Position numbers and translations under genes: made by a program
Shown here: in pieces, positions 1-64,000 of the stretch
Layout: every line of letters begins with the position of its first letter
How positions within the stretch are numbered: the first letter of the stretch is position 1
The notes under the pieces: model-generated
Database searches by the model: none
Seen by the model: the letters and a program-made list of their open reading frames with translations, nothing else
What the model was told of the DNA's origin: nothing
NCBI GenBank assembly: GCA_041650915.1
Contig: JBAZKE010000004.1
Coordinates: 36,179-100,178 of the forward strand
Origin: Patescibacteria group bacterium
Lineage (GTDB): Bacteria > Patescibacteriota > Patescibacteriia > UBA10025 > JAHIVO01
Length of the DNA stretch: 64,000 bases
Reading direction: 5' to 3'

Positions 1-44
1 AGGAATCAGCCATTACAAACCCTAATCGAAAAATTAAAGAATCT

Positions 45-704
45 GTGGTTGACGGTACTTATGTTTATTATTTCGATACCATTCCGCTTACTCAGGGTGA
101 GTATCTAATATTTTGGGACATCCAGGAAACTCTGGTTTCGCCACGCGACACGCTCGTACAAAAGCTCCGAGTTGTGCCAGATGTGTTTTGGCACTACGCT
201 GTAGATCTAAGAATGCTCGTGGATAAACTTCAAAAGCGCATCGGTACTGTGCAGGCGTACTCCGACGCAGACCTCTACTCTTATTTGCTTTCTGGTCTCG
301 ATACTATCAATTTTTACGCGCCGACAACGAACTGGCTTTTGACCGATATTCCTATTGACGGCTCTCATGGTGTTCGCTCGGCTTTGCTCTACGCGGCAAC
401 GATTCATGGCCTAATCGCGCAGCAGATTCTGGAAGAAGAAGTCTCCTTTACGCACACTGGACAAACTGTAACCTTAACTGTAAAACATGATTATACCGGT
501 GTCATCACCGCGATAAAGGCGCAGCTCGACGAATACGGCAAAGCCAAGCAGCAGATTTTCGTGCAGGCCGAAGGCGTTGGTTTTTCGGGAGTCCGGCCCA
601 AGAGTTACCGCGTACTCCGAACTGTTTTCCGGGTCGACAAAGCTTTCGGTCCTGGTTTCTTGCCTCCGGGTGGTTCTTCATTGCTGCAGAGTATTGGCCT
701 CTGA
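45..704 (+). CDS. hypothetical protein (GTG start; frame is open to position 3, so it may be 5'-partial)
   Basis: 219-aa ORF; no stop in frame back to the window edge; no recognisable motif. Confidence 0.4.
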   Translation: MVDGTYVYYFDTIPLTQGEYLIFWDIQETLVSPRDTLVQKLRVVPDVFWHYAVDLRMLVDKLQKRIGTVQAYSDADLYSYLLSGLDTINFYAPTTNWLLTDIPIDGSHGVRSALLYAATIHGLIAQQILEEEVSFTHTGQTVTLTVKHDYTGVITAIKAQLDEYGKAKQQIFVQAEGVGFSGVRPKSYRVLRTVFRVDKAFGPGFLPPGGSSLLQSIGL

Positions 705-748
705 CGTTCGTCGTAAACTACCGGGGAAGTTCCCCAAAAGAGGCTAAT

Positions 749-1486
749 GTGGCAAATTTGCAAGAATTGATCGATTCCGGACAACCAATTTACGTATTGA
801 ATCGTACTGGTAGGATTACCGGCGGAAAGACTATGCCGTACGCGCTGGTAATCAAGACTGCACAGGGCAGAGCGATTGATATTGTGGTGCCGGCCACCAA
901 GTTTCCATTTCTGCTCACCGGGCAAGTGCCTTCGTCGGCTTTGAAGGACGCAGAAGACCTATTCAAGGCTTGTCGGCGCGGCGGGGCACTGGAAGTACTG
1001 GAACCGGACGCCGCGATGGAAATGCTGCAGGACCCAATGGCGCAGAAGTCCATTGACGCCGCGCTGGCTCGCTTCCGGCGCAAGGCCGAAGCTCGTCCAG
1101 GCCATCAGGTCACTGAAGTCAAGAATGGGGCGACGGACCGAAAGCACATCCAGCGCACGGCAGAAGTCGATGAGGCAGAAAAGACTCCTATGCCGGTGAT
1201 GCCCAAGCAGGACGTCGACATCGCCATTAAGCAGCTGTGCATGGATTTGAATAAAGATGAGAGCCTCGCTGAGGAAGTCCGTGGTCGGCTCATTGGTATG
1301 CCCGACGAGGACATTTCCAAAGCAGATTTAGGCCATATCATTTCGGCGGTTGATGTTTCTCGTTTCCCCAGGATCGTTAAGTGGGCCAGGAATGAGCTGG
1401 CTAAGCGCAGTGGAGCCGAAGATTCTGGGCAGGAAGACGGTGAAGAACCTCCGCGCCGTCGTCGTGGCCGCCCCGTCGGCTCCTAG
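749..1486 (+). CDS. hypothetical acidic protein with Arg-rich C-terminus (PPRRRRGRPVGS)
   Basis: 245-aa ORF on the same strand, 44 nt after the previous stop. Confidence 0.45.
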   Translation: MANLQELIDSGQPIYVLNRTGRITGGKTMPYALVIKTAQGRAIDIVVPATKFPFLLTGQVPSSALKDAEDLFKACRRGGALEVLEPDAAMEMLQDPMAQKSIDAALARFRRKAEARPGHQVTEVKNGATDRKHIQRTAEVDEAEKTPMPVMPKQDVDIAIKQLCMDLNKDESLAEEVRGRLIGMPDEDISKADLGHIISAVDVSRFPRIVKWARNELAKRSGAEDSGQEDGEEPPRRRRGRPVGS

Positions 1487-1540
1487 TCGCTTATTTTCCG
1501 CATAATTTAGTCGTTCTAGCGCTGTGCGCCGTGTGGAGCC

Positions 1541-2578
1541 ATGCCTGATATCCGCAATCTTCGGGTTAATATATCATCCACTAAAGCATCAACCCTGCAG
1601 GACATATACAAGAAGCTTGACGCTTCTTCCAGCTCGGCCGCGCCAAGAAATAGAATCAGTCCGCACTATAGAACGCCCTGGATTGTATCATGCAAATCTT
1701 GGATGTCGAGCAACAAAGGCATTGAACTGTACGTCAATCCTAGCAAAATTAGTTGGTCGCATGGACGTCGCGGTACTTCGGTCAAAACGGCAGCCGGTAC
1801 TGTTAGAAATATCTGGTACAATCACTATCGCGGCACGTACTACGATGAAGCCGAGTTAAAAATTACGTTTCAGTCTGGCAACATCATGCCGTTTATGTCC
1901 TACTTGGGCGGCAATTACAATTTCAACGATCCTGCCACTTATGCCAATCTCATTAGTCTGAAAGAGGCGGTTCCACAGGGGCTGATGGATTTCTACAGAT
2001 TCAAAGACTTGTTGAATCAACCAGCATATTTGGGCCCAGCGGAAAACCGGCACATCATGACCTATCATAGCCGTGTATTTCCTAAAATGTACTTGGAAGG
2101 GTTTTTCAAGGACGAAGACCCCATTGTTTGGGAGGAATCGGCCGAAGGCGGGGGTACTACGGGCAACACTCTGAACTGGACAGCAACATTTATTGTTTAC
2201 GATTCGTATCCCAGACTAGACTCTGCTTCCCAGATGATCGCCGCGTATTCTTCCTGGTTGGCGCAAGAGGGCATGATGGAGGCGCTGCCGTCCGGGGCCA
2301 ATACCGCGTTCGTGCTCGCGACGCAAGACGAAGCCGCACGCGGAAGCAAACAGGAAATTTCGGCTCCGGCACCGCAGCCGGCTAAAAACAACGGCGGTGT
2401 TGATTTTCCTGACGCATTTGACTTTGACAACTTGGCTGTATATGCTGAGGTATACGCTGAAGATGCTTCTGCCCAAGCTAAACCTAACCCAGGTAACAAG
2501 CCTCCTGCTCCGCCTTCTGCCGCCGAAACTGCAGCGTCGAAAGTTTCAGCCCGCACCCGTTCTATGCTAGGTGGATGA
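1541..2578 (+). CDS. hypothetical protein (possibly virion-associated; speculative)
   Basis: 345-aa ORF; stop overlaps the next start (ATGA). Confidence 0.45.
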   Translation: MPDIRNLRVNISSTKASTLQDIYKKLDASSSSAAPRNRISPHYRTPWIVSCKSWMSSNKGIELYVNPSKISWSHGRRGTSVKTAAGTVRNIWYNHYRGTYYDEAELKITFQSGNIMPFMSYLGGNYNFNDPATYANLISLKEAVPQGLMDFYRFKDLLNQPAYLGPAENRHIMTYHSRVFPKMYLEGFFKDEDPIVWEESAEGGGTTGNTLNWTATFIVYDSYPRLDSASQMIAAYSSWLAQEGMMEALPSGANTAFVLATQDEAARGSKQEISAPAPQPAKNNGGVDFPDAFDFDNLAVYAEVYAEDASAQAKPNPGNKPPAPPSAAETAASKVSARTRSMLGG

Positions 2579-2799
2579 TCATGAAAACTAAAATAAGTGT
2601 GGCGTTCCCAAGCGATCTCTACGACCACATCGTCGGTCTAGCATATGGGCAAAACACCTCTGCTGCTGCGATCATCAGAGCCGCCGTGTACGCTTACCTG
2701 TGTCATAATCCAGATTGCGAAGAGAATGATTGGCGAGAAATTTGGCAGACAGCGCAAAAGACCAAAGTCGTAACGGCTAGTTCCAGTCTTAGAAAATAG
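2575..2799 (+). CDS. small hypothetical protein
   Basis: 74-aa ORF translationally coupled to the upstream gene (ATGA overlap). Confidence 0.35.
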   Translation: MIMKTKISVAFPSDLYDHIVGLAYGQNTSAAAIIRAAVYAYLCHNPDCEENDWREIWQTAQKTKVVTASSSLRK

Positions 2800-2856
2800 G
2801 TGTGACTGCTTTTTTGCACCTCGGAAAGCAGTCGCAACCGATTGCGCGGTGCTCTT

Positions 2857-3174
2857 TTATTGACTTGAAAACTTCTTACGCGCTTTGCGCTTCGCCGGCA
2901 CTTCGGCATCAGCACAGTACACAGTATACTTCCAACCTGACATTGGGTCATACTCTATTGAGGCAACTATGCTCTTGTATTGACCCGACTTCATCTTGAT
3001 CGTCCAAGCCCACTGCTCTGCATTGATTTTGCCCGCCCGCCGCGTCACCGTCTCCGCAATATCCCCAACCTTGAACTCCTGCACCTCATAGAGCGCTCTG
3101 CACAAAACTCCGTCGTTTCTTGGGTCAGAATAGTCAATAAAGGCTGGTTTGACGTCGGGTGTTGCGAGTTGCAT
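2857..3174 (-). CDS. hypothetical protein
   Basis: 105-aa ORF. Confidence 0.35.
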   Translation of the reverse strand: MQLATPDVKPAFIDYSDPRNDGVLCRALYEVQEFKVGDIAETVTRRAGKINAEQWAWTIKMKSGQYKSIVASIEYDPMSGWKYTVYCADAEVPAKRKARKKFSSQ

Positions 3175-3239
3175 GCTGTTCCTTTGTTAAGTTACCGTAA
3201 CTGCTATAGTTATAGCACAGTGCCACCCACCTGTCAAGC

Positions 3240-3800
3240 TCATTCACCAAGGCACTGGACAACCAGCGGCTGCGTCCATGGATTCTGTGCCGCGAGCACG
3301 AGGCGCGCAAGTTCAGCTTTATACAGCTTTAGATTCGGCGCCGTGATGATCCAGCCGTTGTTCTGCACCACAGCACGGTGGTTGCACACGCAGGGACAGT
3401 CGGTTGTAGGCTTGGGCAATCCCAGACATTTGTCATCGATTTTTAGTCCCTTGATCCGACATTCTTTCAATGCAGGCGTTGATGGCACAAGCTGTTCACC
3501 AGAACATGTCGACACGTACCAATCTTTTGGAACATAAACATTGATCCAATTATAGTTGATATGATCCCAGACTTTATTCTTTTTCAGGCACGTTTCCAGC
3601 GCTACTGTGCGCCGGTCGATTTCGTCGAGAAACGCCTGTGTTACTGGGGCGTCTTGCCGCACCACATAGCTCCCGAGTCTTGTACGGCTCGCGCCTACCC
3701 GAGTCACGGGATAATGTGTGACATTTAATATTTTAAACGGATAAACTCCATCCGGGCAGGCCGTGAGAAATAAAATAGCGAATGGGAGTAGAATACGCAT
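3240..3800 (-). CDS. putative Cys-rich lipoprotein
   Basis: N-terminal hydrophobic signal followed by LTAC lipobox; SD aggaag upstream. Confidence 0.5.
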   Translation of the reverse strand: MRILLPFAILFLTACPDGVYPFKILNVTHYPVTRVGASRTRLGSYVVRQDAPVTQAFLDEIDRRTVALETCLKKNKVWDHINYNWINVYVPKDWYVSTCSGEQLVPSTPALKECRIKGLKIDDKCLGLPKPTTDCPCVCNHRAVVQNNGWIITAPNLKLYKAELARLVLAAQNPWTQPLVVQCLGE

Positions 3801-3944
3801 AATGCACTTCCTACAGTTTAATAGTTGATCTAGGTTCCCAGACCTTGGGGATTTGCCTCCTCCCCAAGATACTGATTAATTCCACGCGCGGCTCACAGAA
3901 GCAGCGTAAACGGGTGGAACAGCTCGAAATAGTTTCGTCATGTC

Positions 3945-3973
3945 TTGACAAGTCCTAACTTCCACCTTACACT
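3945..3973 (+). promoter_or_regulatory. sigma70-type promoter TTGACA-N17-TACACT driving TnpB-like copy 1
   Basis: consensus -35 and near-consensus -10 with 17-nt spacer; the same architecture is conserved upstream of copy 2. Confidence 0.5.
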
Positions 3974-3999
3974 GTAGTTGAAGGAGACAGCTCTGTCAA

Positions 4000-5640
4000 G
4001 TGAAAAAGAAGGCAAAAGACACCCGACCCATCGTTTCGTACGCGACACGTGTACCTACAGAATGCTGCGCTTATTGTGAATCTTATGCCTTAATTTTCAA
4101 TACGGCTCAACGACGCCTTCATGCAGCTCGACAAAAACCTAATTTTGATGCAAATCGAACTAAGCGAGAGCATCAAATAAAATATGGAATCAATGCTAGA
4201 CAATACAACGGAATCAAAATAGATCTAGACGGTAAAGAAAGTTCCCGAGCCGAAACCCATAAAGCCCATGTAATAGCCACAGAGGCATCCGTTATAGCAC
4301 TGACCAAGAAGGTTAAAGACCTAAAAGCAGAAATTAAAAAAGAAGATAAAGCTAAAACGCGTTTTATCCTACATCAAAAACAACGACGTCTGTATAATCA
4401 AAGAGCAAAACTTAAGACACTTGAGAGCACAAAACCAAAGCTCTGTTTCGGTTCCAAAAAGTTGTTTTTGGCTCAGTATAATTTGAAAGAAAATGGATAC
4501 AAAAACCACGTAGAGTGGAAAAAAGTCTGGAGAAAAACCCGTAGTAGTACATTTGTACTGGTCGGTAGCTCAGGAGAAACACAAGGGAATTCTATAGCTC
4601 AACTCGTGGAACAACAGGATGGCTCTTTCACTTTAACGCTTAGAACTGCGCCTGGTTTAGTTGGTCAGTTTGGTCCTGTGGTTGTCTTTGAAAATCTTGA
4701 ATTCCACTATGATCGAAATGGCAAAAACAATGCTATTCATGACATTAGAGCTGCTTTAGAGCAGGGTGATGCTCTGACGTTCAGGTTCCATAGAGGTAAA
4801 AAGAATCGATGGACAGTACATGTTTCACTGCATCGAAGTGAAGTTGAAATCGTTTCAAATCGACGCAATGGTCGTGTAGGAGTAGATATCAATAATGGTA
4901 GTCTAGACGCGGCTTTTGTTGATTTTGAAGGGAACATGAAAGACTATCTTTCTATTCCGTTCAAAACTAGCAAAAGCGCTAATCATGATCAAATTGCTGC
5001 TTCTATTGGAGAAGCAGTAAAGAAAATCATTGCTTTTGCTGTTCTACATAAAGCTCCGGTAGTGATTGAAAAACTTGATTTCACTGGCAAAAAGAAAGCC
5101 ATGAGGGATCAAGGTTTACCTCAAAGAGCGATGTTGGCTGCTTTTTCTTATAGCGCTGTTACAGCCATAATTAAGAGTAGAGCATGGCGAGAGGGTATTG
5201 AAGTTTTCTTTGTTACTCCTGCTTATAGTTCAGTTATTGGTTATGTAAAGTATCAATCCCAATATGGAATAAATTCAGGTGTTGCAGCAGGGATCGTTTT
5301 GGCAAGGAGAAACCTAAGAAGATCCGAGAGATGTCCCTTATCCGAGGCCTACACTCCTAAATCCCCAGAGGACGGTTTAAGACATGTATGGTCCCGTTGG
5401 GCTGCTCTCGTGCGTAACATTCGTGCCAAAGCAAAGATGAAAATCTTTGTCAGACGACACGATTGGTTCCGCAAAAGTGGTGCCTTGAGCACGGCAGAGG
5501 TCAAGCTTTTATGTACCGACGAGGAAACTCGTCAAAGGCATAAGGGCAAGGTGAAAACCACTTCTGTTCTGGATGAAAGTTCCAGCACGAATCGTCGGAA
5601 AAACAGTTCGTCCGGCGTCAAAGTTGTGTGTAATACATGA
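4000..5640 (+). CDS. TnpB/Cas12-family protein, copy 1 (546 aa): RuvC-I and RuvC-II intact, zinc finger absent, RuvC-III aspartate absent
   Basis: GVDINNG (D296), VVIEKLDF (E357) and TPAYSSV motifs in TnpB order and spacing. Where TnpB has C-x2-C...C-x2-C plus DRDxNAAxNI there is only YGINSGVAAGIV. GTG start. About 40% GC versus about 57% backbone. Confidence 0.7.
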   Translation: MKKKAKDTRPIVSYATRVPTECCAYCESYALIFNTAQRRLHAARQKPNFDANRTKREHQIKYGINARQYNGIKIDLDGKESSRAETHKAHVIATEASVIALTKKVKDLKAEIKKEDKAKTRFILHQKQRRLYNQRAKLKTLESTKPKLCFGSKKLFLAQYNLKENGYKNHVEWKKVWRKTRSSTFVLVGSSGETQGNSIAQLVEQQDGSFTLTLRTAPGLVGQFGPVVVFENLEFHYDRNGKNNAIHDIRAALEQGDALTFRFHRGKKNRWTVHVSLHRSEVEIVSNRRNGRVGVDINNGSLDAAFVDFEGNMKDYLSIPFKTSKSANHDQIAASIGEAVKKIIAFAVLHKAPVVIEKLDFTGKKKAMRDQGLPQRAMLAAFSYSAVTAIIKSRAWREGIEVFFVTPAYSSVIGYVKYQSQYGINSGVAAGIVLARRNLRRSERCPLSEAYTPKSPEDGLRHVWSRWAALVRNIRAKAKMKIFVRRHDWFRKSGALSTAEVKLLCTDEETRQRHKGKVKTTSVLDESSSTNRRKNSSSGVKVVCNT

Positions 5641-5646
5641 CTATGG

Positions 5647-5713
5647 TTTTAGGAACGGTGGAACAGCATGATGGTGCCGGTTAGTATAGTTCCTAAAAGT
5701 TTTGCGCTTTATT
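5647..5713 (+). terminator. possible hairpin terminator / RNA 3' structure downstream of TnpB-like copy 1
   Basis: 10-bp perfect inverted repeat TTTTAGGAAC...GTTCCTAAAA with 32-nt loop, then GTTTTGCGCTTTATT. It overlaps the putative guide region. Confidence 0.3.
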
Positions 5714-5945
5714 ACGTTGACGTTTAGGTTTAATCCGACTGTCCAAGTCCCCATGGTCTTGGCTTAGTCTAACGGATGCGCTACCCCGAGCACAGCCGAA
5801 CGTCCTTACGCTTAGGCTGGCTTGCTCTTCATCAGGATAAATCCTGACTTTGTAGGCGTAATTTCTCAATCTTGCTCTCTACGTTGATTTTTTTACGGCT
5901 CGGGCTTTAAGCCATTCTTTGGTTGGAGTCGTGCGGCGCATCGTT

Positions 5946-6902
5946 TTATTCTTTCCAGAACGGAATTTTGCTTCTAGGATCCCATTCTGTGGGTATCTGC
6001 AGCCCGCCACCTTCGCTTACGGGGCCGCCCCACGTGTCACCTGCGTAGCCCACAGGTTCCTGTAGACCTTTAGTTACAGCGCAGCCCTCGCGCGGCCCAG
6101 GAATAGCCCCCGTTTTTTCCATCCATGGAATGGCTATTTTGCGCCATGCGTCAAAACCAGGGTCCGATTCTCGATCTCGACTGGACTGCCTATGCGCCAG
6201 AATGTACTTAATAGTCTGTCCGTTGCGCGCAAATTCCGCCATGAGCATTTCAAGTAGCTTATCCGCTGCCTTGACTTGTGCGTCGGTAATGGGGTGCGGG
6301 CCGCCCCCCGGTTTCCACCAGTAGCCTACTTTCCCTTCGGGATTTCCAGTGAATTCAATTCCTACTGTCCACATCGACGTTCCGTGTGAATGCCATATGG
6401 CCATTTCCCACGGGTGACACAAAATTATTTTGCCACCAAGCGTTACGCTGATGTGCGCGTTGACTGTAAAATACCGCTCTGGGTTTTCGCCCATTTCACA
6501 TGCAGTGCGATGGAGAACTATTCCGGTGATGTCCGACCATGCTCTGGTATGTCGACCATTTTTTGGCGGTTTAATTTTACCTCTGTAATCCAGCACCTGT
6601 ATTTCGTTTTCTGTCGTTTGGGTGCTCGGTGCTACTCTCGGCAGAGTAGTACTCATTCTTACTTCAGCCGCCGCCCACGTCGTTCCTCCGACAATCCCAT
6701 CGGCAGACAATCCTGCGGACTTCTGAAAAGCTTTTGTCGCCCCTTCGCACGCGGGACCGAACACGCCATCTGCTCCCCAGGACCCGATGTCATACCCCAG
6801 GGCGATCAAAACCTCTTGCCATCTACGAACTGCAGGCCCTTTCATTCGTGGGCTATCGAGAAAAATCCAGGTGGAATTTGCCATGATGCTCCGGGTAGGC
6901 AC
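5946..6902 (-). CDS. endolysin / cell-wall hydrolase (PG_binding_1 domain plus amidase-like catalytic domain)
   Basis: WQEVLIALGYDIGSWGADGVFGPACEGATKAFQKSAGLSADGIVGGTTW matches the peptidoglycan-binding repeat; C-terminal VLHRTA...H region is Amidase_2-like. Confidence 0.6.
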   Translation of the reverse strand: MPTRSIMANSTWIFLDSPRMKGPAVRRWQEVLIALGYDIGSWGADGVFGPACEGATKAFQKSAGLSADGIVGGTTWAAAEVRMSTTLPRVAPSTQTTENEIQVLDYRGKIKPPKNGRHTRAWSDITGIVLHRTACEMGENPERYFTVNAHISVTLGGKIILCHPWEMAIWHSHGTSMWTVGIEFTGNPEGKVGYWWKPGGGPHPITDAQVKAADKLLEMLMAEFARNGQTIKYILAHRQSSRDRESDPGFDAWRKIAIPWMEKTGAIPGPREGCAVTKGLQEPVGYAGDTWGGPVSEGGGLQIPTEWDPRSKIPFWKE

Positions 6903-6944
6903 TAGGCCAAAAGTTCCTCCCGTTTTACAGTTGTCGGCCGCGGT

Positions 6945-7418
6945 CTACGCCACGAGGTACTCGCGATTTCGACGCTCTCCCTGGAACTGCAGCTGTCCGG
7001 TTTTGGCCAGGCGACGGCAGTGGTAGCCCACAGTCTTGGCATCCAGCTCCAGCGCTTCCGCGATTAGACCAGGGCCAGCACTTCCTGCATGCTCTCGCAG
7101 AAAATCCATGACCTGGGTCGAGATCACTGTGGTCTTCTCCCTGGGCGCACGTGGGCGCTGCGCCTTGGGGGCGGGTGGTGCAGGCGTATAATCAGGATTG
7201 GTCTGGTACGCTCGGGTATTTCGATTGCCCTGTACGACCACGGCACCGAGGCGCGCCAGATTTCGGGCACAATAGTGCACGATGCGTAGGTCTACGCCGA
7301 GCACCTTGGCAATCTCCTGCGGAGTCACTGGGGTGCTTGCTAGCTCCAGCATCTGAGTTTTGACTGCCGAAATGGCGCTGCGTGGCGTGTAGGATTTCCT
7401 GGTCTTTGTCTCGCTCAT
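6945..7418 (-). CDS. putative DNA-binding regulator with two winged-HTH-like segments
   Basis: TPQEIAKVLGVDLRIVHYCARNLARLG and GLIAEALELDAKTVGYHCRRLAKTG helix-turn-helix-like segments. Confidence 0.45.
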   Translation of the reverse strand: MSETKTRKSYTPRSAISAVKTQMLELASTPVTPQEIAKVLGVDLRIVHYCARNLARLGAVVVQGNRNTRAYQTNPDYTPAPPAPKAQRPRAPREKTTVISTQVMDFLREHAGSAGPGLIAEALELDAKTVGYHCRRLAKTGQLQFQGERRNREYLVA

Positions 7419-7513
7419 AATGTTTCCTATCTCCTGTTTGGCGTTGTTCGCCGGTTACATCTACTATAGCACGATGGAGAGACTCTGCAAGGCAAAAGTG
7501 ACGCCGGACGGCG

Positions 7514-7906
7514 TTATAGTGTCGATTTTAGTCGTAGGCCACGATTCTCGGGGTCGAGCTGCCTGGTTACCGCGCGCATGATTGCCAGGAAATAGAAGCT
7601 CGAAACTGTGTGGCAGAGCTGGCCTGCCGCCGCTTCGACTCTGGCAATCAAAGCATCGTGGACTTCTACACCGTAAATTTCTGTTTCCGACGCATACCAC
7701 GGGTTGCGCGGAAAGCCCATCGTGAGTTTTCCAGATTCAATTTCCGTGCATAGGTCTTCCACGGCGTAGCGGACATATTTTTGCGCGGTATGCCGGTGCT
7801 CTCGAGCACACCACCGCAAAGCCCGGACGATTGCTCCGGGCAATCTGACAGAAGTCCAGCGTCGGACACGCTGAACCTTTTCTACAGTGGGGCGTCCAGC
7901 TTTCAC
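7514..7906 (-). CDS. hypothetical protein
   Basis: 130-aa ORF; stop/start overlap with the upstream gene. Confidence 0.4.
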   Translation of the reverse strand: MKAGRPTVEKVQRVRRWTSVRLPGAIVRALRWCAREHRHTAQKYVRYAVEDLCTEIESGKLTMGFPRNPWYASETEIYGVEVHDALIARVEAAAGQLCHTVSSFYFLAIMRAVTRQLDPENRGLRLKSTL

Positions 7907-8571
7907 AGTGAATTGAGTTTGCGCTGAATAGTTTCCAGAATTTGACTGAGCTTAGTGCTGTCGCTCGCTACACTTTGCAGTACTTCGACTTGCGCTTTTA
8001 ATTTTTCAATTTCACTTCGCAGTGGTTTTGCATAGGCTTCGGCGAATTCGATTCGCTCTTGGTTCCATTGCTCCGACGTCAAACAGACTCCTTCTCGGAG
8101 TTTACTGATTTCTGTGCGCGCTTCGTCGAGTTGCCGGGACAGCGCACGACTCAAGTGATCTGGATCACCGCACCGCAGTAACGCATTTTCCAGATGGTTC
8201 TGTGTGTCCACGAGTTCTTGTACGCGCGCCTCACGCTCTTCTTTTTCTGCCTGGAGTTGTTGCTCCAAATGTGCTACTTCTTCGACCAAGCCTAGATTAC
8301 GCTCCATCACATAACCGGCGAATTTGTGCTCCTGGCCGGGATGTGTGGTGTAGCTACCGTCTATATTGTATGTAGTTTCGGTGCCACATGAGATAGTCCA
8401 TCCGTCTCGCATTGTTTCTGCTGTAATGCAAGTAGAACTACCGCAGTGTGGACAGAAAATATTTTCTTTATCGGTCATGTTGCTATCCTGTTCAGAAGGG
8501 TAATTCTGAGTCCAAGATCGGACCTGAGACGTCTTTGTTTTCGCTGTGCTCTTTCGGCGGTGCTGCCGCAA
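7903..8571 (-). CDS. hypothetical coiled-coil protein with a Cys zinc-ribbon
   Basis: 222-aa ORF; CPHCGSS...C motif. Confidence 0.45.
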   Translation of the reverse strand: MRQHRRKSTAKTKTSQVRSWTQNYPSEQDSNMTDKENIFCPHCGSSTCITAETMRDGWTISCGTETTYNIDGSYTTHPGQEHKFAGYVMERNLGLVEEVAHLEQQLQAEKEEREARVQELVDTQNHLENALLRCGDPDHLSRALSRQLDEARTEISKLREGVCLTSEQWNQERIEFAEAYAKPLRSEIEKLKAQVEVLQSVASDSTKLSQILETIQRKLNSL

Positions 8572-8736
8572 GCCACATAATGTAATCAGGTTGGTTCGGG
8601 CGTTCTTTATAGCGATTGGGCAGTATCATAATTACGGTGCCGCCAAGGCGTCCCCGCAGGTACTCGTTGCCGGCCTTGGAAGTCGTCTTCCATAGACCGC
8701 CCAGATTCAATAGTGGTGCTCTGTCGTCGCTCATGC

Positions 8737-9360
8737 TCATTTTCTTTCTAGATCGTCATCTGGTGAACGAGCATTTCCGTCGGTATTGAACAGTTCCAGG
8801 ATGGCGGTGTCCATCGCGTGCTCAATCGCCTCGGTGGTGCTGGCGTTGCGTGGGATTGACGCTACAAACTTGAAGAGTCCGTGGGGATCGCTCCAGGTTT
8901 CATCACGTAGTTCTCGATGCACTCGATATTGCTGGTCCAGCGGAATCTCTTTTTTGGTTCTGCTGATGACCGCCACGACGCCGCGAAGGAAATTTTCAGG
9001 GCATTGGTGCTCGTGGAAGAAAAAATCCCAGTTGTCGCAAATAGTGCCGCGGTCATCCTGGGCTAGTCCGTCATATTCCGTCACGATGAACAACTCGTGA
9101 CCTGGCTGCATGTCATCTGGATCGAGTTTCAGCAGCACATAGCACGGCCATGATTTACGCTCACGCGTCGTGACCTCGACCTCATGGTCGTTCACGATTT
9201 TGAACATGACGTCCGTTCTGCACTCTGGATTTCCGCACTGCCACGGCCCGGCTGTGCATGGTGTCCGGTCAAGCAAATGGTCGATCCCAAACCAATGCGT
9301 ACCACATCCAGGGCACCAAAACCCGTGTTTGGTCGTCGTGATGGTTTCGATCGGCGTCAT
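8737..9360 (-). CDS. hypothetical protein (CPGCG zinc-ribbon motif)
   Basis: 207-aa ORF. Confidence 0.45.
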   Translation of the reverse strand: MTPIETITTTKHGFWCPGCGTHWFGIDHLLDRTPCTAGPWQCGNPECRTDVMFKIVNDHEVEVTTRERKSWPCYVLLKLDPDDMQPGHELFIVTEYDGLAQDDRGTICDNWDFFFHEHQCPENFLRGVVAVISRTKKEIPLDQQYRVHRELRDETWSDPHGLFKFVASIPRNASTTEAIEHAMDTAILELFNTDGNARSPDDDLERK

Positions 9361-9365
9361 GTTGT

Positions 9366-9647
9366 TTACTCCTCCGTGAGAAACCGCTGAACCTCGCGGG
9401 TGGACTGCAAAATTAACTCATGCGCCGCTGGGCCCGTCGTAGGGACTGGAATGTCCAGTTTGTGGTCGCGGTAGTATTGCAGCACTATGTTGTAGACGTC
9501 CTGCAAGTCTGCCAGGGCTTCGGCCAAAGTGTCGCCCGTCGCGCTGCAGGTGGTCCAGGACCAATCAGGCAACCACGTGATCCAGTAAGGCGTTTCACCT
9601 GGCGCCACGATGCTGCCGACCGGGTACTGGTCGAATGTGTAGGTCAT
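9366..9647 (-). CDS. hypothetical protein
   Basis: 93-aa ORF in an operon-like array. Confidence 0.4.
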   Translation of the reverse strand: MTYTFDQYPVGSIVAPGETPYWITWLPDWSWTTCSATGDTLAEALADLQDVYNIVLQYYRDHKLDIPVPTTGPAAHELILQSTREVQRFLTEE

Positions 9648-9648
9648 G

Positions 9649-9990
9649 CTACTTTCCTGCCTCGGTTAAGATCTGCTGCATTTCCTCGAGCGACAACTTT
9701 TTCAATTGTCGTGCCAAATCGTCATGCTGCGCTTTCTTCTGACGCGCCAATGCTGTCGCTCTGACGTCCTTTTCCTTGGCGATTCTGGTTTGGCGTTCAG
9801 TCGAGGTTTCATCCCGCGATCCAGTAACTTGCCACTCACCGTCTTCCGTCTCCCTCAGGTCCAGATTGCCAAAACCAAGGTTTTGTGCGATCTTTTGCAC
9901 TCTTTGCAACTCCGCGATCAGACTGTCCAGAGTCCCATCGCTTTCTGTTATTAGATCGAATTCTTTGTGCATTCTGTGTTGGCGTTTCAC
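9649..9990 (-). CDS. hypothetical protein
   Basis: 113-aa ORF. Confidence 0.4.
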   Translation of the reverse strand: MKRQHRMHKEFDLITESDGTLDSLIAELQRVQKIAQNLGFGNLDLRETEDGEWQVTGSRDETSTERQTRIAKEKDVRATALARQKKAQHDDLARQLKKLSLEEMQQILTEAGK

Positions 9991-10322
9991 GTCGGCCTCA
10001 TCGCCATGACCAAAACCATGGCCTCGGCTTTGATTAAGTCTACCTCGGCGGCCCGCAGTTCCCGCTGTTCCGCGTCGCGCCGGTCCTCTAAGTAGACAGT
10101 ATTGTGTCGGTAATCTTCGTCAGAGATGGGATGCGGAATGAACGGCAGCAGTACACTGTTCTCCCCTTGATAGCAAGGCTCCAGTGACATTTTGTAGTTG
10201 CAGTAATCTTGGTGCAGCATGTAGATGTCAGTGCCGACACGCGAGACCTCGTGCTTCGCCTTCTCAACGGCCTCGCGGGCAGCGACGACGGCTTTGGCGG
10301 CCTTATCGAGTTTTTGTGACAT
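9987..10322 (-). CDS. hypothetical protein
   Basis: 111-aa ORF; overlapping stop/start. Confidence 0.4.
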   Translation of the reverse strand: MSQKLDKAAKAVVAAREAVEKAKHEVSRVGTDIYMLHQDYCNYKMSLEPCYQGENSVLLPFIPHPISDEDYRHNTVYLEDRRDAEQRELRAAEVDLIKAEAMVLVMAMRPT

Positions 10323-10323
10323 G

Positions 10324-11133
10324 TTATGGCTTACTTTCTGGCCAACCTTTCAGCCGCAGCAGTTTACTCTCGATCGATGCGCCATCTACGTAGCGGTAAT
10401 ACTCGTCATCGTATCCATAACCACGGAGCGGTTTGCCGTTGTCTTTCCGATCGTCGGCGTCTCTGCGGCTGATCTCGTCGTGCCAGGACCAGAGAAACCC
10501 GTTAAGATAACGTGTTCTGGGCTGGCATACCAATGCGGTTTTGGCCAACCGAAAAAGGTCTTTTTCAGCCCATACGTGTCGATAGCCGCACAAAAGTTCT
10601 AGAACAGCGGCCTTCTCTTTGGGTGTTAGATTGACTTCATTGTTTTCTGTTACTAAGCCAAACAAAGGATTGAAAACAAGATGGCGATCCTCGTAGTGCA
10701 GGACAAAAGTACCCCAACACGGCACCAGCGACTTCAGTAGACACTCCACCTGATAAAAGACGGTGTGGTTCTCCTGCTCGCGAAATTGTAACCTGTATAC
10801 ACATTCCGCTACCGCGTCCACACTTTTGCTGCGTAAAATTTTGTATTCCGCGCCCTTTTTAGCTACTTCGGCTTTGGCCTCTGCCGCCTCGCGCAACTCC
10901 TGTGCACGGGCCTCCCGTCGTTTCTCGGCGTTGGTTTTCTTGACGGTGTACTCGATGCCGGCAGGCAGCAGCACCCGCAGGGCATTGTCTTGGGCATCGA
11001 ATACAAATCGGCCCGGTTCGTCCTGGGCCAACCGCTGCAGCACGGCCTTGGGGAACACACGGCCATAGTGATCGGGCTGGTCGGCCTTCCACAGCACGGC
11101 CGTCGTGACTCTGGCTTGCTCGTTGTGTGTCAT
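10324..11133 (-). CDS. hypothetical protein
   Basis: 269-aa ORF preceded by promoter TTGACA-N17-TAGAAT ending 6 nt before the ATG. Confidence 0.5.
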   Translation of the reverse strand: MTHNEQARVTTAVLWKADQPDHYGRVFPKAVLQRLAQDEPGRFVFDAQDNALRVLLPAGIEYTVKKTNAEKRREARAQELREAAEAKAEVAKKGAEYKILRSKSVDAVAECVYRLQFREQENHTVFYQVECLLKSLVPCWGTFVLHYEDRHLVFNPLFGLVTENNEVNLTPKEKAAVLELLCGYRHVWAEKDLFRLAKTALVCQPRTRYLNGFLWSWHDEISRRDADDRKDNGKPLRGYGYDDEYYRYVDGASIESKLLRLKGWPESKP

Positions 11134-11139
11134 GGCATC

Positions 11140-11168
11140 ATTCTACTCGGCAGAGCCGCGGTTGTCAA
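11140..11168 (-). promoter_or_regulatory. sigma70 promoter TTGACA-N17-TAGAAT, near-leaderless
   Basis: read on the minus strand; the -10 ends 6 nt before the ATG at 11133. Confidence 0.45.
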
Positions 11169-11437
11169 GGCGTAGTGCGTAGTTTTAGTAGCACATCGGT
11201 GAAGTAGTGCCGCCCGACCGCGACGGCATCACGGCGCATTTGTTCCAGTTGCTCCAGGTCAGCCGACACCACTCGAATTGTTCTGGGTTGCTCGTGGAAC
11301 ATGCTGTGTTGCACTGTGCAACCGGGCACCTGCGACAATTCTCTGCAAAATTCGCTGATTTCGTCTAATGTCATTAGGACAGCAGTCATTGACAGCACAT
11401 ATTCAGGTTGGGCGGCGGCTCGGTTATCAGTCAACAT
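11165..11437 (-). CDS. hypothetical protein
   Basis: 90-aa ORF. Confidence 0.4.
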   Translation of the reverse strand: MLTDNRAAAQPEYVLSMTAVLMTLDEISEFCRELSQVPGCTVQHSMFHEQPRTIRVVSADLEQLEQMRRDAVAVGRHYFTDVLLKLRTTP

Positions 11438-11446
11438 TCAGCACCT

Positions 11447-11731
11447 TTAATTTTTGTCATTCGTGAGCATTGACGTCATGGCAGCCAACTCAAATGCCTC
11501 GGCAACGGCCGGGCGCAGCAATTCCAGAAAATCTTCGGGAAACATCTGCTCGGCCGATGCCATGACGTTTTGCTGCAGACGTGCCGCATACATGCGAAAT
11601 TTGCGGGCGGTCTCGCCTGGGTCGTCATGCGGAAATGTCGTTTTGAGTTTTTCGGCCAAGCCGTGTAGTGCCCGTACACTCGCGGCCGTGATGTCGGCCG
11701 CGATTTTGGTTAATTCTGGATGCTGCTGCAT
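11447..11731 (-). CDS. hypothetical protein
   Basis: 94-aa ORF. Confidence 0.4.
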   Translation of the reverse strand: MQQHPELTKIAADITAASVRALHGLAEKLKTTFPHDDPGETARKFRMYAARLQQNVMASAEQMFPEDFLELLRPAVAEAFELAAMTSMLTNDKN

Positions 11732-11733
11732 GG

Positions 11734-11883
11734 TTACACCGGCGGCGCGATCGGAAACCAGGCAGAATCGGCCGGCGGGTACTGTTCGTCGAGGCCCAAA
11801 TAGGCCGCGACAAAGCCAATGCCGTCGTGTCCGATTACAAGATAGCGATTCAGGTCCATCATCTGGGAAACGAATGTGATCAT
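11734..11883 (-). CDS. small hypothetical protein (internal ATG start with SD ggagcaa)
   Basis: The ORF track gives 11734..12015. The ATG at 11883 has an SD and avoids a 113-nt overlap with 11903..12154. Confidence 0.3.
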   Translation of the reverse strand: MITFVSQMMDLNRYLVIGHDGIGFVAAYLGLDEQYPPADSAWFPIAPPV

Positions 11884-11902
11884 GGTGTTGCTCCTTTTGA
11901 CT

Positions 11903-12154
11903 TCAGTCGTCGTCGTTAAATGCTTCACGCATGGCTCGCCGGATATTCGGGTCACCCGCATCGTAGGGACTAGATCTGTCGGCTGTGCCGCGTCGTGGTT
12001 TACTCTGCTGCGCATACAGGTCTCGCACCTTGGCTTCCAGATCCGCGACCTTGGCGGTCAGGGCCTCAACTTCACGCTGTAGTTGATCACACCGATTCAT
12101 CGCTCCGCTCCTTAGTTGACCTATCGTTAGGGATAAATCTTCTCGATTACCCAC
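11903..12154 (-). CDS. hypothetical coiled-coil protein
   Basis: 83-aa ORF. Confidence 0.35.
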   Translation of the reverse strand: MGNREDLSLTIGQLRSGAMNRCDQLQREVEALTAKVADLEAKVRDLYAQQSKPRRGTADRSSPYDAGDPNIRRAMREAFNDDD

Positions 12155-13671
12155 AGACCATAAACGTTACACGTGTCCACAACCTCCATGTGACGCGCAG
12201 GTCTCGCGTAATACTGGGCGTCGAACTCCGCCAAGGTCATGTGGTTGTTGGTACAAAACTTGATGATGGCTTCCTGTTTGGGACTCACAGGCAGCGGAAG
12301 TGACCGGTAGACATGTGCGAGGGCCCGCCAAAACCCCATGGCGGTCTCGTCCATTCGGTTCTTCCAGCCCGGCACCACTGTGACCTCACCCCAACGCTTG
12401 ACTCTCAGGACCGGCTGGATTTTGGCTTCGGGGTCGTCGGGTCCGCGGTGCGGCAGGTACAGCACCAGAAGGTCATCGGAGTCAGGACAAAACAGCAGTG
12501 TTGGCTGGGGGTCGGGGTTCGCTGCTGGTGCGACAAAAGTGACGCTAGGGTTAGACTGAGCCAAGCCAGTGACATCGGGGCAGGGTGTGGTCTGATCTGT
12601 GCCTGGTTGCGCCCCAGCGATTACTCGACAAATTATTTCTAGCGTTTTGGAACCATCGACTTTGTCTTCATTCGGCACCACGTCAGTCACGTACCCCATG
12701 ATACTGCCGGCACCGTTGTGGTCGTGTGTCACGATGCAAACGGCGTCGCCCGCGCCGAAGCGCCCACAGGCTTTAAGATAATTAAGACTGATGAAGCACT
12801 CCTTTGCGGTGTTATACATGATTGGGTACAGCAGCCAAGCCGTGACATCGGTCATGCCGATGACGACCTGGGCATCGGATACAGTTGAACACTGAGGATT
12901 TGATTGATTGTACGCCATTTTATTCTCCTGCTTTGGCTTTGCGCCGAGATCATGGCCTTTGTCGTGGCTGTACTGTACACCCGATACTGAGTTCTGCATG
13001 CACCGTAGGGTTTCGGCGTCATTCTCTGACGACCAGTCGGGCGGTTGCTGGACCATGGTGTGATACGCACCGGGCCTATGGTAGCGCTGCATTGCTTTAC
13101 TGGCCCCGGCCGTGATGGCGGTCATGATGCTTTCCGGAGTTTTATGTGCCCCGGCCTCGATAGCGACATTGAAGGTTTTCAGATTTTCCTCAGAGATTTT
13201 AGAAAAATTGGTAGGAACCATATTGGCCAAATTCTCGATCTCGTTGTGCTGGCGGCGAGCCTTCAGGAGGTCTAGGGCCTCGGTCTCATGCTCAGGTGAT
13301 GCGAACCAAGCAAGCTCCATGGGAAAAGGTGCAGTCCCTCCAGCCTGATATTCAGCATAGCGGTCTACCGCCCGCATGGCGCAGAACACATGGTCTATAT
13401 TGTCAAAACAAAACGATGTGCCTGGCCAGTGCTTTGCGTTCCAGTTTAAAATAGCGGTGGCAACGGCGTCTCGCGTAGCTATTGTCGTGCTCGTGTCCAC
13501 ACATTCCTCGTCGCCGCACCGAGGGCACCGGACTCTTGCGAAGCCTGTATCGTGACCTTTTTCTATGATGATGTCGATCTTGGGCCACACGATGTCGGCA
13601 ATGCTGTCAAGGGCACTGGGGCACCTTGGGCACGGCCCACAGAGAATACTGTATCGCGCGTAGTTCGGCAT
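12127..13671 (-). CDS. 514-aa protein with an N-terminal Lar-like Cys4 zinc-ribbon domain (possible restriction-alleviation fusion)
   Basis: N-terminus CGPCPRCP...VRCPRCGDEEC...AVATAILNWNAKH resembles the Lar family pattern (two CxxC, then AI..WN); the remaining roughly 430 aa are uncharacterised. Confidence 0.4.
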   Translation of the reverse strand: MPNYARYSILCGPCPRCPSALDSIADIVWPKIDIIIEKGHDTGFARVRCPRCGDEECVDTSTTIATRDAVATAILNWNAKHWPGTSFCFDNIDHVFCAMRAVDRYAEYQAGGTAPFPMELAWFASPEHETEALDLLKARRQHNEIENLANMVPTNFSKISEENLKTFNVAIEAGAHKTPESIMTAITAGASKAMQRYHRPGAYHTMVQQPPDWSSENDAETLRCMQNSVSGVQYSHDKGHDLGAKPKQENKMAYNQSNPQCSTVSDAQVVIGMTDVTAWLLYPIMYNTAKECFISLNYLKACGRFGAGDAVCIVTHDHNGAGSIMGYVTDVVPNEDKVDGSKTLEIICRVIAGAQPGTDQTTPCPDVTGLAQSNPSVTFVAPAANPDPQPTLLFCPDSDDLLVLYLPHRGPDDPEAKIQPVLRVKRWGEVTVVPGWKNRMDETAMGFWRALAHVYRSLPLPVSPKQEAIIKFCTNNHMTLAEFDAQYYARPARHMEVVDTCNVYGLWVIEKIYP

Positions 13672-13685
13672 GCTGGTCTCCTTAC

Positions 13686-14216
13686 CTATTTGCTCATACA
13701 GATTTCAAAGCATCGACGCTGCACCCTGGCGTCCCGCAGTGCATTGTGCTGGGGCAGTGATGAATCTGACAGTGCGGCAAATTCCTCGCGATTCAGGTCG
13801 GGATCCAGCCCTTTCAGTTTGAAGACGGTCGCGAGGTCAAATGGAATGTAGAACACGTTGCTGGGCAGATTCTGGGCACCACCAAACAACTCGCAAAATA
13901 ACACAAAATCATACGCCAAAACATCGCTCCAGATTTCCACAGAAGATTCAAACTGTCGTAGCCACTTTGACAATGTCATAGCTATGACTTCGGTGTTGTT
14001 CAGTACCTCAAACGTGTTGGGGCCCGCATGGTGCTTCGTCTGTAGGTACAGTCCGGACAACACATTCTCCTCAATCCAGTCGTCTACTTGGTCTAAATCA
14101 CAATCAGTGAATTCCGCGTAGAACTCCTCGCCAGTTTCGGCCACGAGCGCCAGACTAATGAGCGTGGTGCCCTGATGCAGGCCCGTGAATTCCGTGTCGA
14201 GAAAAAGTCGCGTCAT
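13686..14216 (-). CDS. DEDDh-type 3'-5' exonuclease (DnaQ/oligoribonuclease-like)
   Basis: ExoI FLDTEFTGL and ExoIII HNALRDA motifs. Confidence 0.55.
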   Translation of the reverse strand: MTRLFLDTEFTGLHQGTTLISLALVAETGEEFYAEFTDCDLDQVDDWIEENVLSGLYLQTKHHAGPNTFEVLNNTEVIAMTLSKWLRQFESSVEIWSDVLAYDFVLFCELFGGAQNLPSNVFYIPFDLATVFKLKGLDPDLNREEFAALSDSSLPQHNALRDARVQRRCFEICMSK

Positions 14217-14248
14217 GCTGTCTCCTAGCCCACTGTTTTACAGCGGCC

Positions 14249-15058
14249 TCACCTGTTGGCGACCGCATAAGCCAAACTGCTGTACAGTTCCTCAGCGCCG
14301 CAGCAACTCAAGCCTGACATCTGACCGTCATTCAACTCAACGACCCGCCAGACCCCATCGGTCCGCTCAGCACAATCGAACACCCAGAACGGGATGGAGT
14401 TGCCAACCGCCCGGATGACCGACTGGACGAAATCGTCCGGCACATCATCCGGGCTGGGGATTTTGCTACCATCGAACAGATCCAACTGGCTCGCCCAGTA
14501 ATACCCAGACGCCACGACAGCTCCGCGAAATACGAAAAAGCGAAATTCCTTCGTGACGGGAGCACCCGACAACGAGGTGCCGTACTGAACGAATGGCTCG
14601 TAGGTTCTAAATACTACTCCTTGGTCGGCGATCATGGGGTCTTCCATCAAGCGGAAATACACCTCGCGGGCAGCATCGCGATCCTGCGCGAACATATGGG
14701 TCCGCCAGAGGTTCTTGCGGGAATTTGTCGCGCCCTTCAGCACGAAGGGGCCTGGATGTTGGCTGGCCGTGAATTCAGCCAGCCCGAACCACGTCTCGGG
14801 CGTTAGGTCACGCAGGTCACGATACCAATTCTGCATATCGGCGACATATTCGTGTTGCTGCCGAGTCGTCAGCATGGTGCCGCCGAGGTGATGGACATCG
14901 CGTTCCAGTTCGTGGTAATACGGCAAGACGGAATACCGGCCCAGTACGACATCACCCGGTTTTACCTGGGCACGGGACTCGATGACATCGGAATGCCGGC
15001 AGGCTATTTCGTATTCGCCGAGTTCTGCAAGACTATGACGAAATAGGATTTTGGTCAT
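14249..15058 (-). CDS. hypothetical protein, possibly ATP-grasp-like
   Basis: 269 aa; FVLKGATNSRK and C-terminal WRVVELNDGQMSG weakly resemble ATP-grasp motifs. Confidence 0.35.
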   Translation of the reverse strand: MTKILFRHSLAELGEYEIACRHSDVIESRAQVKPGDVVLGRYSVLPYYHELERDVHHLGGTMLTTRQQHEYVADMQNWYRDLRDLTPETWFGLAEFTASQHPGPFVLKGATNSRKNLWRTHMFAQDRDAAREVYFRLMEDPMIADQGVVFRTYEPFVQYGTSLSGAPVTKEFRFFVFRGAVVASGYYWASQLDLFDGSKIPSPDDVPDDFVQSVIRAVGNSIPFWVFDCAERTDGVWRVVELNDGQMSGLSCCGAEELYSSLAYAVANR

Positions 15059-15073
15059 ATGGCTCCTGGTGGG

Positions 15074-15346
15074 TTACTCGTAGTCGCTCTCTTGGTTCCT
15101 CTCGATGCGTTTGACCCGGTTTCGGTCCTGCTGCGACAGTTTCTCCCAAATTTCGTCCATGAACGCACAAATCGCGTCGTCCTGCTGGTCCGTGGTGGTG
15201 CCGTCATTGGCCCGACCAAGCAGAAGCACAAACGCGAGTTTCAGGTAAAAGTCGGCTAGGGTAAGGACTCGGTAGTCCTCGGGAAGGACCCCCGGAATGG
15301 ACACGCCCTGGTACCGCTGCCATTCTGGCTTTTTGATCTCAGACAT
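15074..15346 (-). CDS. small hypothetical protein (start trimmed to the ATG with GGGGA SD)
   Basis: The ORF track gives 15074..15514, but its N-terminal extension is R/G-rich low-complexity and overlaps the neighbouring gene. Confidence 0.3.
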   Translation of the reverse strand: MSEIKKPEWQRYQGVSIPGVLPEDYRVLTLADFYLKLAFVLLLGRANDGTTTDQQDDAICAFMDEIWEKLSQQDRNRVKRIERNQESDYE

Positions 15347-15378
15347 GCCGTCCCCATTTAACATGATGTTGAAATTCG

Positions 15379-15612
15379 CTAACCATCTTGGATCTCCCCT
15401 CGCTCCGCCATTTCTGCCTTGACGGCCTCGGCCAGGTCCTCTGGAGTATAGCGCGGGCTCAGGAGGATTTCGGTTTTGTCGTGTACTTCCATTTCTGCGC
15501 CTTCCATAATCCATCCATCGATTTCATCTTGTGACAAATCATCGATGTCTGATAGGTCTACTTCAACAGACCCCTTGCAGGTCATTACGTAATCACAGAT
15601 CAGTTTCATCGC
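15379..15612 (-). CDS. small acidic hypothetical protein
   Basis: ATG at 15612 is preceded by GGAGGAA SD; the longer track ORF to 15687 would run into the conserved TnpB-like promoter block. Confidence 0.3.
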   Translation of the reverse strand, partial: AMKLICDYVMTCKGSVEVDLSDIDDLSQDEIDGWIMEGAEMEVHDKTEILLSPRYTPEDLAEAVKAEMAERGEIQDG

Positions 15613-15680
15613 GTTCCTCCGCATCACGCTCGTGGGTCGAGAGATGGGTTCCGAACAGCTCGAAATAATTTCATCAGGCA

Positions 15681-15709
15681 TTGACAATCTTCGACTTTCA
15701 CCTTACACT
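15681..15709 (+). promoter_or_regulatory. sigma70-type promoter TTGACA-N17-TACACT driving TnpB-like copy 2
   Basis: same architecture and flanking sequence as 3945..3973. Confidence 0.5.
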
Positions 15710-15735
15710 GTAGTTGAAGGGAATCGATCTGTCAA

Positions 15736-17376
15736 GTGAGAAAGAAGGCAAAAGACACCCGCCTCATCGTTTCGTACGCGACACGTGTGCCTACCGAATG
15801 CATTGATTATTGTGAATCTTATGCCTTAATTTTTAACACAGCGCAACGATGCCTTCATGCGGCTCGACAAAAACCAGGTTTTGATGCCAATCGAACTAAA
15901 CGAGACTATCAAATAAAATACGGAATTAATGCCAGGCAGTACAACGGCATTAAAATCGATCTAGACGGTAAAGAAAGCTCCCGAGCTGAAGTCCATAAAG
16001 CACACGGCATCTCAACAGCAGCATCCGTAGCTGCACTGACTAAGAAGGTTAAAGACCTAAAAGCAGAAGTTAAAAAAGAAGATAAAGCTAAAACACGTTT
16101 TATCCTGCATCAAAAACAACGTAGACTGGGAAGCCAAAAAGCAAAACTTAAAACACTCGAAAGCACAAAGCCTAAACTCTGTTTCGGTTCAAAAAAGCTG
16201 TTTCTGGCTCAATACAACTTGAAAGAAAACGGTTACAAGGATCACGTTGAATGGAAGAAAGCCTGGAGAAAAACCCGTAACAGCACGTTTGTACTCGTAG
16301 GTAGCTCAGGAGAAACCCAAGGAAACTCCATAGCACAACTTGTTGAACAACCCGATGAGTCTTTCACTTTAACGCTCAGAACTGCTCCTGGACTAGTTAA
16401 CCAATTTGGGCCTATTGTCGTTTTTGAAAAGCTTGAATTTCACTATGACCGAAGCGGCAAAAACGCAGCTGTTCATGACATTAGAGCAGCTTTGGAACAA
16501 GGTGATGCTCTGACGTTTAGATTCAATCGAGGTAAAAAAGGCAGATGGACAGTACATGTTTCACTTCACAGAAGTGAAGTCGAAATCGTTTCAAACCGAC
16601 GCAATGGCCGTGTTGGAGTAGATATCAATAATGGCAGCCTGGATGCTGCTTTTGTTGATTTTGAAGGGAATATGAAGGCCTACCTTTCTGTTCCGTTCAA
16701 AACTAGTAAAAGTGCAAATCACGACCAAATACAAGCGTCAATTGGAGAAGCAGTTAAACAAATCATTGCTTTTGCTGTAGAGCAAAAAGCGCCTGTAGTG
16801 ATTGAAAACCTTGACTTTACTGGCAAAAAGAAAGCCATGAAGGATCAAGGTTTGCCTCAAAGAGCTGTGTTGGCTGCTTTTTCTTACAGTGCAGTAACGG
16901 CTATAATTAAAAGCAGAGCATGGCGAGAAGGCATTGAACTATTTACCGTTAATCCTGCGTATAGTTCAGTTATTGGTTGTGTAAAGTATCAATCCCAATA
17001 TGGAATAAATTCTGGAGTAGCTGCAGGAATTGTTTTGGCAAGGCGAAACCTAAGAAAATCCGAGAGATGTCCCTTATCCGTGGCCTACACTCCTAAATCC
17101 CCAGAGGACGGTTTAAGACATGTATGGTCCCGTTGGGCAGCTCTCGCGCGAAACATTCGTGCCAAAGCAAAGATGAAAATCTTTGTTCGACGACATGATT
17201 GGTTTCGCAAAAGTGGTGCCTTGAGCACGGCAGAGGGCAAGCTTTTATGTACCGAAGGAACATCTCTTCAAAGGCATAAGGGCAAGGTGAAAACCACTTC
17301 TGTTCTGGATGAAAGTTCCAGCACGAATCGTCGGAAAAACAGTTCGTCCGACGTCGTGGTTAAATGTAATGTTTGA
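15736..17376 (+). CDS. TnpB/Cas12-family protein, copy 2 (546 aa), paralog of 4000..5640 with the same RuvC-III/ZnF loss
   Basis: About 90% aa identity to copy 1; NPAYSSVIGCVKYQSQYGINSGVAAGIV with no zinc finger and no catalytic Asp; AT-rich. Confidence 0.7.
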   Translation: MRKKAKDTRLIVSYATRVPTECIDYCESYALIFNTAQRCLHAARQKPGFDANRTKRDYQIKYGINARQYNGIKIDLDGKESSRAEVHKAHGISTAASVAALTKKVKDLKAEVKKEDKAKTRFILHQKQRRLGSQKAKLKTLESTKPKLCFGSKKLFLAQYNLKENGYKDHVEWKKAWRKTRNSTFVLVGSSGETQGNSIAQLVEQPDESFTLTLRTAPGLVNQFGPIVVFEKLEFHYDRSGKNAAVHDIRAALEQGDALTFRFNRGKKGRWTVHVSLHRSEVEIVSNRRNGRVGVDINNGSLDAAFVDFEGNMKAYLSVPFKTSKSANHDQIQASIGEAVKQIIAFAVEQKAPVVIENLDFTGKKKAMKDQGLPQRAVLAAFSYSAVTAIIKSRAWREGIELFTVNPAYSSVIGCVKYQSQYGINSGVAAGIVLARRNLRKSERCPLSVAYTPKSPEDGLRHVWSRWAALARNIRAKAKMKIFVRRHDWFRKSGALSTAEGKLLCTEGTSLQRHKGKVKTTSVLDESSSTNRRKNSSSDVVVKCNV

Positions 17377-17404
17377 CTATGGTTTTAGGAACGGTACAGT
17401 AGTC

Positions 17405-17755
17405 TCAGGATTTACTGCTCCACCAGCTCAGTTCGTGTCTTTTTATCCTGCCTGTGCCATGGCACACCGGATGGTCAGGGCCATCCCAACCAGCGGCGCA
17501 CCCACAACATCCTGGGCAATCTACCTCCTCTAAATCCGGATTTGCTTCGCCCCGCGCATCACTCTCTGCTTTCTCGGCCTCGTTGTCCATGTGGTCCAGG
17601 ATTAGCCGCACCTGCATGGTGTCCATGCTCATCAGCCGGGCGATTTGTTCTGGTGTCTGGTGCATTACGTCCCGCTGCCACACCAGGGCTTTTGCACGGG
17701 CCTGCAGAAAGTCACCCCACGGGTGCGGATTCATCACGTTCCTCCTTGGTAGCAC
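17405..17755 (-). CDS. hypothetical protein with possible HTH (TPEQIARLMSMDTMQVRLIL) and Cys cluster
   Basis: 116-aa ORF; its stop is 5 nt after the conserved 3' end of TnpB-like copy 2. Confidence 0.4.
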   Translation of the reverse strand: MLPRRNVMNPHPWGDFLQARAKALVWQRDVMHQTPEQIARLMSMDTMQVRLILDHMDNEAEKAESDARGEANPDLEEVDCPGCCGCAAGWDGPDHPVCHGTGRIKRHELSWWSSKS

Positions 17756-17756
17756 A

Positions 17757-18137
17757 TTATCCGCGCACCATCTGTTTCCACGCCCAAGCGGCGCGAGTCA
17801 CTAGATATGACGCGTCGTTTGTAGGGCACGGTCGAAACCCGCCGCGCGGCATTTCGGCCCATTGTGGCGGTGCAATTTCACGGCAATGGAGATCACACTC
17901 AGGACAGGAAATGCGCACCTCGTGTTCCTGTCCATCCCAACGCTCGAAAATCCGTGTGTAAGCTGGGCCACCACAGATGCACATTAAACCGTCGCGCCCC
18001 GGAATGGCACCAACACCTACGGTGGCGAGAGGCGAGGGAGAAGGAGAAAACCGGCGCCAGGCGTGCCAGCCCGAGGCGCGCAAGTGCTCGACGTATTCAC
18101 GCGCTCCCTCAAAGTCAGTGTTGATCGTGAACACCAC
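17757..18137 (-). CDS. hypothetical Cys-rich protein
   Basis: 126-aa ORF. Confidence 0.4.
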   Translation of the reverse strand: MVFTINTDFEGAREYVEHLRASGWHAWRRFSPSPSPLATVGVGAIPGRDGLMCICGGPAYTRIFERWDGQEHEVRISCPECDLHCREIAPPQWAEMPRGGFRPCPTNDASYLVTRAAWAWKQMVRG

Positions 18138-18351
18138 GTTCCTCCTCGGTCATACGGTCCGGCACATTGCACGCTGGGCAGTCGGCCGCCACACTCTGCT
18201 CAGGTACGAAAATATACCCACCGCCACCGCATACTCGGCAAGACTGTGCATGATCATCAGTGCTGTCCGGTGGCGGCTTAATCTGCCCGACACCCGTAGC
18301 CTTGACCAAACCTTCAGCGACGTAATTATCGTGTTGCTGGCGAATTGTCAT
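18115..18351 (-). CDS. small zinc-ribbon protein
   Basis: CRVCGGGG...CPACN. Confidence 0.35.
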   Translation of the reverse strand: MTIRQQHDNYVAEGLVKATGVGQIKPPPDSTDDHAQSCRVCGGGGYIFVPEQSVAADCPACNVPDRMTEEERGVHDQH

Positions 18352-19217
18352 GGCGTCGCTCCCGGTGCTGGATATTGGGCCATGATGTTGCCGTCATAGC
18401 GACGACGAGCATGCAGTGCTGTTTCCACCATCGCGGCAATGGCTTGGTCAACAGTCTCGGCGGGCGTGCATAGCCCGTGGGTCGTTTGAGTTCCGCAATC
18501 CCAAGAATTCTCACCTTTACCTGCATGTGGAATTGGCGTTTTCATCTCGATGTCAGCCCGCAGCACGACCGTACAGGGCCAGCTCAAGCGAGAGTGAGTC
18601 CAGGTATCGCGGCACATTTTGATGACCGCTGGATATGGGCCTTCAGGCATCGGGATCACGACGTCGTGAACCGACAGGATTGTTCGCCGGTACTGTTGTT
18701 TGCCCAGCAGAAAATCAAACGGTCGGAAGTTTCCACTGCGCCAGCGTGGTGTGTTGCTGTACCAGTGATGGCTGGGGTGTAGGATTTCCCACCAGACCGC
18801 GTCATCGAACATCTTGATCGAAAGTACGTCGAGTTCGCCCAGACTGCCGAGCCAATTGGCGAATTTGCGACCCAGCCAATCGTGATACTGGTCAAATTCC
18901 ACGGAGCAGTAGACCCGGGCGAGCCACGGAATCCCACAAGCCACCTGCACGCCAGCGGTGTCGCCAGTGTTGGTTTTGACGCTGAAGCCGCCCATGTCGC
19001 CAGCACCGTCCGCGCACCATTCTGGACGAACCGTTACGGGTCCGCACGTTAGCCAAGCACGACCATGCAGGGGAAACGTTTTGTCCGTGCTGCCACGGGC
19101 GCGAAGTCGGCGGTTGTCTCGATTGAGATTCTGCCAGTGAAAACGTAACCATTGTTCTGGTCGGTGCATCACGACTCCTGCTGGTGAATAGTCACTGCTC
19201 CTCCGGCCGTTCCGCAA
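18348..19217 (-). CDS. hypothetical protein
   Basis: 289-aa ORF (true start may be the internal ATG at 19169). Confidence 0.45.
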   Translation of the reverse strand: MRNGRRSSDYSPAGVVMHRPEQWLRFHWQNLNRDNRRLRARGSTDKTFPLHGRAWLTCGPVTVRPEWCADGAGDMGGFSVKTNTGDTAGVQVACGIPWLARVYCSVEFDQYHDWLGRKFANWLGSLGELDVLSIKMFDDAVWWEILHPSHHWYSNTPRWRSGNFRPFDFLLGKQQYRRTILSVHDVVIPMPEGPYPAVIKMCRDTWTHSRLSWPCTVVLRADIEMKTPIPHAGKGENSWDCGTQTTHGLCTPAETVDQAIAAMVETALHARRRYDGNIMAQYPAPGATP

Positions 19218-19503
19218 TGAACTTCTGGATGATTTCCTCTTGGGTTAGCGAAGCCTCGTCGGGCCCCGCTCGGTTGCTGGCTAGAAGTTCCGCCAGCGTC
19301 CCGACCCTGCTGGAAGTACCGGTAGCGTCGACGCGGGCCAGTCGGCCAGGCAGGTCGTACTGGCCGTTAGCTCCGTATTCGTCGCGGTAGTACTGCTGGA
19401 ACTCCTCTAACAGCATCCCGTAGGTCACGGGCGCGTCTACTATGGTTGACCACTCCAGATAATAATCTTGGCCTTGGTACGGCAACTTGACGATATAGCG
19501 TGG
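19192..19503 (-). CDS. hypothetical protein (GTG start 2 nt after upstream stop, SD aggaa)
   Basis: trimmed from track ORF 19192..19623 to remove a 115-nt overlap. Confidence 0.3.
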   Translation of the reverse strand, partial: PRYIVKLPYQGQDYYLEWSTIVDAPVTYGMLLEEFQQYYRDEYGANGQYDLPGRLARVDATGTSSRVGTLAELLASNRAGPDEASLTQEEIIQKFIAERPEEQ

Positions 19504-19508
19504 CACTT

Positions 19509-19757
19509 TTATTCCTCTTGCTCTCCGTCTCCAACGATCAACCGCAGGAACTGCGTACCTGCAGCCCAGCTGGTCTCGACCCGAAGGGCGACGTGTTGAT
19601 TGGCGAAGCGCTTGCCCAGACACAGTCGGCCACGACTGTCCAACTGCACCTCGTAGACATTGGGGTCGTCGGCCGAGCGAGAGAAATGCCGGAAGATTTT
19701 ACTGCGGCTGGGCATCTCTACTCCTCCGGGAGACTTGCCCAGAATTGCTCCAGCCAC
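19509..19757 (-). CDS. AbrB/MazE-like swapped-hairpin small protein
   Basis: VYEVQLDSRGRLCLGKRF resembles the AbrB/MraZ/MazE looped-hinge motif. Confidence 0.35.
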   Translation of the reverse strand: MAGAILGKSPGGVEMPSRSKIFRHFSRSADDPNVYEVQLDSRGRLCLGKRFANQHVALRVETSWAAGTQFLRLIVGDGEQEE

Positions 19758-20365
19758 TCATTGGCCTTGCGGTACCGCTGCAGCGTTTTCTCGATGTCCT
19801 TCGTGTAGTACTGGACGTCATCCTTGGCCTGCCGGATTTCATCGGCTAACCACGCGTCCGGCGACTGGGCTTCGGGCTCGTGGTCATGGTGTTCGTAGTT
19901 CAGCATACCGCCCGTTACGAGTTGCTCCAGCATGAACTCCTTATAGCCCTGGTGCTGGGACGTTGGGGGCGTCCACGCCTCGACCTGCTGCTTCATCGCG
20001 AGGTAGCGCTGCCGTACTGCAGCACTCTCCTCAGAACACTTCTCCCAAGCCTCGAGAGTTTTGCAGTTGTCTTTGATGCACGCCCGTTTAACTTCTGCCA
20101 CCGACATGTTCTTGAGTTTCTGCAGGCGCTCCTGGGACTCAGCCAATCGTTTCTCGCTGTAGGTGGTGTCGGGCTTCAGCACCTTGGGCGGCAGATCCTC
20201 AAGGGGATCGTCACGCATCTCCATGCACACGCCCATGCCACGAACGCACCGCAACATGAACTGCCGGAGCGTGGTGTTGGGGTTGTCGTCGATGATGCAA
20301 GTGTATCCAGTTGGCATAGTGTTAGCCCTCCTTGGCTCGCTCGAGACGTCGCTTGATCTCCTCAT
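19718..20365 (-). CDS. hypothetical protein
   Basis: 215-aa ORF. Confidence 0.4.
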   Translation of the reverse strand: MRRSSDVSSEPRRANTMPTGYTCIIDDNPNTTLRQFMLRCVRGMGVCMEMRDDPLEDLPPKVLKPDTTYSEKRLAESQERLQKLKNMSVAEVKRACIKDNCKTLEAWEKCSEESAAVRQRYLAMKQQVEAWTPPTSQHQGYKEFMLEQLVTGGMLNYEHHDHEPEAQSPDAWLADEIRQAKDDVQYYTKDIEKTLQRYRKANEWLEQFWASLPEE

Positions 20366-20771
20366 CGATGAACTTTTCCAACCGCTCAGGAAGCCATTTC
20401 TTTATGTCTCCAAACAACCAGTTGCCGATATAGCTGTCCATGTGTTTCTTCACGGCCTCAGCGAGCACGTCTCCGATTGCCTTATTCACCGCATCATTAA
20501 TCTCGCGCTTGAGCGCACAACCAGGATAGGTACTGGTCAGGGGATTTTCTTTCTCCTTGCTGTCTTTCCATTCCTGGAACCTCTTCCTGGTGGCTTCCTC
20601 AATTAACCCGCGCCACTCCTGCTCCAATTCCTTCATTTGGGTACTGTTAAGCAGCGATTTCAGATGCCTGGAGGCAAACTCATTGGCGATCTGCTGTCGG
20701 ATGCCGATCTCGATCTCGGTGTCTCCCCCGATGAGTCGCTCAAGAGCAGGCAGATTCAGTTCCAGTTTCAT
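20322..20771 (-). CDS. hypothetical coiled-coil protein
   Basis: 149-aa ORF. Confidence 0.4.
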   Translation of the reverse strand: MKLELNLPALERLIGGDTEIEIGIRQQIANEFASRHLKSLLNSTQMKELEQEWRGLIEEATRKRFQEWKDSKEKENPLTSTYPGCALKREINDAVNKAIGDVLAEAVKKHMDSYIGNWLFGDIKKWLPERLEKFIDEEIKRRLERAKEG

Positions 20772-20800
20772 AGTGTTCTCCTGTTGTTTTATACTTCATA

Positions 20801-21358
20801 TTATCCGTGTCGAGCCATCCAGATGGCACCGGCGCCGAACAGCAGCAGGCTCGCGATGACACCCAGCCACCACAGAAAAGTGTTCATCGGGTATACTGAA
20901 ATTCCATCCGGCACCGTGATGCCGTCCTTGTCCAGCAGCGTCTCGCGCAACTTGAGCAGGAGATTGCTGCGCTCCAACTGCGTTGTCGTGGTCGTGACCT
21001 TCGTGAGTTCCTGCTGGGCTGACTTGAGGTTGTGGTACCAAAAACCAACATCCTCGTCGGGTGTGTTCCACAGGACCGAGGTGTAGCCCTGGGTCAGGTG
21101 CTTGGCCTCGATGTACTTCAGGGCCTTCCCGAGTTCCTGGTGGGCCGTTTCGACGGTGTTGGCGTCCGCGGCACGTTTGAGGTAACCGCCACAGTTCTGG
21201 TCAAAATCGATGGCACAGACGGCGCGGACCCCGCCCCAGATCAGCAGAACCAAGGCCGCCAGGCCCATCACGATGAAGTACCAAACTTGGTTGTCGGACT
21301 GGTAACGATTGTAGTACATTTTGTTTCTCCTGTTGGTCGTATTGTTACTGTGCCACAA
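20801..21358 (-). CDS. membrane protein (N- and C-terminal TM helices)
   Basis: hydrophobic segments WYFIVMGLAALVLLIWGGV and WWLGVIASLLLFGAGAIW. Confidence 0.45.
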   Translation of the reverse strand: MWHSNNTTNRRNKMYYNRYQSDNQVWYFIVMGLAALVLLIWGGVRAVCAIDFDQNCGGYLKRAADANTVETAHQELGKALKYIEAKHLTQGYTSVLWNTPDEDVGFWYHNLKSAQQELTKVTTTTTQLERSNLLLKLRETLLDKDGITVPDGISVYPMNTFLWWLGVIASLLLFGAGAIWMARHG

Positions 21359-21370
21359 ATACAGCAGTTG

Positions 21371-21778
21371 TCAAGGCCATTTTACGTCGAGGTCGTGCCG
21401 GCGTAGCGTTTTGATGATGCGGAGCAGCACAATGTCGTGGTCCATCTGCAAAACGTTGACCCGGCGCTCCAGATGGTCAAGCCGTTCAATTGGGCTGGCA
21501 TCCAGACTCGGCGCGACATCGGCAAGACGGTGCTGGTGGAACTGACTATGGAGGTGGTCAACGGTCTTTTCCAGACGCTTGGCTTCGATGGTCATGATTT
21601 CCAATCGGTGCTGCAACCGTTCCTGCTGGTTGTGTTGCCGCATGACCATGGTGCCGAGATCGTCCATTTTCTCGCGGTAAGCTGTGTTTTCTTTGCCCAG
21701 ACAGTATTGTGCCCCAACGGCCATAATGCCGTACACAATGACGACTATCCAGAGTACAATTTTTGTATTATTCGTCAT
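21371..21778 (-). CDS. single-pass membrane protein
   Basis: N-terminal TM IVLWIVVIVYGIMAVGA. Confidence 0.4.
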   Translation of the reverse strand: MTNNTKIVLWIVVIVYGIMAVGAQYCLGKENTAYREKMDDLGTMVMRQHNQQERLQHRLEIMTIEAKRLEKTVDHLHSQFHQHRLADVAPSLDASPIERLDHLERRVNVLQMDHDIVLLRIIKTLRRHDLDVKWP

Positions 21779-22152
21779 GGCGTTTCCTCACAGAGACTCA
21801 GGGGAATTTCTTTGCCTTGCGTGTCGTCCGGCACCAAGCACAGGTAAGTTTTGCCGGCACTTTTGACCCGATAGCCGTAGATCTTGCCACTGGATTTGCC
21901 GACCAACTGGATCTCGGCATCGGGACTGAACCGAGGTTTCAGGATTTTATGCACTCGGGCGACAGCCTTTTTCTGTGCCTCATTTTCGCCGAACCAGAAC
22001 AAGAGGTAGAAAAGAGCTGGCACAGCCAGCACAAACCCAGCGGCCACGAGACCTATTTTAGTGTTGTCCTTCATTTGTTCAGCCTCTTTCGTGCCGCGTC
22101 GATGGCCTCCGCCATGGGGCCGAAATCTGTGCGGCCATACCATCTGTCCCAC
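21775..22152 (-). CDS. single-pass membrane protein
   Basis: TM LVAAGFVLAVPALFYLLFWF. Confidence 0.4.
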   Translation of the reverse strand: MGQMVWPHRFRPHGGGHRRGTKEAEQMKDNTKIGLVAAGFVLAVPALFYLLFWFGENEAQKKAVARVHKILKPRFSPDAEIQLVGKSSGKIYGYRVKSAGKTYLCLVPDDTQGKEIPLSLCEETP

Positions 22153-22427
22153 GTCTCGACGACGGCTCGGAGCAGTCCCAGCAGTTCCTCCGTGGTGGCC
22201 TCCTCGGCCCGAAGTGCTGCGGTTTCCTTATCGAGCAGCACCATGCTGTCCAGTGCGGCCGACGCGGCGTTGTCGCGCTCCTTTGCCAGACGCTCGATCG
22301 TAAGCCGCTGTTCAGCTAGTTCGGCGCGAAGTGCCGCATCCTCTTCTGCGTGCTCAAACACTAGGTCGGTCAGCGTCTTGATTTCCTCAAGAATTTTATT
22401 GTAGGCGTCCATGCTCATTTCGCGCAC
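22071..22427 (-). CDS. coiled-coil protein (paralog family with 22669..23250 and 24368..24646)
   Basis: shared C-terminal motif LLGLLRAVVETWDR...AIDAARKRL. Confidence 0.4.
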   Translation of the reverse strand: MREMSMDAYNKILEEIKTLTDLVFEHAEEDAALRAELAEQRLTIERLAKERDNAASAALDSMVLLDKETAALRAEEATTEELLGLLRAVVETWDRWYGRTDFGPMAEAIDAARKRLNK

Positions 22428-22672
22428 TCCACGATTTTGTACTCGACTCGGCCTTCGTACATGATCGTCACGGTTACGGGTAGCTCGCCCGGCAGGAATG
22501 GGCGGACTGCTACCACCAGAGCAGAATGATCATGGTTGGCCGAGATGACCTTTTGCCCACAGGGCAGGCGCACCACCCTGCCCTCACCTCTGCCCCACGG
22601 CTGGTCATTCGTGCAGGATGTCAGCAGTGTCAGTCCGACCAGGATTACTTTGAGCATTACGCAGGTTCTCAT
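22415..22672 (-). CDS. small lipoprotein (paralog of 24634..24954)
   Basis: LTSC lipobox; shared CGQKV(I/V)S and RPF.PGE motifs. Confidence 0.4.
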   Translation of the reverse strand: MRTCVMLKVILVGLTLLTSCTNDQPWGRGEGRVVRLPCGQKVISANHDHSALVVAVRPFLPGELPVTVTIMYEGRVEYKIVECAK

Positions 22673-23250
22673 TTCCCCAACCTCTTTCGCGCTGCGTCAA
22701 TTGCCGCGTCGGTTGCATCAACATCTTGGTCGTACGCCTCGATGATGGCGCAGAGTAGCCCCAGTAACTCTTTTGTGATAGAGGCGTTGCTGGTCCGTTC
22801 TTCTGCGACCATGCGCTTGGTCTCGGCCAGTTCGGCGCGGAGCGCGTCGTAGCGACGTCGCAGGTCAAGTACATCCTGGTAGGACGCACTCCATCCGTAA
22901 GCATCCCGCTCCGCTGGATCTCCCGTGTAGCCCAGCGCCGCGACCGAACAGCCGGCGAGTTGCACGCGCAGTCGTTCCACCTCGTTCCGCACCTCATCCC
23001 GTTCCCGGGTGGCGACCATGAAACCCTTCTGTAGGGTGATGCCCTCCTGGATCAGCGCGGAGATCCTCTCTTCGGCGAGGGCCTGGTTTCGCTCGGCCAC
23101 TAGGGCTGCGTTTGCTGTGCACGTCATCTCGGTGTTTTGCTGTTCAACTTCTCGCCACACAGTGTGACACGCTTCGCACCCAAACCTACCGTCAGCAAGT
23201 TTTTCTACGCCATAACTATGCCTACATTTAGGGCAATTCGGATCGCTCAT
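22669..23250 (-). CDS. coiled-coil protein with N-terminal Cys4 (CPKC...CEAC)
   Basis: 193-aa ORF; C-terminus paralogous to 22071..22427. Confidence 0.45.
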   Translation of the reverse strand: MSDPNCPKCRHSYGVEKLADGRFGCEACHTVWREVEQQNTEMTCTANAALVAERNQALAEERISALIQEGITLQKGFMVATRERDEVRNEVERLRVQLAGCSVAALGYTGDPAERDAYGWSASYQDVLDLRRRYDALRAELAETKRMVAEERTSNASITKELLGLLCAIIEAYDQDVDATDAAIDAARKRLGK

Positions 23251-23254
23251 CTTT

Positions 23255-23950
23255 TCACCTCACTAGACGCTCATATCCAGGCGGCGGGGCACAGAAAATA
23301 CCGTGTTCGTCTTCGTCCGAGGTACGCGCTAGAGCGGCCCGCAGACGTTCGGCCTCGGCACGGGCGGAATCCAAATCACGGCAGCCCGCGCATGGACCTT
23401 CCCGTAGCGCGATGACGTCATCACGAAATGCGTTTCTTTCCTGACGCAATTCGCGGACTTCCGCTTTGAGCTGGTCAAGCGGCGACGGGATGTCATTGCA
23501 CACCGGACACAGCACCGTGCGGTTGTCATCGTACCGATAATTGCCCTTGGCTGGACGGAAACCACACTCGTCACAGATTTCAGGTTCTGGCTCTTCTGGC
23601 TCACGCCAGACTTCCTGCGTGGGCTGCGGAGTAGGAATTAGAGATTTGAGCCTGACGATCTCGGCTTCGGCTTTAACAACAGCATCACGCGTCGCGCCCA
23701 ACTGGTGCATACTGTCGATGTACTGGGCCTGTAGCCGCTCCATCTCGGCGCGCATGGCGGTGCGCTCCTGAATCATCTCCCAGGCACCAGCCCGCAACAC
23801 TTCTGCGTCGTTTTTGTACGACTCGGCCAGTTCTCGCTGATGCTTGGCTTCGGCCTCTGCCTTACATAAGTCACAGTTTTGCTCGGCGTAATGGCTGGTA
23901 TTGCCTTGGTGCTTGGCGCAATAATGATTTCCTGGCAGTGCTGATTTCAT
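23255..23950 (-). CDS. coiled-coil protein with LPGNHYCxKHQG...QNCDLCKAEA N-terminal motif
   Basis: 231-aa ORF; paralog of 23963..24355. Confidence 0.45.
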   Translation of the reverse strand: MKSALPGNHYCAKHQGNTSHYAEQNCDLCKAEAEAKHQRELAESYKNDAEVLRAGAWEMIQERTAMRAEMERLQAQYIDSMHQLGATRDAVVKAEAEIVRLKSLIPTPQPTQEVWREPEEPEPEICDECGFRPAKGNYRYDDNRTVLCPVCNDIPSPLDQLKAEVRELRQERNAFRDDVIALREGPCAGCRDLDSARAEAERLRAALARTSDEDEHGIFCAPPPGYERLVR

Positions 23951-23962
23951 GGTGACCTCACG

Positions 23963-24355
23963 TTAAACACCGTGTAGTGCGCGTAACCTTTCGGCGGTGC
24001 TGGCCACGACATCCAAAACGTCGTAAGCTCGCTGTAGCTCACGTTTGATTACCGCCAATTTGTCCTCGGCTTCCTCGGCCCGCCGGGCCTCCGACTGGAC
24101 CGCCAGTCGCTCCTGCTCGATTTGAGCCAACGCAGTATCCCGCTCGGACCGCAACTTCCGTTGCTCATCCACCAACTCGGCCACTACGGCACGCTGAAGA
24201 GCAGCATCGTACTCGGCTTTCTCGGCCCTGGAGACAGCATCGCGTGTTGCGGCTTCGGCCTTGCACAAGTCGCAGTTTTGGTCAGCATAGCGACCGGCAT
24301 CGCCTTGGTGCTTGGTGCAATAGTGATTCCCGGGCAGCGCTGTATCGGCCTTCAC
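23963..24355 (-). CDS. coiled-coil protein, paralog of 23255..23950
   Basis: same N-terminal Cys motif. Confidence 0.4.
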   Translation of the reverse strand: MKADTALPGNHYCTKHQGDAGRYADQNCDLCKAEAATRDAVSRAEKAEYDAALQRAVVAELVDEQRKLRSERDTALAQIEQERLAVQSEARRAEEAEDKLAVIKRELQRAYDVLDVVASTAERLRALHGV

Positions 24356-24367
24356 AGTAGCCTCCTG

Positions 24368-24646
24368 CTAAACACCGTATAGTACTCTTAACTTTTCGAT
24401 AGTAATGTTCATGTCAGCCAGCGCGGCCTCGGCTTTTTTAGCCCGCAATACAGCACTGTCACGCTCGGCTTCTAGTTTGGTGATGCGGGCAAGCAATCCT
24501 TCGATTTCGGCGTGCATCACGACCCGCTGCTGCTGCTCCTGCTTTACTTGAGCCAAAGCAGTATCTCGTTCGGCCGTCAGTACTTCCAACTTGAACGCCA
24601 CGGCGCTTTCGTCCAGCACATCCTGAAGTGTCGTCATGGCCAACAC
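24368..24646 (-). CDS. small coiled-coil protein
   Basis: 92-aa ORF. Confidence 0.35.
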   Translation of the reverse strand: MLAMTTLQDVLDESAVAFKLEVLTAERDTALAQVKQEQQQRVVMHAEIEGLLARITKLEAERDSAVLRAKKAEAALADMNITIEKLRVLYGV

Positions 24647-24954
24647 TCCTGGAACACCACCTTGCCGTCACCCGTGAACGTTCGACTACCCCAGTCCTTC
24701 TTTTGTCGAAAAGTCACGGGTTCAGGCTTCTCGCCGGGCCTGAACGGGCGCGTGAGGTACCACAGATCGTTTTCGTCTTTCCAGGTCGTGCTGACGACTT
24801 TTTGCCCACACTGCACCTTGACGACTGCGGTGCCGCCAAAATTTTTGGCGCGGTCCTGGGCGGTACAGCTGGGGATATAGATCGCTACAAGTGCGAGTAC
24901 GAACATCAGCATCCCCACGCCAAGCATGAATGTGTCGCTGTTGTCTTGCCGCAT
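24634..24954 (-). CDS. small lipoprotein (paralog of 22415..22672)
   Basis: IPSC lipobox; shared motifs. Confidence 0.4.
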   Translation of the reverse strand: MRQDNSDTFMLGVGMLMFVLALVAIYIPSCTAQDRAKNFGGTAVVKVQCGQKVVSTTWKDENDLWYLTRPFRPGEKPEPVTFRQKKDWGSRTFTGDGKVVFQECWP

Positions 24955-24956
24955 GA

Positions 24957-25403
24957 TTACTTCTCCTCCTTGTTCGTTTCTCGCTCGATCTCGACTTCCA
25001 GGTTGGCCGCCGAGAGCAACCGCTCCATCTTGGCAATGCGGCGCTGAGCCTGCCGCGCCGCGTGATCCTGTCGCCGCTGCTCAATGCGCTGCACCCAACG
25101 GCGCAGCACCTTCAGTAGACACGTCTGCTCAATTGGCGTCAAGACAATGTCTGGGCTCGACACCGTTCCGTGACTCAGATTCACCATGACGACTTCATCG
25201 AGATCTTTGAACCGTCGATCACGTCGGTACACCACGGTAACGTGATCTTGGTCGAAATTTCGTACCAAAACCATCACGTTGTAGCTACCGATAGTCGGCG
25301 GTTTTCCAGATGGACCCCAGTCACGCTGAATGGTCCAGTCCCGACGATTCTTGAGAGACTGTTGAAGCAGCTTGACGAATGGACGAATTTTGGTGGTGCT
25401 CAT
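24957..25403 (-). CDS. hypothetical protein, IRPFV..LKQ.LK.R family (paralogs at 33629..34132 and 34148..34552)
   Basis: 148-aa ORF; a conserved promoter module sits immediately upstream. Confidence 0.45.
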   Translation of the reverse strand: MSTTKIRPFVKLLQQSLKNRRDWTIQRDWGPSGKPPTIGSYNVMVLVRNFDQDHVTVVYRRDRRFKDLDEVVMVNLSHGTVSSPDIVLTPIEQTCLLKVLRRWVQRIEQRRQDHAARQAQRRIAKMERLLSAANLEVEIERETNKEEK

Positions 25404-25409
25404 GTTGTA

Positions 25410-25437
25410 TTTGTACCAGACGATCAGCAGTTGTCAA
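25410..25437 (-). promoter_or_regulatory. conserved phage promoter module (TTGACAACTGCTG...TGGTACAAA)
   Basis: -35 TTGACA and TGnTACAAA extended -10; the ATG lies about 6 nt downstream. Confidence 0.45.
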
Positions 25438-25978
25438 GCCGTTTGTGCAGCGTTACGGTGTAGTGGCTATTCGATGGTGTAACCGTTGCGCTGGAGCCGT
25501 TGAGTCGAGTGGTTAACTTCATTCGGGTATTTCGGTGTGCATGTAGGCAGCGTTCGTTGTGGTAAAATTCAGATTTTCTGGCGATTTCCACCATGGACAT
25601 GAGCAAGTAATGGAACACGTGCAGTGTGCGCAGGTGCTCGTCTTCGGAGATCAGATTTCCGTAGATTGGACCGTCATAGCGCAGACCGTCATTACACCAC
25701 GCACGTGATGCGTGATAGTCAAGGTACTGTTCGACTACACCATCAAAACGCTCTACGCGGTAGACATATTCTAACTTGCCTGGTGACAAAAGGAACGCAT
25801 TGGTTTCGTCTTCACCTAGATTTAGAAACGTGTCGGAATTCACCTGTTTGGCGCGACACCGCAAGATCTCAACTACTTCGTCCTGTGGTGTAGCCATCGT
25901 GATATCTTTGCGGCTTATGGCTAATTCGGCCGCTTCTTTGTTCCGTAACTCCAGATTGCTCGGTAGTTCTGCGCTCAT
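25424..25978 (-). CDS. hypothetical protein
   Basis: 184-aa ORF; promoter module ends 5 nt before the ATG. Confidence 0.45.
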   Translation of the reverse strand: MSAELPSNLELRNKEAAELAISRKDITMATPQDEVVEILRCRAKQVNSDTFLNLGEDETNAFLLSPGKLEYVYRVERFDGVVEQYLDYHASRAWCNDGLRYDGPIYGNLISEDEHLRTLHVFHYLLMSMVEIARKSEFYHNERCLHAHRNTRMKLTTRLNGSSATVTPSNSHYTVTLHKRLDNC

Positions 25979-25984
25979 GCTGTA

Positions 25985-26012
25985 GTTGTACCAGATGGCC
26001 AGCAGTTGTCAA
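25985..26012 (-). promoter_or_regulatory. conserved phage promoter module TTGACAACTGCTGGCCATCTGGTACAAC
   Basis: near-identical copies at 32031..32058 and 32445..32472. Confidence 0.5.
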
Positions 26013-26341
26013 GTCGATTCTGCGAGCGAAAGAAACAGTTTCAGCTCGGCGATAAACTCACCGAACCGCTCCAGCATGATTTCGATTTCCTCAAGGCTCG
26101 AGAACCACACGGGCGCTTGTGGCTGCCCCAAAAATACCTGCAGCACAGGATTGTGCGGTGTCAAGAGGTAGCGATGGCCACCAGCCTCCAACGCCAGCCT
26201 CCGGTTCCATGTGACTTCTGCGACATCGTAGGCAACGACACGAGCCCCGATCATGCCGTTGCAGTCCGGCACGTCGTTTTGTAGTTCTGCCCAAACGTGC
26301 CAAGACCGAAAGGTGTCGTAGGGGGCAATCTTCGACGTCAC
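26009..26341 (-). CDS. hypothetical protein
   Basis: 110-aa ORF. Confidence 0.4.
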   Translation of the reverse strand: MTSKIAPYDTFRSWHVWAELQNDVPDCNGMIGARVVAYDVAEVTWNRRLALEAGGHRYLLTPHNPVLQVFLGQPQAPVWFSSLEEIEIMLERFGEFIAELKLFLSLAEST

Positions 26342-26478
26342 GCTCAGAGTTCAGAACAAATCGTAGTTTTGGCATGTTGGCTCCATAGGAGGAAAAATAA
26401 GCTGTAGGTATTCGGTTTTACGCCGCAGAGTCTCGTATGGCTGTAGGTTCCGCACCCCGCAGCACTAAGCCAGCGACG

Positions 26479-26955
26479 CTACAAGGCCAACGAATTTTTT
26501 CTGATGGCTGCACGAACTTGCATCAGTAGTCGCCCCAATAAATCCTGTCCTTGACCGTTCAGCCAACCCCAGACAGCATCTGTTGGCGAATCTTCATGAA
26601 TGACGCGGTCACCAGTCGCTAGAAGCAACGATTGCAGATCAGCGTGCTGCGTAAACTTAGCTAACAGCGCTGTTTTCATAACTCCGATCTTCTTTTGCTC
26701 CCAGTCTTTGGGAAGTTCTACGCGCCAGCCTAAACGTTTTGCTTGTGCTGGAGTAGACGCTGTTCTGATGACTTCTCGTGCTCCGCGTGTCGGCGCTTTC
26801 ATCGCTTGAAAATAGTGTTCAACGGTTGGATACTGTTTACCTGCTATCTCAATAACGGCTGGATAAAAGTTGCTCAGCTCTGTGTACTCATGGTGTTGAC
26901 CGTAAAACAAAATAGGCGGTTCACGTTGCGACGCGGATTTAGTCTTGGCCATCAC
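26479..26955 (-). CDS. NADAR (YbiA-like) domain protein
   Basis: FYGQHHEYTELSNFYP...YPTVEHYFQAMK...AKRLG...LLAKFTQH...LLLATGDRVIHEDSPTDAVWG...LLGRLLMQVR matches the NADAR signature along its full length. Confidence 0.7.
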   Translation of the reverse strand: MMAKTKSASQREPPILFYGQHHEYTELSNFYPAVIEIAGKQYPTVEHYFQAMKAPTRGAREVIRTASTPAQAKRLGWRVELPKDWEQKKIGVMKTALLAKFTQHADLQSLLLATGDRVIHEDSPTDAVWGWLNGQGQDLLGRLLMQVRAAIRKNSLAL

Positions 26956-26979
26956 GGCACCTCTCGTTGCTCTGGCGAT

Positions 26980-27171
26980 TTAATTCTGTGGCCCGTACAA
27001 ATCAGTATGACGCCGCTGTGCGTCTGGCTCGATAGATACAGCGGCCCAACCGGTACAATTAGAATCCCCGCAGCAGCACGGCAGCACCACCATGTGCAGA
27101 TCAAAAAACTCAATTGAGATTTTAGACCGATTGCAGTACCGCACTTTAAATTCGTCTGCCGTCAGTTTCAT
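26980..27171 (-). CDS. small Cys-rich hypothetical protein
   Basis: 63-aa ORF. Confidence 0.25.
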   Translation of the reverse strand: MKLTADEFKVRYCNRSKISIEFFDLHMVVLPCCCGDSNCTGWAAVSIEPDAQRRHTDLYGPQN

Positions 27172-27366
27172 GTTGATTCCTTATTCCGTTCCAGCGTTTT
27201 GCAGTATAACTCCATGTTGGCGCGGTCGCGTCGAGCTTCCTGCCGGCCATAACCGAGCCATACACCGTAGCCCATGGCCAGGCCCGCGAGATTTCAATCC
27301 ACACATCATTACAGCTATAAGCCACAAAGGCGATGCGTACCGATGTGGTTTTACTGTGCGGTCAGG

Positions 27367-27765
27367 TCATGCATCACCCACATTTTCTGTAGCGATCGCG
27401 CAGTCGCAATCCGCACTATTCGGCTCCTTCGGCCAGTTCGGCAGTCTGCACCACCACGCAATACCCGCCTGCGGAACAGTCGTGTAGCCGCACCAAGTAT
27501 CGCCTTTTTCTGTTGGTATTGCGGGTATACGGTCATTCAACTGGTCAGTCAAGGGTATATAGCGGCCTGGGATTTGCCCATGCGGCGTCATGCCGGAAAT
27601 GTCAATTTGTTTTGGTGCGGCTGTGCAGCGAGCACAGGTGATATGCCAAGCTCCAATGATCCAGAGACGCCAGAGTTTCACGCCAGTAACGCCGCATTCA
27701 GCACAACGGTAATCTGGTGCCACGGCATCAGAATTGTAATCAGTTTTGAGATTTTTCACGCCCAC
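27367..27765 (-). CDS. hypothetical zinc-ribbon protein
   Basis: CAECG...CARC. Confidence 0.4.
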   Translation of the reverse strand: MGVKNLKTDYNSDAVAPDYRCAECGVTGVKLWRLWIIGAWHITCARCTAAPKQIDISGMTPHGQIPGRYIPLTDQLNDRIPAIPTEKGDTWCGYTTVPQAGIAWWCRLPNWPKEPNSADCDCAIATENVGDA

Positions 27766-28091
27766 ACAAATCCTATTGACTTCAGGTAGTCAATGCTGAT
27801 GGGTTGCAAGGCAATCAGATCTCGATAGACCTGTTTGGCCTGGCTTTTGTCCGCAGGATAGAGTTCCATGCCCATGTCGTCATCGCCCCAGACACTGACG
27901 TGATACCGCCGTGCTGTGGGCTCTTCGGCTCGCGGCCACATTCTGGCCCACGTCAACCTCACGGTGTTGCCGGGGAAATTAGGACAGAACTCGTCGGTTG
28001 TAGTGATGAAACACGATTCGCGTTCACTGAAAATTTCTGCGGCCAGGGCCTTGCGCTCTCGGGTACGCTTCTTTTTCATTTCACGGGTCAT
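27756..28091 (-). CDS. hypothetical protein
   Basis: 111-aa ORF; promoter module TTGACA-N17-TACCAT sits 6 nt upstream of the ATG. Confidence 0.4.
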   Translation of the reverse strand: MTREMKKKRTRERKALAAEIFSERESCFITTTDEFCPNFPGNTVRLTWARMWPRAEEPTARRYHVSVWGDDDMGMELYPADKSQAKQVYRDLIALQPISIDYLKSIGFVWA

Positions 28092-28097
28092 GCTGAC

Positions 28098-28126
28098 ATG
28101 GTACCGTACGGCCCGGCAGTTGTCAA
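28098..28126 (-). promoter_or_regulatory. promoter (TTGACAACTGCCGG...TACCAT), near-leaderless
   Basis: shares the CAGTTGTCAAG block with the conserved module. Confidence 0.4.
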
Positions 28127-28129
28127 GTG

Positions 28130-28444
28130 CTACTCTGGCCTCCAGTAATCACCATGAGTGCGAGGAAATAGAAAAACCGTGCCTGCGGGGTACGCCCGGG
28201 TACCTCGTGGATCTCGTGGATTCCAAACCCAATACTCCCATGGCGCCAACCCGTAGAGTCGAGCCAGTTGCGCGGCTCCGATGTAGTGCTCATCGCCATC
28301 AGTCGGACTCGTGATCCGGTGGGGGTACAGAACGAAACGCCTCGGCATCCTATTCCTCACTGAACCCATAGAGTTGGCTGCGGCGTTTCGTGACCTTGAG
28401 TATCCAAGGATCATCCAGAAATTCTTGCTTGCCGACGTCAACAC
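28130..28444 (-). CDS. hypothetical protein
   Basis: 104-aa ORF. Confidence 0.35.
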   Translation of the reverse strand: MLTSASKNFWMILGYSRSRNAAANSMGSVRNRMPRRFVLYPHRITSPTDGDEHYIGAAQLARLYGLAPWEYWVWNPRDPRGTRAYPAGTVFLFPRTHGDYWRPE

Positions 28445-29036
28445 CAGCGTTAGATTTTGTTGCGTCCTTCCAATGCTTTAGTTCATCCCCCTCCAACGAG
28501 ATCAACAAGAATTTCGTGCCGCCGTGCAACTCCAACACGGGAGCAGCGTGGTCAACACTGTACAGGCGCAATCCTTCGTCCGGTTGTGCATGAGCACCAC
28601 CACGGTCCCGCATGACGTTGAACCCGCACATGCAGCTGCTGCCAGAAAACAAACACGCGATGATGTAGCCAGGTTGCTCAGGCAGCACACCGGTGGCATG
28701 GAAAGTCCTGGCGGCGTTTCCAACCAAGAGGTGAGTAGGACAGCCCGACGCCGTGAGCAATTCAGCCAACAGGGCGAAAGATCTGTTGACTCGATCTTGA
28801 GGGTCTGCCCTCATACTGGCCAGCCGGTCTGCCTCTTCCTGTTGCTGTACGCGTCGCTGCTGGTTCCGCAACTTGGCGCTCTCCCGCATGATCTGTATTT
28901 CTTGCCGGTTTTGCGCGCGTCGCTGCTCTTGCTCAGTCAAAATGCTAGCTTCCTCTGCTTCAGCGGCAGCGACTGGGTCATCAGTTCCGTGTCGCTCACA
29001 CAGTTGCTTCCGATATGCTTCTAGTGATGGTATCAT
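28350..29036 (-). CDS. hypothetical protein
   Basis: 228-aa ORF (start uncertain; overlaps the previous gene). Confidence 0.4.
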   Translation of the reverse strand: MIPSLEAYRKQLCERHGTDDPVAAAEAEEASILTEQEQRRAQNRQEIQIMRESAKLRNQQRRVQQQEEADRLASMRADPQDRVNRSFALLAELLTASGCPTHLLVGNAARTFHATGVLPEQPGYIIACLFSGSSCMCGFNVMRDRGGAHAQPDEGLRLYSVDHAAPVLELHGGTKFLLISLEGDELKHWKDATKSNAGVDVGKQEFLDDPWILKVTKRRSQLYGFSEE

Positions 29037-29422
29037 GCTGTCTCCTCTTTGACCTGTTCAAGAGCAAGGCGAAAAGACTCAGGCAATCCGGGCAACCGGC
29101 AGAGGTCATGTAGGCGATGACCATAGAGCCACTGATTGGCCTCCATGACCGTGATGAGCACGATCTCGTCGGCACTGGACCTCAGAATGCGCAGCCGAGA
29201 ATCTCCTGCATTGTCCATTATAGTACCGCGCAACGAGGCCGCTGTAGGTTTACCAACATTAATGGTATCGTTGGCATAGAAATACCACACCGCGCTGTCG
29301 TCTTCCAGTGCAGGTAAACGTAGCTGAACCGTTTCTCGGTAGCGACGAATCGTCAAAACCTGGAGGGGGTCGCCTCCGATATCCTGGTACAACTGCTTTA
29401 ATTTCTCGCGGTCTTGCGTCAC
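29033..29422 (-). CDS. hypothetical protein (GTG start overlapping upstream stop, SD gaggag)
   Basis: trimmed from track ORF 29033..29536. Confidence 0.35.
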   Translation of the reverse strand: MTQDREKLKQLYQDIGGDPLQVLTIRRYRETVQLRLPALEDDSAVWYFYANDTINVGKPTAASLRGTIMDNAGDSRLRILRSSADEIVLITVMEANQWLYGHRLHDLCRLPGLPESFRLALEQVKEETA

Positions 29423-29757
29423 GCCATCTCCTCGAAAATGATCCTGGTGACTCGTTTTCTGCCGCCGTATTGACCATCTTCCAGTGATTCTACCTCCCAA
29501 AACTTGGCCCCAACGTGAATGCTGCGGAGATAACAACTCGACACTGACCTGTACGGGAATGACTCCACGGCACCGGTCGCAGCGTCAACGGCCTGGAACT
29601 CCAGACCTTCGTTGTAGCAATCCGCCGCAGCTAAGTCATCCGGACAGAAGAAGTCTGGGCTGCACGCTGCGACTTCGTAGCGACGTTCCCGGTGCCACAC
29701 GACCTGTACGACCTCTGCGGCACAGCGGAGTTCCTGAAGTGTGGATTCTAACGACAT
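29419..29757 (-). CDS. hypothetical protein
   Basis: 112-aa ORF. Confidence 0.35.
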   Translation of the reverse strand: MSLESTLQELRCAAEVVQVVWHRERRYEVAACSPDFFCPDDLAAADCYNEGLEFQAVDAATGAVESFPYRSVSSCYLRSIHVGAKFWEVESLEDGQYGGRKRVTRIIFEEMA

Positions 29758-29759
29758 GG

Positions 29760-29921
29760 CGGCCTCGCGAGTTTAATCACCGCCTGTACCGCAGTCTGAA
29801 GTTCCAGCAACTGCCGTTTAGCCTCGTCGCGTTCCTTTTTCGTCATATCGAGTTCGCGCCGAAGGCGATCTCGGTCTTGCGCCAGAACCGTCAGTCGCCC
29901 GCCGTTCGTCATGGGGTTTTC
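29760..29921 (-). CDS. small coiled-coil protein (54 aa, below the ORF-track cutoff)
   Basis: ATG..TAG ORF in the gap between genes; its stop overlaps the next start. Confidence 0.25.
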
Positions 29922-30274
29922 GCCAGTGCCAGGAGTCGCTGGACTTCTTCCGGCGTCTTGTCCCGTAGCAACTTGATCAGGGCGTTGTGGTTTTGTTGCG
30001 CCAACTTCTGTGCGGCACGCTCGGCATGCCGGGCCGCCGTCAAGGCTTCGCGCTCTTCTCGATCTCGCTGCTCCTCATCGGTCTCGCGCCGAGTGCCAGA
30101 CAAGTAGTAATCTTCGCCTGGGCTGTCATCCTCTAGCGTCAGGTTTTCGACACCTTCTCGCTTGGCGTACCCGCACGCACGCTCAATGCAGGCGAGCCAA
30201 GTGTCGACGGAATTGCCCGGAAAGCAATTCAGGTCAAAACGTCGCTTGATGATCCGCTTTTCTGTGTTGCTCAT
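29909..30274 (-). CDS. hypothetical acidic protein (start at MSNTEKR with AAGGAG SD)
   Basis: trimmed from the track ORF, which reaches 30391. Confidence 0.4.
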   Translation of the reverse strand: MSNTEKRIIKRRFDLNCFPGNSVDTWLACIERACGYAKREGVENLTLEDDSPGEDYYLSGTRRETDEEQRDREEREALTAARHAERAAQKLAQQNHNALIKLLRDKTPEEVQRLLALAKTP

Positions 30275-30471
30275 GTCGACTCCTTGCTCGTGTTCTTGAT
30301 CACCTTGTCCAGCACCTTGAGCGCTGATTCGAGCGCAGCACGCTGGTCGTCTGGCAGACTGGCGAAAGCCGTGGGGCGGTCTCGGTACCATTGGGCCAGC
30401 CGCTCCAGTTCACGCGACGGCTTAGGCAACTCAATGGTGTGGAGTTAGACTTTTCATAGTCTTTCATTACC

Positions 30472-31596
30472 TCAGGGACTCCAGCTCCTGAGCAATCGTA
30501 AAGTACGTTCGAGTATATTCTCTGCACCTACGACATCACTGTCGTTGCTGTAACCACACGAAGTGCAGAGAAAATTCTCTCCCTTACGATTGTCACGATG
30601 CACCGCATTACACTTGGGACATGTCTGTGAGGAGTAAGCAGGGTTGATCTTAACCAAGAAAATACCATTTTCTTGGGAGATTTGTTCCAATCTGCCGACA
30701 ACCTGACGATATGTCCACGATGCACGAGTACGTCTAAACGCTCTAGACTGATTCTTTCGCTTGCCTTGCTTTAATCCTCTGAGGTCTTCAACCCCAATGG
30801 TTTTAATGGTTTTCCAATCAAATGCGTTTCTAACTACAGTAGAGACAAAATTATCTCTTCGTCTCTGTGCTCTTTTTCTACCCTTGCTGCCAGGCTTTTT
30901 CCTATTTATGCTTGCCATCATGGCTTTCATCTCTGTGCCATGAAGTTGTGCTTCAATACCATCCGTAGTAACGATTAATTTATTGATACCAATGTCACAA
31001 CCTACTACACGACCTTCCTGTCGATATTCTGGAATAGGCAGAGAAACTCTAACGATCAAAACATCTTCATTTATTTTTCCACCTGGAATTAATTTTGCTC
31101 CGGGCTTTTCCAACCAATAATTTAATCTTTCAGTGCTTTTAGTCGGAAGCGCAATTTTGTTGCCACGATCAAGTGTAGACAACTCAACGATCAAATCGAA
31201 TAGATTACTCGTTGTATTGTCCAGTACATTCAACACTTTAGCGTCAAACTCGCACATTCCTGTGAATTTAGGGCAAGTCGGTTTGGCGCCCAATGCTTCC
31301 GCAGAAGCGATAGTCGAGGTAATGATTTCAATGGCTTGCTTCAATGCAGCGTTTTTAAACCTAGCAGACAAATGTTGGATTTGACATTTACCATAAGTTT
31401 GCTTTTTAAGACCGACGTCGATGAGGTCTCGATTGTTCCATACTAAATTAATGTAAAAATTGACAGCGCTTCTGTAGCGAGAAAGAAGCGCTTTCAGCTT
31501 GTTTCGTTTCTTTTCCGTGATGAACTTCAAAGAAATGACACAAGAACGTGTCATCAACGTTTGCTGTTCCTGAAGTTGTTTCTTAGTCTTGTACAT
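30472..31596 (-). CDS. tnpB: TnpB (IS200/IS605-family OrfB, RuvC-like RNA-guided nuclease), no tnpA adjacent
   Basis: GCDIGINK (RuvC-I D), IGVEDL (RuvC-II E), INPAYSSQTCPKCN...CTSCGYSNDSDVVGAENI (zinc finger plus RuvC-III D); 374 aa; AT-rich. Confidence 0.8.
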   Translation of the reverse strand: MYKTKKQLQEQQTLMTRSCVISLKFITEKKRNKLKALLSRYRSAVNFYINLVWNNRDLIDVGLKKQTYGKCQIQHLSARFKNAALKQAIEIITSTIASAEALGAKPTCPKFTGMCEFDAKVLNVLDNTTSNLFDLIVELSTLDRGNKIALPTKSTERLNYWLEKPGAKLIPGGKINEDVLIVRVSLPIPEYRQEGRVVGCDIGINKLIVTTDGIEAQLHGTEMKAMMASINRKKPGSKGRKRAQRRRDNFVSTVVRNAFDWKTIKTIGVEDLRGLKQGKRKNQSRAFRRTRASWTYRQVVGRLEQISQENGIFLVKINPAYSSQTCPKCNAVHRDNRKGENFLCTSCGYSNDSDVVGAENILERTLRLLRSWSP

Positions 31597-31608
31597 TACA
31601 GTGAGGTT

Positions 31609-32004
31609 TTACCACTGATTTACTCGCTGGGCACGCTGCCACAGCGCCAGCGCTTCCTCTTGAGAAAGCCCTTTGAGTACCTTGTCGGCTATCTGGTCCC
31701 GGATCATTTGGACATTCTGATGCAGGCGTTGGGATTCCTCCTGGGCCGCTTTGGCTTCCTCGGCTTCACGGGCCTGCTGCTCCGCAGTAGTTTCTGGCCG
31801 GGAGCAGCACAATGAAATTGAGCCGGTGTCATAGTCCGGGTCAGTTGAGACGTAAACGCGCTGGTCCGTGAAACCCTCGGCTTCGGCCTCATCGATCAAC
31901 TCGCGAAGACAGGTGATCAAGTCTCGACCAGTCAGTCCACCATCGGTGGAGAAGTCACTGAGTTGGTCATGCCAGAAATCTTTTTGTACTTGCTTGGGTG
32001 GCAT
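31609..32004 (-). CDS. hypothetical protein
   Basis: 131-aa ORF; AGGAGA SD; conserved promoter upstream. Confidence 0.45.
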   Translation of the reverse strand: MPPKQVQKDFWHDQLSDFSTDGGLTGRDLITCLRELIDEAEAEGFTDQRVYVSTDPDYDTGSISLCCSRPETTAEQQAREAEEAKAAQEESQRLHQNVQMIRDQIADKVLKGLSQEEALALWQRAQRVNQW

Positions 32005-32030
32005 CGTGGTCTCCTGACTGCTGTTGTACC

Positions 32031-32058
32031 AGATGGCCAGCGGTTGTCAAGCCTTTAC
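32031..32058 (-). promoter_or_regulatory. conserved phage promoter module
   Basis: TTGACAACCGCTGGCCATCTGGTACAAC. Confidence 0.5.
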
Positions 32059-32409
32059 CAGGCAAACCCTGATCCATTTATTATCCAAGGGCAACAAACC
32101 TAAAGAACTATAATGCCACAGGCGCGCGTAATAAGGCTTGTGTAGGATGGCAAGGGTGTCGGCCGAGACGTCGTAGTGCTCAAACCAACCTTGCTGCTCG
32201 TCATGCGGACGGCGATAGGTCAGGTGTTGAGGTTTGAAGCTAGCAATCAAGGAAGAGCGTAGATATTTTTGACCGGGCACGAGTTGATCCGGACTCAAAA
32301 TCTGATCTGGATCCCCAAGACGACATTGTTCGTCTGTAACATGACTGCAATATTCCTTGCCGGTGGGCCTCCAAGTGTAGTCAGATATATTCCAACGGTC
32401 AGGCATCAT
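32047..32409 (-). CDS. hypothetical protein
   Basis: 120-aa ORF. Confidence 0.4.
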   Translation of the reverse strand: MMPDRWNISDYTWRPTGKEYCSHVTDEQCRLGDPDQILSPDQLVPGQKYLRSSLIASFKPQHLTYRRPHDEQQGWFEHYDVSADTLAILHKPYYARLWHYSSLGLLPLDNKWIRVCLVKA

Positions 32410-32444
32410 GCTTCTCCACGCTACGAAGGAAAGAATCCATTATT

Positions 32445-32472
32445 ATTGTACCAGATGGCCAGCGGTTGTCAA
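32445..32472 (-). promoter_or_regulatory. conserved phage promoter module
   Basis: TTGACAACCGCTGGCCATCTGGTACAAT. Confidence 0.5.
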
Positions 32473-32474
32473 GG

Positions 32475-32795
32475 TCAATTTGCGTCGGGTGACACCGCTG
32501 CGGCCTTGTCTGGCTTATTTTTCCATTTTCGCTTGTACTCAGGGCTTTCGTCGTCAATGGTCAGGCCGGCTCCCCAGCGTGTAACGCCAAGTCCGCAGGT
32601 ACAGCAGACACGACGCTTGCCGTGGTGCATGCTGGGGAGTTCTGTGCTGCACCGGGGGCACACGTAGTACTCTTCATGAGCAGTGGCGCTGGACGCCAAC
32701 TTACTGGTACGCTCTCGTGTTTTGCAATATGGGTTGCCGTAAATGTCCTCTCTCATGTCGTCCTCATCGTGGATTTCATGGCCGCGACGGCACAA
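32475..32795 (-). CDS. hypothetical zinc-ribbon protein
   Basis: CPRCSTE...CCTCG. Confidence 0.4.
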   Translation of the reverse strand: MCRRGHEIHDEDDMREDIYGNPYCKTRERTSKLASSATAHEEYYVCPRCSTELPSMHHGKRRVCCTCGLGVTRWGAGLTIDDESPEYKRKWKNKPDKAAAVSPDAN

Positions 32796-33226
32796 AACAG
32801 TCGGCCCAGTGTGTCGTTCATTGCGGCCTCGGTGTCTGCTTGGGTTCGTGCCAGAAATAGGTCATAGTGTCGTTTGATTTCAGACTTGAGCGTACTGAGG
32901 TCGGCATCGCAGTCAAACAGTAGATCTTGCTGCTGGTAGATATGGTACTCGTCAAAACCCTCCTCCACGATGTAGACCCTGATGGCCTTGATGTCCCCCG
33001 TGGTCTGACTGACCCTACAGATAAACCGCAAAGCGACGCCGGGTAAATTCCGCGTCACGGACCAGATGGTTGCGTTGTCCGCTAGACCTGCGTAACGATC
33101 CAGCAGATATTCTGGCTTTGTCTCGTGCTTCCAGGTCCACTTGTGTTCCTCGTCGACTAACTGTAGCAGCCAACGCAGGTGTTCAAGGCAACGTTTTCGT
33201 GCATAAGGTACCATGCCGCTCCTCAA
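32753..33226 (-). CDS. hypothetical protein
   Basis: 157-aa ORF. Confidence 0.4.
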   Translation of the reverse strand: MRSGMVPYARKRCLEHLRWLLQLVDEEHKWTWKHETKPEYLLDRYAGLADNATIWSVTRNLPGVALRFICRVSQTTGDIKAIRVYIVEEGFDEYHIYQQQDLLFDCDADLSTLKSEIKRHYDLFLARTQADTEAAMNDTLGRLFCAVAAMKSTMRTT

Positions 33227-33444
33227 TTTGCGTCGGGTTCGTGGCCCACGGGCCGTGCCACTGGAATGTTGCTCATGCCGTGCAGCGCCCGCCGGACTAC
33301 AGGCGGCAGTTCCGCCTCGTCACAGACCGCTGTCTGAAATTGCTCCACGGCGTCGGCACACCTGACCAGAAGTTGCTGTACCTCTGGGTCGGAACAATGA
33401 AACACCGCGAGCCGCAGGGCCTCCGGCACCGTGGAGTAGATCAT
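33223..33444 (-). CDS. small hypothetical protein
   Basis: 73-aa ORF. Confidence 0.3.
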   Translation of the reverse strand: MIYSTVPEALRLAVFHCSDPEVQQLLVRCADAVEQFQTAVCDEAELPPVVRRALHGMSNIPVARPVGHEPDAN

Positions 33445-33628
33445 GGTTCTACCTCACTGAGCAATCGGTAGTCAAATCCGGTGGGGCGCTGGCTACTGAC
33501 GATGATCATGCAGCCGTGCTTTATAGCCAGCGCCTTGACTTTATCGCGGATTTCGATGTGGTCCCCAGGAGTCTGAGGACACAGAAACGGGTCGTTACGG
33601 TCAATGAAAATTGGCAGATTAGACCGCG

Positions 33629-34132
33629 TCACACTACGCCTCCGAAAATCTGCTCTAACTTGGTTTCTAATCGTCCAAGCTTTGCTTGCTCGCGTGCAAT
33701 GCGTTTGCTCCTGGCTTCTTGCTGCTTGCACTCCCGCCGCGCGAACAATTGGTTTAACGCCCTGCATAGGGTTTTGTGCTCGTGCTGCGTCAGCGGCATC
33801 TCGGTCATGGTGTCGGCTTGGACTACTTCCAAAGTACACTTTTCGGTGCTGGGCATCGGTACCGGCACTGTGTGGACGTGTCGCGTGCAACATTTGATCT
33901 GCACACAACAAGGATCTGGTTCCTTGGCGGCATAACTGAGTTTCCAGAACTTATTAGTGTGCCCTGGAAAAGTAATGGCGTTCTTGTCGGAGCAGAACCC
34001 GTATGGCATGTACGACCCGGCCTCGGCTTCTGCATACTGGAATTCTACGTGCCACAACCTACGCTTTTTGAGCGCCTGCTTGATCAGCAGTACAAATGGT
34101 CGGATTTCGTTCGGTACGTTATTGGTTGGCAT
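33629..34132 (-). CDS. hypothetical protein, IRPFV..LKQ.LK.R paralog family
   Basis: N-terminal EIRPFVLLIKQALKKRRLW shared with 24957..25403 and 34148..34552. Confidence 0.45.
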   Translation of the reverse strand: MPTNNVPNEIRPFVLLIKQALKKRRLWHVEFQYAEAEAGSYMPYGFCSDKNAITFPGHTNKFWKLSYAAKEPDPCCVQIKCCTRHVHTVPVPMPSTEKCTLEVVQADTMTEMPLTQHEHKTLCRALNQLFARRECKQQEARSKRIAREQAKLGRLETKLEQIFGGVV

Positions 34133-34147
34133 TTAAGTACCTGTTGG

Positions 34148-34552
34148 TTACAGAATAAGTCCGTGCGGTAGTGGCACGTGCGGCCTGTACTCTTGAAGGG
34201 CCTGCTCTAACTTCACGATTTTGCGGGCTTCTCGCTTGGCCAGGGTTTCCTGTTCCTTCTGCTTGTAACGCGTGACGAACCGGAGCAGTGACCGACACAA
34301 GCTCGTGCGTTCCGCAGACGTCAGCGTGATGTTGGTAGTACGAATGTTCTGCTGTACCAGGACTCTGCAAAGCTCAGGGTAGTGAACTGCCCCGTAGCGC
34401 TGTTCCTGCCGGTAGTCAATCCGCACGTCATGGTCGCCGAGCAACTTTGTTGTCGTCAATGTTGACCATTCAGCAGCGGTGCTCATCATCCACAATTTGT
34501 GATTCTTGAGCGCCTGTTTCAACAGCTGTACAAACGGCCTGACTTCCTTCAT
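34148..34552 (-). CDS. hypothetical protein, same paralog family (start at MKEVRPFV with GGAGG SD)
   Basis: trimmed from the track ORF, which reaches 34603. Confidence 0.45.
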   Translation of the reverse strand: MKEVRPFVQLLKQALKNHKLWMMSTAAEWSTLTTTKLLGDHDVRIDYRQEQRYGAVHYPELCRVLVQQNIRTTNITLTSAERTSLCRSLLRFVTRYKQKEQETLAKREARKIVKLEQALQEYRPHVPLPHGLIL

Positions 34553-34610
34553 GTCGACCTCCGGGCACGTCGTTGGGCTCATGAGCCCAACGACGTGCCC
34601 CACTACCGCG

Positions 34611-36590
34611 CTACTCCGTCAGAATCCCGCCGCTCAGCGCCCCCATGACGGTCCCCTCGATCAGGGCCTTACCACGGGCCAGCAGCGGACCTGCCGACTC
34701 GTATGTCGCGGCCGTCAGGGCCAGCTCTGCAACCCGATTGGCCTGGCTGGCCAGCGGATGCTGCACGGCCTGCGTGGCCAACATCAGCATGTAGGCCGAC
34801 CCCATGCTGAGCAGTGCCTTCCCGACCTCCGTCGCGAAAAACTCGTCCGGGAAATGCGGGCCACACATCTTCTTGACCTGTGCGAGCAGCACCTCCTGAG
34901 CAGCATGGGCACCCGCCTGGGCCGCACCCGCCTGAACCGCCTGAATTGCCTTGGTGTTGGTCGTGTCGATTACCTGCTTGACGTTCATGATGATCTCCTG
35001 GGTAACCTCAGTTACCGGTTGGGTAGCGCACGCTACCGTGGTTGATTGTTCGTTCCCCATGTACTCAAACCTGTCTGCACGTATCCAAGTATCGTTAGTT
35101 ACACCGAATTGTGTTGAGTCACCGTTGCGGGTGTGCGTGGCCCTAAAACCGCCAACTTCTTTCTTGACTATTTTGACTAAGTCGTTGGGTTTTAAATATT
35201 TGAAGTCACCATTTAAATGCTCAAAGTTAAGGCGAGACTTCTCATTGTAGAACCTGAACACATCTCCGACCCGGATGTCATCCCACGCAGGGAAAGCCGG
35301 CGGCTTGGCCACGCCTTCACGATACGCATGGTCGACTTCGTAACCGTTCCAGTCAGCACCACACCAATTGACCGTATGGCCCTTCGATACGAAATGTCGT
35401 GTGTCATCCTGGCTGATGACTTCCGCTTTTCCGACACTCTTCGCGTTCATCTCAATAACACGCAGTCTAAGCGCTTGTGCAGCACCTTTGTGTAGCGCGT
35501 GATCTTGTTTCACACAGACAGCAGTAAGCTTTAGTACATCACCAACTTTGAACATTTTGTTTTTGCTTTCTGTACTCTCGTCTCGATACTCGTGGTCAAC
35601 CTCGTAGCGGTTCCATTCGGCGTCGCGGCGGTGGAATGCGGCGCCTTTGTGTGGGAAAGTACCTGAAGTGGCGACGACCTCTACGGTTCCATCGCCTGCA
35701 GGATTCATTGTGACGACACGAACTCTGTAGACGTCAGCGCCAGTTTTATCGTCTTCGTGTCCTGCTACCCAAGCGTCGGTAAGTTTCAATACATCGCCTA
35801 CTTTAAACACTTTGGTTTCGGTCGTGTTGCTCTCGTGATACTCATGATCGACTTCATACTGCTCCAAGCCGCTACCACTACGCTGGAGTATCGTGCCGTT
35901 GCGTGGTAGGGCATCTGAAGGGTCGTGACTGATGACCTGTACTTCTACGCCGGAGTTCTCACGATGCATTTCAGTGACACGAACTCTGTACGCACGTGCA
36001 GCAACCTCGCAGTGCGAGCAATTTCGTTTCACGTAAGCCTCAGTAAGCTTCAGTACATCTCCGACCTTGAACATTTTGGGCTTATCCTTAGTGTCGTCCT
36101 GGTACTCGTGGTCAACCTCATACCGATCCCACTCATCGTCACGGCGACCGTATGTGGTGCCCTTATATGGGAAATCACCTGAAGTGACGATAACCTCTAC
36201 AACTCCGTCGCGTGCAGTACGCATTTCAGTAACACGAATCCTGTATAGGCGCGCAGCGCTTTTATCGCCTTCGCGTTCTTTCACCCACTTGTCAGTAAGT
36301 TTCAGTACATCGCCGACTTTGAACATTTTGGGCCTGTCCTTAGTATCATCTCGATACTCGGGGTCTACTTCGTATAGATACCACGAAAATCTTCCAATTC
36401 GGTCTCTGTTTCCTCTTACCATACGACTTTGAGCTACACCATCACACAATGCTTCGACGAAGATGCAGCCTGGGTCTTTATGTGTGCCGACAACACGCAA
36501 TCTAATGGCTTCAGCAGCTGCCTGATCAAAAGCGTTGTAACTCGCTATACTAGCGGTTGTGTGCCTCAGAACATCGCCTACCTTAAACAT
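34611..36590 (-). CDS. 659-aa tandem-repeat protein (about 6-7 repeats of an 85-aa module) with Ala-rich C-terminal domain
   Basis: module KMFKVGDVLKLT...YR(V/I)RVTEM...YEVDHEY..DTK repeated; C-terminus paralogous to 36590..37243. Confidence 0.55.
   Translation of the reverse strand: MFKVGDVLRHTTASIASYNAFDQAAAEAIRLRVVGTHKDPGCIFVEALCDGVAQSRMVRGNRDRIGRFSWYLYEVDPEYRDDTKDRPKMFKVGDVLKLTDKWVKEREGDKSAARLYRIRVTEMRTARDGVVEVIVTSGDFPYKGTTYGRRDDEWDRYEVDHEYQDDTKDKPKMFKVGDVLKLTEAYVKRNCSHCEVAARAYRVRVTEMHRENSGVEVQVISHDPSDALPRNGTILQRSGSGLEQYEVDHEYHESNTTETKVFKVGDVLKLTDAWVAGHEDDKTGADVYRVRVVTMNPAGDGTVEVVATSGTFPHKGAAFHRRDAEWNRYEVDHEYRDESTESKNKMFKVGDVLKLTAVCVKQDHALHKGAAQALRLRVIEMNAKSVGKAEVISQDDTRHFVSKGHTVNWCGADWNGYEVDHAYREGVAKPPAFPAWDDIRVGDVFRFYNEKSRLNFEHLNGDFKYLKPNDLVKIVKKEVGGFRATHTRNGDSTQFGVTNDTWIRADRFEYMGNEQSTTVACATQPVTEVTQEIIMNVKQVIDTTNTKAIQAVQAGAAQAGAHAAQEVLLAQVKKMCGPHFPDEFFATEVGKALLSMGSAYMLMLATQAVQHPLASQANRVAELALTAATYESAGPLLARGKALIEGTVMGALSGGILTE
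35090..36590. repeat. tandem DNA repeats of about 250 bp underlying the protein repeats
   Basis: recurring nucleotide blocks such as gtcggagatgtactgaagcttactga and gaacattttggg. Confidence 0.5.
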
Positions 36591-37243
36591 TACTTCTGCC
36601 CCAGGATGTCGATGCCGGCCGCCGCCTCCACGAGCTGTGTCGCCATCTCGATGAGCGGAACAGCATGGTCATACGTCGCGGCCGTCAGGGCCAGTCCGGC
36701 GACCTGATTAGCCCGATCGGCCATGGGGTGCTGGGCCAGCGCCTCGGTCGCGGCCATCACGAGATAGCAAGAACCGAAATCCAACAGCGCCTTGCCGTGC
36801 GGAGTCGAGAAGAATGCCTTGGGGAACTTCTTGCCCAGGATTTTCTCGACCTGGGCGATCAGGGCCCGGTGGGCCATCCGGGCGCCGGCCTGCGCGACAC
36901 CCGCCTGCACGGCTGACTTGGCCTTCGTGTTGGTCTTGCTGACAACATCCTGTACCTTCGTCATGGTGGACTCCCGAGTAAGATTGACTCTCATGTTGGT
37001 CTCCTTGTTCTGTGGGGTTGCTAATTTTAGTGCCGCACAGTCGAACGACATTACGTCTACCCAGCATTCCTCTCCATCAGAGACTTCAACCGCAAAAGTG
37101 CGTTCATTTTCGTTAACCTCAGTCACTCGCGCTCTATAGGCACGAGCTTCTTCAAGTGAGTAGCCGTGTCCTATAAAATTTGCGTGTCCTTGTCGACTGA
37201 GTTTCAAAACATCGCCAATCTTGAATGGACATTTGGCTCGCAT
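36590..37243 (-). CDS. paralog of the repeat protein (one repeat module plus the same C-terminal domain)
   Basis: CPFKIGDVLKLS...YRARVTEV module and a conserved C-terminal roughly 110 aa. Confidence 0.5.
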   Translation of the reverse strand: MRAKCPFKIGDVLKLSRQGHANFIGHGYSLEEARAYRARVTEVNENERTFAVEVSDGEECWVDVMSFDCAALKLATPQNKETNMRVNLTRESTMTKVQDVVSKTNTKAKSAVQAGVAQAGARMAHRALIAQVEKILGKKFPKAFFSTPHGKALLDFGSCYLVMAATEALAQHPMADRANQVAGLALTAATYDHAVPLIEMATQLVEAAAGIDILGQK

Positions 37244-37372
37244 TACTTTTTCTCCTTGAACAGGTCAAACAGCAGACGGAACAGCGGAATCCTGAAGTAC
37301 ACGGGACCAATGGGCGTCCGGATCCTGGTGTTCAGCGTCAAGGTCGTGAGGATATTTTTTGTCTTGGTCATG

Positions 37373-37657
37373 TCACCAGTCCTTCATCTTGGTCTTGCGG
37401 GCCGGCACCACGACGTGACCGCATGGTCCAATTGTGACGGTGCTGGCCGAGACCAACACGTCGGTGCCGCGAGCAAAACCAACCACAAACCCTTTCGGCA
37501 ACACAGTTCCCGGCACGCCCGAAACCCTCACGACAGCGTTGGGTTTCTGGAACAGCCAACGGGCGAGCAGGAGTCTCCTAGGGCGATGCCGGCCACGATC
37601 AACAGGATGATCGTCATGACCACCCGCCCCTGTCACTAAAGGCTGCGTCCAGGTCAT
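37373..37657 (-). CDS. hypothetical protein
   Basis: 94-aa ORF. Confidence 0.3.
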   Translation of the reverse strand: MTWTQPLVTGAGGHDDHPVDRGRHRPRRLLLARWLFQKPNAVVRVSGVPGTVLPKGFVVGFARGTDVLVSASTVTIGPCGHVVVPARKTKMKDW

Positions 37658-38015
37658 CTATGGCGGTAAGGCAGGCATTGGTGTTGCCCACCAGCCTGCC
37701 GTTTACCTTTTCTACCACGCCTAAACCTACGCTGTCGAGACTCACGGCCCAATCGGGATGGGCGGGCGGCGCGAAATCGATAAGGCCGTTCGTAGCGATT
37801 CTACACTTAACCACTTCCTTTTTCCAAATGCCCGACCGATTTGGTATGTGAAGGTAGTAATGCCTCCAATAATATTGACCATCAACCAGCTCGGTCAGAC
37901 TCACCGTTACCTTGCGCTCGTCTTCAGTGCTATTAGGCAGATAGCACACAGCGTTACACGGAATCGGAATCATCATGGGCATCATTTCTCCCTGACCTCG
38001 CCGGCTTCGATCCAC
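37614..38015 (-). CDS. hypothetical protein
   Basis: 133-aa ORF. Confidence 0.4.
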   Translation of the reverse strand: MDRSRRGQGEMMPMMIPIPCNAVCYLPNSTEDERKVTVSLTELVDGQYYWRHYYLHIPNRSGIWKKEVVKCRIATNGLIDFAPPAHPDWAVSLDSVGLGVVEKVNGRLVGNTNACLTAIDDLDAAFSDRGGWS

Positions 38016-38036
38016 ACACCCTGCTGGCCCGATTCG
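38005..38036 (-). repeat. degenerate CRISPR repeat (canonical 32-nt I-C type); shares the 13-mer GATCCACACACCC with the mini-array unit at 48530
   Basis: GCTTCGATCCACACACCC versus GTTTTGATCCACACACCC. Confidence 0.45.
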
Positions 38037-38060
38037 TCATTCACGACGGTCCAGATCTGG

Positions 38061-38093
38061 TTTCAATCCACTCACCTTCGTGAAGGTGAGACG
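38061..38093 (-). repeat. solitary hairpin-retaining CRISPR repeat unit
   Basis: GTTTCAATCCACTCACCTTCGTGAAGGTGAGAC: first 12 nt identical to the array repeat; stem TCACCTTC/GAAGGTGA maintained by compensatory changes relative to GCGCCTTC/GAAGGCAC. Confidence 0.6.
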
Positions 38094-38247
38094 TCAACTA
38101 CCTTCGTGGTTTTACGCGCAGGAAGGCTTTATTCTGCGCAACGGCGTACCAACTGTGCTGTTGTCAACACCACGAACGCGGTTCGTTTGTGTTAGTGTTA
38201 CTGTAGCAGATGGTCGGGGAGGCGTCAACAGAAATCGTTCAGAAGGG

Positions 38248-38661
38248 CTAAACCAACGTAATTTTGCGGGCTTTTGCGCGTTCGGCCTTCGGCAGAGTTA
38301 GTGTGAGCAAACCATCTCGAAGTTCTGCTTTGGCCTGTTCGACGTCGACACTGTCGGCTAGTCGGAACTCCCGAGTGAATTTTTCGCTCGTGAATTCCCT
38401 CGAATAGGGCTTATCCTCGGTGGTCTCGACTTTACCCTCGATGGTCAAGACACCGTTCTCGAACGAAATACTGAGATCATCTCGCGCAACACCCGGCAGT
38501 TGTGCCTTGATGACGAAACCATCCGGAGTCTCGTATAGATTGCAGCGTGGTGGCCTGGGACCAGACCTCACGGGCGCATCCAAGAACTCGTCGAAAAGAC
38601 TTCGCGCGGAATCCTGGAAGTAGTAGGGCTTGGTGAAGTAGCGGTCGATCTCGAACTTCAT
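38248..38661 (-). CDS. small heat-shock protein (Hsp20/alpha-crystallin family)
   Basis: alpha-crystallin-domain pattern ...AQLPGVARDDLSISFENGVLTIEGK...; AAGGAG SD before the ATG at 38661. Confidence 0.6.
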   Translation of the reverse strand: MKFEIDRYFTKPYYFQDSARSLFDEFLDAPVRSGPRPPRCNLYETPDGFVIKAQLPGVARDDLSISFENGVLTIEGKVETTEDKPYSREFTSEKFTREFRLADSVDVEQAKAELRDGLLTLTLPKAERAKARKITLV

Positions 38662-38737
38662 TTTTGACTCCTTGCGCTGAGCGCTATTGTGTGCTGCTAT
38701 GGTAAGTCGCGGCGCTGTGCTGTCAAGCACTAAAAAC

Positions 38738-38767
38738 ACCTTGACACTCGGTGCCGTTCTGCTACAC
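38738..38767 (+). promoter_or_regulatory. promoter TTGACA-N16-TACACT upstream of the deaminase gene
   Basis: TTGACACTCGGTGCCGTTCTGCTACACT. Confidence 0.4.
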
Positions 38768-38794
38768 TACAAGAACAACCTGCAAAGTGACGAC

Positions 38795-39172
38795 ATGAAG
38801 GCCCACATTCTGAAGCTCGCGATCGAAGAGGCAGAGAAGTCCACGCATTCCAAGGCGCGTGTCGGCGCTGTGATTTACCGCAAGAAAGCCATCCTATCGG
38901 CCGAGCACAATAAAGCTATTGCCTGGAGCAATCGCCTGGCCCCACAGTTCCACAAGTCCACAAGTCTGGGCATCCATGCCGAGGCCGCGGCAATCCTTCG
39001 CGCCAGGACAGATCTCCGCGGCGCAGAAATCCTCGTCGTCCGCATCGGTCGCACCGGTGTCCTGCGTCTGGCCAAGCCGTGCGCCTGGTGCTGGCTTTAC
39101 TTGCAGTATGTTGGGATCAAATCGGTGACGTACTCAAATGACGAGGGTGGTTTCACTATGCTGCGGATCTGA
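38795..39172 (+). CDS. cytidine/deoxycytidylate deaminase family protein (dCMP-deaminase-like)
   Basis: zinc-binding HAEAAAI and PCAWC motifs; start chosen at MKAHILKL downstream of the promoter (the track ORF begins at 38687). Confidence 0.55.
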   Translation: MKAHILKLAIEEAEKSTHSKARVGAVIYRKKAILSAEHNKAIAWSNRLAPQFHKSTSLGIHAEAAAILRARTDLRGAEILVVRIGRTGVLRLAKPCAWCWLYLQYVGIKSVTYSNDEGGFTMLRI

Positions 39173-39187
39173 TCGTGTAAAACCTAC

Positions 39188-39427
39188 GTGATGGAAAACA
39201 AACTTGCTCCTACTATTCAAACATGTGCCTGTGGCCAGCAGCTTCCTAATGCAGACGAGTATCCTGAAGCAGAGTATACTTGTCCCTGTGGGCAATTATT
39301 TAGAGTTTCTCCTGTGATGGCGGTTAATCGAATTTATAGCCAGATGTCTAGAAACGCCGACGGCACTTGGACATCGACACCAGCGCAACAAGGCGTGTTA
39401 CGTGCCAAATTTTGGATGGCAAGATGA
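39188..39427 (+). CDS. small zinc-ribbon protein
   Basis: CACGQQ...CPCGQ. Confidence 0.4.
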   Translation: MMENKLAPTIQTCACGQQLPNADEYPEAEYTCPCGQLFRVSPVMAVNRIYSQMSRNADGTWTSTPAQQGVLRAKFWMAR

Positions 39428-39681
39428 TCTCAAACTACAGCCACTATTGGCAATTATTCCGCACCATTGGGCCCCATGAGTGGGCTAAACTCATGCCCGT
39501 GCTCGAGGAAATCCTCGTGCAGGCTAAAGCCCAAGGCAAGGTTGAAGAGTTTACCCCTGGACGCCGACGGTCTATCGGCCCACAGTTTCGACGAGACCCG
39601 CGGCTCCGACCGCCTGTCCTTCGTGTTCCAGCGCTTCGAAGCGCAGCAGCAATGCTGCACGACGCGGCGTCAGAGCATTGA
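39422..39681 (+). CDS. hypothetical protein; possible frameshift into 39467..39781 frame
   Basis: The first half looks protein-like and the second half is low-complexity, while the other frame is protein-like in the second half. Confidence 0.25.
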
Positions 39682-39835
39682 TAGCGTCGTGACGACGATT
39701 CTCGCTACCGTGCGCCAGAAACTTCCAGGAGTTTTGTCGATAAAAAGCGATGGTGGCCCGGACGTTTTTATTCTCGCCTGATTCTGCTATTCACGTTAAT
39801 TTTAGATGTAACACGCCCTAGCGTAAGGGACAGTC

Positions 39836-40150
39836 TTGCCTATTTTATACAAAAATTGTGTATATCGCCTTGCGTATCCAACTCGTCCGCCGAGTTGGAA
39901 GATCGCGAAGCGTAGGGTCGTCGACGCAATCAACGCCTTGACTGCTGCGACCAAGAACCGCTCGATTTATTCCACCGAATCGTTTGAGGATTTTGCGCAT
40001 GCCGCCGCGGGCGACGCCGAGTATGTTTGCTATCTCGGTGCCAAGGTAGCAAAAGATTTCGGTGATCTTGATTTTTGGTTTGCAAATTCTTCGTGGCGGC
40101 AACTTGAACACGAATCGCTAGGTTGGCAATTTAGGTTGAATCCGTACTGA
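39836..40150 (+). CDS. hypothetical protein
   Basis: 104-aa ORF. Confidence 0.4.
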   Translation: MPILYKNCVYRLAYPTRPPSWKIAKRRVVDAINALTAATKNRSIYSTESFEDFAHAAAGDAEYVCYLGAKVAKDFGDLDFWFANSSWRQLEHESLGWQFRLNPY

Positions 40151-40165
40151 GCCACTAGGAACATT

Positions 40166-40642
40166 ATGCCAATCTTAATTTATCGTAATGCCATTTACAT
40201 CCCACAACCCGGCACGCCAGTCGAGCAACTTGCAAGTGTAAACCGAAAAATTGAGGCTCTACACAGAGATAAAGACGATCTCATGGCCACGATTTGGCCA
40301 TACGCAGATAATTACAGCAATCCCGAGCACCTGGCCCTACGTGAAGTGCGCCGGGATATCGACGATGAGTTACGGGTTTTGCGCAGACTGAAGCAGGAGC
40401 TGGAAGCGAAGCCGATTGCGGCAGCAGCGCAAAAAGATAAACAATATGTTTTAGATCATTACCCAGAACGCCTTTTGCAATTCTGGAAAAAAGACCTGGG
40501 TCAGACTCCTAACCCCGAGCTTGAAAATGTAGAACATCTGCTCGAGCGTGCCAAGATGTTCGCGAAACCAGAACTCGATGATCTCATCGCAGTCAAAGGC
40601 CTAGATTGGGTCACGGCCTTGGCGGAATCTGTACTGGCATGA
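40166..40642 (+). CDS. hypothetical protein
   Basis: 158-aa ORF. Confidence 0.4.
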   Translation: MPILIYRNAIYIPQPGTPVEQLASVNRKIEALHRDKDDLMATIWPYADNYSNPEHLALREVRRDIDDELRVLRRLKQELEAKPIAAAAQKDKQYVLDHYPERLLQFWKKDLGQTPNPELENVEHLLERAKMFAKPELDDLIAVKGLDWVTALAESVLA

Positions 40643-40842
40643 CGACTAATCAAGAATCCAACGCCGCCCTGCTTCTTGCGGCCGTGCGCCAAATCACCAT
40701 GCGGGTGTCGACGGTTGAGGATCAATTATTGGTCCTATCGACCGACATGGAACAGCGTGGAATAGAAATTGACCAGCTCAAAACTGCTGTTGATATGTTG
40801 CGTAGTGAACTCGTGACGTTGAAGGCTATGTTGCCGAAGTAA
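40606..40842 (+). CDS. small coiled-coil protein
   Basis: 78-aa ORF. Confidence 0.35.
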   Translation: MGHGLGGICTGMTTNQESNAALLLAAVRQITMRVSTVEDQLLVLSTDMEQRGIEIDQLKTAVDMLRSELVTLKAMLPK

Positions 40843-40934
40843 TCCAAGGTTTCTTTCGGACTAGCCGTTTCCCGCCCAATCCCTTTTCTCGTTGACATCT
40901 GCACCCGCGTCTGCTACACAACATCTATGGTAGC

Positions 40935-41729
40935 GTGCATTCCTCCCCGGTTCCCCAGCCCACTGTCGGTCAGCATTGTTTTTACTACCGCGTCGTCGAC
41001 ACAGCAACGGGCAAACCCGCGACATACTTCACGCAAGAACGTCTGGCCATGCTGACGGGTCGGTTGCGCCACGGCGTGGGTCGGGCGTTTGTAGCCGCAG
41101 GCACCAATGACGACTGGGTGCAGAGTTACGTACACGGTCACGGCGTAGATTGGTGTGATCAGCGTCTATCCTACGTAGGATTTCCTGACGTGCAGCGTGG
41201 CGGTGGCGCTTTCGGTCTCCGCGTCGATTGCGCTGCTGTCGTATTGCCGGCCGGAGATGCCAGAGCACTACAGCATCTCCAAGCTGCTGGCCGCCTTGAT
41301 TGCGAAGCCTATGCAGCATCCAATGCTGTCTCGTTCATTCCGACCGAACAACCTGATTTTTGTCGCGTGTTTAACACACCAGCACGCACCTGGACCACAG
41401 TCACACCGGTCGCGCACTTCGGATCTCTCTTCACTGCGGATTGGAAATCTTCGGAATTTCTTACTGGATTGGCTTCCAGCGCGCTGGCACAGATTGATCA
41501 TGATGAGGCAGCGATTGCACGTGTACAGGTCAGGTCGACGCCGTTCTATTCCAGCGTGCTCGACGACATGCTTGGCATTCCGGCCAATCAGTATTTCATT
41601 CCCGTGCACATGCGGGGCAAGTTCTCATTTGCCCACGTGCGAATTGAATTCGACCGCGATGTCACGGGACCTGTACTCATGGGATTGGGACAATTCCGTG
41701 GATTTGGGCTGTTCGCGGGAGGTGTATAA
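40935..41729 (+). CDS. hypothetical protein with C-terminal glycine-rich loop (possible RAMP/Cas5-Cas6-like fold)
   Basis: C-terminus ...VLMGLGQFRGFGLFAGGV resembles the RAMP G-rich loop; no other motif recognised. Confidence 0.3.
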   Translation: MHSSPVPQPTVGQHCFYYRVVDTATGKPATYFTQERLAMLTGRLRHGVGRAFVAAGTNDDWVQSYVHGHGVDWCDQRLSYVGFPDVQRGGGAFGLRVDCAAVVLPAGDARALQHLQAAGRLDCEAYAASNAVSFIPTEQPDFCRVFNTPARTWTTVTPVAHFGSLFTADWKSSEFLTGLASSALAQIDHDEAAIARVQVRSTPFYSSVLDDMLGIPANQYFIPVHMRGKFSFAHVRIEFDRDVTGPVLMGLGQFRGFGLFAGGV

Positions 41730-41744
41730 AATTTCGTGCTTGAC

Positions 41745-41773
41745 GCGACCAATGTTTCGCGCTACACTACAAT
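41745..41773 (+). promoter_or_regulatory. promoter TTGACG-N17-TACACT
   Basis: TTGACGCGACCAATGTTTCGCGCTACACT upstream of 41797. Confidence 0.4.
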
Positions 41774-41796
41774 AGTGAGACAACAGGAACACTAGA

Positions 41797-42315
41797 ATGA
41801 AAACCAAAAATAAGAACCTGAGCATCAAGTTGGGCCAGAAGGAGCAGGCACTGCTGCGCCGAGCAATTCTTCACATAGAGGTGAAACTGGATCAGATTGT
41901 AATTGATCTGGGTTCCGTGGAACTGTTTGGCCAACCGGTGGTGCTCAAACACCACCAGTATGCCGAGGAGGTGGTGCGACAGGCCAAGGCCGTGAAGCGC
42001 GTGGTGCAGTACATGGAGCATATCCTACTGGAGGATCAGCCGTTTTGGCCCATACCCGACATGTCGAAGGACTGGACCTACGCTAAACTCTGGGAGCGAT
42101 ACTTCGATGCTGTTGACCTGCCGTTTGACCGCTACGACCAGGAGTTGCGCTGGTTCGGTAATCCAGACCCCGAGGGCTACCATGACGCAGGTGGTTGGGA
42201 TGGCCGGGCTCTGGAAAGGACGTGGAACGAGTTGAACCGACTCGGCGGTCGTGAATACCGCGTGTGGGACAAGGTGTATCGGAAGGTTCTGCGGTATTTG
42301 AAGCAGTTGAATTAA
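41797..42315 (+). CDS. hypothetical protein
   Basis: 172-aa ORF. Confidence 0.45.
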   Translation: MKTKNKNLSIKLGQKEQALLRRAILHIEVKLDQIVIDLGSVELFGQPVVLKHHQYAEEVVRQAKAVKRVVQYMEHILLEDQPFWPIPDMSKDWTYAKLWERYFDAVDLPFDRYDQELRWFGNPDPEGYHDAGGWDGRALERTWNELNRLGGREYRVWDKVYRKVLRYLKQLN

Positions 42316-42369
42316 GAGCCTTTGTAAAACGGCACCAGGCTCGCCACCTTTTACGGCGATGGTGCTGTC

Positions 42370-43341
42370 ATGCTGAAGTGTCGACTCGTTTCCTATTTGT
42401 CCCCCGAAAAACCAGAAATCCCAACAGATATTCCGGCGTTGTTGGCCGCGTGGGCCGACGGAACCCTCTGCCTGAGCACACGGTTGTACGACCGACACGA
42501 ACGGCCGGCGTACAGCATTCGTCCTGGCGATGTGCCGGCATGGCAAGAGGCTATCCTGAAGGCCACGGAGTGTCTTAGTCTGGCCAAGTTACTCTGTACT
42601 TGCAGTCCTGGTGACCGTCGCGCCTCTGGATTACGTCTCTACACCGACTTCAAACCTTTTACAATTGTTCAAGAAATAACAGTACTGCCGACTGACTTGT
42701 TGGCAGTAGGAGGACATCTGGTTTGTCCAGGTCATACTACCTACGACGAGTACAATAAGACCTACCGTCTATTTTTCAATGGCATCACCTTCCGGTTGAA
42801 TATGGCGTTGCTTTTCCTGCTAGAGCAAAAATCCGCGACGTGTGATATGACACAAATACATGCCGCGCTTGCCCGCGTTGATCAACCCATGATTTTACTG
42901 GGCAGTCCTGCGGGGCTGCTCAGGGCTGGCGTAGGTACTGAATTGGCTATGGACCCCAGCAGTGTTCCTAGACCCACGCTTTACAGCGCAGGCGTTGCAG
43001 CCAGTGCGGACGACGGCGCCGATATTTATGTTCTCGGCAAACTCCGTAACCAAGGCCCCATCACGGTTATTTGTACTGGCGTTCCTGCTAGTAACGCTTT
43101 CGTCGATGTGCCAGACGACACCGTTTGGCTGTTGCCATCGGCCGTAGGTCATGTCAGTAATTCTGGCGTCACGTACGGCAGCCAATCGCGCAGCACTGCA
43201 ATAGTACCAGATTCAGAGCACGGATGCGCTTGGCTTCTTACGGATGATGTCAGCATGGAGCCCCAGGCGCTTAGCCTGAGTGCTGCACAGAGGTTTGAAC
43301 TGATGGTGCATACCGGAGGTACACGCTTTATTGCGGTGTAG
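42370..43341 (+). CDS. hypothetical protein
   Basis: 323-aa ORF. Confidence 0.45.
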   Translation: MLKCRLVSYLSPEKPEIPTDIPALLAAWADGTLCLSTRLYDRHERPAYSIRPGDVPAWQEAILKATECLSLAKLLCTCSPGDRRASGLRLYTDFKPFTIVQEITVLPTDLLAVGGHLVCPGHTTYDEYNKTYRLFFNGITFRLNMALLFLLEQKSATCDMTQIHAALARVDQPMILLGSPAGLLRAGVGTELAMDPSSVPRPTLYSAGVAASADDGADIYVLGKLRNQGPITVICTGVPASNAFVDVPDDTVWLLPSAVGHVSNSGVTYGSQSRSTAIVPDSEHGCAWLLTDDVSMEPQALSLSAAQRFELMVHTGGTRFIAV

Positions 43342-43348
43342 CGTCGAG

Positions 43349-44434
43349 CTACACTGGATATCTGTATTCTTTTTCTTGCCAATTCCTTAGCTTTAATTCA
43401 GTTTCTGTTCTTCCCACCACGTAATCCGGCATCACGGGAATTTTCCCACCGCCTCCGGGCGCATCGACGACAAACGTCGGCACGCCATAGCCGGAAATCC
43501 TACCTCGCAGGTAACGAATAATTTCAGTTCCGACGCTGGGGTCACAGCGGAAATGACTCGTGCCCTCTACGGGGTCGCAGGCGTACAGATAATACGGCCG
43601 GACGCGCATTTTCAGCAGTTTGACCATCAAGAGTCGCATGACCTCGGGGTCGTCGTTGATGTTTTTGAGTAGTACGGTCTGAGATCCCAGGGGGCAGCCG
43701 CAATCTGCTAGCGCATTGCACGCTGCTTCGACCTCGGGCGTGATTTCGGCGGGATGGGTCGCGTGAATCGAAATCCAGGGCCGATATTCTCGAAGCAAAC
43801 CGCGTAAATCAGCGTCTATGCGTTGTGGCAGCACCATGGGAACCTTGGTGCCGATGCGGATCATTTCGACATGCGGAATACGGGAAAGTGACTTTAGTAC
43901 AGTCTCCAGTGTAGAAGTCGTGAGAGTCAGTGGATCTCCACCCGAAACCACGACATCGCGGATTTCTGGGTGATGACGAATATACTCGATGGCCTCTGGA
44001 TTATCCGGGGTATAGCAGTGTTGCCCGACAGACCTAGATCGTGTGCAATATCTGCAGTACGCGGCACAGGAATTAGCGACGAGGAACAACACGCGATCCG
44101 GGTATCTGTGAATTAGTCCAGGGACCGGGGAATCATCATCCTCGCCAAGTGGATCTTGAGCTTCGCCAGGCGAAACGATTAACTCCTGTGTCGATGGGAC
44201 CATTGTTTTATTTAGTGGGTGGTTGGCTCCCAGCCGGGCCAAGAGGTCCGCGTAATACGGTGTGATTCTAGCGGGCAGCTTGACACCATCGGCTGGAAAA
44301 TCAGTAATGGTGTGACGGAGTTGCCAACGCCAGTCGTTCCATTGATTCGAATTTTTAATTTCGTCAGGATAAGGCTGTAGCGTACAGGGCAGGGGGTCGG
44401 GGTCGATTAGTGAGATGTCGGGCGGTTCGGTCAA
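43349..44434 (-). CDS. radical SAM aminomutase, KamA/EpmB (lysine 2,3-aminomutase) family
   Basis: CAAYCRYCTRSR (CxxxCxxC) with upstream HRYPDRVLFLV and downstream VVVSGGDPLTL, typical of the KamA family. Confidence 0.65.
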   Translation of the reverse strand: MTEPPDISLIDPDPLPCTLQPYPDEIKNSNQWNDWRWQLRHTITDFPADGVKLPARITPYYADLLARLGANHPLNKTMVPSTQELIVSPGEAQDPLGEDDDSPVPGLIHRYPDRVLFLVANSCAAYCRYCTRSRSVGQHCYTPDNPEAIEYIRHHPEIRDVVVSGGDPLTLTTSTLETVLKSLSRIPHVEMIRIGTKVPMVLPQRIDADLRGLLREYRPWISIHATHPAEITPEVEAACNALADCGCPLGSQTVLLKNINDDPEVMRLLMVKLLKMRVRPYYLYACDPVEGTSHFRCDPSVGTEIIRYLRGRISGYGVPTFVVDAPGGGGKIPVMPDYVVGRTETELKLRNWQEKEYRYPV

Positions 44435-44496
44435 CGTGGTCTCCTTTCAGGGTTTGGACAAATATAAGGTGATGCGAGCGGGAGGACGGGAACTAA

Positions 44497-45960
44497 TTAC
44501 TGATTTGTTTTTGTCTGTGCGTGTTTAATTTCTCTATAGATGTCGTCGGAAATTAGGCTATTGAACACACGTTGTTCAGTTTCCCAGTACTCTGCGCTTT
44601 TCCGGTCTGCTTCGGCCACGCTAATTTTTTTGCACGCTTGCTCTTTTATCTGCTTTACTTCCTCGCGTCTTGCCATTATGCCGTCTAGGCTATACTCTGC
44701 CGTGTTTGCTGTATCGTCTTCAACGAGCAAGGCGCAAATGAGTTCATGCGCTAGGTGTTCGGTTTTTGTCAGCTTAGCCTCACCTAGTTCTGCAAGCTCA
44801 AATCTGTTCCAGTTTTCGCGTTGTCCTGGTGACAACTTTGCCCATAGTTTGCTAAGCTGTCCGCTGTCTTTGTCCAGCCCCAGTCGGGTGAATTCAGCTT
44901 GGCATTTAGCATACCTAGTTTCTGCGGGTGTGCAGGTGCCGTCTAAGTAGTGTGAGGAAACCGCCTGGGCTAACTCCATTACGTGGAGGAACATCGCGCT
45001 GGTATCCAAAATCGGGTCAGGTGGCAGTATTTTGATGCTTTTGGGGTTGATACCGTTTTGTTTGCTTTTGCTGATGCAGAGTTCCATCCCTTTTTCCGTG
45101 CCGTACCGCGCGATAGCGAAGCTCAGTCGGGATGTTTCGTCTACCTCGGCGTTGTGCACGGGTTTGTACAAACTTTGATATTTTTCAGGTATTAATTGCC
45201 ACACCTGTGTGCATAGGTCGGGGTTGAGCTGTAGTGTTTCTAGTTTGTCTTTGAGCTGCTGCTGCACGGTGTCTTTGTCATAGTGGTCCCAGTGTTCACA
45301 TCGGTCTAGCAAAAAGCTCAGGGCGCGCTCTGCATCAGTCCTAACATTTACAGTGCTGTGCTTTACACTTGGGTTACTATATTTTTCGTGTGTGGCTTCT
45401 TGGCTTTGGTGCCTTGTGCGCTGCCTTAGATCTTCAACTGAAGGGCTGTGTCCCGGCTCCGGTGTAAGTTTTCCGTCTAACTTGTACTTTACGATATTTT
45501 CAACGATCTGTGCGAGCACATGTGTGCTGGGGCATTCTGCTTTATGCAGCATAGCCATACGATCAAATTTGACAAACATGTCGGGTGAAGTCCAAAGCAA
45601 GTTTTTTATTTGCGTTGGTGTAAAAGCTAGTTTTTCTACGGCTCCGGTGCAGTGAGTACTTAAATCAGCCCTGTTGTTTTTGTGCTGTTCCACTAGCGCG
45701 TCAATAGCCGCATCTAGCCGTTGTTCGTCTGCGTCGAGACGTTGCCCGTATGTGTCAACCCGCGCTTGTTTGGCTTTTTCGCGTTCCCCATCCCAATGTT
45801 GCTCTTTCACAAAGACATCGAGTTCCCGGGCAGTCCGGCGAAATTCGTCCGGACTGCATTCGGCGTCGTTCTCTTGGCACCAATCCGAGAAGGCTTTCAA
45901 GGTGTGTGCGAGTGCGGCGCGGCGGTTTTGGCGGAATACAAAATCGGTTTTGTGTACCAT
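44497..45960 (-). CDS. hypothetical 487-aa protein (AT-richer than neighbours), adjacent to the distal end of the CRISPR array
   Basis: long ORF; start set at the ATG with ggag SD (the ORF track begins 12 nt upstream at a TTG). Confidence 0.5.
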   Translation of the reverse strand: MVHKTDFVFRQNRRAALAHTLKAFSDWCQENDAECSPDEFRRTARELDVFVKEQHWDGEREKAKQARVDTYGQRLDADEQRLDAAIDALVEQHKNNRADLSTHCTGAVEKLAFTPTQIKNLLWTSPDMFVKFDRMAMLHKAECPSTHVLAQIVENIVKYKLDGKLTPEPGHSPSVEDLRQRTRHQSQEATHEKYSNPSVKHSTVNVRTDAERALSFLLDRCEHWDHYDKDTVQQQLKDKLETLQLNPDLCTQVWQLIPEKYQSLYKPVHNAEVDETSRLSFAIARYGTEKGMELCISKSKQNGINPKSIKILPPDPILDTSAMFLHVMELAQAVSSHYLDGTCTPAETRYAKCQAEFTRLGLDKDSGQLSKLWAKLSPGQRENWNRFELAELGEAKLTKTEHLAHELICALLVEDDTANTAEYSLDGIMARREEVKQIKEQACKKISVAEADRKSAEYWETEQRVFNSLISDDIYREIKHAQTKTNQ

Positions 45961-46085
45961 AGTAATCTCCAACGGCCCGTAATTGGGCAGTTGGGTTTTA
46001 CATGTTTTACTTGGATGTGAACACGACGCTGCACGTTAAAAAGGTGGCGACTATCCCTCAGCCTCGATCTCGTGGGCTACGTTCT

Positions 46086-46121
46086 GTTTCAACCTCGCGC
46101 CATCCTCGAAAGGACGGCAAT
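46086..46121 (-). repeat. degenerate terminal CRISPR repeat beyond the array's distal end
   Basis: GTTTCAACCTCGCGCCATCCTCGAAAGGACGGCAAT versus consensus; flanked by a duplicated 19-mer CCGTAATTGGGCAGTTGGG at 45977 and 46134. Confidence 0.45.
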
Positions 46122-46158
46122 ATTCCCAACGATCCGTAATTGGGCAGTTGGGATTTTA

Positions 46159-48240
46159 GTTTCAATCCACGTGCCTTCACAAGGAAGGCACGACCGGTCA
46201 ACCTTAGACCCGCAACCCTGGTGACGGTCCAGTTTCAATCCACGTGCCTTCACAAGGAAGGCACGACCTGCCAATCCCGGAGGTTGCAAAACCGCCATGG
46301 CCATGTTTCAATCCACGTGCCTTCACAAGGAAGGCGCGACCCGGCTTGTCGTCTGGCAAATACCATGTCGTGATGCCATTTCAATCCACGTACCTTCTCG
46401 ACAGAAGGCACGACGAATCAGTGAGACCGATATCACTAATACCTCTGAATTATTTCAATCCACGTACCTTCTCGACAGAAGGCACGACGCGCAAGTCGGG
46501 AGCTTGTTTACCCGGCGTAGGACTTATTTCAATCCACGTACCTTCTCGACAGAAGGTACGACCGGGGTTATTTCGTGACCTTCCTCGCCAGCTGGGATGT
46601 ATTTCAACCCACGCGCCTTCTACCAAGAAGGCACGACCTGGATACAATTATCGAGCGCTGCGCGGATGTCCGTTGGTTTCAATCCACGCGCCTTCTACCA
46701 AGAAGGCACGACGACCCATGGGTCAATCGAGATCACTGAAGCGACCTGGTTTCAATCCACGCGCCTTCTACCAAGAAGGCACGACCGAAAGCCGAAGTTG
46801 CCTTGGCCAAGCAATTCGTGGTTTCAATCCACGCGCCTTCTACCAAGAAGGCACGACCCGCTGGATTTTTCTGGGCCCAACCGGTCCATCCTCGTTTCAA
46901 TCCACGCGCCTTCTACCAAGAAGGCACGACTCAAGCCTCGATACGCAAGGTGGTTCCTGCGGCGCCTCGTTTCAATCCACGCGCCTTCTACCAAGAAGGC
47001 ACGACCGATGCCCTGGGTTGATGGCCTCGATATGGTTAACCAGTTTCAATCCACGCGCCTTCTACCAAGAAGGCACGACCTGACACGGCACGGGCTGCAG
47101 CACGATGCTGACGCCGTTTCAATCCACGCGCCTTCTACCAAGAAGGCACGACATGGGAGTCCAAGTAAATGCAACCCGTCAACCCACCGTTTCAATCCAC
47201 GCGCCTTCACAAGGAAGGCACGACATCCTTACCGGTGCGGTGCGGATACCCTCGGTTGGCGTTTCAATCCACGCGCCTTCACAAGGAAGGCACGATCCTC
47301 GGACAGGCTGTCACGGGTCGAGAGTGAATCGTGGTTTCAATCCACGCGCCTTCACAAGGAAGGCACGACCAACTCGCCTTCGAGCAACGCGAGGCCCACG
47401 TCATTGTTTCAATCCACGCGCCTTCACAAGGAAGGCACGACCTCGACAATGAGTTGCACCCCGATGCGCAGCGCCTCACGTTTCAATCCACGCGCCTTCA
47501 CAAGGAAGGCACGACCCGACATAATGACGGGCCCCATCGGTCGCGATGCTGTTTCAATCCACGCGCCTTCACAAGGAAGGCACGACCAGCCTGGGTATAG
47601 GCGTAGGTAGAGATTCGTTCACCGTTTCAATCCACGCGCCTTCACAAGGAAGGCACGACGCGCATTTGTGAGCTTTTCCATGGCAGTCATCGCGTTTCAA
47701 TCCACGCGCCTTCACAAGGAAGGCACGACTCTGGCGAAACTCCCCATATCCGACCCGTCCATCACGGTTTCAATCCACGCGCCTTCACAAGGAAGGCACG
47801 ACCAATCTGTCGTGACCAAGGCTTCGTTGCTCTGCAGATGTTTCAATCCACGCGCCTTCACAAGGAAGGCACGACCTACCAGAACCGATTTACCTGCCCG
47901 CGTTGGACCCCTGTTTCAATCCACGCGCCTTCACAAGGAAGGCACGACAAACACGTTTGGTCCAGGTCCTGCAATACCCAGGTGTATGTTTCAATCCACG
48001 CGCCTTCACAAGGAAGGCACGACGACCTGGCCGAGGATATCCGGGAGCACGGTCAGGTTGTTTCAATCCACGCGCCTTCACAAGGAAGGCACGACAAGCT
48101 CGTTCTCCTGGACTCGCAGCGCACCTAGTTTGTTTCAATCCACGCGCCTTCACAAGGAAGGCACGACAGCGACCGATTAGAAACCCTTTACTCAGGAGAT
48201 AGATGTTTCAATCCACGCGCCTTCACAAGGAAGGCACGAC
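46159..48240 (-). CRISPR. CRISPR array: 29 repeats (36-37 nt), 28 spacers (35-38 nt), transcribed on the minus strand, leader at the high-coordinate end
   Basis: Plus-strand consensus is GTTTCAATCCACGCGCCTTCACAAGGAAGGCACGAC; on the minus strand it reads GTCGTGCCTTCCTTGTGAAGGCGCGTGGATTGAAAC, ending in the ATTGAAAC handle. Repeat subtypes occur in blocks: repeats 1-3 CGTGCC/ACAAG, 4-6 CGTACC/TCGACA (37 nt), 7-14 CGCGCC/TACCAA (37 nt), 15-29 CGCGCC/ACAAG. Degeneration increases toward 46159. Confidence 0.95.
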
Positions 48241-48262
48241 TGCTCGCTAAAATTCACTAGCA

Positions 48263-48291
48263 ATTCTACGCCGTTGTGCACCGGTTTGCGA
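48263..48291 (-). promoter_or_regulatory. candidate leader promoter TCGCAA-N17-TAGAAT for the main array
   Basis: best sigma70-like match in the roughly 210-bp leader; weak -35. Confidence 0.25.
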
Positions 48292-48450
48292 GCACTGCCA
48301 GATGAATTGGTGTTTTTGACTCTGGGCGCGCTTCTGAGCTTCATTACTGTCGGCCCAAGCCATTGATTTTGTTCTCCTGGTGTTCGCGCGAGCGGGTCCG
48401 GGGTTTTCGACGCCACCGAGCCGCTCGCGAGTTGTTTCAGTACAGCCGCA

Positions 48451-48625
48451 CTGTTTTGATCCACGCGCCTGTCGCGCTCCACGCGTTCGAGGCGCGGCGG
48501 AAGATGATATCATACCTGCATACCGCCTGGGGTTTTGATCCACACACCCGCAAGGGTGCGACGGCTACCAACGAGGCCATGAAACTGCTCGACATGTTTC
48601 AATCCGCGCACCCGTGAAAGGTGCG
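48451..48625 (-). CRISPR. decayed mini-array of canonical 32-nt type I-C repeats (3 units) between cas7 and the main-array leader
   Basis: Unit 3 GTTTCAATCCGCGCACCCGTGAAAGGTGCGAC reads on the minus strand as GTCGCACCTTTCACGGGTGCGCGGATTGAAAC, the classic I-C repeat form. Unit 2 is GTTTTGATCCACACACCCGCAAGGGTGCGAC. Unit 1 is disrupted. One 33-nt spacer-like segment lies between units 2 and 3. Confidence 0.6.
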
Positions 48626-48809
48626 ACTGCCCGGTCTCAACCAAGCAGCAATCATTGGCATTTTCGGCGCAGTTCCGCGAACCCAAGGAACAGAGCGCCG
48701 ACATCGTGTTGTATTCAGTTACCAATGTGCAGACCACCAAGCAATTCAGCAACTTACTGTTCCGCGAACCTCCAGGCTTTTACTGAGCGCTGGAGGTTCG
48801 CGCAACCCC

Positions 48810-49802
48810 CTACTTCGAGTTGATGAGTGCCCATCCGCCAGCCAGCCAGTCGCAGTGCTCGACGTTGGCCGGCAGACCCTCGGTGTTAACCGCCAGGGTG
48901 TAGTCCGTGATTTCCCGGACCGCCGTGACTTCCGGCTTCCGCGTCGCCGTAACTCGCTGCATCAGACTGGACCGCGACGCATTGCCCAGTGGGCTCATGT
49001 GCTTGAACGCGTGGAACGCGTGGAGGCAGCGCACGCCCGACGATGCCGTCATGGAGTCCCAGCAACCTACGAATGCTCGGACGAATAGATCTAGGTCGGC
49101 CTGGGTGAATCCCGTCTTGGCTGCCCATGCCGGCGCCACCGTGCCCTCGATGCGGTACAGCCCGAAAGGTACGATGAATTTTTTGCCCATCGTCCGGTTC
49201 GCTGCGGCGCTGTCCTCCGCAGTTTCGTTCTCCCCGCCTGCTTTGTCCTTGCGATTCGTCGCGCACATCCGCGTGATCGTCATGGGCAGGATCTCAATGG
49301 GGTCCACGGATAGCGCCGTGCAGATTTGCACCGGACCCGTAACTTTGCCCCCGCCCGACTTGCCCTTGGCCTTTTTGCCCTTGGCCTTGCCCTTCTTGCT
49401 TGTAGGCGTACCCGCCTCAGTCTCGGGCGCTTCAGGCTCGTCCTCTTTTGCATCGCCGCCGACCATCACGGCGCCAAACGTGCGTACGTCCCAGAACTTA
49501 CGCAGCAGTGCTTGCTGAAGGGTGTCATTCTCCGGCTTTACCGTTTTCTGAACCTCGGCGTTGACTTCTGCGAGCACAGCGCCATCGGTGTAATAGATAT
49601 TGTTTTCCTGCGTGCCTGTAGCTGCGGCGTAATCCTGCACATAATTGCGAATCTTGCGCTTTACGCAGACATCAGACATGATCCCCCTGCCTGTGGTGTA
49701 GTCAGTTCGGGGTTGGTTATCTGCATCGGGGTCACCGTTGGGATTTCCTCGGGCGACAGAAACAAACGCTACAAAATCATACCGGTTCGCGATCGTGGTC
49801 AT
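48810..49802 (-). CDS. cas7: Cas7 (Csd2, type I-C)
   Basis: N-terminal RYDFVAFVSVARGNPNGDPDADNQPRTDYTTGRGIMSDVCVKRKIRNYV matches the Csd2/DevR signature; AAGGAGA SD. Confidence 0.8.
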   Translation of the reverse strand: MTTIANRYDFVAFVSVARGNPNGDPDADNQPRTDYTTGRGIMSDVCVKRKIRNYVQDYAAATGTQENNIYYTDGAVLAEVNAEVQKTVKPENDTLQQALLRKFWDVRTFGAVMVGGDAKEDEPEAPETEAGTPTSKKGKAKGKKAKGKSGGGKVTGPVQICTALSVDPIEILPMTITRMCATNRKDKAGGENETAEDSAAANRTMGKKFIVPFGLYRIEGTVAPAWAAKTGFTQADLDLFVRAFVGCWDSMTASSGVRCLHAFHAFKHMSPLGNASRSSLMQRVTATRKPEVTAVREITDYTLAVNTEGLPANVEHCDWLAGGWALINSK

Positions 49803-49803
49803 T

Positions 49804-49983
49804 TCGTTCTCCTTTATTTCACTAGGCCAAGGGTTGCGCGCAGCGCGGTGGTTTCCAGGTGCTCCTGCTGCGCAATTTGCCGCACCGTTTGGGTGGCGTC
49901 TTGGGTCGTTAGCATCAGGACGGCCAGCGGCGATAGTTTGATTACTACTTGAGCGCTACAACGGTTGTTACTTTTGCTCCACA
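49804..49983 (-). CDS. small ORF (about 57 aa) in the 190-nt cas8c-cas7 gap
   Basis: ATG..TAA ORF below the track cutoff; function unknown. Confidence 0.2.
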
Positions 49984-49990
49984 TCGGTGT

Positions 49991-51835
49991 TTACTCCTCT
50001 GCGTCTGCCTCCTTTTTGGTTTGCATTCGCGACGCAATGTTAGCGTTGAATTGCTGGCGTTGGTGCTCGACGCCGAGAATGAAGTTTTCGCGTGCAGTTA
50101 GATCTGCATGCAGCGGCAGCGCATTATCCCGCGTAATTTCCGCGTTCACCTCCGTCAAAATCTCAAGATAGTGGTCAACCAAGTGCCCCGAGTTCTGGTG
50201 CGCTTCCCGCTGTACGTGACCATTGATTTCTGTTACTAGCTTCACCCATGCGTTGCGCTGTGCAGTGGCTGCCTGCTGGAAAGCGTTGGCCAGCCAGGCG
50301 CTGCGACGCAGTTCGGCCTGCACGACGTTCATCCCAGTTTTACCTCGGTACTGGCAGTACTTTACTTGTTCCAGTATAGCGAACGCTCTCCCCCACAGAT
50401 AGGATGGGTTTTTATTCTCTAGCTCCAGCATGCTCGATACCTCCTGTGCATCAGTTCGGTTTCTGCCGAGTTTGACCAATTTAGCCAATAGGCTGAAACG
50501 CGTGTTTCCTGCTCTCCGGTCGTTGCGCACGTAAATCATTGATGCAGCCAAAGTCGCTGCGTTACGCATACCCACGGGCAATGGAAGTCCTTGGAGCGCG
50601 CAATTCCAAAGGCTCTCTTTGTACCTAGCCATCTGGGCATCGATCTTGGTTCGGTCCACTTTACGTCGGTCGGCCATAGCACGCGTAAGCTCGTACACTG
50701 TGGGCAGCCAGGTCATTTTGCCGTCACCCATGGCGAGGTCATTTCGGTATTTTCGCACGTTACCGATGACTTCTGCGACAGTGCTCGTGTATTGTTTGAC
50801 CATGGCGCGCTTCATATTGGCCGATAGACTCACCAGGAAAAATGGCGAATAGTTTTTGGTGTCTAGATCCGTGTGCTGTGCTGCGTTGGTCAGGTCATGG
50901 CGAAGTTCTTTGCCCCGCACATGATCTAGCTGGCTGTAGTCCTCCGGAGTTGCCTCGGTTTCTTCTTCCGCATTTTCAAGCTCTAGCTGCTGAATAGTGG
51001 TTTGTACCCTGCGTAGGGTTTCCAAATCGCCATCGAGCCAATAGTACATCCGGCTCGTGTCTAGCGAAATGAAGAAACGATTCTCTGCTAGATACGCGAA
51101 CGTTGCTCGGTATTGCGCAATACCCTCAGGCGACATCGGCGCTGCGGCCCCGCGGGCTCCACCATAGCGGAGCAAGTGAGGTAAGTTATACGACACCAGG
51201 GATGCAGACGCCAGTTTGCCGTCAGCTCCTGGCATCACAACGGAGTCGTGTAACTCCTGCGGAGCATCCGTGAACTCCCCCGTGAGAACGCAGCGTACGG
51301 CTTGCTTACACTCAGGCCGGTTAGCCACGCGCCAGGCATCGAAGTAAGGCACAAGCTCCGCTTGCTCGTGCACATACTGTCCGTCGACGATAAATGCAAT
51401 CATGGGTGCGATTTTCCAAGCCAACGCACCCTCTTGCTCCAGCCGAGGGCGCTGTTGTTCCCAGCCGGCATAAAACTTGGCTACAGCTTGGGCACCGACG
51501 TTATTAGAGGCTTCGGCGAAGTAGTTTACCAAATCTACGAACAGACCGAAACACTCGGCAGCACGGTCTTTTTTATCTTCTTTTTCCCACAAACCCAACA
51601 CGTATGTAGCGTTGTCGCAGAAAGGGTTTGCTCGAGCGTTGCGTGTGCGCGGCCCGGGCAGTTTGGGCACTTGCGTGAAGGGGCGTTCGTCACCTTTTAG
51701 CGCGTAGGTTTCGGTGCGTAGTAGATTGCCTCCAGCGTCAAGGACCAAGGCATACCCCAGCGACATAGTTTCGTATCCGGGTCTATTTCCTAGTCCGCGC
51801 TGTACGGCGAATTTAGTGGCTGCGCGTAGGAACAT
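49991..51835 (-). CDS. cas8c: Cas8c (Csd1, type I-C large subunit)
   Basis: 614 aa; N-terminal ...GNRPGYETMSLGYALVLDAGGNLL... resembles Csd1; position between cas5 and cas7; start overlaps cas5 stop (TAATG). Confidence 0.65.
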   Translation of the reverse strand: MFLRAATKFAVQRGLGNRPGYETMSLGYALVLDAGGNLLRTETYALKGDERPFTQVPKLPGPRTRNARANPFCDNATYVLGLWEKEDKKDRAAECFGLFVDLVNYFAEASNNVGAQAVAKFYAGWEQQRPRLEQEGALAWKIAPMIAFIVDGQYVHEQAELVPYFDAWRVANRPECKQAVRCVLTGEFTDAPQELHDSVVMPGADGKLASASLVSYNLPHLLRYGGARGAAAPMSPEGIAQYRATFAYLAENRFFISLDTSRMYYWLDGDLETLRRVQTTIQQLELENAEEETEATPEDYSQLDHVRGKELRHDLTNAAQHTDLDTKNYSPFFLVSLSANMKRAMVKQYTSTVAEVIGNVRKYRNDLAMGDGKMTWLPTVYELTRAMADRRKVDRTKIDAQMARYKESLWNCALQGLPLPVGMRNAATLAASMIYVRNDRRAGNTRFSLLAKLVKLGRNRTDAQEVSSMLELENKNPSYLWGRAFAILEQVKYCQYRGKTGMNVVQAELRRSAWLANAFQQAATAQRNAWVKLVTEINGHVQREAHQNSGHLVDHYLEILTEVNAEITRDNALPLHADLTARENFILGVEHQRQQFNANIASRMQTKKEADAEE

Positions 51836-52506
51836 TATTGCACCGTTCCATAGTGGGTGGCGATAGCGGCTTCGCGCGGTGGAATGTTCAGGACTCCATT
51901 CTCCATGATGGCGTTGTAATACAGCGACACTTTTGGGGACACTTCGTAGTGAAAGTCGTAAAACATGTACCCGAGATCTACTGAAACTGGTAACGCCGTT
52001 TCGCTTTCGAAGTCTGCCGGGGCAACATCTGCGGGGAACTCGCGTCTCCCAAAATAGGGTGCGTGGTGGTATTGTCCGAGGTCTAGACGTCGTGTCAGCA
52101 TGGCCTCGTACTTGGTGAGATTGGCGTCTTCTGTCGGTTTAACAGTTAGGTGCATGACGAATTCTACTAGATAAGCGACGTCACGCAAAATTAGCTGGGC
52201 CATTTGTGTACGAGCTTGCGTAACATCAATTGTAGGTTTATCTTTCGTTGCGGCTTCTTTGATTCCATTGGTGCGAAATCGTACTAGCCTGATGGGTTTT
52301 AGTACTTTGAGCCTGAGCGGCTGGATCCGTACCTCTGGATGCCAAAATACACTCTCGAGCATACCACGAAGCGCGGAAGGCGTAGGCACCTCATAAGATA
52401 CACCTTCGATGCGGAACTCAGGTCGGACGAAGTTTGCGAAGTTGCCTGAAAATTTCACACAAAATGGTTTGCCGGTTTGGCCCACGAAAAAGGGTTTGCC
52501 TGTCAT
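51835..52506 (-). CDS. cas5: Cas5d (type I-C Cas5, pre-crRNA endonuclease)
   Basis: FANFVRPEFRIEGVSYEVPTPSALRGMLESVFWHPE matches the Cas5d N-terminal signature; 223 aa. Confidence 0.75.
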   Translation of the reverse strand: MTGKPFFVGQTGKPFCVKFSGNFANFVRPEFRIEGVSYEVPTPSALRGMLESVFWHPEVRIQPLRLKVLKPIRLVRFRTNGIKEAATKDKPTIDVTQARTQMAQLILRDVAYLVEFVMHLTVKPTEDANLTKYEAMLTRRLDLGQYHHAPYFGRREFPADVAPADFESETALPVSVDLGYMFYDFHYEVSPKVSLYYNAIMENGVLNIPPREAAIATHYGTVQ

Positions 52507-52636
52507 GCTGCGGTTCTCCTGCTGGTTCAGAACGGCGTTTTCTGCCGTGCATGTTCCCCACTGTAGCGGGATTCAGTGCTGCTGTCTAGGAAAATCGTCG
52601 CCGGGGCCTAAATTTTTTGAGGTGGGTGCAGGCGGG

Positions 52637-55006
52637 TTAGACGATAAGAGGCTGAAGTTGCAGGGATTGCTCGTTTAACTGGCGTACTTGTACACCATAC
52701 CGCGGGTCATACTGAAGCGCGGTAGGGTTCACCAGGAGCAGCGTCGCAGTGTCGACTTTCTTGACCTCGCCCTTGGTATCGTCACCCGCATCGTCTGCAA
52801 AGATCTCATCGTCCAGATTGAGCATGCGGATTAAACCGGCGTCCAGCCATTTGGCCAGACAAGTTTTTGCGATGTTTACGGTGTAGGTCCGCAGTGTACG
52901 ATAAGCTGCCCACGGGCGGTTCCCGCGCTCAATGTTTCTAACGGCTTCAGCACAGATTTCATCTTGAACTATGACGACTGGCGCCGACCAATCGCTCTCG
53001 ATCATCCTGAATTTTTCGCTCACAGTCTGAAAATTAAGTTTTCTACGCTCGGCTTGAATTTCGTCGCCCTGGGCAAGCTTTCGTGTTACGCGCCTATACC
53101 ATTTTTCCCAGTACTCTCGCTGCACCTGGGGATTAAATATATCGAAATCTTCTCCTCTGTTTCGTCGGTTCGTCCGCATTTCCCAAACTGTGGTGATGGC
53201 GGCTTCCAAGCCGTAGTCCATGATATTTTTCGTAGGCGACGCATATAATTTAAGCCTAGCCGCAGCCAAGCGTCCTTCACGGTTCACGCGCCCGGCGAAC
53301 TGAATGATGGAGTCCAGGCCGGCGATCGGTGCAAAACCAAGTGGAAAATCGAAATCGATTCCGGCTTCCACCAGACTCGTTGTTACAAGATGAATTAGTT
53401 TTTTATTTCTAAGTTTGTTCCGTACGTCTGCAATGACCCTAGACCGGTCCATAGGAGTCAGTAGAGCCGACAGTGCTATGATCTCTGCCCCTGTCCTTCG
53501 CGCGTCCAATTCTTCACACAGCGCCTGCACGTCGTCGCGCAACACTACTTTTGTAATGCTAGACACAGTTGAGGCTGTGATTTCGTTCACTAGTTCTGGC
53601 CAAGTGGTGGGCACAAATTCATCTGGCCACTCAACCGCCACACGCGGCGGTATCGTTATTTCGCCAGGTGCAACGATTTGATTTATTGACTTGAATCCGT
53701 ATGCGGTTTTAAGCACAACATTTCCGGGTCCGCGCATGCGGTTCATGACGGCGCGCACACGCTCCTGCCCTTCGAAATCCCATACTGGCACTGTAGCCGT
53801 AGAAATCAATAACGACACACCAAAGTGTTTCACCAGCGTATCCAAAATGTTAAGTACAGGAAATAGCACGTGTGCTGGAATCGTTTGCGCCTCGTCAATG
53901 AACACTACTGTGTTAGCGATGTTGTGGTTTTTACGGCTTTTGCGCACCTTACGCGCCAGTAAAGACTCGAAAAATTGAACCGTAGTCGACACGAGTATCG
54001 GGGCAGCCCAATTGTTAGTAATGAGCATGTCTCTGAATGTAAAGCGCCGGTCACTGCTGTTTTTCTCTGGATCGTACCCAGAATGATGCTCAATGACGTT
54101 ATTTGGTCCAACTGCCCCGCTAATTGCTGCAACCGTTTGCTCGATCAGTGCCTCGAACGGCTGCAAGATGATTATTTTGGATTTGTTGTATTTGATCGCA
54201 TGCAGAATAGCCCATTCAAGGCCCGAAAGTGTTTTGCCAAGCCCCGTTGGTACGTTCAGATAGTGAATTCCAGGAGGAAGCAAGGCAGCCACTCTGCATC
54301 TTTCTCGAACTAGAGCACGTTGTGTGTTTATAAAGGAAGGCTGTGCAGCGTTTTGCAACGCGTCGATCGTGTTTTCTAGTCTTTGACTGATAACAGGTAA
54401 AGAATCGAAGCCTGCTGCGCGCAGCCGCTCGCGTCCAGGCGTTTCTGCATTTTCGGCATCCAGAGCGTCTGCATCGCAAAGGGAAGAAAACAGCATGCGG
54501 AAGAATAGCTCGACAGTATAGATGTCTTTGCGCTGCTCTTGGCTTAATTGCTCCAGAGCGGGAAGTGTTTTAAGCTGCGCGTCCAGCCAAAGAAAACGAT
54601 CGGCTATTGGAATGTTTCTCAGCTCGTCGAGTTCTACCCTGCCCCAATCGATCGATCGGTTCCCTTCGGCATTCATATCCCGCATACCCGAATGGTGGTG
54701 CAGAACGGAGAACCAAACGGCAACGTGTTCTGGTCCTTGCTTGATGATCTGGGCCGCAATTTGTTTAAGATAATGGGCTGCGCTTTCCTTCGCGTGATAC
54801 GTGGTCATTGGGGCTTGCCCGAGTAGATATTGCTGCCAGGGGAGTACGCGCTTCTCGACGTCATGTACCAGGCCAGCCAGTAGGCCCAGATTGCCCAGCC
54901 CAAACGCCGTACAGTATTCTGAGCAGCGTCGGGCCACGCCCGCCAAGTGGTCGACTAAAAGTTGCTGGGCTCCAGCTTCCGAAACTCGGGCAAGCGGCTC
55001 AGTCAT
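52637..55006 (-). CDS. cas3: Cas3 (HD nuclease plus SF2 helicase)
   Basis: N-terminal HD-like LVHDVEK; DEAQ box (VVFIDEAQTIP); 789 aa; first gene of the operon. Confidence 0.75.
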   Translation of the reverse strand: MTEPLARVSEAGAQQLLVDHLAGVARRCSEYCTAFGLGNLGLLAGLVHDVEKRVLPWQQYLLGQAPMTTYHAKESAAHYLKQIAAQIIKQGPEHVAVWFSVLHHHSGMRDMNAEGNRSIDWGRVELDELRNIPIADRFLWLDAQLKTLPALEQLSQEQRKDIYTVELFFRMLFSSLCDADALDAENAETPGRERLRAAGFDSLPVISQRLENTIDALQNAAQPSFINTQRALVRERCRVAALLPPGIHYLNVPTGLGKTLSGLEWAILHAIKYNKSKIIILQPFEALIEQTVAAISGAVGPNNVIEHHSGYDPEKNSSDRRFTFRDMLITNNWAAPILVSTTVQFFESLLARKVRKSRKNHNIANTVVFIDEAQTIPAHVLFPVLNILDTLVKHFGVSLLISTATVPVWDFEGQERVRAVMNRMRGPGNVVLKTAYGFKSINQIVAPGEITIPPRVAVEWPDEFVPTTWPELVNEITASTVSSITKVVLRDDVQALCEELDARRTGAEIIALSALLTPMDRSRVIADVRNKLRNKKLIHLVTTSLVEAGIDFDFPLGFAPIAGLDSIIQFAGRVNREGRLAAARLKLYASPTKNIMDYGLEAAITTVWEMRTNRRNRGEDFDIFNPQVQREYWEKWYRRVTRKLAQGDEIQAERRKLNFQTVSEKFRMIESDWSAPVVIVQDEICAEAVRNIERGNRPWAAYRTLRTYTVNIAKTCLAKWLDAGLIRMLNLDDEIFADDAGDDTKGEVKKVDTATLLLVNPTALQYDPRYGVQVRQLNEQSLQLQPLIV

Positions 55007-55012
55007 GTAGAG

Positions 55013-55040
55013 AAAATAGCAGAAATGACGAGATTGTCAA
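55013..55040 (-). promoter_or_regulatory. cas operon promoter TTGACA-N16-TATTTT ending 6 nt before the cas3 ATG
   Basis: the -35 lies within the palindrome GTCAAGT-N8-ACTTGAC, which also supplies the -35 of the divergent plus-strand promoter. Confidence 0.45.
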
Positions 55041-55053
55041 GTACAGATTTCAC

Positions 55054-55113
55054 TTGACAGCGAGGATTAGACCGCTATACTGGTGGATAGCAAGGAGGTG
55101 TTGCATGCTTTGA
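55054..55113 (+). promoter_or_regulatory. divergent promoter TTGACA-N16-TATACT, then consensus SD AAGGAGGTG and two-codon mini-ORF ATG CTT TGA
   Basis: near-consensus elements read directly: SD at 55092..55100, ATG at 55105, stop at 55111. Confidence 0.45.
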
Positions 55114-55137
55114 CCAATTAAGTGCCGTAGCGGTACG

Positions 55138-55176
55138 CGTCGTCGCCATGGCTCTGGCTTTAATGACGTGTGGGTT
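55138..55176 (+). repeat. possible degenerate CRISPR-repeat-like element in crRNA orientation
   Basis: CGTCGTCGCC...GACGTGTGGGTTGAAAC versus GTCGTGCC...GCGCGTGGATTGAAAC; about one 10/11 match to the handle is expected by chance in this window, so this is weak. Confidence 0.2.
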
Positions 55177-55200
55177 GAAACTACTCCGCACAACTGACAT

Positions 55201-55290
55201 CAATCGAGAGTTTTAGCAAGTTCTCGGGTGTGCTGGTCTGTTAGATCTTCATCCGATTCTACATAGCGGATGTGTTCAATCTCATGCAGT
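55201..55290 (-). pseudogene. 3' fragment of an ImmA/IrrE-like gene (partial duplicate of 55293..55763)
   Basis: minus-strand translation VLHEIEHIRYVESDEDLTDQHTRELAKTLD* parallels VLHEIEHIRYVETDEDITDRNAKALARRLG of the intact gene; about 75% nt identity over 50 nt. Confidence 0.45.
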
Positions 55291-55292
55291 AC

Positions 55293-55763
55293 TCATGACT
55301 GCCCTACTCTTCCTTCATTGTATTTCGCGCAACTAATGTCCAGGCCCAGTCGGCGGGCCAAGGCCTTGGCGTTGCGGTCGGTAATATCCTCATCGGTTTC
55401 AACATACCGAATGTGCTCAATCTCATGCAGCACTACGTAATTGAGCAGGCACGGCTTGGCGTTTCGCAGCAGCGTAGCGTTGAGCAGCACTACACCTTCG
55501 TACGTTAACGCCCAGCCTAAATACGTCGCGAGCTGTGTTTTGGATGCCCACGGAAATGAGTGTGTCCGCATGATGTTAACCAAATCTTCACTCTCTAGGC
55601 AGAGAATCGAGATCTTTTCTTTGCGACACAGCTCCTTGATCTTTGCGTTTACTCTGATGCCATGCGTCGGATACGTTACTCCGCCTTCAACTTGCGGGCT
55701 CTGTCGGTGGAATTTGCGGCCCAAATATGTGCCGACGGGATGAAATAGATTGGCATCAATCAT
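55293..55763 (-). CDS. ImmA/IrrE-family zinc metallopeptidase-like protein
   Basis: HEIEH (HExxH) in VVLHEIEHIRY context. Confidence 0.5.
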   Translation of the reverse strand: MIDANLFHPVGTYLGRKFHRQSPQVEGGVTYPTHGIRVNAKIKELCRKEKISILCLESEDLVNIMRTHSFPWASKTQLATYLGWALTYEGVVLLNATLLRNAKPCLLNYVVLHEIEHIRYVETDEDITDRNAKALARRLGLDISCAKYNEGRVGQS

Positions 55764-56635
55764 AGAGAGGTTTTACCTGCGTCGTGCGCTTCGACCAGCG
55801 CAACTGTGTTGCCGAATTCAATCCAGGCACACCTTTTACAGTAATCCGCCAGGGCCGGGTACGCCTCGCTGATCGCTTTGTAGATCCTGACATTCAGGAT
55901 TTTGTAAAAATCCAGCATGTTTTTCGTCGTGAGTCGACCGTGATTTTTATCTTGTTTGAATCGCACCAACGAATACTGGATATATTCTAGCTGAATGTCT
56001 CGTTCGGCATCCCGTGTTAACTGATTTACGTGAATTTGTCGTTTATTCCAGGCGTTGCGATAACGAAGTGCTGCTGTCGTCAATTCCTCCATCGGCATGC
56101 TCGGAACCGTAATGGGGCGTGACCAGATCTCCTCCATAATGATGGCTTCACGGGCTTCTCTGGCTTCGCGCTTTTGCTTGCGGCGTGCGTTGCGCTCTTG
56201 TTCTCGGATGAGGCGCGCGGCCTCGAGTTCAGCTTCGCGGATGCGCGCTAGACGCTTTTGCTCAGGTTCGCGATCAATTTTTCCCTGCCGGATAGCCTGA
56301 GACCTGTGCAGTGTTTTCTCGACGGCAGCCCGGACTTCTGGCAGATTCTCTAGTGCCTCGACGTGCGAGACATAATAGAGCAGCATCGGTGCCGCACATT
56401 TGTAATGCGGATTGTCCGCCTCGACATGGGCATCGCCGAGCCAGCGCTCGATGAGCTTTGGATTCCAACCTCTGGATTTTAACCCAGAAAGCGAAACCAT
56501 GGCTAATTTCATGCGGCGGGCTGCGTCGTGTTTGGGCATGACGCTACTTTTCAGTTCGCTTTCCCCAGAAAATATCGGGCAGGTAAAGGTCGTGCCTAAC
56601 ACCTTCCGGGAAGTGTGTGCCGAAAGAAATCGCAA
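55760..56635 (-). CDS. hypothetical protein
   Basis: 291-aa ORF. Confidence 0.45.
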   Translation of the reverse strand: MRFLSAHTSRKVLGTTFTCPIFSGESELKSSVMPKHDAARRMKLAMVSLSGLKSRGWNPKLIERWLGDAHVEADNPHYKCAAPMLLYYVSHVEALENLPEVRAAVEKTLHRSQAIRQGKIDREPEQKRLARIREAELEAARLIREQERNARRKQKREAREAREAIIMEEIWSRPITVPSMPMEELTTAALRYRNAWNKRQIHVNQLTRDAERDIQLEYIQYSLVRFKQDKNHGRLTTKNMLDFYKILNVRIYKAISEAYPALADYCKRCAWIEFGNTVALVEAHDAGKTSL

Positions 56636-57083
56636 TCATGCTTAGATCTAGTTTGACGTTTTGCATATAACCAATGGGGTCCTCGTAATTTTGTAGCACT
56701 CGTAGATCTAGGTGTTTGATAATTGGATTATGCGTTTCAGGGTATAGCGTTAGAATGGCGCGGAATGCGTGCGGAAACGTTTCGACTTTAATATGCCCGA
56801 CTTTAATCTGCATGTGAAACCAATATTTATCGACTGTGCGCCTGTACTGTTCCACTTCTCTGCTTAGTGTTTTAAACACCATTGGTGTGATGTGGTGTTC
56901 TGATGACGCGGGTGTACAACAACGTTTGCCATCACATTCCAGCCATACTTTATAGTCGAATTTAGTGTTGAGCGTTTGAAGATGCGCCCTAGTTTCGTTC
57001 TCGGAATGAAACCCCCAATCCAGTTTTGCAATACCAGAAAACACCTTTGGCATTGCTACTCTAGTCGATAGTATTGTTTCCAT
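56544..57083 (-). CDS. hypothetical protein, DLYLPDIFWGK family (paralog of 57085..57606)
   Basis: start trimmed to METILSTRVAMPKVFSG to align with the paralog N-terminus. Confidence 0.4.
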   Translation of the reverse strand: METILSTRVAMPKVFSGIAKLDWGFHSENETRAHLQTLNTKFDYKVWLECDGKRCCTPASSEHHITPMVFKTLSREVEQYRRTVDKYWFHMQIKVGHIKVETFPHAFRAILTLYPETHNPIIKHLDLRVLQNYEDPIGYMQNVKLDLSMIAISFGTHFPEGVRHDLYLPDIFWGKRTEK

Positions 57084-57084
57084 G

Positions 57085-57606
57085 CTATTCCTTCCCCCAG
57101 AAAATGTCCGGCAGGTATAGATCATACCGCCGCGGAGGTTCTCTGTGCGTTCCAAGTGATATCGCGACCATAGAGCTGTCCAGCGCTACGTTGGCGATCA
57201 TGTCTTTCGCGTCCGGGAACTTGCGCAAGACATCGAGGTTCAAGATCTTGATGTTGGCGTGCGGCGTTCCTGGGTACAACGTGAGCACCAGTTTGAAATC
57301 GGGCAGCGTTTTGAATGTAGTGTGCCCAATATCAATCTGCATTGACATCCAGTAATTGTCGATGCGGTAGCGATCTGCTTCAACAGCCGTCTTTAGCTGC
57401 ATAAAAATCGGCCTTGGGATTGGCTGCACTCCAGCATCAATGAAACACCGCTTATTCTGGCATTCGAGCCAGACTTTGTACTTTTCTGAAGCTTGCAGCG
57501 CTTGCAAGTGCATTCTGGTTTCGACTTCAGAGTAAAATCCCCAGTTCAGTTTTGCCACACCAGACAAGATTTTTGGCATGGCCAAACGTTGTGTTGTATT
57601 TTTCAT
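57085..57606 (-). CDS. hypothetical protein, DLYLPDIFWGK family
   Basis: 173 aa; about 45% identity to the downstream paralog. Confidence 0.45.
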   Translation of the reverse strand: MKNTTQRLAMPKILSGVAKLNWGFYSEVETRMHLQALQASEKYKVWLECQNKRCFIDAGVQPIPRPIFMQLKTAVEADRYRIDNYWMSMQIDIGHTTFKTLPDFKLVLTLYPGTPHANIKILNLDVLRKFPDAKDMIANVALDSSMVAISLGTHREPPRRYDLYLPDIFWGKE

Positions 57607-57624
57607 GGTCGCTTTACCGTTTCG

Positions 57625-58587
57625 CTACATCTTCGAGACGTCGATCCCGAAATCCCGGCAGAGCTTGTTCACGGCCTCGACGAGTTCTCCACCTTGGCCG
57701 GTGGACTTCGCGGAAACAATAACCCGATTGTGCCGCGTTTTGATGATCTGCACCGTGTCGCCATCACGTTGCACCGAGACTCGCGTCAGCACATTGCGCG
57801 GTGCTGGGCGGCTGCGGATGACGAGAGGTGTAGGCTCGGCCTCGGGTACCTCGGCCCACTCGGTAGGCCCAGACTCCGGGAAAGACGTGAGTTTGACGTC
57901 AGACACGGGCGCTGGGGAACGCCTATAGTTGGGCGCGCCAGCGCTTGGCGTCGCGTCTGTGCGTGGAACAGACTCTCTAATGAACTTCTCCTGAATTGCA
58001 GGAAAGTTGTCCAGCGCCAGCTCCTGTTGGGTCTTGATCTTCGCCGGGAAATACTTCTCGTAAATCTCGGGTCGCTCCCGCTTGCATCGGCGCACGAGTT
58101 TATAGATCTTGGTCTCGCTCCAAGGACCTCGGGATTCACGAAACAACTTGGCTGCTGCGTTGGATGAGCCGTTGAGCTGTTTCGCAGCTGCGGCGTAGGT
58201 GCCGGCCTGCTGGTGCGTCGTGAACACAAGGTCAAGAAGGTCGACGAAGAATTTATCTTTCGACGAAAGCCGGCCCATGAGTTTCATGCGTTTCGCCTGG
58301 GCGCGCTGAGCAACTGCTCCGGTTCCTCTGGGAACGCGCGGGCGAAGTACAAGGTGGTTGCGATAACCATCTGGGGTGTACCAGCAGGAGAGTAGCCGGG
58401 CGGACGTCGGTGTCCAAGTTTTATTTTCGTAGAGCCTGACGTCAGGCAGACTATTGAGTTCGTCTGCAACGAGGTCCCATCGCGAGAAAACGCGATGAAA
58501 CATGTCGATGCCATATCCCTCACGGAGAGTTTTGTAAACTGATTCCAGGAGATGGCGGTTATGTTCAACCGATAGTTTGTTCGACAT
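57625..58587 (-). CDS. hypothetical protein
   Basis: 320-aa ORF. Confidence 0.45.
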   Translation of the reverse strand: MSNKLSVEHNRHLLESVYKTLREGYGIDMFHRVFSRWDLVADELNSLPDVRLYENKTWTPTSARLLSCWYTPDGYRNHLVLRPRVPRGTGAVAQRAQAKRMKLMGRLSSKDKFFVDLLDLVFTTHQQAGTYAAAAKQLNGSSNAAAKLFRESRGPWSETKIYKLVRRCKRERPEIYEKYFPAKIKTQQELALDNFPAIQEKFIRESVPRTDATPSAGAPNYRRSPAPVSDVKLTSFPESGPTEWAEVPEAEPTPLVIRSRPAPRNVLTRVSVQRDGDTVQIIKTRHNRVIVSAKSTGQGGELVEAVNKLCRDFGIDVSKM

Positions 58588-58588
58588 T

Positions 58589-60310
58589 TTACTTCTCCTT
58601 TTTTGCTAGTGTGGCATCCCGGAACTTCCGGAACATTTTCGTGAGGAACCGAGTTCCACGGGCTTGCTCTTGAACCCGGATTCTCTTGATTTTATCCATC
58701 ACTTTGCGATTCAGTTCCCCAGTTTCGTCGTCAAACGGCTCCAAACCGGTGTCGACCTCCTCGATGTGCTTGAGCACCTGCATTTCATCATCCCGACAGT
58801 AGCTGTACGGCGCGATTTTATGGTCAACCGCGTCGATGTACATGGACCTGAGTCCCTCACGAACGTCGTAGTGCAGGAACGAAACGCCAGCGCCGTTGAG
58901 TGCTGTTTGCCACTCTGCCGCCATGGGCGTATCGACCGAAACGCGCCACTCGTACCCTCGGTCCTGGAGGTCCCGTGTCTCCTGGAGCCACCAAGAATAG
59001 TCAATCGGAGCCTTTTTCTTACCGCGCCCCTTGGCCTTATACGCCAGGAGTGTCGTGGGCAGGTGGTATGCCGCGGCCTTCTCCAGAATCGTTCGGAAGT
59101 CCTCCTGGGTTACCGTGCCCATGACGATGTGGATCGACACCGCGGGGCAGTCGGGATTGTACTGAACTCCACCGTCCTCGGGATCGATTCGGAATGCCAG
59201 GGCGCCACTACCACGGTCACCCTGCTTCACGACAGTATTCTGGTGCTGAATTTCTTTAACAAAAGCATCGACGTCTTCGGGTGTTCGGACCGTATAGGCA
59301 AAGCCACCGCAGTTTCTCCGGACAGAAGCCAAGATCTCAGGGTCATCGAGCCACTTCAGTGTGCCCGTGGAGAAGTTCGGGATGATGTCGTGGTCTCGCA
59401 TGATCCGGATGATGTACTGGAACTTCGGGTGTTCTGTGGGCTCCCCGCCACCGATTGCAACCTCCAACACGCCGCAGTCATGCATCTGGTGAATGAGGCG
59501 CTGTAGCTCCTGGTAATCCGCGTGCCGCCCCTTGGCTGTGGATTTCTGGTAGCACCAGGCACAACCGCGGGTACAATAATTTGTGATCTTGAGATCCACC
59601 AACTCGGGAAATCCCGATGCAGCTGTACCTCGGTACAGCGCCGCGTTCGGATATCGATATTTCTCGTCGCTCAGGGCTTCGTCCTGGAACTGCTGAAACG
59701 ACAGCCGAGTTTTCTCGCCGGTGTACTGGTTGAACAGGAGCCACTGGTCGAACTCTTCGTCGTGCCGAGCGACTAGACACCTGGGCTTTTTGTCGTAATC
59801 CCCGCCGTCATAGTCAACGGTCCTGTCACTGGGCAGACAAAGGTTCACGCTGGGGCCTGCTGAAGCCTGGGGGTGTGGGCCATCACTGTTATCGTTTCCG
59901 CCCAGCACCACGACGTCTTGCGTGAGCATCATGTCGAGATAGGCTTTGTAGAACTCGACGTCGAGAGTGTCCTTGCCGTAAGCCCGGGGGAAGTTCAGGA
60001 CACTCTGGTGATCGATATCCTGGGCGTCCTGAGGAATAACATCGCTGGTGAAATACGCGACGATGGCGTTGAGGTAGTCCTCGGGAACGCGGCCGAGCAT
60101 TAGGGCAAGGTTTGACCGGAATTGCAGGGCGAAGTACAGGCGTTTGGCCTGGGTCGACGCCGCAATCCAGTTGCCCCAGCCGAAATCGCTGGACGCGGGG
60201 CCGCCATCCCAAACATCTTGGTTTTGGAGATTTTTGCCTGGGGCAAATACAACAGAATGGGAAGAAGAGGAATTCGTCGCGAACCCGAGCCGATGTTTGA
60301 GAACACGCAT
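58589..60310 (-). CDS. radical SAM protein with roughly 230-aa N-terminal domain of unknown function
   Basis: LKITNYCTRGCAWCYQ (CxxxCxxC) and AIGGGEPT glycine-rich SAM motif. Confidence 0.6.
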   Translation of the reverse strand: MRVLKHRLGFATNSSSSHSVVFAPGKNLQNQDVWDGGPASSDFGWGNWIAASTQAKRLYFALQFRSNLALMLGRVPEDYLNAIVAYFTSDVIPQDAQDIDHQSVLNFPRAYGKDTLDVEFYKAYLDMMLTQDVVVLGGNDNSDGPHPQASAGPSVNLCLPSDRTVDYDGGDYDKKPRCLVARHDEEFDQWLLFNQYTGEKTRLSFQQFQDEALSDEKYRYPNAALYRGTAASGFPELVDLKITNYCTRGCAWCYQKSTAKGRHADYQELQRLIHQMHDCGVLEVAIGGGEPTEHPKFQYIIRIMRDHDIIPNFSTGTLKWLDDPEILASVRRNCGGFAYTVRTPEDVDAFVKEIQHQNTVVKQGDRGSGALAFRIDPEDGGVQYNPDCPAVSIHIVMGTVTQEDFRTILEKAAAYHLPTTLLAYKAKGRGKKKAPIDYSWWLQETRDLQDRGYEWRVSVDTPMAAEWQTALNGAGVSFLHYDVREGLRSMYIDAVDHKIAPYSYCRDDEMQVLKHIEEVDTGLEPFDDETGELNRKVMDKIKRIRVQEQARGTRFLTKMFRKFRDATLAKKEK

Positions 60311-60322
60311 TTTTGCTCCTGT

Positions 60323-60601
60323 TTAGTGCTCGATTTCGCGCTGCGCTTTGAGAAACGGTGCGGCAGCAATCTGCACTGCCAAAATTGCTTCCAGGGTACT
60401 TCCGGTCGACGACGTCAGCCCCCTGATGGCCGTGAGCAACGTTTCCAATTCTGGTGTCGCTTCCAGGGCTTCAGCTGGCGCTAGCTCAAACCGGGTCGCG
60501 CCGCGTATAATTTCAAATATCTTGGGCGCCAGAAGATTGTTCAGTTGGCTCTCGAATAGAGCAAACAGAACTATGTTTTTGCTTCGCTGTGTCTGTGCCA
60601 T
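60323..60601 (-). CDS. hypothetical protein
   Basis: 92-aa ORF. Confidence 0.35.
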   Translation of the reverse strand: MAQTQRSKNIVLFALFESQLNNLLAPKIFEIIRGATRFELAPAEALEATPELETLLTAIRGLTSSTGSTLEAILAVQIAAAPFLKAQREIEH

Positions 60602-60659
60602 GGTGACATTGTAGCAGACGACGCGGAGGTGTCAAGCAGAAATGCAACGGAATAGCCGG

Positions 60660-61010
60660 TTAGGCGCTGTTTTCTTCTGGCCTGGTGTAACCTTGGCTTC
60701 CCAAGATGTTGGGAGTCGTGGGCCATGTGACGAGCCAGCCGCACGACTGGCAATAGCAGTAATCAAGCTCCACTCGTTCCGACACCGACATCTCTGTCCA
60801 TTCGTACGGCGACCAAAATTCACCGTCGGGACTTCGGTAGTGTGCCATACGATTGCACTTGCTCGGTCCGGATTTCCCCGGGCACGGTAACGGCACCAGT
60901 TTTTGCTTGTAAATCCACTGAACGTCAGTGCCGCGCAACACATCAGGTGAGCAGCACTGCTGACAGCCAATCGGCTGAATCTCGACGGTGGGCGCGTAGA
61001 ATTTTCTCAT
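60660..61010 (-). CDS. hypothetical Cys-rich protein
   Basis: 116-aa ORF. Confidence 0.4.
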   Translation of the reverse strand: MRKFYAPTVEIQPIGCQQCCSPDVLRGTDVQWIYKQKLVPLPCPGKSGPSKCNRMAHYRSPDGEFWSPYEWTEMSVSERVELDYCYCQSCGWLVTWPTTPNILGSQGYTRPEENSA

Positions 61011-61195
61011 ACTGGTCTATCGTCTTCCACCCATTCACCCGTTGCCTCGTCCCAATGAACGCGTTGTGCGTGCTCGTAAGAATCGCCCCAATCATCCAGT
61101 GGCAGCGACGCCAGCCACGAGTTAAACCCTTCACGCGCAATTTTCGCAATTTCTGCTGTCTCGTCAGCAGACAGCGCGTTGGGTTGCTTAGCCAT
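61007..61195 (-). CDS. small hypothetical protein
   Basis: 62-aa ORF with stop/start overlap. Confidence 0.3.
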   Translation of the reverse strand: MAKQPNALSADETAEIAKIAREGFNSWLASLPLDDWGDSYEHAQRVHWDEATGEWVEDDRPV

Positions 61196-61197
61196 AT

Positions 61198-61578
61198 TTA
61201 CAGCAGACCTTCCATGGCTTTGACCGCCTGCTCGAAGGTGCAGCGCAGCATCACACTCGCCACCTCGGTGTCGAATCGATCACCCAGCAGTCTCCACAGT
61301 ACCGCAGCCCTGGCGGCCAGGTCGATCTGCGTGTGGGGAACTTCCACGGGATACTCCTGGACGATTTCCTCCAATTGCTCATCGGTCATGAGCCCCAGTT
61401 CATGGCTGTACTGGTAGGCCAAGAAGTCCCGGGCATCCAGCAGCGCGATGAATGCTTCTTTAATGACCACTAGGTCGAAAGGGGCATCTGGTCTTGGGGC
61501 GCACAAAATTTCACTTGGATTCATCGTGGGCTCCCTCCAGTGAGGCCAGCCGGACCTCGATCGTTGCCGCTTGTTCAT
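61198..61578 (-). CDS. hypothetical protein
   Basis: 126-aa ORF. Confidence 0.4.
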   Translation of the reverse strand: MNKRQRSRSGWPHWREPTMNPSEILCAPRPDAPFDLVVIKEAFIALLDARDFLAYQYSHELGLMTDEQLEEIVQEYPVEVPHTQIDLAARAAVLWRLLGDRFDTEVASVMLRCTFEQAVKAMEGLL

Positions 61579-61931
61579 GGCTGCTTTTCCTGATATTTAC
61601 ACCACAGGTCGTCGGCACGTTGGTCGTACTCGCCGAGTGCAGCCAGTGCTTCTGGATCAGTTGGGTCGATGTTACCAGAAATGCCGACTTTGATCAGGGA
61701 CCAGGGTGCTCTGATCATGAGGGTGCTGTCAAACAGCTTGGAAGCGATTCTCGCCATATCGGCATATGGTAGGCGGACCACGCCGGCTAAAAAAGCCGCC
61801 AATTGCTCCTCCGGCATGTCACTCATGGCAGCAACTTCGGCTACGGTTAGGCCTACGTAGGCGATATGCTCCAGCAGATCGATACGTAATTGCGTTTGCG
61901 CATACCTATGGTCGATTACGTAGTATTTCAC
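61575..61931 (-). CDS. hypothetical protein
   Basis: 118-aa ORF. Confidence 0.4.
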   Translation of the reverse strand: MKYYVIDHRYAQTQLRIDLLEHIAYVGLTVAEVAAMSDMPEEQLAAFLAGVVRLPYADMARIASKLFDSTLMIRAPWSLIKVGISGNIDPTDPEALAALGEYDQRADDLWCKYQEKQP

Positions 61932-61949
61932 GATTTACTCCTTGCAGGT

Positions 61950-62753
61950 CTATTTGGTTTGTGTTGGATCGCAACAAGGCGCGCAACCCGCATCCTGGGC
62001 TGCATCAGACTTTTCGGCAAAATAGTGACCTTTTCCGGTCTTCAGATACGTCTGCACCCATTCCTCCAGCAGAACGCCATTCACCACAATAGTGCCGATG
62101 CGGTCGCAGCCATCGCCATCGAAGAAGAAATCACCGTAATCCTTGATAGAAATTTCCCTGCTGCTCCCAGCATGCCCCATTTTGCGGAAGGTGTCAAGCA
62201 GTCCCGCCAAGGTTTTGACTGCTGTGGGCGAGCACGTCACCATGATGGTGTGGACTGGACTGCCCAGCGGAGTTATTTTCTGTGTTGAAAAAACGGCAGA
62301 CTTCATAGTCGGAAAAGCAAAGCGGTCTTTACGACGAAACATATCTTTCAGTTCTTCGGGGGATATGAGCATCTTGCGCTGGTCTATTTGCTTTTCGTTG
62401 CTGTACAGCGATTTTACCAGTACCCAGGCGGAACCGAAATGCGAGACGAAAACGTTCCCAGCGATATCACAAGTGATTGCCCAATCACTGAGCCGGCTGT
62501 CTGGATAATCCCAGCGCCAGCCATATTTACGATCAATGGGTTTGTCTACGCTGCTGACTAAATCTTGAACTTGTTCCATGTAGGCATGGACTGTTCGTGG
62601 AAATAGAATGAACGGGGAAATGCCCCAGTATTCCCACCAAATGTCAAGATGTTCCGGCAATAGAGTACGGTTTTCCGCCGACCCAAGCCAAACCATGTCA
62701 GTAGGCTCGGTGCCAAGATAGAAATCAACGTGCGTGCTTATTTTGCTCTTCAT
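61950..62753 (-). CDS. hypothetical protein
   Basis: 267-aa ORF. Confidence 0.45.
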   Translation of the reverse strand: MKSKISTHVDFYLGTEPTDMVWLGSAENRTLLPEHLDIWWEYWGISPFILFPRTVHAYMEQVQDLVSSVDKPIDRKYGWRWDYPDSRLSDWAITCDIAGNVFVSHFGSAWVLVKSLYSNEKQIDQRKMLISPEELKDMFRRKDRFAFPTMKSAVFSTQKITPLGSPVHTIMVTCSPTAVKTLAGLLDTFRKMGHAGSSREISIKDYGDFFFDGDGCDRIGTIVVNGVLLEEWVQTYLKTGKGHYFAEKSDAAQDAGCAPCCDPTQTK

Positions 62754-62767
62754 GGTCGTATCTCCTT

Positions 62768-63250
62768 TTATAGCCCAGTTGCTCCGTAGGGCGGCAGGTG
62801 ATAATGCTTGGTGTAACTCGGACCAAGTTCTAGGTGCAGATTTGGCCCCGCGATGCCATACACGATGCCGTACACGACGGCGTCGAACTCGGCGCCGACC
62901 GCTACCACGGCCCGATAACGTGTGCCAGACTCGTCGAGCAACAACCGGATCTTGCTGCCCACCATTACACCCTCGTCAATGTCGGCCTCTAAGCAGCACC
63001 TATGGGTAACGACAACGCTCGGCAGATTCACCGGCACCTCCCCAGAACCACCCGAACGCTTTTCTCTACCGTACCAGCGTTCGCGCTCTTTTACCGCCGC
63101 GTCGAATGCCTGCAGACAACCGACGAGGTACTGGGCCAGGATGAAGTCCGGCGTGTCGGAGCCGTTCTCGGCGGAACAGCGGTTGATCGCATCGGAAATG
63201 GATTTTCTAAGATCGGTCATGGGGCGCTCCTCTTCGGGCAGTCGGGACAC
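62768..63250 (-). CDS. hypothetical protein
   Basis: 160-aa ORF. Confidence 0.4.
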   Translation of the reverse strand: MSRLPEEERPMTDLRKSISDAINRCSAENGSDTPDFILAQYLVGCLQAFDAAVKERERWYGREKRSGGSGEVPVNLPSVVVTHRCCLEADIDEGVMVGSKIRLLLDESGTRYRAVVAVGAEFDAVVYGIVYGIAGPNLHLELGPSYTKHYHLPPYGATGL

Positions 63251-63459
63251 GCTTTTATGGCGTCGTTTAGGTCATCAAATAACGCGCAGTCCATGGCTTG
63301 GATATCTTCGCTGGTGGCGCTACGTAGTACAATGCCTTCGTGTTTCAAAGCCCATACTGGTAATACGATGGTACAGAAGCCGGGCTTGGCCGCTGAAATT
63401 GGGTAATCTTTACTGTTGGTCCAGTGGCGGCACTGACCACAAGTTTTGATAGTTGGCAT
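63217..63459 (-). CDS. small Cys-rich protein (start at MPTIKTCGQCRHW with aaagga SD)
   Basis: trimmed from track ORF 63217..63582 to avoid a 121-nt overlap. Confidence 0.35.
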   Translation of the reverse strand: MPTIKTCGQCRHWTNSKDYPISAAKPGFCTIVLPVWALKHEGIVLRSATSEDIQAMDCALFDDLNDAIKACPDCPKRSAP

Positions 63460-63461
63460 TG

Positions 63462-63827
63462 TTATTCCTTTTTCTTTGCCCAAGCTGGGTGGATACCTTT
63501 TACACCCGTCAAGGTCAGGATCGTGAAGACATCGTCTTCTTCGCGACGAATCATTACCTGCACCTGCTCGGGACTGTACCACTGTACTTTGGTGCAGAGG
63601 TACTCCATGAAATCAGTTTCTCTAAAATAGTTGAAGGCTCCGAGATACAGATTGACCTCCAACATTTTGGATCCGCCGTACCAATGGGGCGGAAGTTTCG
63701 GGTCGTCCACAGCGACGAGGCCCCGAACGTCGCGTTCAGGATCGAAAAAAGCGTTGACCTCACGGATGCGCTCGTCTTCGTCCTCGCTGCAACAGAACGC
63801 CAGTAGCAAATTGGTCACGTTACTCAT
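63462..63827 (-). CDS. hypothetical protein
   Basis: 121-aa ORF. Confidence 0.35.
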   Translation of the reverse strand: MSNVTNLLLAFCCSEDEDERIREVNAFFDPERDVRGLVAVDDPKLPPHWYGGSKMLEVNLYLGAFNYFRETDFMEYLCTKVQWYSPEQVQVMIRREEDDVFTILTLTGVKGIHPAWAKKKE

Positions 63828-64000
63828 GGGGTGCCTCTAAAACCAAACTCACCTTTCCGCCTGCTTCCACCACAATGTTAACTTCTCTCGCCTGCCTGAT
63901 CGCTGATTCAACCTCCTCAGCGGAAGCTTGAAAGCGGTGGCGGAGGCTCTGTACCAGTTCGCCGCGATCAACAGAAAATTCAGTTCGACCAATCGCGCCG
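63824..64000 (-). CDS. hypothetical protein, 5'-partial at the window edge
   Basis: minus-strand ORF ending ...GEFGFRGTP* with ATGA overlap to the next gene. Confidence 0.3.

Follow-up and report, generated by a model that had tools for sequence, protein, structure and literature searches.

What does a TnpB-derived protein do when it lacks both the zinc finger and the last catalytic residue of its RuvC domain? This question is raised by two units of about 1.74 kb each, which lie on the plus strand at 3917-5659 and 15653-17395 of a 64-kb window (the window being the whole stretch of DNA that was analyzed). The genome around both units is phage-like. They could represent regulators domesticated by a phage, in line with the nuclease-dead DNA binders originally proposed, or mobile elements that have lost a part of their machinery. 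As argued below, each unit is probably a tnpA-deleted, non-autonomous IS607-type OMEGA element in a phage-like genome, and not a TldR-like domesticated regulator.

Two related units with sharp ends

The original prediction described two diverged copies of one unit, and both exist, although their DNA identity is 86% over 1,746 nt by BLASTN and not the approximately 88% first given. Their ends are sharp, as had been claimed, but the right ends placed at 5664 and 17399 overshoot by 4-5 nt. In effect, homology starts at 3917 in copy 1 and 15653 in copy 2, with the sequence GAACAGCTCGAAATA..., and stops at 5659 and 17395, which is the T after ...AGGAACGG. The two 546-aa open reading frames (ORFs) encode proteins with 89.7% identity, and no third copy is found within the 64-kb window. 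Also as predicted, a promoter-like TTGACA-N17-TACACT is present in both copies, at 3945-3973 and 15681-15709 (10 of 12 consensus positions in each), together with a conserved stretch after the stop codon, GACTATGGTTTTAGGAACGGT. The latter is shared by six further loci, with proteins down to about 50% identical. The features of both units are collected in Table 1.

Table 1. Positions in the window of the features assigned to each unit
Feature	Position	Strand	Remarks
CGGG, candidate target motif/TAM with GG core, copy 1 left flank	3911..3914	+	Inferred
Left end, copy 1, with the promoter and RBS of the lost tnpA, now in front of tnpB	3915..3999	+	Ends common to tnpA-carrying L033 and L035; promoter-like site inside
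tnpB copy 1, GTG start, 546 aa, zinc-finger-less, D296/E357/G427	4000..5640	+	RIIIr-4 family, 'NSG' sub-lineage
omegaRNA-like scaffold, copy 1	5418..5658	+	Core 5464-5658, closed by GGUUCC:GGAAC; two more helices at 5418-5465
Putative guide derived from the flank, copy 1, TGGAACAGCATGATGGT...	5659..5675	+	Boundary +/-1 nt; length of ~16 nt assumed
TGGG, candidate target motif/TAM, copy 2 left flank	15645..15648	+	Inferred
Left end, copy 2, with promoter and RBS	15649..15735	+	Promoter-like site 15681-15709
tnpB copy 2, GTG start, 546 aa, identical to database protein P0002	15736..17376	+	ORF call, protein identity
omegaRNA-like scaffold, copy 2	17154..17394	+	Core 17200-17394
Putative guide derived from the flank, copy 2, TACAGTAGTCTCAGGAT...	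17395..17411	+	Homology breakpoint

A TnpB-derived protein with an incomplete RuvC triad

According to structure modeling, the window protein is TnpB-derived, with a Cas12f/TnpB fold and an architecture of RuvC (RNase-H-like) plus WED/REC. Its AF2 model (pLDDT 82, pTM 0.74) matches Cas12f (E = 2e-9), Cas12m, Cas12g, Fanzor2 and ISDra2 TnpB with a Foldseek probability of 1.0. In addition, TIGR01766, the NCBIfam TnpB-related domain, matches the window proteins at 33-38 bits, the cut-off being 32. Both results agree with the TnpB origin that had been suggested. The window also holds a canonical TnpB of 374 aa at 30472-31596 (NF040570, 113 bits), which had been correctly recognized and which lies on the minus strand. 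Like canonical IS200/IS605 TnpBs, such as this one and ISDra2, the window proteins have a WED/REC/RuvC fold, Asp in RuvC-I, Glu in RuvC-II, an NPAYSS motif at equal spacing and a predicted omegaRNA at the 3′ end. By contrast, CxxC...CxxC and D-S-D-V-V-G-A-E-N-I are present in the canonical TnpB only, and this protein is about 170 aa shorter; to its 113 bits with the TnpB model correspond 33-40 bits for the window proteins.

In the alignment with canonical TnpB, RuvC-I (GVDINNG) and RuvC-II (VVIEKLDF) pair with its D and E, and the alignment breaks off where the zinc finger starts. The window proteins contain no Cys pairs: from PAYSS to the RuvC-III helix there are 12 residues without Cys, versus approximately 27 with CxxC...CxxC in canonical TnpB. 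D296 (RuvC-I) and E357 (RuvC-II) are invariant. The RuvC-III position is occupied by G427, and so the D-E-D triad is incomplete; G427 stands for the second Asp of the RuvC-III D-x-D and N425 for the first. Thus, the absence of the zinc finger and of the RuvC-III Asp was correctly foreseen. No clade-specific acidic residue makes up for the lost Asp.

The codon differences between the two copies include about 135 that are synonymous only and about 53 that change the amino acid. This excess of synonymous differences indicates purifying selection on tnpB. In codons 451-480 and 511-540, however, synonymous change is almost gone, which fits the constraint expected from an overlapping RNA. For the C-terminal tail overlapped by this RNA (residues 483-546), the structure model predicts disorder.

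Probable placement within the RIIIr-4 family

Although the protein was at first presented as an unrecognized architecture, the architecture is already known and the family is already catalogued. [quoted passage not shown] Like the window proteins, RIIIr-4 proteins have no zinc finger, an altered RuvC-III, retained RuvC-I and RuvC-II motifs, and a length of about 500-550 aa. Other likenesses are the over-representation in viruses, a 3′ omegaRNA with a sharp boundary between scaffold and guide, and the association with serine recombinases, which is also seen in the relatives of the window units. A BLASTP comparison of the window protein with 399 aa of Nety ortholog 39, which is labeled RIIIr-4, gave E = 1e-10 over residues 125-365, and the omegaRNA of this ortholog shares the 3′ terminus AGGAACGGT.

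The difference lies in RuvC-III, where Asp-to-His is published and Asn-Ser-Gly is found here. Of 103 sampled family sequences, 78 have His as the RuvC-III residue, 18 have Gly and 7 have Asp. The window proteins carry Gly and, hence, are relatives of the His type without the His-type motif. Together with their relatives they constitute the Asn-Ser-Gly type (18/103), which is monophyletic in an NJ tree whose scope is the monophyly of the Gly type within the zinc-finger-less family. The sister group retains Asp. As these comparisons place them, the window proteins belong to a deep, conserved 'NSG' sub-lineage of an already described RIIIr-4-type family.

A predicted omegaRNA that ends with the element

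The last ~200-240 nt of tnpB and 18 nt of the 3′ UTR constitute a predicted omegaRNA scaffold with strong covariation support. Its core model has 50 pairs. In eight sequences (RNAalifold and pair counts), 96% of pairs form, versus 39-46% when slid, and none of 500 shuffles attains the observed value; 21 pairs are doubly changed. With 16 sequences, changes on both sides are found in 41 of the 50 pairs. The covariance model scores 222.9 bits on the copy 1 scaffold. In distant viral loci and in 34 of 80 genomic loci, its matches occupy the equivalent 3′ position and lie on the coding strand.

The 3′ end of the predicted scaffold coincides exactly with the right end of the element (...AGGAACGG), and homology across eight loci breaks off after ...AGGAACGG(T). 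A structured RNA over the 3′ end of the gene, stopping where homology stops, had been anticipated, and the covariation bears this out; the copy-specific flank would be the guide. When up to 3 mismatches in 20 nt are allowed, neither putative guide matches the 64-kb window a second time.

On the other side of the element, (T/C/G)GGG followed by 2-4 nt and GAACAG is seen in the left flanks of copy 1, copy 2, L001, L035 and L038. The NGGG motif is present in five of six left flanks and missing in L033. The flank of copy 1 reads CGGG-TG rather than TGGG-TTCC, and the right end finishes in GG. In a characterized IS607 element, TGGG is the integration site and also the TAM of its TnpB. By analogy, NGGG is probably the target motif/TAM of the window units.

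Relatives with tnpA and recent mobility

The left end GAACAG[C/T]TC...CACCTTACACT is common to the window copies and to L033 and L035, which carry tnpA; in effect, tnpA-plus and tnpA-less copies have the left and the right end in common. A serine-recombinase tnpA lies directly upstream of tnpB in L033 (87% identity), L035 (67%) and six viral loci. This gene, encoding a MerR-like N-terminus and a resolvase domain, is at the homologous position in L033, L035 and L039-L048, and an upstream serine-recombinase tnpA is found in 47 of 80 genomic loci. The tnpA ORF, and exactly that ORF, is cleanly missing from both window copies, which would thus be non-autonomous derivatives. Elements of the NSG type have recently been mobile, to judge from an identical protein (P0080) found together with tnpA in at least six different genomic contexts, where the element ends are 100% identical and its borders sharp. 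For the window copies, a search for an empty site or excision product recovered none, and so these copies are only presumed to move or home.

With tnpA deleted, 14% divergence between the copies and a catalytic Asp missing, both units might be taken for decaying IS607 relics with no current function. This is hardly credible, as both ORFs are intact with a strong synonymous excess, and conservation extends to the promoter, the RBS, the right end and the RNA helices, where compensatory substitutions are seen. Moreover, the NSG motif is conserved across the clade and is no private lesion.

IS607 elements and TldRs compared

The window units resemble IS607 elements with TnpB and omegaRNA, such as CboIStron (Zedaveinyte et al.), in several ways: in close relatives, tnpA precedes tnpB; terminal inverted repeats are lacking, the right end is GG and the left flank NGGG; the left and right ends are conserved, and their boundaries stay sharp from one insertion site to another; the predicted omegaRNA extends over the right end and would take its guide from the flank; and non-autonomous copies without tnpA are common. 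Unlike CboIStron, they have a very divergent, zinc-finger-less TnpB without the RuvC-III Asp, lack a group I intron and are housed in a phage-like genome.

The analogy drawn in the original prediction was instead with TldRs (Wiegand et al.), which likewise derive from TnpB, are without RuvC-III and zinc finger, lie next to a guide RNA and can be found in phages. Under this analogy, the proteins would be phage-domesticated, nuclease-dead RNA-guided DNA binders whose copy-specific guides repress particular host or phage promoters. The replacement of both D-x-D Asp residues by N425 and G427 with no acidic substitute, the retention by each copy of its own promoter without tnpA, the lack of DNA cleavage by the tested RIIIr-4 ortholog and the existence of phage-borne TldRs all suit it. 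Nevertheless, we regard it as very unlikely. TldRs are smaller proteins, many of them cut short at the C-terminus, their transposon ends are not identifiable, their partner genes are fliC and oppF, and their guides match conserved promoters. By contrast, the window units have identifiable IS607-type ends common to autonomous relatives; as far as their sequence goes, these conserved ends are ordinary IS termini, an outcome that the original prediction itself counted against its reading. RuvC decay of the TldR type affects one residue of three (G427), while the Asp of RuvC-I and the Glu of RuvC-II do not vary over the deep NSG clade, whose elements transpose actively along with tnpA. The putative guides are plain adjacent flank, with no other match in the window. 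In the handful of neighborhoods inspected, adjacent genes vary from locus to locus; none of them is a conserved partner other than a transposase, and the sole recurrent neighbor is the serine recombinase.

Proposed mechanism and the question of cleavage

If the units are non-autonomous IS607-type OMEGA elements, the promoter and RBS that precede the MerR-resolvase serine transposase in autonomous relatives would directly drive the 546-aa TnpB. By analogy with IS605/IS607 OMEGA systems, the transcript would run past the right end, so that the RNA gains a guide of about 16 nt from the flanking DNA, and TnpB would bind this guide-bearing RNA. The resulting RNP may recognize an uninterrupted allele by a TAM (probably NGGG) plus flank sequence, such an allele being either the donor joint left behind by excision or a relative that co-infects and has no insertion. 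This recognition could lead to retention or homing of the element through recombination; the homing model for IS607 TnpB, with a TGGG target doubling as TAM, comes from a characterized IS607 system. Moving to new sites would require the serine TnpA in trans.

In an IVTT TAM screen, Nety ortholog 39, the only RIIIr-4 ortholog tested, processed RNA and gave no dsDNA-cleavage signal, so that the canonical cut-and-copy step may not hold for this family. The odds appear about even that the Gly427 'NSG' variant keeps some DNA-cleaving activity, as opposed to nicking or binding only. An NSG-type TnpB, and perhaps that of all RIIIr-4, might serve the transposon without any cutting of DNA. For instance, it could mark or occupy the donor joint or empty site, guided by its RNA, for the serine recombinase to re-integrate the circle there; it could regulate the expression of tnpA and tnpB; or its RuvC site could be kept only for omegaRNA processing. 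The 5′ processing of omegaRNA is a known activity of the RuvC domain, and D296, N298, E357 and D360 are strictly conserved in elements still transposing, even though the third carboxylate is gone. We still consider a role wholly independent of cleavage unlikely. The negative result is weak because 32 of the 59 orthologs in the same screen were negative, many canonical ones among them. A cooperating tnpA is missing from both window copies. In addition, other RNase-H-fold nucleases make genuine catalytic use of His at the RuvC-III position, and, as mentioned, the RIIIr-4 clade was predicted to be active.

Finally, the units also differ from their surroundings in base composition. The GC content inside both tnpB genes is approximately 40-41%, in agreement with the low value first noted, but the window backbone, at roughly 50-59%, is mostly 52-56% and not 57%.

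Two non-autonomous IS607-type elements and their ends

Copies 1 and 2 are two non-autonomous IS607-type OMEGA elements in a phage-like genome. Each is made up of a left end, a promoter, a tnpB gene (RIIIr-4 lineage, NSG variant, with Asn-Ser-Gly at RuvC-III), a predicted omegaRNA and a right end. Both genes start at GTG and encode proteins of 546 aa that are 89.7% identical; DNA identity is 86% across 1,746 nt. No additional copy was found in the window by tblastn or blastn. Homology starts with GAACAGCTCGAAATA and stops at the T that follows ...GACTATGGTTTTAGGAACGG, so that the ends had originally been placed 4-5 nt too far, and the sequences outside it are unrelated between the two copies. 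The promoter-like TTGACA-N17-TACACT that had been proposed was found in both. The genes have a GC content of ~40-41%, against mostly 52-56% in the window backbone.

Positions of the elements and of neighbouring features in the window
Feature	Position	Strand	Remarks
Copy 1 / copy 2, extent of homology	3917-5659 / 15653-17395	+	
Promoter-like site	3945-3973 / 15681-15709	+	TTGACA-N17-TACACT
Mirror promoter-like site	3971-3999 / 15707-15735	-	TTGACA-N17-TACAGT
tnpB ORF	4000-5640 / 15736-17376	+	
omegaRNA core	5464-5658 / 17200-17394		195 nt, 50 pairs
Direct repeats of copy 1	~3912-3923 and ~5657-5667		11 nt, GGTGGAACAGC
Canonical TnpB	30472-31596	-	374 aa; NF040570, 113 bits; CPKC...CTSCG, DSDVVGAENI
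Csb2-like (type I-G Cas5/6), weak match	40935-41729	+	E = 4e-11; upstream of KamA-like gene/array
KamA-family radical-SAM lysine-2,3-aminomutase-like gene	43349-44434	-	TIGR03820, E = 6e-120, below equivalog cut-off; beside CRISPR array
CRISPR array	46159-48650	+	~28 repeats of 36-37 nt, GTTTCAATCCACGCGCCTTCACAAGGAAGGCACGAC; spacers ~36-37 nt
Variant repeat block of array	46676-47226		
Type I-C genes beside array	48810-55006	-	
Cas7/Csd2	48810-49802	-	
Cas8c	49991-51835	-	
Cas5c	51835-52506	-	
Cas3	52637-55006	-	

The minus-strand mirror of the promoter-like site is also kept in both copies. It overlaps the plus-strand -10 element and the GTG start, and its TGTCAA is part of the junction sequence restricted to tnpA-less copies. 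It may act as an operator or as a divergent or antisense promoter, or may be due to chance.

Copy 1 also lies between direct repeats, and its right flank (TGGAACAGC...) resembles its own left end (TGGAACAGCTCG). Target-site duplications are not expected for IS607 elements; the repeat could come from insertion into a site resembling the element's end junction, or could be a recombination scar.

Relationship to tnpA and evidence of mobility

The IS607 character of the family is apparent from its relatives. At a locus with 67% identity (L035), the homolog is overlapped at its start by a gene for a 190-aa resolvase-domain protein, and a resolvase-domain tnpA also lies directly upstream in a locus that is 87% identical (L033) and in six viral loci. 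The same arrangement is observed in all ten contexts of P0080, a relative of the NSG type, and in 47 of the 80 loci from species-representative genomes. The evidence of this analysis indicates that the RIIIr-4 clade is predominantly IS607-borne and widespread. When the 5′ regions are aligned, copies with and without tnpA have a common left end, GAACAG[C/T]TC...CACCTTA[C/T]A[C/T]T, and exactly the tnpA ORF is missing from the window copies and from two related loci (L001 and L034). Consequently, tnpB is now driven by the promoter and RBS that belonged to tnpA.

Both forms, with and without tnpA, occur within each of two sub-clades that are ~67% mutually identical (L034 and L035 in one; the window copies, L001 and L033 in the other), and the tnpA-less forms of both have an identical junction, ...GGAGAnnnATCTGTCAAGTG. 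Such a shared junction points to one of two origins: recombination of autonomous with non-autonomous elements, or repeated loss of tnpA by a site-specific deletion.

The right end, ...TGACTATGGTTTTAGGAACGG[T/C], is common to eight loci whose proteins are down to ~50% identical, and homology ends directly after it. The target of TnpA in an IS607 element that has been characterised is TGGG, with GG as the core, and this motif doubles as the TnpB TAM. The right end of window-type elements finishes in GG, and in five of six left flanks (T/C/G)GGG stands 2-4 nt before GAACAG; by analogy, this would fit IS607 targeting of TGGG. An excised circle would join the right end ...AGGAACGG to the left end TTCCGAACAG....

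Recent transposition of NSG-type elements can be deduced from P0080, as the identical protein, accompanied by tnpA, is found at at least six different insertion sites with 100% identical ends. For the two copies themselves, no synteny was detected between their flanking proteins and any fetched locus. Similarly, a scan of IMG/VR with the flanking proteins did not recover an uninserted allele; two viral loci (L049 and L050) share a single gene only.

The TnpB protein and its clade

The window TnpB had no significant match in Pfam, the NCBIfam match was limited to the RuvC-II/bridge part of TnpB models (33-40 bits), and a PDB sequence search gave weak matches only, around the RuvC bridge. A database search nevertheless returned over 120 relatives, 375-616 aa long and many of them named 'IS605 OrfB/TnpB-related'. 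When 1.84 billion cluster representatives were searched exhaustively, 390 clusters passed E <= 1e-30 and 1,256 passed E <= 1e-10. A metagenome scan with the single protein yielded one locus, L033.

In an alignment of 103 sequences, D296 (G-V-D-x-N), N298, E357 (I-E-K-L-D-F) and R437 never vary and D360 hardly does, and there is no conserved Cys at any position. In a profile alignment to the canonical TnpB of the window, D296 falls on the RuvC-I residue, E357 on the RuvC-II residue and the two NPAYSS motifs on each other; the alignment ends where the zinc finger begins. Beyond this point, by inspection, canonical Y-S-N-D-S-D-V-V-G-A-E-N-I-L-E-R-T corresponds to Y-G-I-N-S-G-V-A-A-G-I-V-L-A-R-R-N, which places N425 at the first Asp and G427 at the second, catalytic one. 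An AlphaFold model built from the family alignment is confident (pLDDT 82.4, pTM 0.74), and its closest structural matches are Cas12f, Cas12m, Cas12g, Fanzor2 and ISDra2 TnpB. The motif registration of the original prediction is correct.

This family has already been described. Altae-Tran et al. (PMC10691335) divided TnpB into five major clades, and RIIIr-4 is the one with a RuvC-III rearrangement from Asp to His, which 'lacks the C4 zinc finger' and is among the branches 'specifically represented in viruses'; the same authors predicted it to be active, as the change is conserved. In the literature searched, the name RIIIr-4 occurs only there and in Nety et al., where a single ortholog bears the label (no. 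39, Nocardiopsis dassonvillei, 529 aa). Its omegaRNA is processed to a 466-nt species, and it was negative in the TAM/cleavage screen of Nety et al. The window protein matches part of the sequence of this ortholog at E = 1e-10, and the 3′ primer for its RNA, read as its reverse complement, gives ...CTGTTCAGGAACGGT, the terminus that the window elements also have. The window TnpB family is therefore known and catalogued, without functional characterisation, and the copies are a tnpA-less IS607-type element with a TnpB of a catalogued clade, not a new class of system.

A predicted omegaRNA that ends at the element boundary

Codons 451-480 and 511-540 have almost no synonymous differences between the copies. 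For eight loci, RNAalifold gives a structure of 63 pairs in 11 helices, among them a long-range helix of GGUU(C/U)C with the terminal GGAAC. In the eight-sequence alignment, 96% of paired cells can pair, compared with 39-46% when the partners are slid, and 21 pairs are changed on both sides, compared with 1-5; none of 500 shuffles reached the observed values. A covariance model made from the core matches the coding strand at the gene 3′ end in distant viral loci of the His and Asp types and in the P0080 copies, as well as 34 of 80 genomic loci. When 16 sequences are aligned, 41 of the 50 pairs are doubly changed; the alignment was fitted to the model and hence favours the structure. No Rfam family was found for the 3′ RNA.

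Covariation and boundary thus agree with the earlier proposal of an omegaRNA whose scaffold ends at the homology breakpoint. The resulting model of an RIIIr-4 omegaRNA with exact scaffold and guide boundaries, derived from comparative sequence analysis and well supported by it, is one contribution of this work.

The ~100-aa C-terminal tail was also considered as a functional protein extension, and this was rejected. The last 64 residues are predicted to be disordered and coincide with the RNA scaffold, and the changes within them alter amino acids rather than being synonymous, so that conservation of the tail is better explained by the RNA. The protein 'tail' is largely a by-product of that RNA.

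Domestication and guide targets

Loss of RuvC-III and the zinc finger had originally been linked to TldR-like, TnpB-derived transcription factors. Wiegand et al. describe four features of TldRs, the TnpB-like nuclease-dead repressors: RuvC decay, new associations with non-transposase genes, a lack of recognisable transposon ends, and guides matching conserved promoters. In contrast to TldRs, the window elements have identifiable transposon ends, and the sole recurrent neighbour of window-type elements is the transposase, other adjacent genes varying among the loci inspected. Furthermore, a search of the window allowing up to 3 mismatches gave, for either copy, no second match to the 20-nt flank that would serve as guide. 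The context consequently argues against domestication. Most likely, the units function in selfish retention or homing through a flank-derived guide; that this proceeds by DNA cleavage has about an even chance.

The 11 nt at the start of the copy-1 flank (GGAACAGCATG) recur at 36657-36667 (+) and 3172-3182 (-). These sites were discarded as trans targets, as their upstream flanks have no common motif and one of them is the RBS and ATG of an ORF at 2857-3174; they were judged to be chance or translation-start context.

The NSG sub-lineage and the nuclease question

With the RuvC-III Asp missing, nuclease activity is about as likely as not. Of the 103 sampled sequences, 78 have His at the RuvC-III position, 18 have Gly and 7 have Asp. 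Those with Gly all carry the motif Asn-Ser-Gly; on a neighbour-joining tree they form a monophyletic group beside the Asp-retaining one, with identities down to ~33-45%. The Gly type includes elements with tnpA (L033, L035 and P0080). No acidic or His residue that might compensate was found to be specific to the Gly clade; D458 and H487 are also present in the Asp-retaining sister clade. By these sequence comparisons, the NSG state is old, conserved and compatible with an active transposon. A deep sub-lineage without even the substitute His, in elements that still transpose, is newly recognised here.

It is possible, but on balance unlikely, that the NSG lineage is a naturally cleavage-deficient RNA-guided DNA binder, maintained by strong selection inside actively transposing IS607 elements and their phage tnpA-less derivatives. 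If so, this TnpB would have a cleavage-independent role in transposon biology; for instance, RNA-guided recognition of the empty site might aid re-integration by the serine recombinase, or the RuvC site might serve only for RNA processing. In effect, a CAST-like logic would have arisen within the simplest OMEGA elements. The sub-lineage offers a clean natural test of whether the benefit of TnpB to a transposon always needs DNA cutting, and a source of compact, zinc-finger-free RNA-guided DNA-binding scaffolds.

Genome surroundings

The contig is labelled as a Patescibacteria MAG at NCBI. The assignment of the genome as phage-like rests on an endolysin and an RNase H, the endolysin having a homolog (59% identity, L049) on a 197-kb viral contig of IMG/VR; a nucleotide search of INPHARED phages with the element and 25 kb of the window gave no match. 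The canonical TnpB used for comparison in the original prediction does exist, on the minus strand, and one genome therefore carries a typical TnpB and two zinc-finger-less ones. Compared with the elements, with the remainder of the window and with every fetched locus, spacers of the CRISPR array had only 12-14-nt chance matches. The array includes a block of variant repeats, and its end copies are degenerate. Cas1, Cas2 and Cas4 were not seen among the ORFs scanned, which points to a phage-like contig with an interference-only I-C system.

The family is often multi-copy per replicon. Several viral contigs of IMG/VR, jumbo-sized ones included, carry two copies (L002/L012, L011/L013 and L025/L026), and single Dehalococcoidia chromosomes carry at least four, as in OZ240214.1 (L079, L089, L091 and L107).

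Follow-up and report, generated by a model that had tools for sequence, protein, structure and literature searches.

The orphan repeat unit described here lies in a 265-nt intergenic gap between a gene encoding an HSP20-family protein and a 122-aa ORFan, within a window of 64,000 nucleotides (the whole stretch of DNA that was analysed; GCA_041650915.1 JBAZKE010000004.1:36179-100178). It consists of an intact repeat (psiR1), a spacer-like segment (psiS) and a degenerate second repeat (psiR2), all on the minus strand, which also carries the CRISPR array, the cas genes and the two genes that border the gap (Table 1). The gap is the longest same-strand gap within the 22-kb locus. The unit is found beyond the trailer end of the array, at a distance of 8,067 nt, and 10.7 kb away from cas7. 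The first-pass annotation had placed a solitary repeat at 38061..38093 and a second unit, 24 nt away, at 38005..38036; both are present, each 1 nt lower. Its description of the surroundings (about 8 kb from the array, intergenic, in the shared orientation) and of the repeats themselves, namely the identity of the first 12 nt of psiR1 with the array repeat, a stem kept perfect by paired changes and a 13-mer common to psiR2 and the second unit of the mini-array, agrees with the results given below.

The replicon is phage-like, as judged from PHROG connector, RNase H and endolysin matches, a TnpB gene and many ORFans. The cognate type I-C effector genes cas3, cas5, cas8c and cas7 are located on the same replicon and strand as the orphan unit, and no cas1, cas2 or cas4 adaptation genes were found beside them (48810-55006). 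After the cas genes there follow, in this order, a mini-array, the leader and the main array, the spacers of which measure 34-39 nt. Logan contigs of SRR8542065 are identical to the window, and so is, outside the array region, ENA contig k141_1703148 (101,657 bp), which lacks one internal spacer-repeat unit; the phage's second assembly is 100% identical over 24611-46415. In an NCBI MAG contig measuring 107,933 bp the same proteins carry the label 'Patescibacteria group bacterium'. A resolvase gene lies just past the end of the window.

Table 1. Features of the orphan repeat locus and of the type I-C system on the same replicon (coordinates of the window).
Feature	Position	Strand	Basis or remark
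Downstream ORFan, 122 aa	37614-37982	minus	translation and gene call
psiR2, degenerate second repeat, GAATCGGGCCAGCAGGGTGTGTGGATCGAAGC	38004-38035 (32 nt)	minus	13-mer, local model score, identity
psiS, 24-nt spacer-like segment, CAGATCTGGACCGTCGTGAATGAC	38036-38059	minus	sequence
psiR1, intact 33-nt type I-C repeat	38060-38092	minus	sequence, covariance model and MFE-fold hairpin
Sigma70-like promoter, TTGACG-17-TACAGT with TG	38200-38228	minus	consensus scan, prediction only
Upstream HSP20-family gene, 137 aa	38248-38661	minus	Pfam HSP20 (1.5e-20) and gene call
Main CRISPR array, 29 repeats of 36-37 nt, four variant blocks	46159-48240	minus	leader at high-coordinate end
Cas-proximal mini-array, 31-33-nt-type units	48403-48627	minus	units 48596-48627, 48532-48562, 48453-48498
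psiR4, possible degenerate repeat	48403-48428	minus	after psiS3
psiS3, 24 nt, after mini-array unit 3, AGTGCGGCTGTACTGAAACAACTC	48429-48452	minus	sequence
cas7	48810-49802	minus	Pfam Cas_Cas7 (1.5e-69)
cas8c	49991-51835	minus	Pfam Cas_Csd1 (8e-62)
cas5	51835-52506	minus	Pfam Cas_Cas5d (5e-23)
Predicted psiS3 target	52560-52598		PAM TTC 52572-52574 (+), protospacer from 52575 (+); seed scan
cas3	52637-55006	minus	Pfam Cas3-like_C_2/DEAD
Degenerate long-loop unit	55142-55181	plus	17.3 bits

The plus strand of psiR1 reads GTTTCAATCCACTCACCTTCGTGAAGGTGAGAC, corresponding to GTCTCACCTTCACGAAGGTGAGTGGATTGAAAC on the minus strand. The repeat is built of a GTC 5' end, a 9-bp stem (CTCACCTTC/GAAGGTGAG) with a 3-nt loop, and an 11-nt handle, TGGATTGAAAC (38060-38070), and thus has the features characteristic of type I-C repeats, i.e. 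a GTC start, a length of about 32-37 nt and a stem-loop directly before an 11-nt handle, (U)GGAUUGAAAC. The stem forms a perfect 9-bp helix of the pattern GTCTCACC...GGTGAG, in which, by comparison with the main-array repeat, two pairs are altered on both sides and one G.U pair has become C-G. The 12-mer GTTTCAATCCAC with which the array repeat starts occurs, allowing one mismatch at most, in 32 copies in the window (0.47 expected), and all exact copies are within the array except that of psiR1. With a covariance model derived from nine distinct array and mini-array repeat variants, psiR1 being left out, a score of 40.7 bits was obtained for psiR1 (window-wide E 4e-11), which falls between two mini-array units at 42.4 and 38.2 bits; the remaining mini-array unit scored 26.6 bits. 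The hairpin is present in the MFE fold, and the predicted Cas5 cut in a psiR1 transcript is between 38071 and 38070. The whole 221-nt leader did not fold better than its shuffles (z -0.78). No Rfam family reached the gathering threshold in the window, the gap yielding just a sub-threshold CRISPR-DR9 match via the handle. An intrinsic terminator was considered as another reading of the psiR1 hairpin and rejected, there being no T-run after the hairpin and no minus-strand terminator call.

A palindrome, CCAGATCTGG, straddles the junction between the handle and psiS. On its far side, psiS is bordered by psiR2, which has the exact 13-mer GATCCACACACCC in common with unit 2 of the mini-array, its closest relative (75% identity, as opposed to 61% to psiR1); the chance of a 13-mer common with any repeat variant within 60 nt was estimated at ~1.6e-4. 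The covariance score of psiR2 is 11.8 bits, equivalent to E 0.42 window-wide and E 0.0026 in the 400 nt around psiR1. A handle-like end is kept in psiR2 and a stable hairpin is lacking, its fold being no better than that of shuffles. The model also allows a parse into a 44-nt unit starting from GTCGTG (38047) after a gap of 12 nt; the 24-nt spacing appears to be the more natural parse, not the only one. The decay is asymmetric at the positions chosen by us as defining a repeat (GTC 5' end, 9-bp stem and 11-nt handle), since all of these are intact in psiR1 and the hairpin of psiR2 is lost; the spacer, too, is short (24 nt versus 34-39 nt in the array). This asymmetry argues against plain decay. 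A canonical array would contain at least three near-identical repeats with uniform spacers of subtype-typical length, as opposed to the one intact and one degenerate unit around a 24-nt spacer found here.

The predicted promoter is positioned ~100 nt upstream of psiR1 and matches the consensus at 9/12 positions; its -10 hexamer and spacing are those of the promoter-like site of cas5 described below. No minus-strand terminator was called between this promoter and either the orphan unit or the ORFan. The RBS of the ORFan (GGGAG) begins ~10 nt after psiR2, so that the repeat unit falls in the 5' leader of this gene. The 122-aa ORFan gave no match in Pfam, PADLOC or PDB and has no similarity to Acr proteins; its sole homologue is a 99% identical copy, its structure model was unusable (pLDDT 37) and its pI of 5.5 uninformative. 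No homology was seen between the orphan locus and the leader of the main array.

Within the phage, psiR1 is 85% identical to unit 1 of the mini-array and 69-73% identical to the main-array variants. Its identity to the solitary I-C repeat of the Streptococcus satellite phage Javan145 is 88%, to the I-C repeat of a Bacillus mycoides plasmid 85%, and to the solitary I-C repeats of other viral contigs 82-88%. Judged by these values, psiR1 is a member of the 31-33-nt repeat lineage rather than a main-array repeat altered by mutation. When 11 repeat variants are compared, pairing in the helix reaches 97%, and two-sided changes are seen at four pairs, more than in shuffled or slid controls; the covariation thus indicates that the hairpin structure of the repeat family is real. 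As psiR1 belongs to the 31-33-nt lineage, the paired differences reflect a family-level constraint, inherited from functional arrays. The first-pass annotation had regarded the paired substitutions as evidence of selection at the psiR1 locus; that claim is unsupported, psiR1 being nearer to the 31-33-nt lineage than to the main array with which it had been compared, and covariation cannot tell the upkeep of this copy from its recent origin. Just one further copy of the locus was found, at 100% identity, and no diverged syntenic relative.

The 122-aa ORFan and the 659-aa protein encoded in the neighbourhood have no homologues except for 99-100% identical copies, and no related loci were detected in viral contigs or by phage BLAST. 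Likewise, no arrays with the exact stem and handle of the orphan repeat were retrieved from GTDB genomes, IMG/VR or JGI metagenomes. Matches to a 20-mer in Lysinibacillus and in one IMG/VR contig were dismissed as coincidences within coding sequences, the metagenomes giving zero. The looser pattern TCTCACC-N4-10-GGTGAGTGGATTGAAA was found in five IMG/VR contigs with one unit each, and solitary units of the I-C repeat class therefore recur in viral genomes. In three of these contigs (L010-L012) a terminator is followed by a strong promoter, a solitary repeat from the predicted start site, ~20 nt and another terminator, and L010 has, in addition, a separate I-C array 900 nt from the solitary unit. 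A RecA-like gene has the L013 unit in its 5' leader, and the unit of L009, which is the Javan145 sequence, is located ~230 nt from an integrase gene. Neither the long-loop units nor the main-array repeat had relatives in IMG/VR.

The closest internal analogue of the orphan unit is the mini-array. Among the other repeat-like units, a seed scan gave predicted promoter targets for two, unit 3 of the mini-array and the unit at 55142-55181. The seed scan considered TTC/TTA-flanked sites with at least 9 of 10 matches, positions 6 and 12 being ignored. Positions 1-5 and 7-11 of psiS3, the segment that follows mini-array unit 3 and has the length of psiS, match a TTC-flanked site (52572-52585, plus strand) overlapping the -35 element of a promoter-like TAGACA-17-TACAGT (52560-52588, minus strand) between cas3 and cas5. 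Such a match over a promoter-like site of cas5 would be the signature of a Cas-regulating RNA. The long-loop unit at 55142-55181 is preceded by a strong promoter placed back-to-back with that of cas3, and the sequence after it, TACTCCGCACA, has a TTC-flanked 9/10 match over a promoter at 11140-11168 (TTGACA-17-TAGAAT). With shuffled seeds, TTC-flanked matches of at least 9/10 on a promoter-like site arose at a rate of 0.0057 per seed, compared with the 2/6 seen here (binomial ~5e-4). It follows that the phage very likely uses crRNA-like regulators, among which the psiS3 unit shares the 24-nt layout of the orphan unit.

For psiS, the same scan covered 74.8 kb of the 101.7-kb contig, comprising the window, 9.25 kb upstream and 1.5 kb downstream, and no TTC/TTA-flanked seed match of at least 9/10 was found in these 74.8 kb. 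The lone TTC-flanked 8/10 match, at 7936, is at chance level (~0.8 expected). Two further candidates were rejected: an 11-mer match inside a ribonucleotide-reductase gene has ACC in the position of the PAM and is away from any promoter, and the palindrome at the handle/psiS junction, which provides a 9-nt self-seed on the opposite strand, has GTC there. A search of the collections with every sixth base free gave nothing in viral contigs and one metagenome match; the latter, with GTG as the 'PAM', belongs to an unrelated GC-rich contig with no likeness past the 24 nt, and ~1-2 such matches are expected by chance. Matches to the 24-nt segment, which the first-pass annotation had considered as a possible guide against a fixed target, thus include no PAM-flanked target in the phage (74.8 kb) or in the viral and metagenome collections.

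Solitary repeat units are known to give rise to type I-C crRNA-like RNAs (crlRNAs) that repress the promoters of Nezha, Gabija and 'CRISIS' (10.1101/2024.12.27.630466). These units sit between cas3 and cas5c in bacterial loci and have a 16-bp TTC/TTA-flanked match to the adjacent promoter; Cas5c cuts directly 3' of the hairpin, the 11-nt handle is kept, TTC/TTA serves as PAM, and the form with two psiR elements measures 57 nt (11 + 25 + 21 nt) with a spacer of ~25 nt (10.1101/2024.12.27.630466). CreR and CreA are degenerate mini-CRISPRs partly matching a cas or toxin promoter, usually nearby (10.1101/2023.03.10.532045). Pseudo-spacers of CreA/CreR have 23-27 nt, the range of pseudo-spacers being 19-27 nt (10.1101/2024.10.29.618823). 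Both bacterial CreR/CreA and I-C crlRNAs are usually found in cas intergenic regions (10.1101/2023.03.10.532045; 10.1101/2024.12.27.630466).

With 33 + 24 + 32 nt, the orphan unit has the succession of psiR1, a pseudo-spacer of ~19-27 nt and a degenerate psiR2 or terminator that distinguishes crlRNAs, and in its layout it appears to fit the published I-C crRNA-like RNAs as a known kind of element. It resembles them in the hairpin-bearing psiR1 with an 11-nt handle, the 24-nt spacer, the second repeat-like unit and the cognate cas5, cas8c and cas7; it differs in being phage-borne, in its position in the leader of an ORFan, in having no target found and in the lost hairpin of psiR2. As in CreR/CreA, an intact processing repeat and a short pseudo-spacer are combined with a decayed second repeat, but no PAM-flanked partial complementarity to a promoter was found in the 74.8 kb searched and no toxin candidate was identified. 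Location sets the orphan unit apart from crlRNAs, CreR and CreA alike, since these usually occur in or beside the cas operon and it occupies the HSP20-ORFan gap, 10.7 kb from cas7. The same is true of the promoter match of at least nine PAM-proximal bases with TTC/TTA, which psiS does not have in the 74.8 kb. The CreR-like unit within the phage would be the psiS3 unit, with its seed match to the cas5 promoter.

Two further groups are of phage or mobile-element origin. Racrs are decoys, solitary repeats found between the genes of mobile elements, often promoter-driven and co-transcribed with acr genes, and RacrIC1 has been validated for type I-C; they mimic the host repeat, and their carriers are described as not cas-associated (PMC10651486). 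The orphan unit shares with them a repeat standing alone between phage genes, a predicted promoter upstream and a small ORF downstream; psiR1 also counts as solitary, because the identity of the flanking psiR2 to it (61%) is below the 70% flank filter of SRUFinder (PMC10651486). The differences are that its phage has an I-C effector and array of its own and that a degenerate repeat follows 24 nt on. Viral Cracrs are phage crlRNAs with short pseudo-spacers, including I-C ones, sometimes arrayed; they were found via the likeness of their pseudo-spacers to host CreR/CreA and hijack host Cas proteins (10.1101/2024.10.29.618823). The orphan unit is similarly phage-borne with a short pseudo-spacer, except that its phage supplies its own Cas proteins.

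Our preferred explanation, advanced tentatively and at somewhat less than even probability, is that the orphan element is a degenerate mini-CRISPR encoding a crlRNA for the phage's own type I-C system, with a target in sequence outside the part read here. For this RNA we infer that it is transcribed, processed and loaded and that it has a target. The minus strand would be transcribed from the 38228-38200 site or by read-through from the HSP20 gene, the repeat unit forming the 5' leader of the ORFan mRNA. Cas5 would then cut at the 3' base of the psiR1 hairpin (38071/38070), so that a short guide, CAGAUCUGGACCGUCGUGAAUGAC, would keep the handle of 11 nt, UGGAUUGAAAC; since the psiR2 hairpin is lost, the guide's 3' end would not come from a second Cas5 cut. 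With a guide as short as this (24 nt versus 34-39 nt in the array), the crlRNA, once loaded into the I-C Cascade, would direct binding that is not followed by cleavage by Cas3, and this binding would exert transcriptional control on a promoter of the host or of the other ~27 kb of phage sequence. The bona fide repeat, the asymmetric decay, the internal precedents, the predicted promoter, the longest gap and the cognate cas genes all argue for such a crlRNA; arguing against it are the lack of a PAM-flanked target in 74.8 kb, the location away from the cas genes, a promoter with 9/12 matches and the leader fold at z -0.78.

The unit might instead be a relic of an array of the 31-33-nt type, belonging to the mini-array lineage or representing the trailer end of the array severed by an 8-kb insertion, which persists merely through recency. 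We regard this as rather unlikely. The order of the units mirrors that of the mini-array, psiR1 being most like unit 1 (85%) and psiR2 like unit 2 (75%); furthermore, the orphan unit is on the trailer side of the main array with its orientation shared, the array is a mosaic of four variants from which the ENA variant lost one internal unit, so that recombination is ongoing, and no target was found for psiS. Neutral decay, however, is expected to erode both units alike, whereas psiR1 is intact and the hairpin of psiR2 gone. A relic also leaves aside that the 24-nt spacing is the same as that of psiS3, a unit with a predicted target, that a promoter-like site is in place upstream, and that the gap is the longest in the locus of an otherwise tightly packed phage. 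An ordinary mini-array, competent for interference and with a single spacer directed at a fixed invader, as might be read from the repeat-spacer-repeat order and the cognate cas3, is very improbable in view of a spacer of 24 nt in place of 34-39 nt, a psiR2 without the hairpin needed for a normal 3' handle, and a search with every sixth base free that gave no viral match and a single chance-level metagenome match with a GTG 'PAM'.

The likeness to Racrs suggests a decoy, in which the orphan repeat mimics a host I-C repeat and binds host Cas5 and Cas7 in aberrant complexes, thus protecting the phage, with psiS targetless; the downstream ORFan could then be a co-transcribed anti-defence gene. 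The stem of psiR1 is of another lineage than the 36-37-nt array of the phage (69-73% identity) and closer to viral solitary repeats (82-88%), contigs L010-L012 show the order of promoter, solitary repeat, ~20 nt and terminator, one of them (L010) also with an I-C array, and intergenic solitary repeats on mobile elements, together with RacrIC1 in type I-C, are established Racr features (PMC10651486). The failure to find a psiS target is also as a decoy would have it. We judge this role to be quite unlikely. The phage's own I-C Cascade uses the identical 11-nt handle and would be poisoned too. No array with the psiR1 repeat was found in the genome, viral and metagenome collections, and these hence gave no host repeat that psiR1 could mimic; a second, degenerate repeat at a distance of 24 nt is no Racr feature, the predicted promoter is ~100 nt upstream and not immediately adjacent, and the ORFan has no Acr similarity. 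Scarcely any weight is given by us to a recombination or attachment site by which a phage without adaptation genes recombines with CRISPR arrays, integrates into them or captures their segments. Such a site is brought to mind by the Javan145 repeat, the closest annotated solitary I-C repeat (88%), ~230 nt from an integrase, and by the resolvase gene past the window end; on the other hand, integrase and recombinase genes are absent within 20 kb of the orphan unit, and the 24-nt spacing, the degenerate psiR2 and the promoter would be left unexplained. Prophage insertion at CRISPR repeats is, moreover, not known other than from temperate elements.

If the orphan unit is seen as a crlRNA together with the other units, a wider reading can be formulated, in which the Cascade of an adaptation-less phage serves as a programmable transcription factor with dispersed units: psiS3 would repress the cas5 promoter, the 55142 unit a phage promoter 44 kb away (11140-11168), and the orphan unit would be a third guide, for a promoter of the host or of phage sequence beyond the part read here. 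In this extended form the proposal is unlikely. If it is true, a virus would contain a gene-regulatory network built on CRISPR.

Regulators (CreR/CreA, crlRNAs) and RNA anti-CRISPRs are now known among solitary repeats and degenerate mini-CRISPRs, and nearly all cases studied involve bacterial Cas proteins, whereas here the phage brings its own I-C effector. Even as a relic, the orphan unit would be a record of the recombination that assembles and breaks the arrays of adaptation-less phages. If the unit is active, the system would provide a compact example in nature of a virus that controls genes through Cascade, and a source of designs for short-guide (24-nt) I-C crlRNAs. The wider picture, that of a phage I-C system that lacks adaptation genes and has a predicted self-regulator as well as dispersed guide-like units, would be of more interest if confirmed.

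In the orphan unit, a solitary intact type I-C repeat (38060-38092, minus strand) precedes a 24-nt pseudo-spacer and a degenerate repeat. A perfect 10-nt palindrome, CCAGATCTGG, lies at 38051-38060, across the junction of the handle and the pseudo-spacer. The palindrome contains a BglII site and makes the first nine bases of the orphan guide self-complementary; it could be an operator. Solitary I-C repeats also occur in three related IMG/VR phage contigs (L010, L011 and L012), each in the order promoter, solitary repeat, about 20 nt, terminator, and their hairpin loops and closing pairs differ from one another (CCCAAGTGGG, CCCGAGCGGG and CCCACTCGGG). One of the three, L010, shares with the window the combination of a solitary repeat and a distinct I-C array whose repeats are of another type.

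The repeats of the main array, at 36-37 nt, are longer than those of the mini-array and the orphan unit, which measure 31-33 nt. Repeat variants with covarying stems occur in four blocks along the main array (46159-48240), giving it a mosaic structure. Compared with the window, the array in the ENA contig is short of one internal spacer-repeat unit, that of spacer 24, but does not differ at the leader end; this indicates recombination and not acquisition. Between the orphan unit and the main array lies the gene of a solo 264-aa protein, which matches only the C-terminal half of Cas5g/Cas5-6g (Csb2), and no other I-G genes were found around it. The phage also contains a TnpB-like gene (30472-31596, minus strand) with a Cas12f1-like TNB domain, and a serine resolvase gene is located just past the window end (142-720 of the adjoining sequence, L017).

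Coordinates of the repeat-like units, their matches and associated features
Feature	Position	Strand	Remark
L010 solitary I-C repeat	12211-12241		
L010 separate I-C array	13118-13795		900 nt from solitary repeat
Mini-array unit 3, 24-nt pseudo-spacer and possible degenerate repeat	48403-48498	-	from sequence
TTC-flanked match of unit-3 pseudo-spacer	52560-52598		covers -35 of promoter-like site between cas3 and cas5
Degenerate long-loop repeat-like unit	55142-55181	+	17.3 bits
Strong predicted promoter of 55142 unit	55054-55081	+	back-to-back with cas3 promoter
Second long-loop unit	~27291-27340	-	terminates in GTGTGGATTGAAAT
Type I-G Cas5g/Cas5-6g (Csb2)-like solo protein	40935-41729	+	PADLOC 2.5e-16; Pfam Cas_GSU0054 6e-7

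The 12 nt past the handle of the 55142 unit match, at 9 of 10 positions, a TTC-flanked site that falls on the -10/spacer of a strong predicted promoter, TTGACA-17-TAGAAT (11140-11168). Downstream lies an ORF (10324-11133), the mRNA of which may be leaderless, since its ATG is placed 6 nt past the -10. The second long-loop unit, in a gap of 196 nt that precedes a 63-aa ORF, is homologous to the 55142 unit across about 100 nt and shows a compensatory stem change (ACGCAUC/GAUGUGU versus ACGCGUC/GACGUGU); a target search for it and a search of IMG/VR for its relatives found none. Unit 3 of the cas-proximal mini-array is followed on its 3' side by a pseudo-spacer and then a possible degenerate repeat, and in a seed scan this pseudo-spacer matched a TTC-flanked site at seed positions 1-5 and 7-11. 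Judged from its sequence, the RNA of unit 3 is a candidate CreR-like, Cas-regulating RNA of the phage-borne I-C locus.

What the first reader, a model, noticed from the sequence alone, without database searches (positions are those of the whole stretch)
46086..48240. Array built from four blocks of repeat variants; the 36/37-nt repeats are an elongated-stem derivative of the canonical 32-nt I-C repeat
The sequence shows four repeat subtypes in contiguous blocks. From the distal end these are three CGTGCC/ACAAG repeats, three CGTACC/TCGACA, eight CGCGCC/TACCAA (37 nt) and fifteen CGCGCC/ACAAG. One repeat (47261..47296) ends in CGAT. All of them keep the same 5' GTTTCAATCCAC and 3' GGCACGAC, but the loop and one stem position change block-wise. 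Copy-the-first-repeat acquisition alone cannot produce loops that go ACAAG, then TCGACA, then TACCAA, then back to ACAAG. Recombination between arrays, or fusion of arrays, is more likely. The dominant repeat carries a C-A mismatch in the stem that the oldest block lacks. A duplicated 19-mer (CCGTAATTGGGCAGTTGGG at 45977 and 46134) brackets a terminal degenerate repeat, which suggests a recombination scar at the distal end.
Basis: seen in the sequence. Interest (0 to 1): 0.55.

Follow-up and report, generated by a model that had tools for sequence, protein, structure and literature searches.

The report
Patchwork CRISPR array on a phage
A large phage-like element carries a type I-C CRISPR interference module with no spacer-acquisition genes, next to a 29-repeat array stitched together from at least four hairpin-preserving repeat variants, most likely by recombination between related arrays; this is an unusual example of a process that is already known.

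Summary
There are 29 repeats at 46159-48240, in contiguous blocks of 3, 3, 8 and 15. A 30th, divergent repeat lies at 46086-46121, and a spacer-sized duplication sits at the distal end.

The transcribed strand is the minus strand. On that strand every variant is a type I-C repeat (GUCG...GUGGAUUGAAAC) with an unbroken 9-10 bp stem.

cas3-cas5c-cas8c-cas7 lies directly upstream. No cas1, cas2 or cas4 was found in the window or 10 kb to its left. The element looks like a large phage (at least 108 kb).

Virus-borne I-C modules without adaptation genes in IMG/VR mostly share this long format: 36-37 nt repeats and a period of about 73. Cellular I-C loci have 31-33 nt repeats and a period of 65-68.

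Blocks are nearly uniform inside but differ by 3-7 changes including an indel, and the first and last loops match. In-place mutation of the leader repeat does not explain this. Recombination between related arrays does, and repeat 7 looks like a C/B hybrid. No donor arrays or protospacers were found.

Verdict: a new member of known kinds, of moderate interest.

The parts
52637..55006 (-). cas3 (HD nuclease plus helicase), 789 aa
   Evidence: NCBIfam cas3_HD scores 48.3 bits (cut-off 43.45). cas3_core scores 82.4 bits, below its cut-off of 102.45. Precomputed Pfam hits are DEAD and Cas3-like_C_2.
51835..52506 (-). cas5c, the predicted pre-crRNA endonuclease of type I-C, 223 aa
   Evidence: NCBIfam cas_Cas5d scores 120.6 bits (cut-off 85). 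It matches solved Cas5 'pre-crRNA processing endonuclease' chains such as 8g9t_N at E = 7.8e-34.
49991..51835 (-). cas8c/csd1, 614 aa
   Evidence: NCBIfam cas_Csd1 at E = 1.7e-50 and 172 bits, aligned over nearly the full length but below the curated cut-off of 218.65.
48810..49802 (-). cas7/csd2, 330 aa, with an acidic then Lys/Gly-rich insertion at about residues 116-152
   Evidence: NCBIfam cas_Csd2 scores 212 bits (cut-off 182.25), matched in two stretches. Translation. The nearest relatives among 5.8 billion proteins are only 57% and 48% identical.
48453..48627 (-). Remnant mini-array of canonical-length I-C repeats: R-a 48596-48627 (32 nt), a 33-nt spacer, R-b 48532-48562 (31 nt), and a partial repeat at 48453-48469
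   Evidence: Read directly from the sequence. R-a and R-b fold into 7-8 bp hairpins.
48241..48452 (-). Presumed leader of the main array
   Evidence: Position only. No sigma-70-like promoter was found. It shows no similarity to the sequence upstream of the mini-array or of the solitary repeat.
47189..48240 (-). Block D: 15 repeats (repeats 15-29) of GUCGUGCCUUCCUUGUGAAGGCGCGUGGAUUGAAAC, at the leader end. Repeat 16 (47261-47296) begins AUCG.
46601..47152 (-). Block C: 8 repeats (repeats 7-14) of GUCGUGCCUUCUUGGUAGAAGGCGCGUGGAUUGAAAC (37 nt). Repeat 7 (46601-46637) has a C-type body, the B-type last base (U) and one private change.
46378..46562 (-). Block B: 3 repeats (repeats 4-6) of GUCGUGCCUUCUGUCGAGAAGGUACGUGGAUUGAAAU (37 nt). 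Repeat 6 has GUACC in its 5' arm, which gives a fully Watson-Crick stem.
   Evidence: One unit (spacer 4 plus one B repeat) is missing from the ENA contig.
46159..46340 (-). Block A: 3 repeats (repeats 1-3) of GUCGUGCCUUCCUUGUGAAGGCACGUGGAUUGAAAC (36 nt). Repeat 3 has GCGCC in its 5' arm, which gives a C-A mismatch in the RNA.
46122..46158 (-). Terminal 37-nt 'spacer' slot, a diverged copy of 45963-46000
46086..46121 (-). Terminal repeat, a fifth variant (E): AUUGCCGUCCUUUCGAGGAUGGCGCGAGGUUGAAAC. It still folds into a 9-bp hairpin.
   Evidence: Alignment score 37.5 against a shuffle maximum of 30.5. Fold energy -13.5 kcal/mol; 5 of 200 shuffles fold as well.
45963..46000 (-). Second copy of the duplicated segment. 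It overlaps the ribosome-binding site and 5' untranslated region of the 487-aa ORF at 44497-45960.
   Evidence: The ORF start is taken from the gene call in L001. The flank on the PAM side is ATG, not TTC (read).
38004..38092 (-). Separate one-spacer mini-array: a 33-nt repeat GUCUCACCUUCACGAAGGUGAGUGGAUUGAAAC (38060-38092), which shares the CCUUC/GAAGG inner stem, plus a degenerate 3' half-repeat (38004-38018)

Best explanation
This is the CRISPR locus of a large phage-like element. It consists of a type I-C interference module (cas3-cas5c-cas8c-cas7) without its own adaptation genes, followed on the minus strand by a decayed mini-array, a leader and a 29-repeat array.

How it most likely works (inferred, not shown):
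- The array is transcribed from the cas side.
- Cas5c cuts each repeat at the 3' base of the hairpin.
- This leaves the 11-nt handle UGGAUUGAAAC (ending in U in block B) on a spacer of about 37 nt.

All repeat variants keep the parts that Cas5c is known to read: the base of the stem, the UGG after it, and the handle. They differ only in the loop, the top of the stem, and two stem positions where G-U wobbles keep the pairing. All blocks should therefore still give usable guides.

The block pattern (E1-A3-B3-C8-D15 from the distal end to the leader) most likely arose by homologous recombination or gene conversion between related long-format I-C arrays. These arrays had diverged elsewhere, for example in other arrays of the same phage lineage or in co-infecting relatives. 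The crossovers lay inside repeats, so each event replaced the leader-side part of the array, or inserted a segment, while the older distal blocks stayed.

Shown here: the anatomy, the strand, hairpin preservation, the absence of adaptation genes in the DNA examined, and the comparison with other loci.

Inferred: transcription, processing, and the recombination history.
For: 1. Strand and type. In minus-strand sense the repeat reads GUCG...GCGUGGAUUGAAAC. It shares its last 17 nt with canonical I-C repeats such as that of L181. The cas genes are on the same strand, immediately upstream. All four variants fold with a 2-nt 5' overhang, a 9-10 bp stem, a 4-5 nt loop and an 11-nt 3' tail, at -14.2 to -16.5 kcal/mol. 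On the plus strand three of the four have an internal mismatch.

2. Tolerated variation. Published mutagenesis shows that Cas5c processing is sensitive to the stem base, the UGG after the cut and the 3' overhang, but not to the pentaloop or the 5' overhang (PMC8524198). The variants differ at the insensitive positions.

3. Against in-place divergence. Edit distances are A-D 1, C-D 3, A-C 4, A-B 6, B-C 6 and B-D 7, yet the repeats within a block are identical apart from four singletons. If the differences had built up in place over time, the old repeats would also have drifted apart. If they arose at integration, 15 changes would have to fall in 3 of 28 steps (upper bound about 1e-11, my arithmetic). 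No intermediates are present.

4. Hybrid junction. Repeat 7 has the C-type loop and 3' arm but the B-type last base. This is what a crossover inside a repeat between a C array on the leader side and a B array on the distal side would leave.

5. Singletons at junctions. Three of the four singleton variants (repeats 3, 6 and 7) sit at block boundaries (hypergeometric p about 0.02, my arithmetic).

6. Normal junction spacers. They are 37, 38 and 36 nt, with no leader remnants, so the joins were repeat to repeat.

7. Ongoing recombination. Repeat-mediated recombination operates in this population: a second assembly lacks exactly one repeat-spacer unit.

8. Substrates exist in this class of element. 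Related virus-borne I-C loci carry two arrays whose repeats differ in the loop (L247, L255), and one has distal variant blocks (L245).

9. Common machinery. All blocks share the unusual spacer length: mean 36.7 nt, against array means of 33.4-35.5 in 29 reference arrays. The donors therefore belonged to the same long-format sub-family.

10. Known process. Recombination and non-monotonic repeat patterns in arrays are documented (PMC4524480; bioRxiv 10.1101/2022.05.19.492656).
Against: - No donor array was found. The extended CCTTC...GAAGG repeat has no exact match in JGI metagenome contigs or IMG/VR. A protein-space search with a spurious array ORF found only this contig and canonical 32-nt arrays.
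- No spacer is shared with any other array, which is the direct evidence normally used to show array recombination.
- The private changes in repeats 3 and 6 are not explained by simple crossovers between the observed variants.
- Both assemblies may derive from the same or related samples, so the long-range order of the blocks has not been confirmed by long reads.
- The hybrid reading of repeat 7 rests on a single base. That base could instead have been acquired with the spacer.
Confidence: 0.6

Rival explanations
1. Local expansion of an old, already diverged short array. An ancestral array of about five repeats (E, A, B, C, D) had diverged slowly while selection kept the hairpin. Later, spacers were inserted at internal repeats as well as at the leader. 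Each insertion duplicated the local variant and so grew a block.
For: - Internal insertion is one of the explanations offered for non-monotonic repeat patterns (bioRxiv 10.1101/2022.05.19.492656).
- The element has no adaptation genes of its own. Adaptation in trans by a foreign Cas1-Cas2 might not be well anchored to the leader.
- All variants, including the terminal E repeat, keep a hairpin, which fits long-term selection on structure.
Against: - It needs repeated off-leader integration at three or more internal sites.
- It does not explain the C/B hybrid repeat 7 or the clustering of singletons at boundaries.
- It still needs a source for five deeply different repeats in one short array.
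- None of 38 reference arrays has multi-copy variants that differ by more than one base.
Confidence: 0.12
2. Capture from host arrays. The phage cannot acquire spacers itself. It picked up ready-made repeat-spacer segments from the CRISPR arrays of successive hosts by recombination, one block per host lineage.
For: - No cas1, cas2 or cas4 in the window, in 10 kb to its left or in 1.6 kb to its right.
- Phage arrays with host-like repeats have been described (PMC7162821).
- The array has 29 repeats, far above the median of six reported for huge-phage arrays.
Against: - Cellular I-C loci with adaptation genes have 31-33 nt repeats and spacers of about 34-35 nt. This array has 36-37 nt repeats and spacers of about 37 nt in all blocks, like other virus-borne modules.
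- No cellular array with these repeats was found. The one genome-collection scan was uninformative because its pattern was too loose.
Confidence: 0.12
3. Serial point mutation of the leader-proximal repeat, with each new version copied by later acquisitions.
For: - The A to D difference is a single base and could have arisen this way.
- Single-base blocks are common in reference arrays.
Against: - The route A to B to C to D needs 6 + 6 + 3 changes including indels, then a return to the A loop, with no intermediates.
- Repeats within a block stayed identical meanwhile.
Confidence: 0.03
4. Assembly artefact. The array is a chimera of strain-specific arrays joined by the assembler, or has collapsed repeats.
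For: - The source is a metagenome assembly.
- A short-k assembly of SRR8542065 breaks in the first repeat.
- The two long contigs differ by one unit.
Against: - Two different assemblies give the same order for 27 of the 28 spacers and identical sequence over 21 kb.
- The ENA contig name (k141_) points to 141-mers. Repeat + spacer + repeat is about 109 nt, so every junction between two repeat types lies within single k-mers taken from reads (inference).
- All spacers are unique and the spacing is regular.
Confidence: 0.07

Closest known systems
Canonical type I-C (Dvulg) CRISPR-Cas, for example Desulfovibrio vulgaris, Bacillus halodurans and Streptococcus mutans CRISPR2
   Same: - The gene set and order cas3-cas5c-cas8c-cas7, with Cas5c instead of Cas6.
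- The repeat begins GUCG and ends GCGUGGAUUGAAAC.
- A 2-nt 5' overhang and an 11-nt 3' overhang.
   Different: - No cas4-cas1-cas2.
- Repeats of 36-37 nt with a 9-10 bp stem, instead of 32 nt with 7 bp.
- Spacers of about 37 nt instead of about 34.5.
- Cas proteins are very divergent: Cas7 is at most 40% identical to ordinary I-C Cas7, and Cas8c scores below the curated cut-off.
Virus-borne I-C modules without adaptation genes: the type I-C variant of huge phages (Al-Shayeb et al. 2020, PMC7162821) and IMG/VR loci L245, L247, L251 and L239
   Same: - No cas1, cas2 or cas4 next to the module.
- The array starts about 200 nt after cas7.
- Repeats of 36-37 nt and a period of 72-74.
- L245 has nearly the same protein lengths (792, 223, 610 and 341 aa).
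   Different: - The published variant has a helicase in place of Cas3; here an HD-domain Cas3 is present.
- Cas7 identity to the IMG/VR loci is only 27-33%.
- Those arrays are uniform or vary only at the distal end, whereas this one has four multi-copy variants.
- It has 29 repeats, against a reported median of six.
Recombinant or rearranged CRISPR arrays (Kupczok et al. 2015, PMC4524480; Ou and McInerney 2022, bioRxiv 10.1101/2022.05.19.492656)
   Same: Repeat variants occur in blocks, and their order cannot come from polarised acquisition alone.
   Different: - Published and reference cases track single-base variants. Here the variants differ by 3-7 positions and by length while keeping the hairpin.
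- No shared-spacer evidence is available.
Type I-G (formerly I-U) arrays
   Same: - 36-nt repeats with 36-nt spacers and a long hairpin (PMC9638904).
- A stand-alone Cas6g-like protein is encoded 4.4 kb from the array.
   Different: - The I-G repeat GUCAUCCGCGGCAUUUAGCCGCGGCCUCAUUGAAGC has a 5-nt 5' overhang, a 12-nt tail and an AUUGAAGC handle, and is unlike the repeat here.
- No cas7g, cas8g or cas4/1 fusion was seen.

Membership tests
Type I-C CRISPR-Cas system | Cas5c (catalytic Cas5) present, with no Cas6 in the operon | tested here: met
   cas_Cas5d scores 120.6 bits, above its cut-off of 85. It matches solved Cas5c endonucleases at E = 7.8e-34. There is no cas6 in the operon.
Type I-C CRISPR-Cas system | Cas8c/Csd1 large subunit | tested here: inconclusive
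   TIGR01863 matches over nearly the full length at E = 1.7e-50, but its 172 bits fall below the curated cut-off of 218.65.
Type I-C CRISPR-Cas system | Cas7/Csd2 and Cas3 with an HD domain | tested here: met
   Csd2 scores 212 bits (cut-off 182.25) and cas3_HD scores 48.3 bits (cut-off 43.45). The cas3 helicase core scores 82.4 bits, below its cut-off of 102.45.
Type I-C CRISPR-Cas system | Adaptation module cas4-cas1-cas2 in the locus | tested here: not met
   No Pfam or NCBIfam hit, and no tblastn hit (E < 1e-4) to I-C Cas1, Cas2 or Cas4, in the window, in 10 kb to its left or in 1.6 kb to its right. About 27 kb of the source contig was not seen.
Canonical I-C repeat | 2-nt 5' overhang and an 11-nt 3' overhang that begins UGG and ends AUUGAAAC/U | tested here: met
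   Folds, compared with PMC8524198.
Canonical I-C repeat | 32-33 nt long with a 7-bp stem and a pentaloop | tested here: not met
   Here the repeats are 36-37 nt with a 9-10 bp stem. 37 of 38 reference arrays have repeats of 31-33 nt.
Virus-borne I-C variant without adaptation genes (huge phages) | Encoded on a phage genome | tested here: inconclusive
   For:
- An endolysin, long runs of small ORFs with no known relatives, ribonucleotide reductase and a resolvase.
- A conserved protein (1541-2578) has 12 relatives on IMG/VR viral contigs of 24-392 kb.

Against or missing:
- No capsid or terminase gene was identified.
- The structure model was poor.
- NCBI labels the source genome Patescibacteria.
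Virus-borne I-C variant without adaptation genes (huge phages) | Long-format array: repeats of 36-37 nt and a period of about 72-74 | tested here: met
   The window has a period of 70-75. L239, L245, L247 and L251 have a period of 72-74. IMG/VR loci with cas1, cas2 and cas4 have a period of 65-68.
Virus-borne I-C variant without adaptation genes (huge phages) | Helicase replacing Cas3, and a compact array (as described in PMC7162821) | tested here: not met
   An HD-domain Cas3 is present and the array has 29 repeats.
Recombinant CRISPR array | An order of repeat variants that polarised acquisition cannot produce | tested here: met
   The order is A, B, C, D, with D one base away from A and B and C unrelated in the loop.
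Recombinant CRISPR array | Spacer blocks shared with another array, in a conflicting order | tested here: inconclusive
   No other array with these repeats or spacers was found in the collections searched. The genome-collection scan was uninformative.
Type I-G array | I-G repeat sequence and structure, and I-G effector genes | tested here: not met
   The repeat is unlike the Thioalkalivibrio I-G repeat. The only I-G-like gene is a stand-alone homolog of the Cas6g domain.

The most novel reading that the evidence does not exclude
Phages of this lineage carry an I-C interference module but cannot acquire spacers. They may build and update their CRISPR memory mainly by swapping repeat-spacer cassettes through recombination between arrays of co-infecting relatives, or with hosts that have compatible long-format arrays. 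On this reading the five repeat lineages in one array are the footprint of that modular exchange. The loop differences would then act as natural barcodes of each cassette's origin.
Probability: 0.25. Interest if true: 0.6.

Novelty: new member of a known kind. Interest (0 to 1): 0.4.

Why it matters
If the recombination reading is right, the order of spacers in this array is not a simple time line. It would also show one way an element without Cas1-Cas2 can still hold a large guide repertoire (28 spacers).

The repeat variants form a natural mutational series. It suggests which repeat positions a divergent Cas5c tolerates: the loop, the top of the stem and wobble positions. That bears on the design of I-C guide arrays.

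The split seen here between cellular I-C loci (repeats 31-33 nt, period 65-68) and virus-borne loci without adaptation genes (repeats 36-37 nt, period 72-74) is a small, testable lead. It raises the question of which adaptation machinery makes these longer spacers.

Tried and rejected
1. The genome-contig scan used TTCAATCCACGNNCCTTC. With only 16 specified bases the pattern was too loose. No conclusion about isolate genomes or genome bins can be drawn from it.
2. A strict pattern covering all four variants found nothing in JGI metagenome contigs or IMG/VR.
3. The whole array searched against GenBank phages with blastn found no match. Four spacers, one per block, searched as exact 28-mers in IMG/VR found no match. 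The idea that each block targets different elements therefore could not be tested.
4. Spacers searched against the rest of the window gave no self-target apart from the terminal pseudo-spacer.
5. A spurious ORF that reads through the array was searched in the protein database, to find arrays with the same repeats. It found only the ENA copy of this locus and canonical 32-nt I-C arrays.
6. Cas8c alone gave no relatives in IMG/VR.
7. Rfam gave no match to the repeats.
8. A promoter scan of the leader found nothing.
9. Leader homology was tested between the main array, the mini-array and the solitary repeat; none was found. Tandem duplication of a whole array is therefore not supported.
10. A second decayed repeat was sought between 45940 and 46085; the score was not above chance.
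11. The 1541-2578 protein was tested as a capsid or tail protein. The model was poor (pLDDT 53.5, TM-scores 0.2-0.28), so the result is not usable.
12. The type I-G reading of the array was rejected on repeat sequence.
13. The 487-aa ORF downstream of the array has no family hits. It is unrelated to the ORF downstream of the L245 array.
14. P0129 looked like a strain variant of the KamA protein but differs only in the start residue.
Full report
**What is there**

Between 46159 and 48240 the window holds 29 direct repeats with start-to-start spacing of 70-75 nt. In + coordinates they form four uninterrupted blocks:

| Block | Copies | Repeat | Length |
|---|---|---|---|
| A | 3 | GTTTCAATCCACGTGCCTTCACAAGGAAGGCACGAC | 36 nt |
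| B | 3 | ATTTCAATCCACGTACCTTCTCGACAGAAGGCACGAC | 37 nt |
| C | 8 | ...CGCGCCTTCTACCAAGAAGGCACGAC | 37 nt |
| D | 15 | ...CGCGCCTTCACAAGGAAGGCACGAC | 36 nt |

Four repeats are singletons:
- Repeat 3 ends GGCGCGAC.
- Repeat 6 ends GGTACGAC.
- Repeat 7 starts ATTTCAACCCAC.
- Repeat 16 ends CGAT.

The 28 spacers are all different, 34-39 nt long (mean 36.7), and have no match elsewhere in the window. A 30th, divergent repeat lies at 46086-46121; its alignment score is 37.5, against a maximum of 30.5 in shuffles.

**Strand and type**

On the minus strand the repeat is GUCGUGCCUUCCUUGUGAAGGCGCGUGGAUUGAAAC. It begins and ends like canonical type I-C repeats and shares its last 17 nt with, for example, the repeat of L181.

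Immediately upstream on the minus strand lie these genes:
- cas3, 52637-55006
- cas5c, 51835-52506
- cas8c, 49991-51835
- cas7, 48810-49802

The divergent terminal repeat is at the far end, as expected for the distal end of an array.

Folded as minus-strand RNA, all four variants give a 2-nt 5' overhang, an unbroken 9- or 10-bp stem, a 5- or 4-nt loop and an 11-nt tail, at -14.2 to -16.5 kcal/mol. On the + strand three of the four have an internal mismatch. The 'C-A mismatch of the dominant repeat' is therefore a G-U wobble seen from the wrong strand.

Canonical I-C repeats have a 7-bp stem, a pentaloop, and 2-nt and 11-nt overhangs (PMC8524198). Calling this an 'elongated-stem I-C derivative' is a fair description.

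That paper also reports which positions matter for Cas5c processing. It depends on the stem base, the UGG after the cut and the 3' overhang, but not on the loop. The variants here differ in the loop, at the top of the stem and at two wobble positions. All should therefore be processed; this is inferred, not tested.

**Surroundings**

Between cas7 and the main array lies a decayed mini-array of canonical-length repeats:
- R-a at 48596-48627 (32 nt)
- a 33-nt spacer
- R-b at 48532-48562 (31 nt)
- a partial repeat at 48453-48469

A stretch of 212 nt then serves as the presumed leader. No promoter was predicted in it.

A separate one-spacer mini-array lies at 38004-38092. Its 33-nt repeat shares the CCUUC/GAAGG inner stem.

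No cas1, cas2 or cas4 was found anywhere in the window, in 10 kb to its left or in 1.6 kb to its right. This was checked with family searches, with the precomputed Pfam hits for called genes, and with tblastn using I-C Cas1, Cas2 and Cas4 as queries.

**What the element is**

Most genes are small, densely packed and have no known relatives. Identifiable genes include:
- an endolysin (5946-6902)
- a TnpB (30472-31596)
- RNase H
- an R2K ATP-grasp protein
- ribonucleotide reductase
- a resolvase at the contig end

A conserved protein (1541-2578) has 12 relatives on IMG/VR viral contigs of 24-392 kb. NCBI labels the source genome bin 'Patescibacteria group bacterium', on a contig of 107,933 bp. 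I read the element as a large phage, with moderate confidence. No capsid or terminase gene was identified, and the one structure model was too poor to use.

The Cas proteins are rare. Each is alone in its 90%-identity cluster. The nearest Cas7 relatives are 57% and 48% identical, and all others are at most about 40%.

**Is it an assembly artefact?**

An ENA contig (ERZ27247363 k141_1703148, 101.7 kb) is identical to the window over 21 kb, except that it lacks one 74-bp unit: spacer 4 plus one B repeat. A Logan contig from SRR8542065 is identical over 11.6 kb and stops inside the first repeat.

Two assemblies therefore agree on the block order. With 141-mers, each repeat-spacer-repeat junction (about 109 nt) lies within single k-mers taken from reads; this is inference from the contig name. 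The one-unit difference is the usual kind of repeat-mediated deletion. I give the artefact explanation about 0.07.

**How unusual is it?**

I used 38 I-C arrays found next to Cas7 homologs in public metagenomes as a reference set.
- Repeat length is 31-33 nt in 37 of them. One has 37 nt (L142).
- Mean spacer length per array is 33.4-35.5 nt in the 29 arrays measured.
- Eight arrays have two or more multi-copy repeat variants in blocks, including A-B-A patterns (L153, L205, L206, L193). In every case the variants differ by one base.

A survey of 1,095 arrays likewise found non-monotonic repeat patterns in more than half of the arrays with trackable mutations. Its authors attributed them to internal insertion, recombination or transfer. 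Block patterns and 'reversion' are therefore ordinary.

What sets this array apart is four multi-copy variants with edit distances of 1 to 7, different lengths and unrelated loops, plus a fifth terminal variant that still folds.

**The long format is shared with other viral loci**

IMG/VR loci encoding I-C Cas7 relatives fall into two groups:

| Group | Repeat length | Period | Loci |
|---|---|---|---|
| With cas1, cas2 and cas4 | 31-33 nt | 65-68 | 8 arrays in L225-L252 |
| Without them, on contigs of 54-527 kb | mostly 36-37 nt | 72-74 | L239, L245, L247, L251 |

Two other loci without these genes do not fit that period: L254 has a period of 69, and L255 has 36-nt repeats with a period of 66.

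L245 has the same architecture and nearly the same protein lengths as the window. L247 and L255 each carry two arrays whose repeats differ in the loop, and L245 has a distal block of three variant repeats.

This matches the report that almost all huge-phage CRISPR systems lack Cas1, Cas2 and Cas4, including a type I-C variant (PMC7162821). The present locus differs from that report in having an HD-domain Cas3 and 29 repeats rather than a median of six.

**How the blocks arose**

In-place mutation of the leader repeat would need 6 + 6 + 3 changes, including indels, concentrated in three of 28 acquisition steps, followed by a return to the A loop. All the while the repeats inside each block stayed identical. 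Slow drift would also have diversified the older repeats, and it did not. I consider this explanation excluded for all transitions except possibly A to D, which is a single base.

Simple fusion of arrays by deletion is unlikely, because no leader remnant or odd-sized spacer marks the junctions.

Recombination or gene conversion between related long-format arrays, with crossovers inside repeats, fits best. The supporting points are:
- Repeat 7 has a C-type body and the B-type last base, as a crossover product would.
- Three of the four singletons sit at block boundaries (p about 0.02).
- All blocks share the unusual spacer length.
- Repeat-mediated recombination is visibly active in this population.
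- Sister elements carry several arrays with loop variants.

What is missing is a donor. No other array with these repeats, and no shared spacer, was found. I could not search isolate genomes properly, because my one scan was wasted on a pattern that was too loose.

Two alternatives remain open, at about 0.12 each: local expansion of an old diverged array by internal integration, and capture of segments from host arrays.

**The distal duplication**

45963-46000 and 46121-46158 align over 38 nt with about 33 matches. The second copy fills the terminal spacer slot almost exactly. The first overlaps the ribosome-binding site and 5' untranslated region of the downstream 487-aa ORF, so it is probably the original.

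The copy could be an old self-derived spacer. Its source lacks the TTC PAM (the flank is ATG, read), so such a spacer would be tolerated. Alternatively it could be a scar of a rearrangement at the array end. I could not decide between these.

**Verdict**

This is a new member of two known kinds: virus-borne I-C modules without adaptation genes, and recombinant CRISPR arrays. It is notable for the number and divergence of its repeat variants. Interest is 0.4.

Noticed in passing
window 40935-41729 (+): A stand-alone 264-aa RAMP protein matches only the C-terminal, Cas6-like half of type I-G Cas5-6g/Csb2 (PADLOC Cas56g E = 2.5e-16; Pfam Cas_GSU0054 positions 280-551 of 552). It ends in a glycine-rich loop. 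No other I-G genes are nearby. In I-G the isolated Cas6 domain can cut repeats on its own (PMC9638904). It might process some of the hairpin repeats here, or act on host RNAs.
   Followed up: partly
window 48453-48627 (-): A decayed mini-array of canonical-length I-C repeats (32 and 31 nt, with a 33-nt spacer) sits between cas7 and the leader of the long-format array. The locus therefore holds two formats of I-C repeat in tandem.
   Followed up: partly
window 38004-38092 (-): A one-spacer mini-array has a 33-nt repeat GUCUCACCUUCACGAAGGUGAGUGGAUUGAAAC, which shares the CCUUC/GAAGG inner stem, and a degenerate half-repeat. It lies 8 kb from the main array, next to an HSP20 gene. It recalls the virus-borne mini-arrays and solitary repeats described in the literature (from my own knowledge, not checked here).
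   Followed up: partly
window 27291-27304 (-): An isolated handle-like motif GUGUGGAUUGAAAU with no clear hairpin before it. It may be a repeat remnant or a chance match.
   Followed up: no
IMG/VR loci L225-L256 compared with the window: I-C loci with cas1, cas2 and cas4 have repeats of 31-33 nt and a period of 65-68. Loci without them on large viral contigs mostly have repeats of 36-37 nt and a period of 72-74. This suggests a distinct long-format, virus-associated I-C sub-family whose adaptation machinery is unidentified.
   Followed up: partly
L001 (ENA ERZ27247363 k141_1703148) compared with window 46415-46488: The second assembly lacks exactly one repeat-spacer unit (spacer 4 plus one B repeat) and is otherwise identical over 21 kb. 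This is either population heterogeneity or a popped assembly bubble.
   Followed up: yes
window 48810-49802 (-), Cas7 residues about 116-152: Cas7 has an acidic then Lys/Gly-rich low-complexity insertion (GDAKEDEPEAPETEAGTPTSKKGKAKGKKAKGKSGGGK). It splits the match to the Csd2 profile into two stretches.
   Followed up: no
whole window; NCBI proteins MFA5135318.1 to MFA5135344.1: The source genome bin is labelled 'Patescibacteria group bacterium', but the 100-kb contig looks like a large phage: an endolysin, long runs of ORFs with no relatives, ribonucleotide reductase, a resolvase, and relatives in IMG/VR. The bin is probably contaminated, or the phage may be associated with that host.
   Followed up: partly
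window 43349-44434 (-) and 58589-60310 (-): A KamA-family (lysine 2,3-aminomutase-like) radical SAM protein and a second 573-aa radical SAM protein flank the CRISPR locus. These are unusual auxiliary genes for a phage.
   Followed up: no
window 30472-31596 (-): A TnpB (IS200/IS605-type, Cas12f1-like TNB domain) lies in the phage-like element. L245 also has a TnpB-like gene just upstream of its cas3.
   Followed up: no
window 44497-45960 (-): A 487-aa ORF lies directly downstream of the array on the same strand as the cas genes. It has no hit in Pfam, NCBIfam, PHROGs or PADLOC. Its ribosome-binding region is the source of the duplicated segment in the terminal spacer slot.
   Followed up: partly
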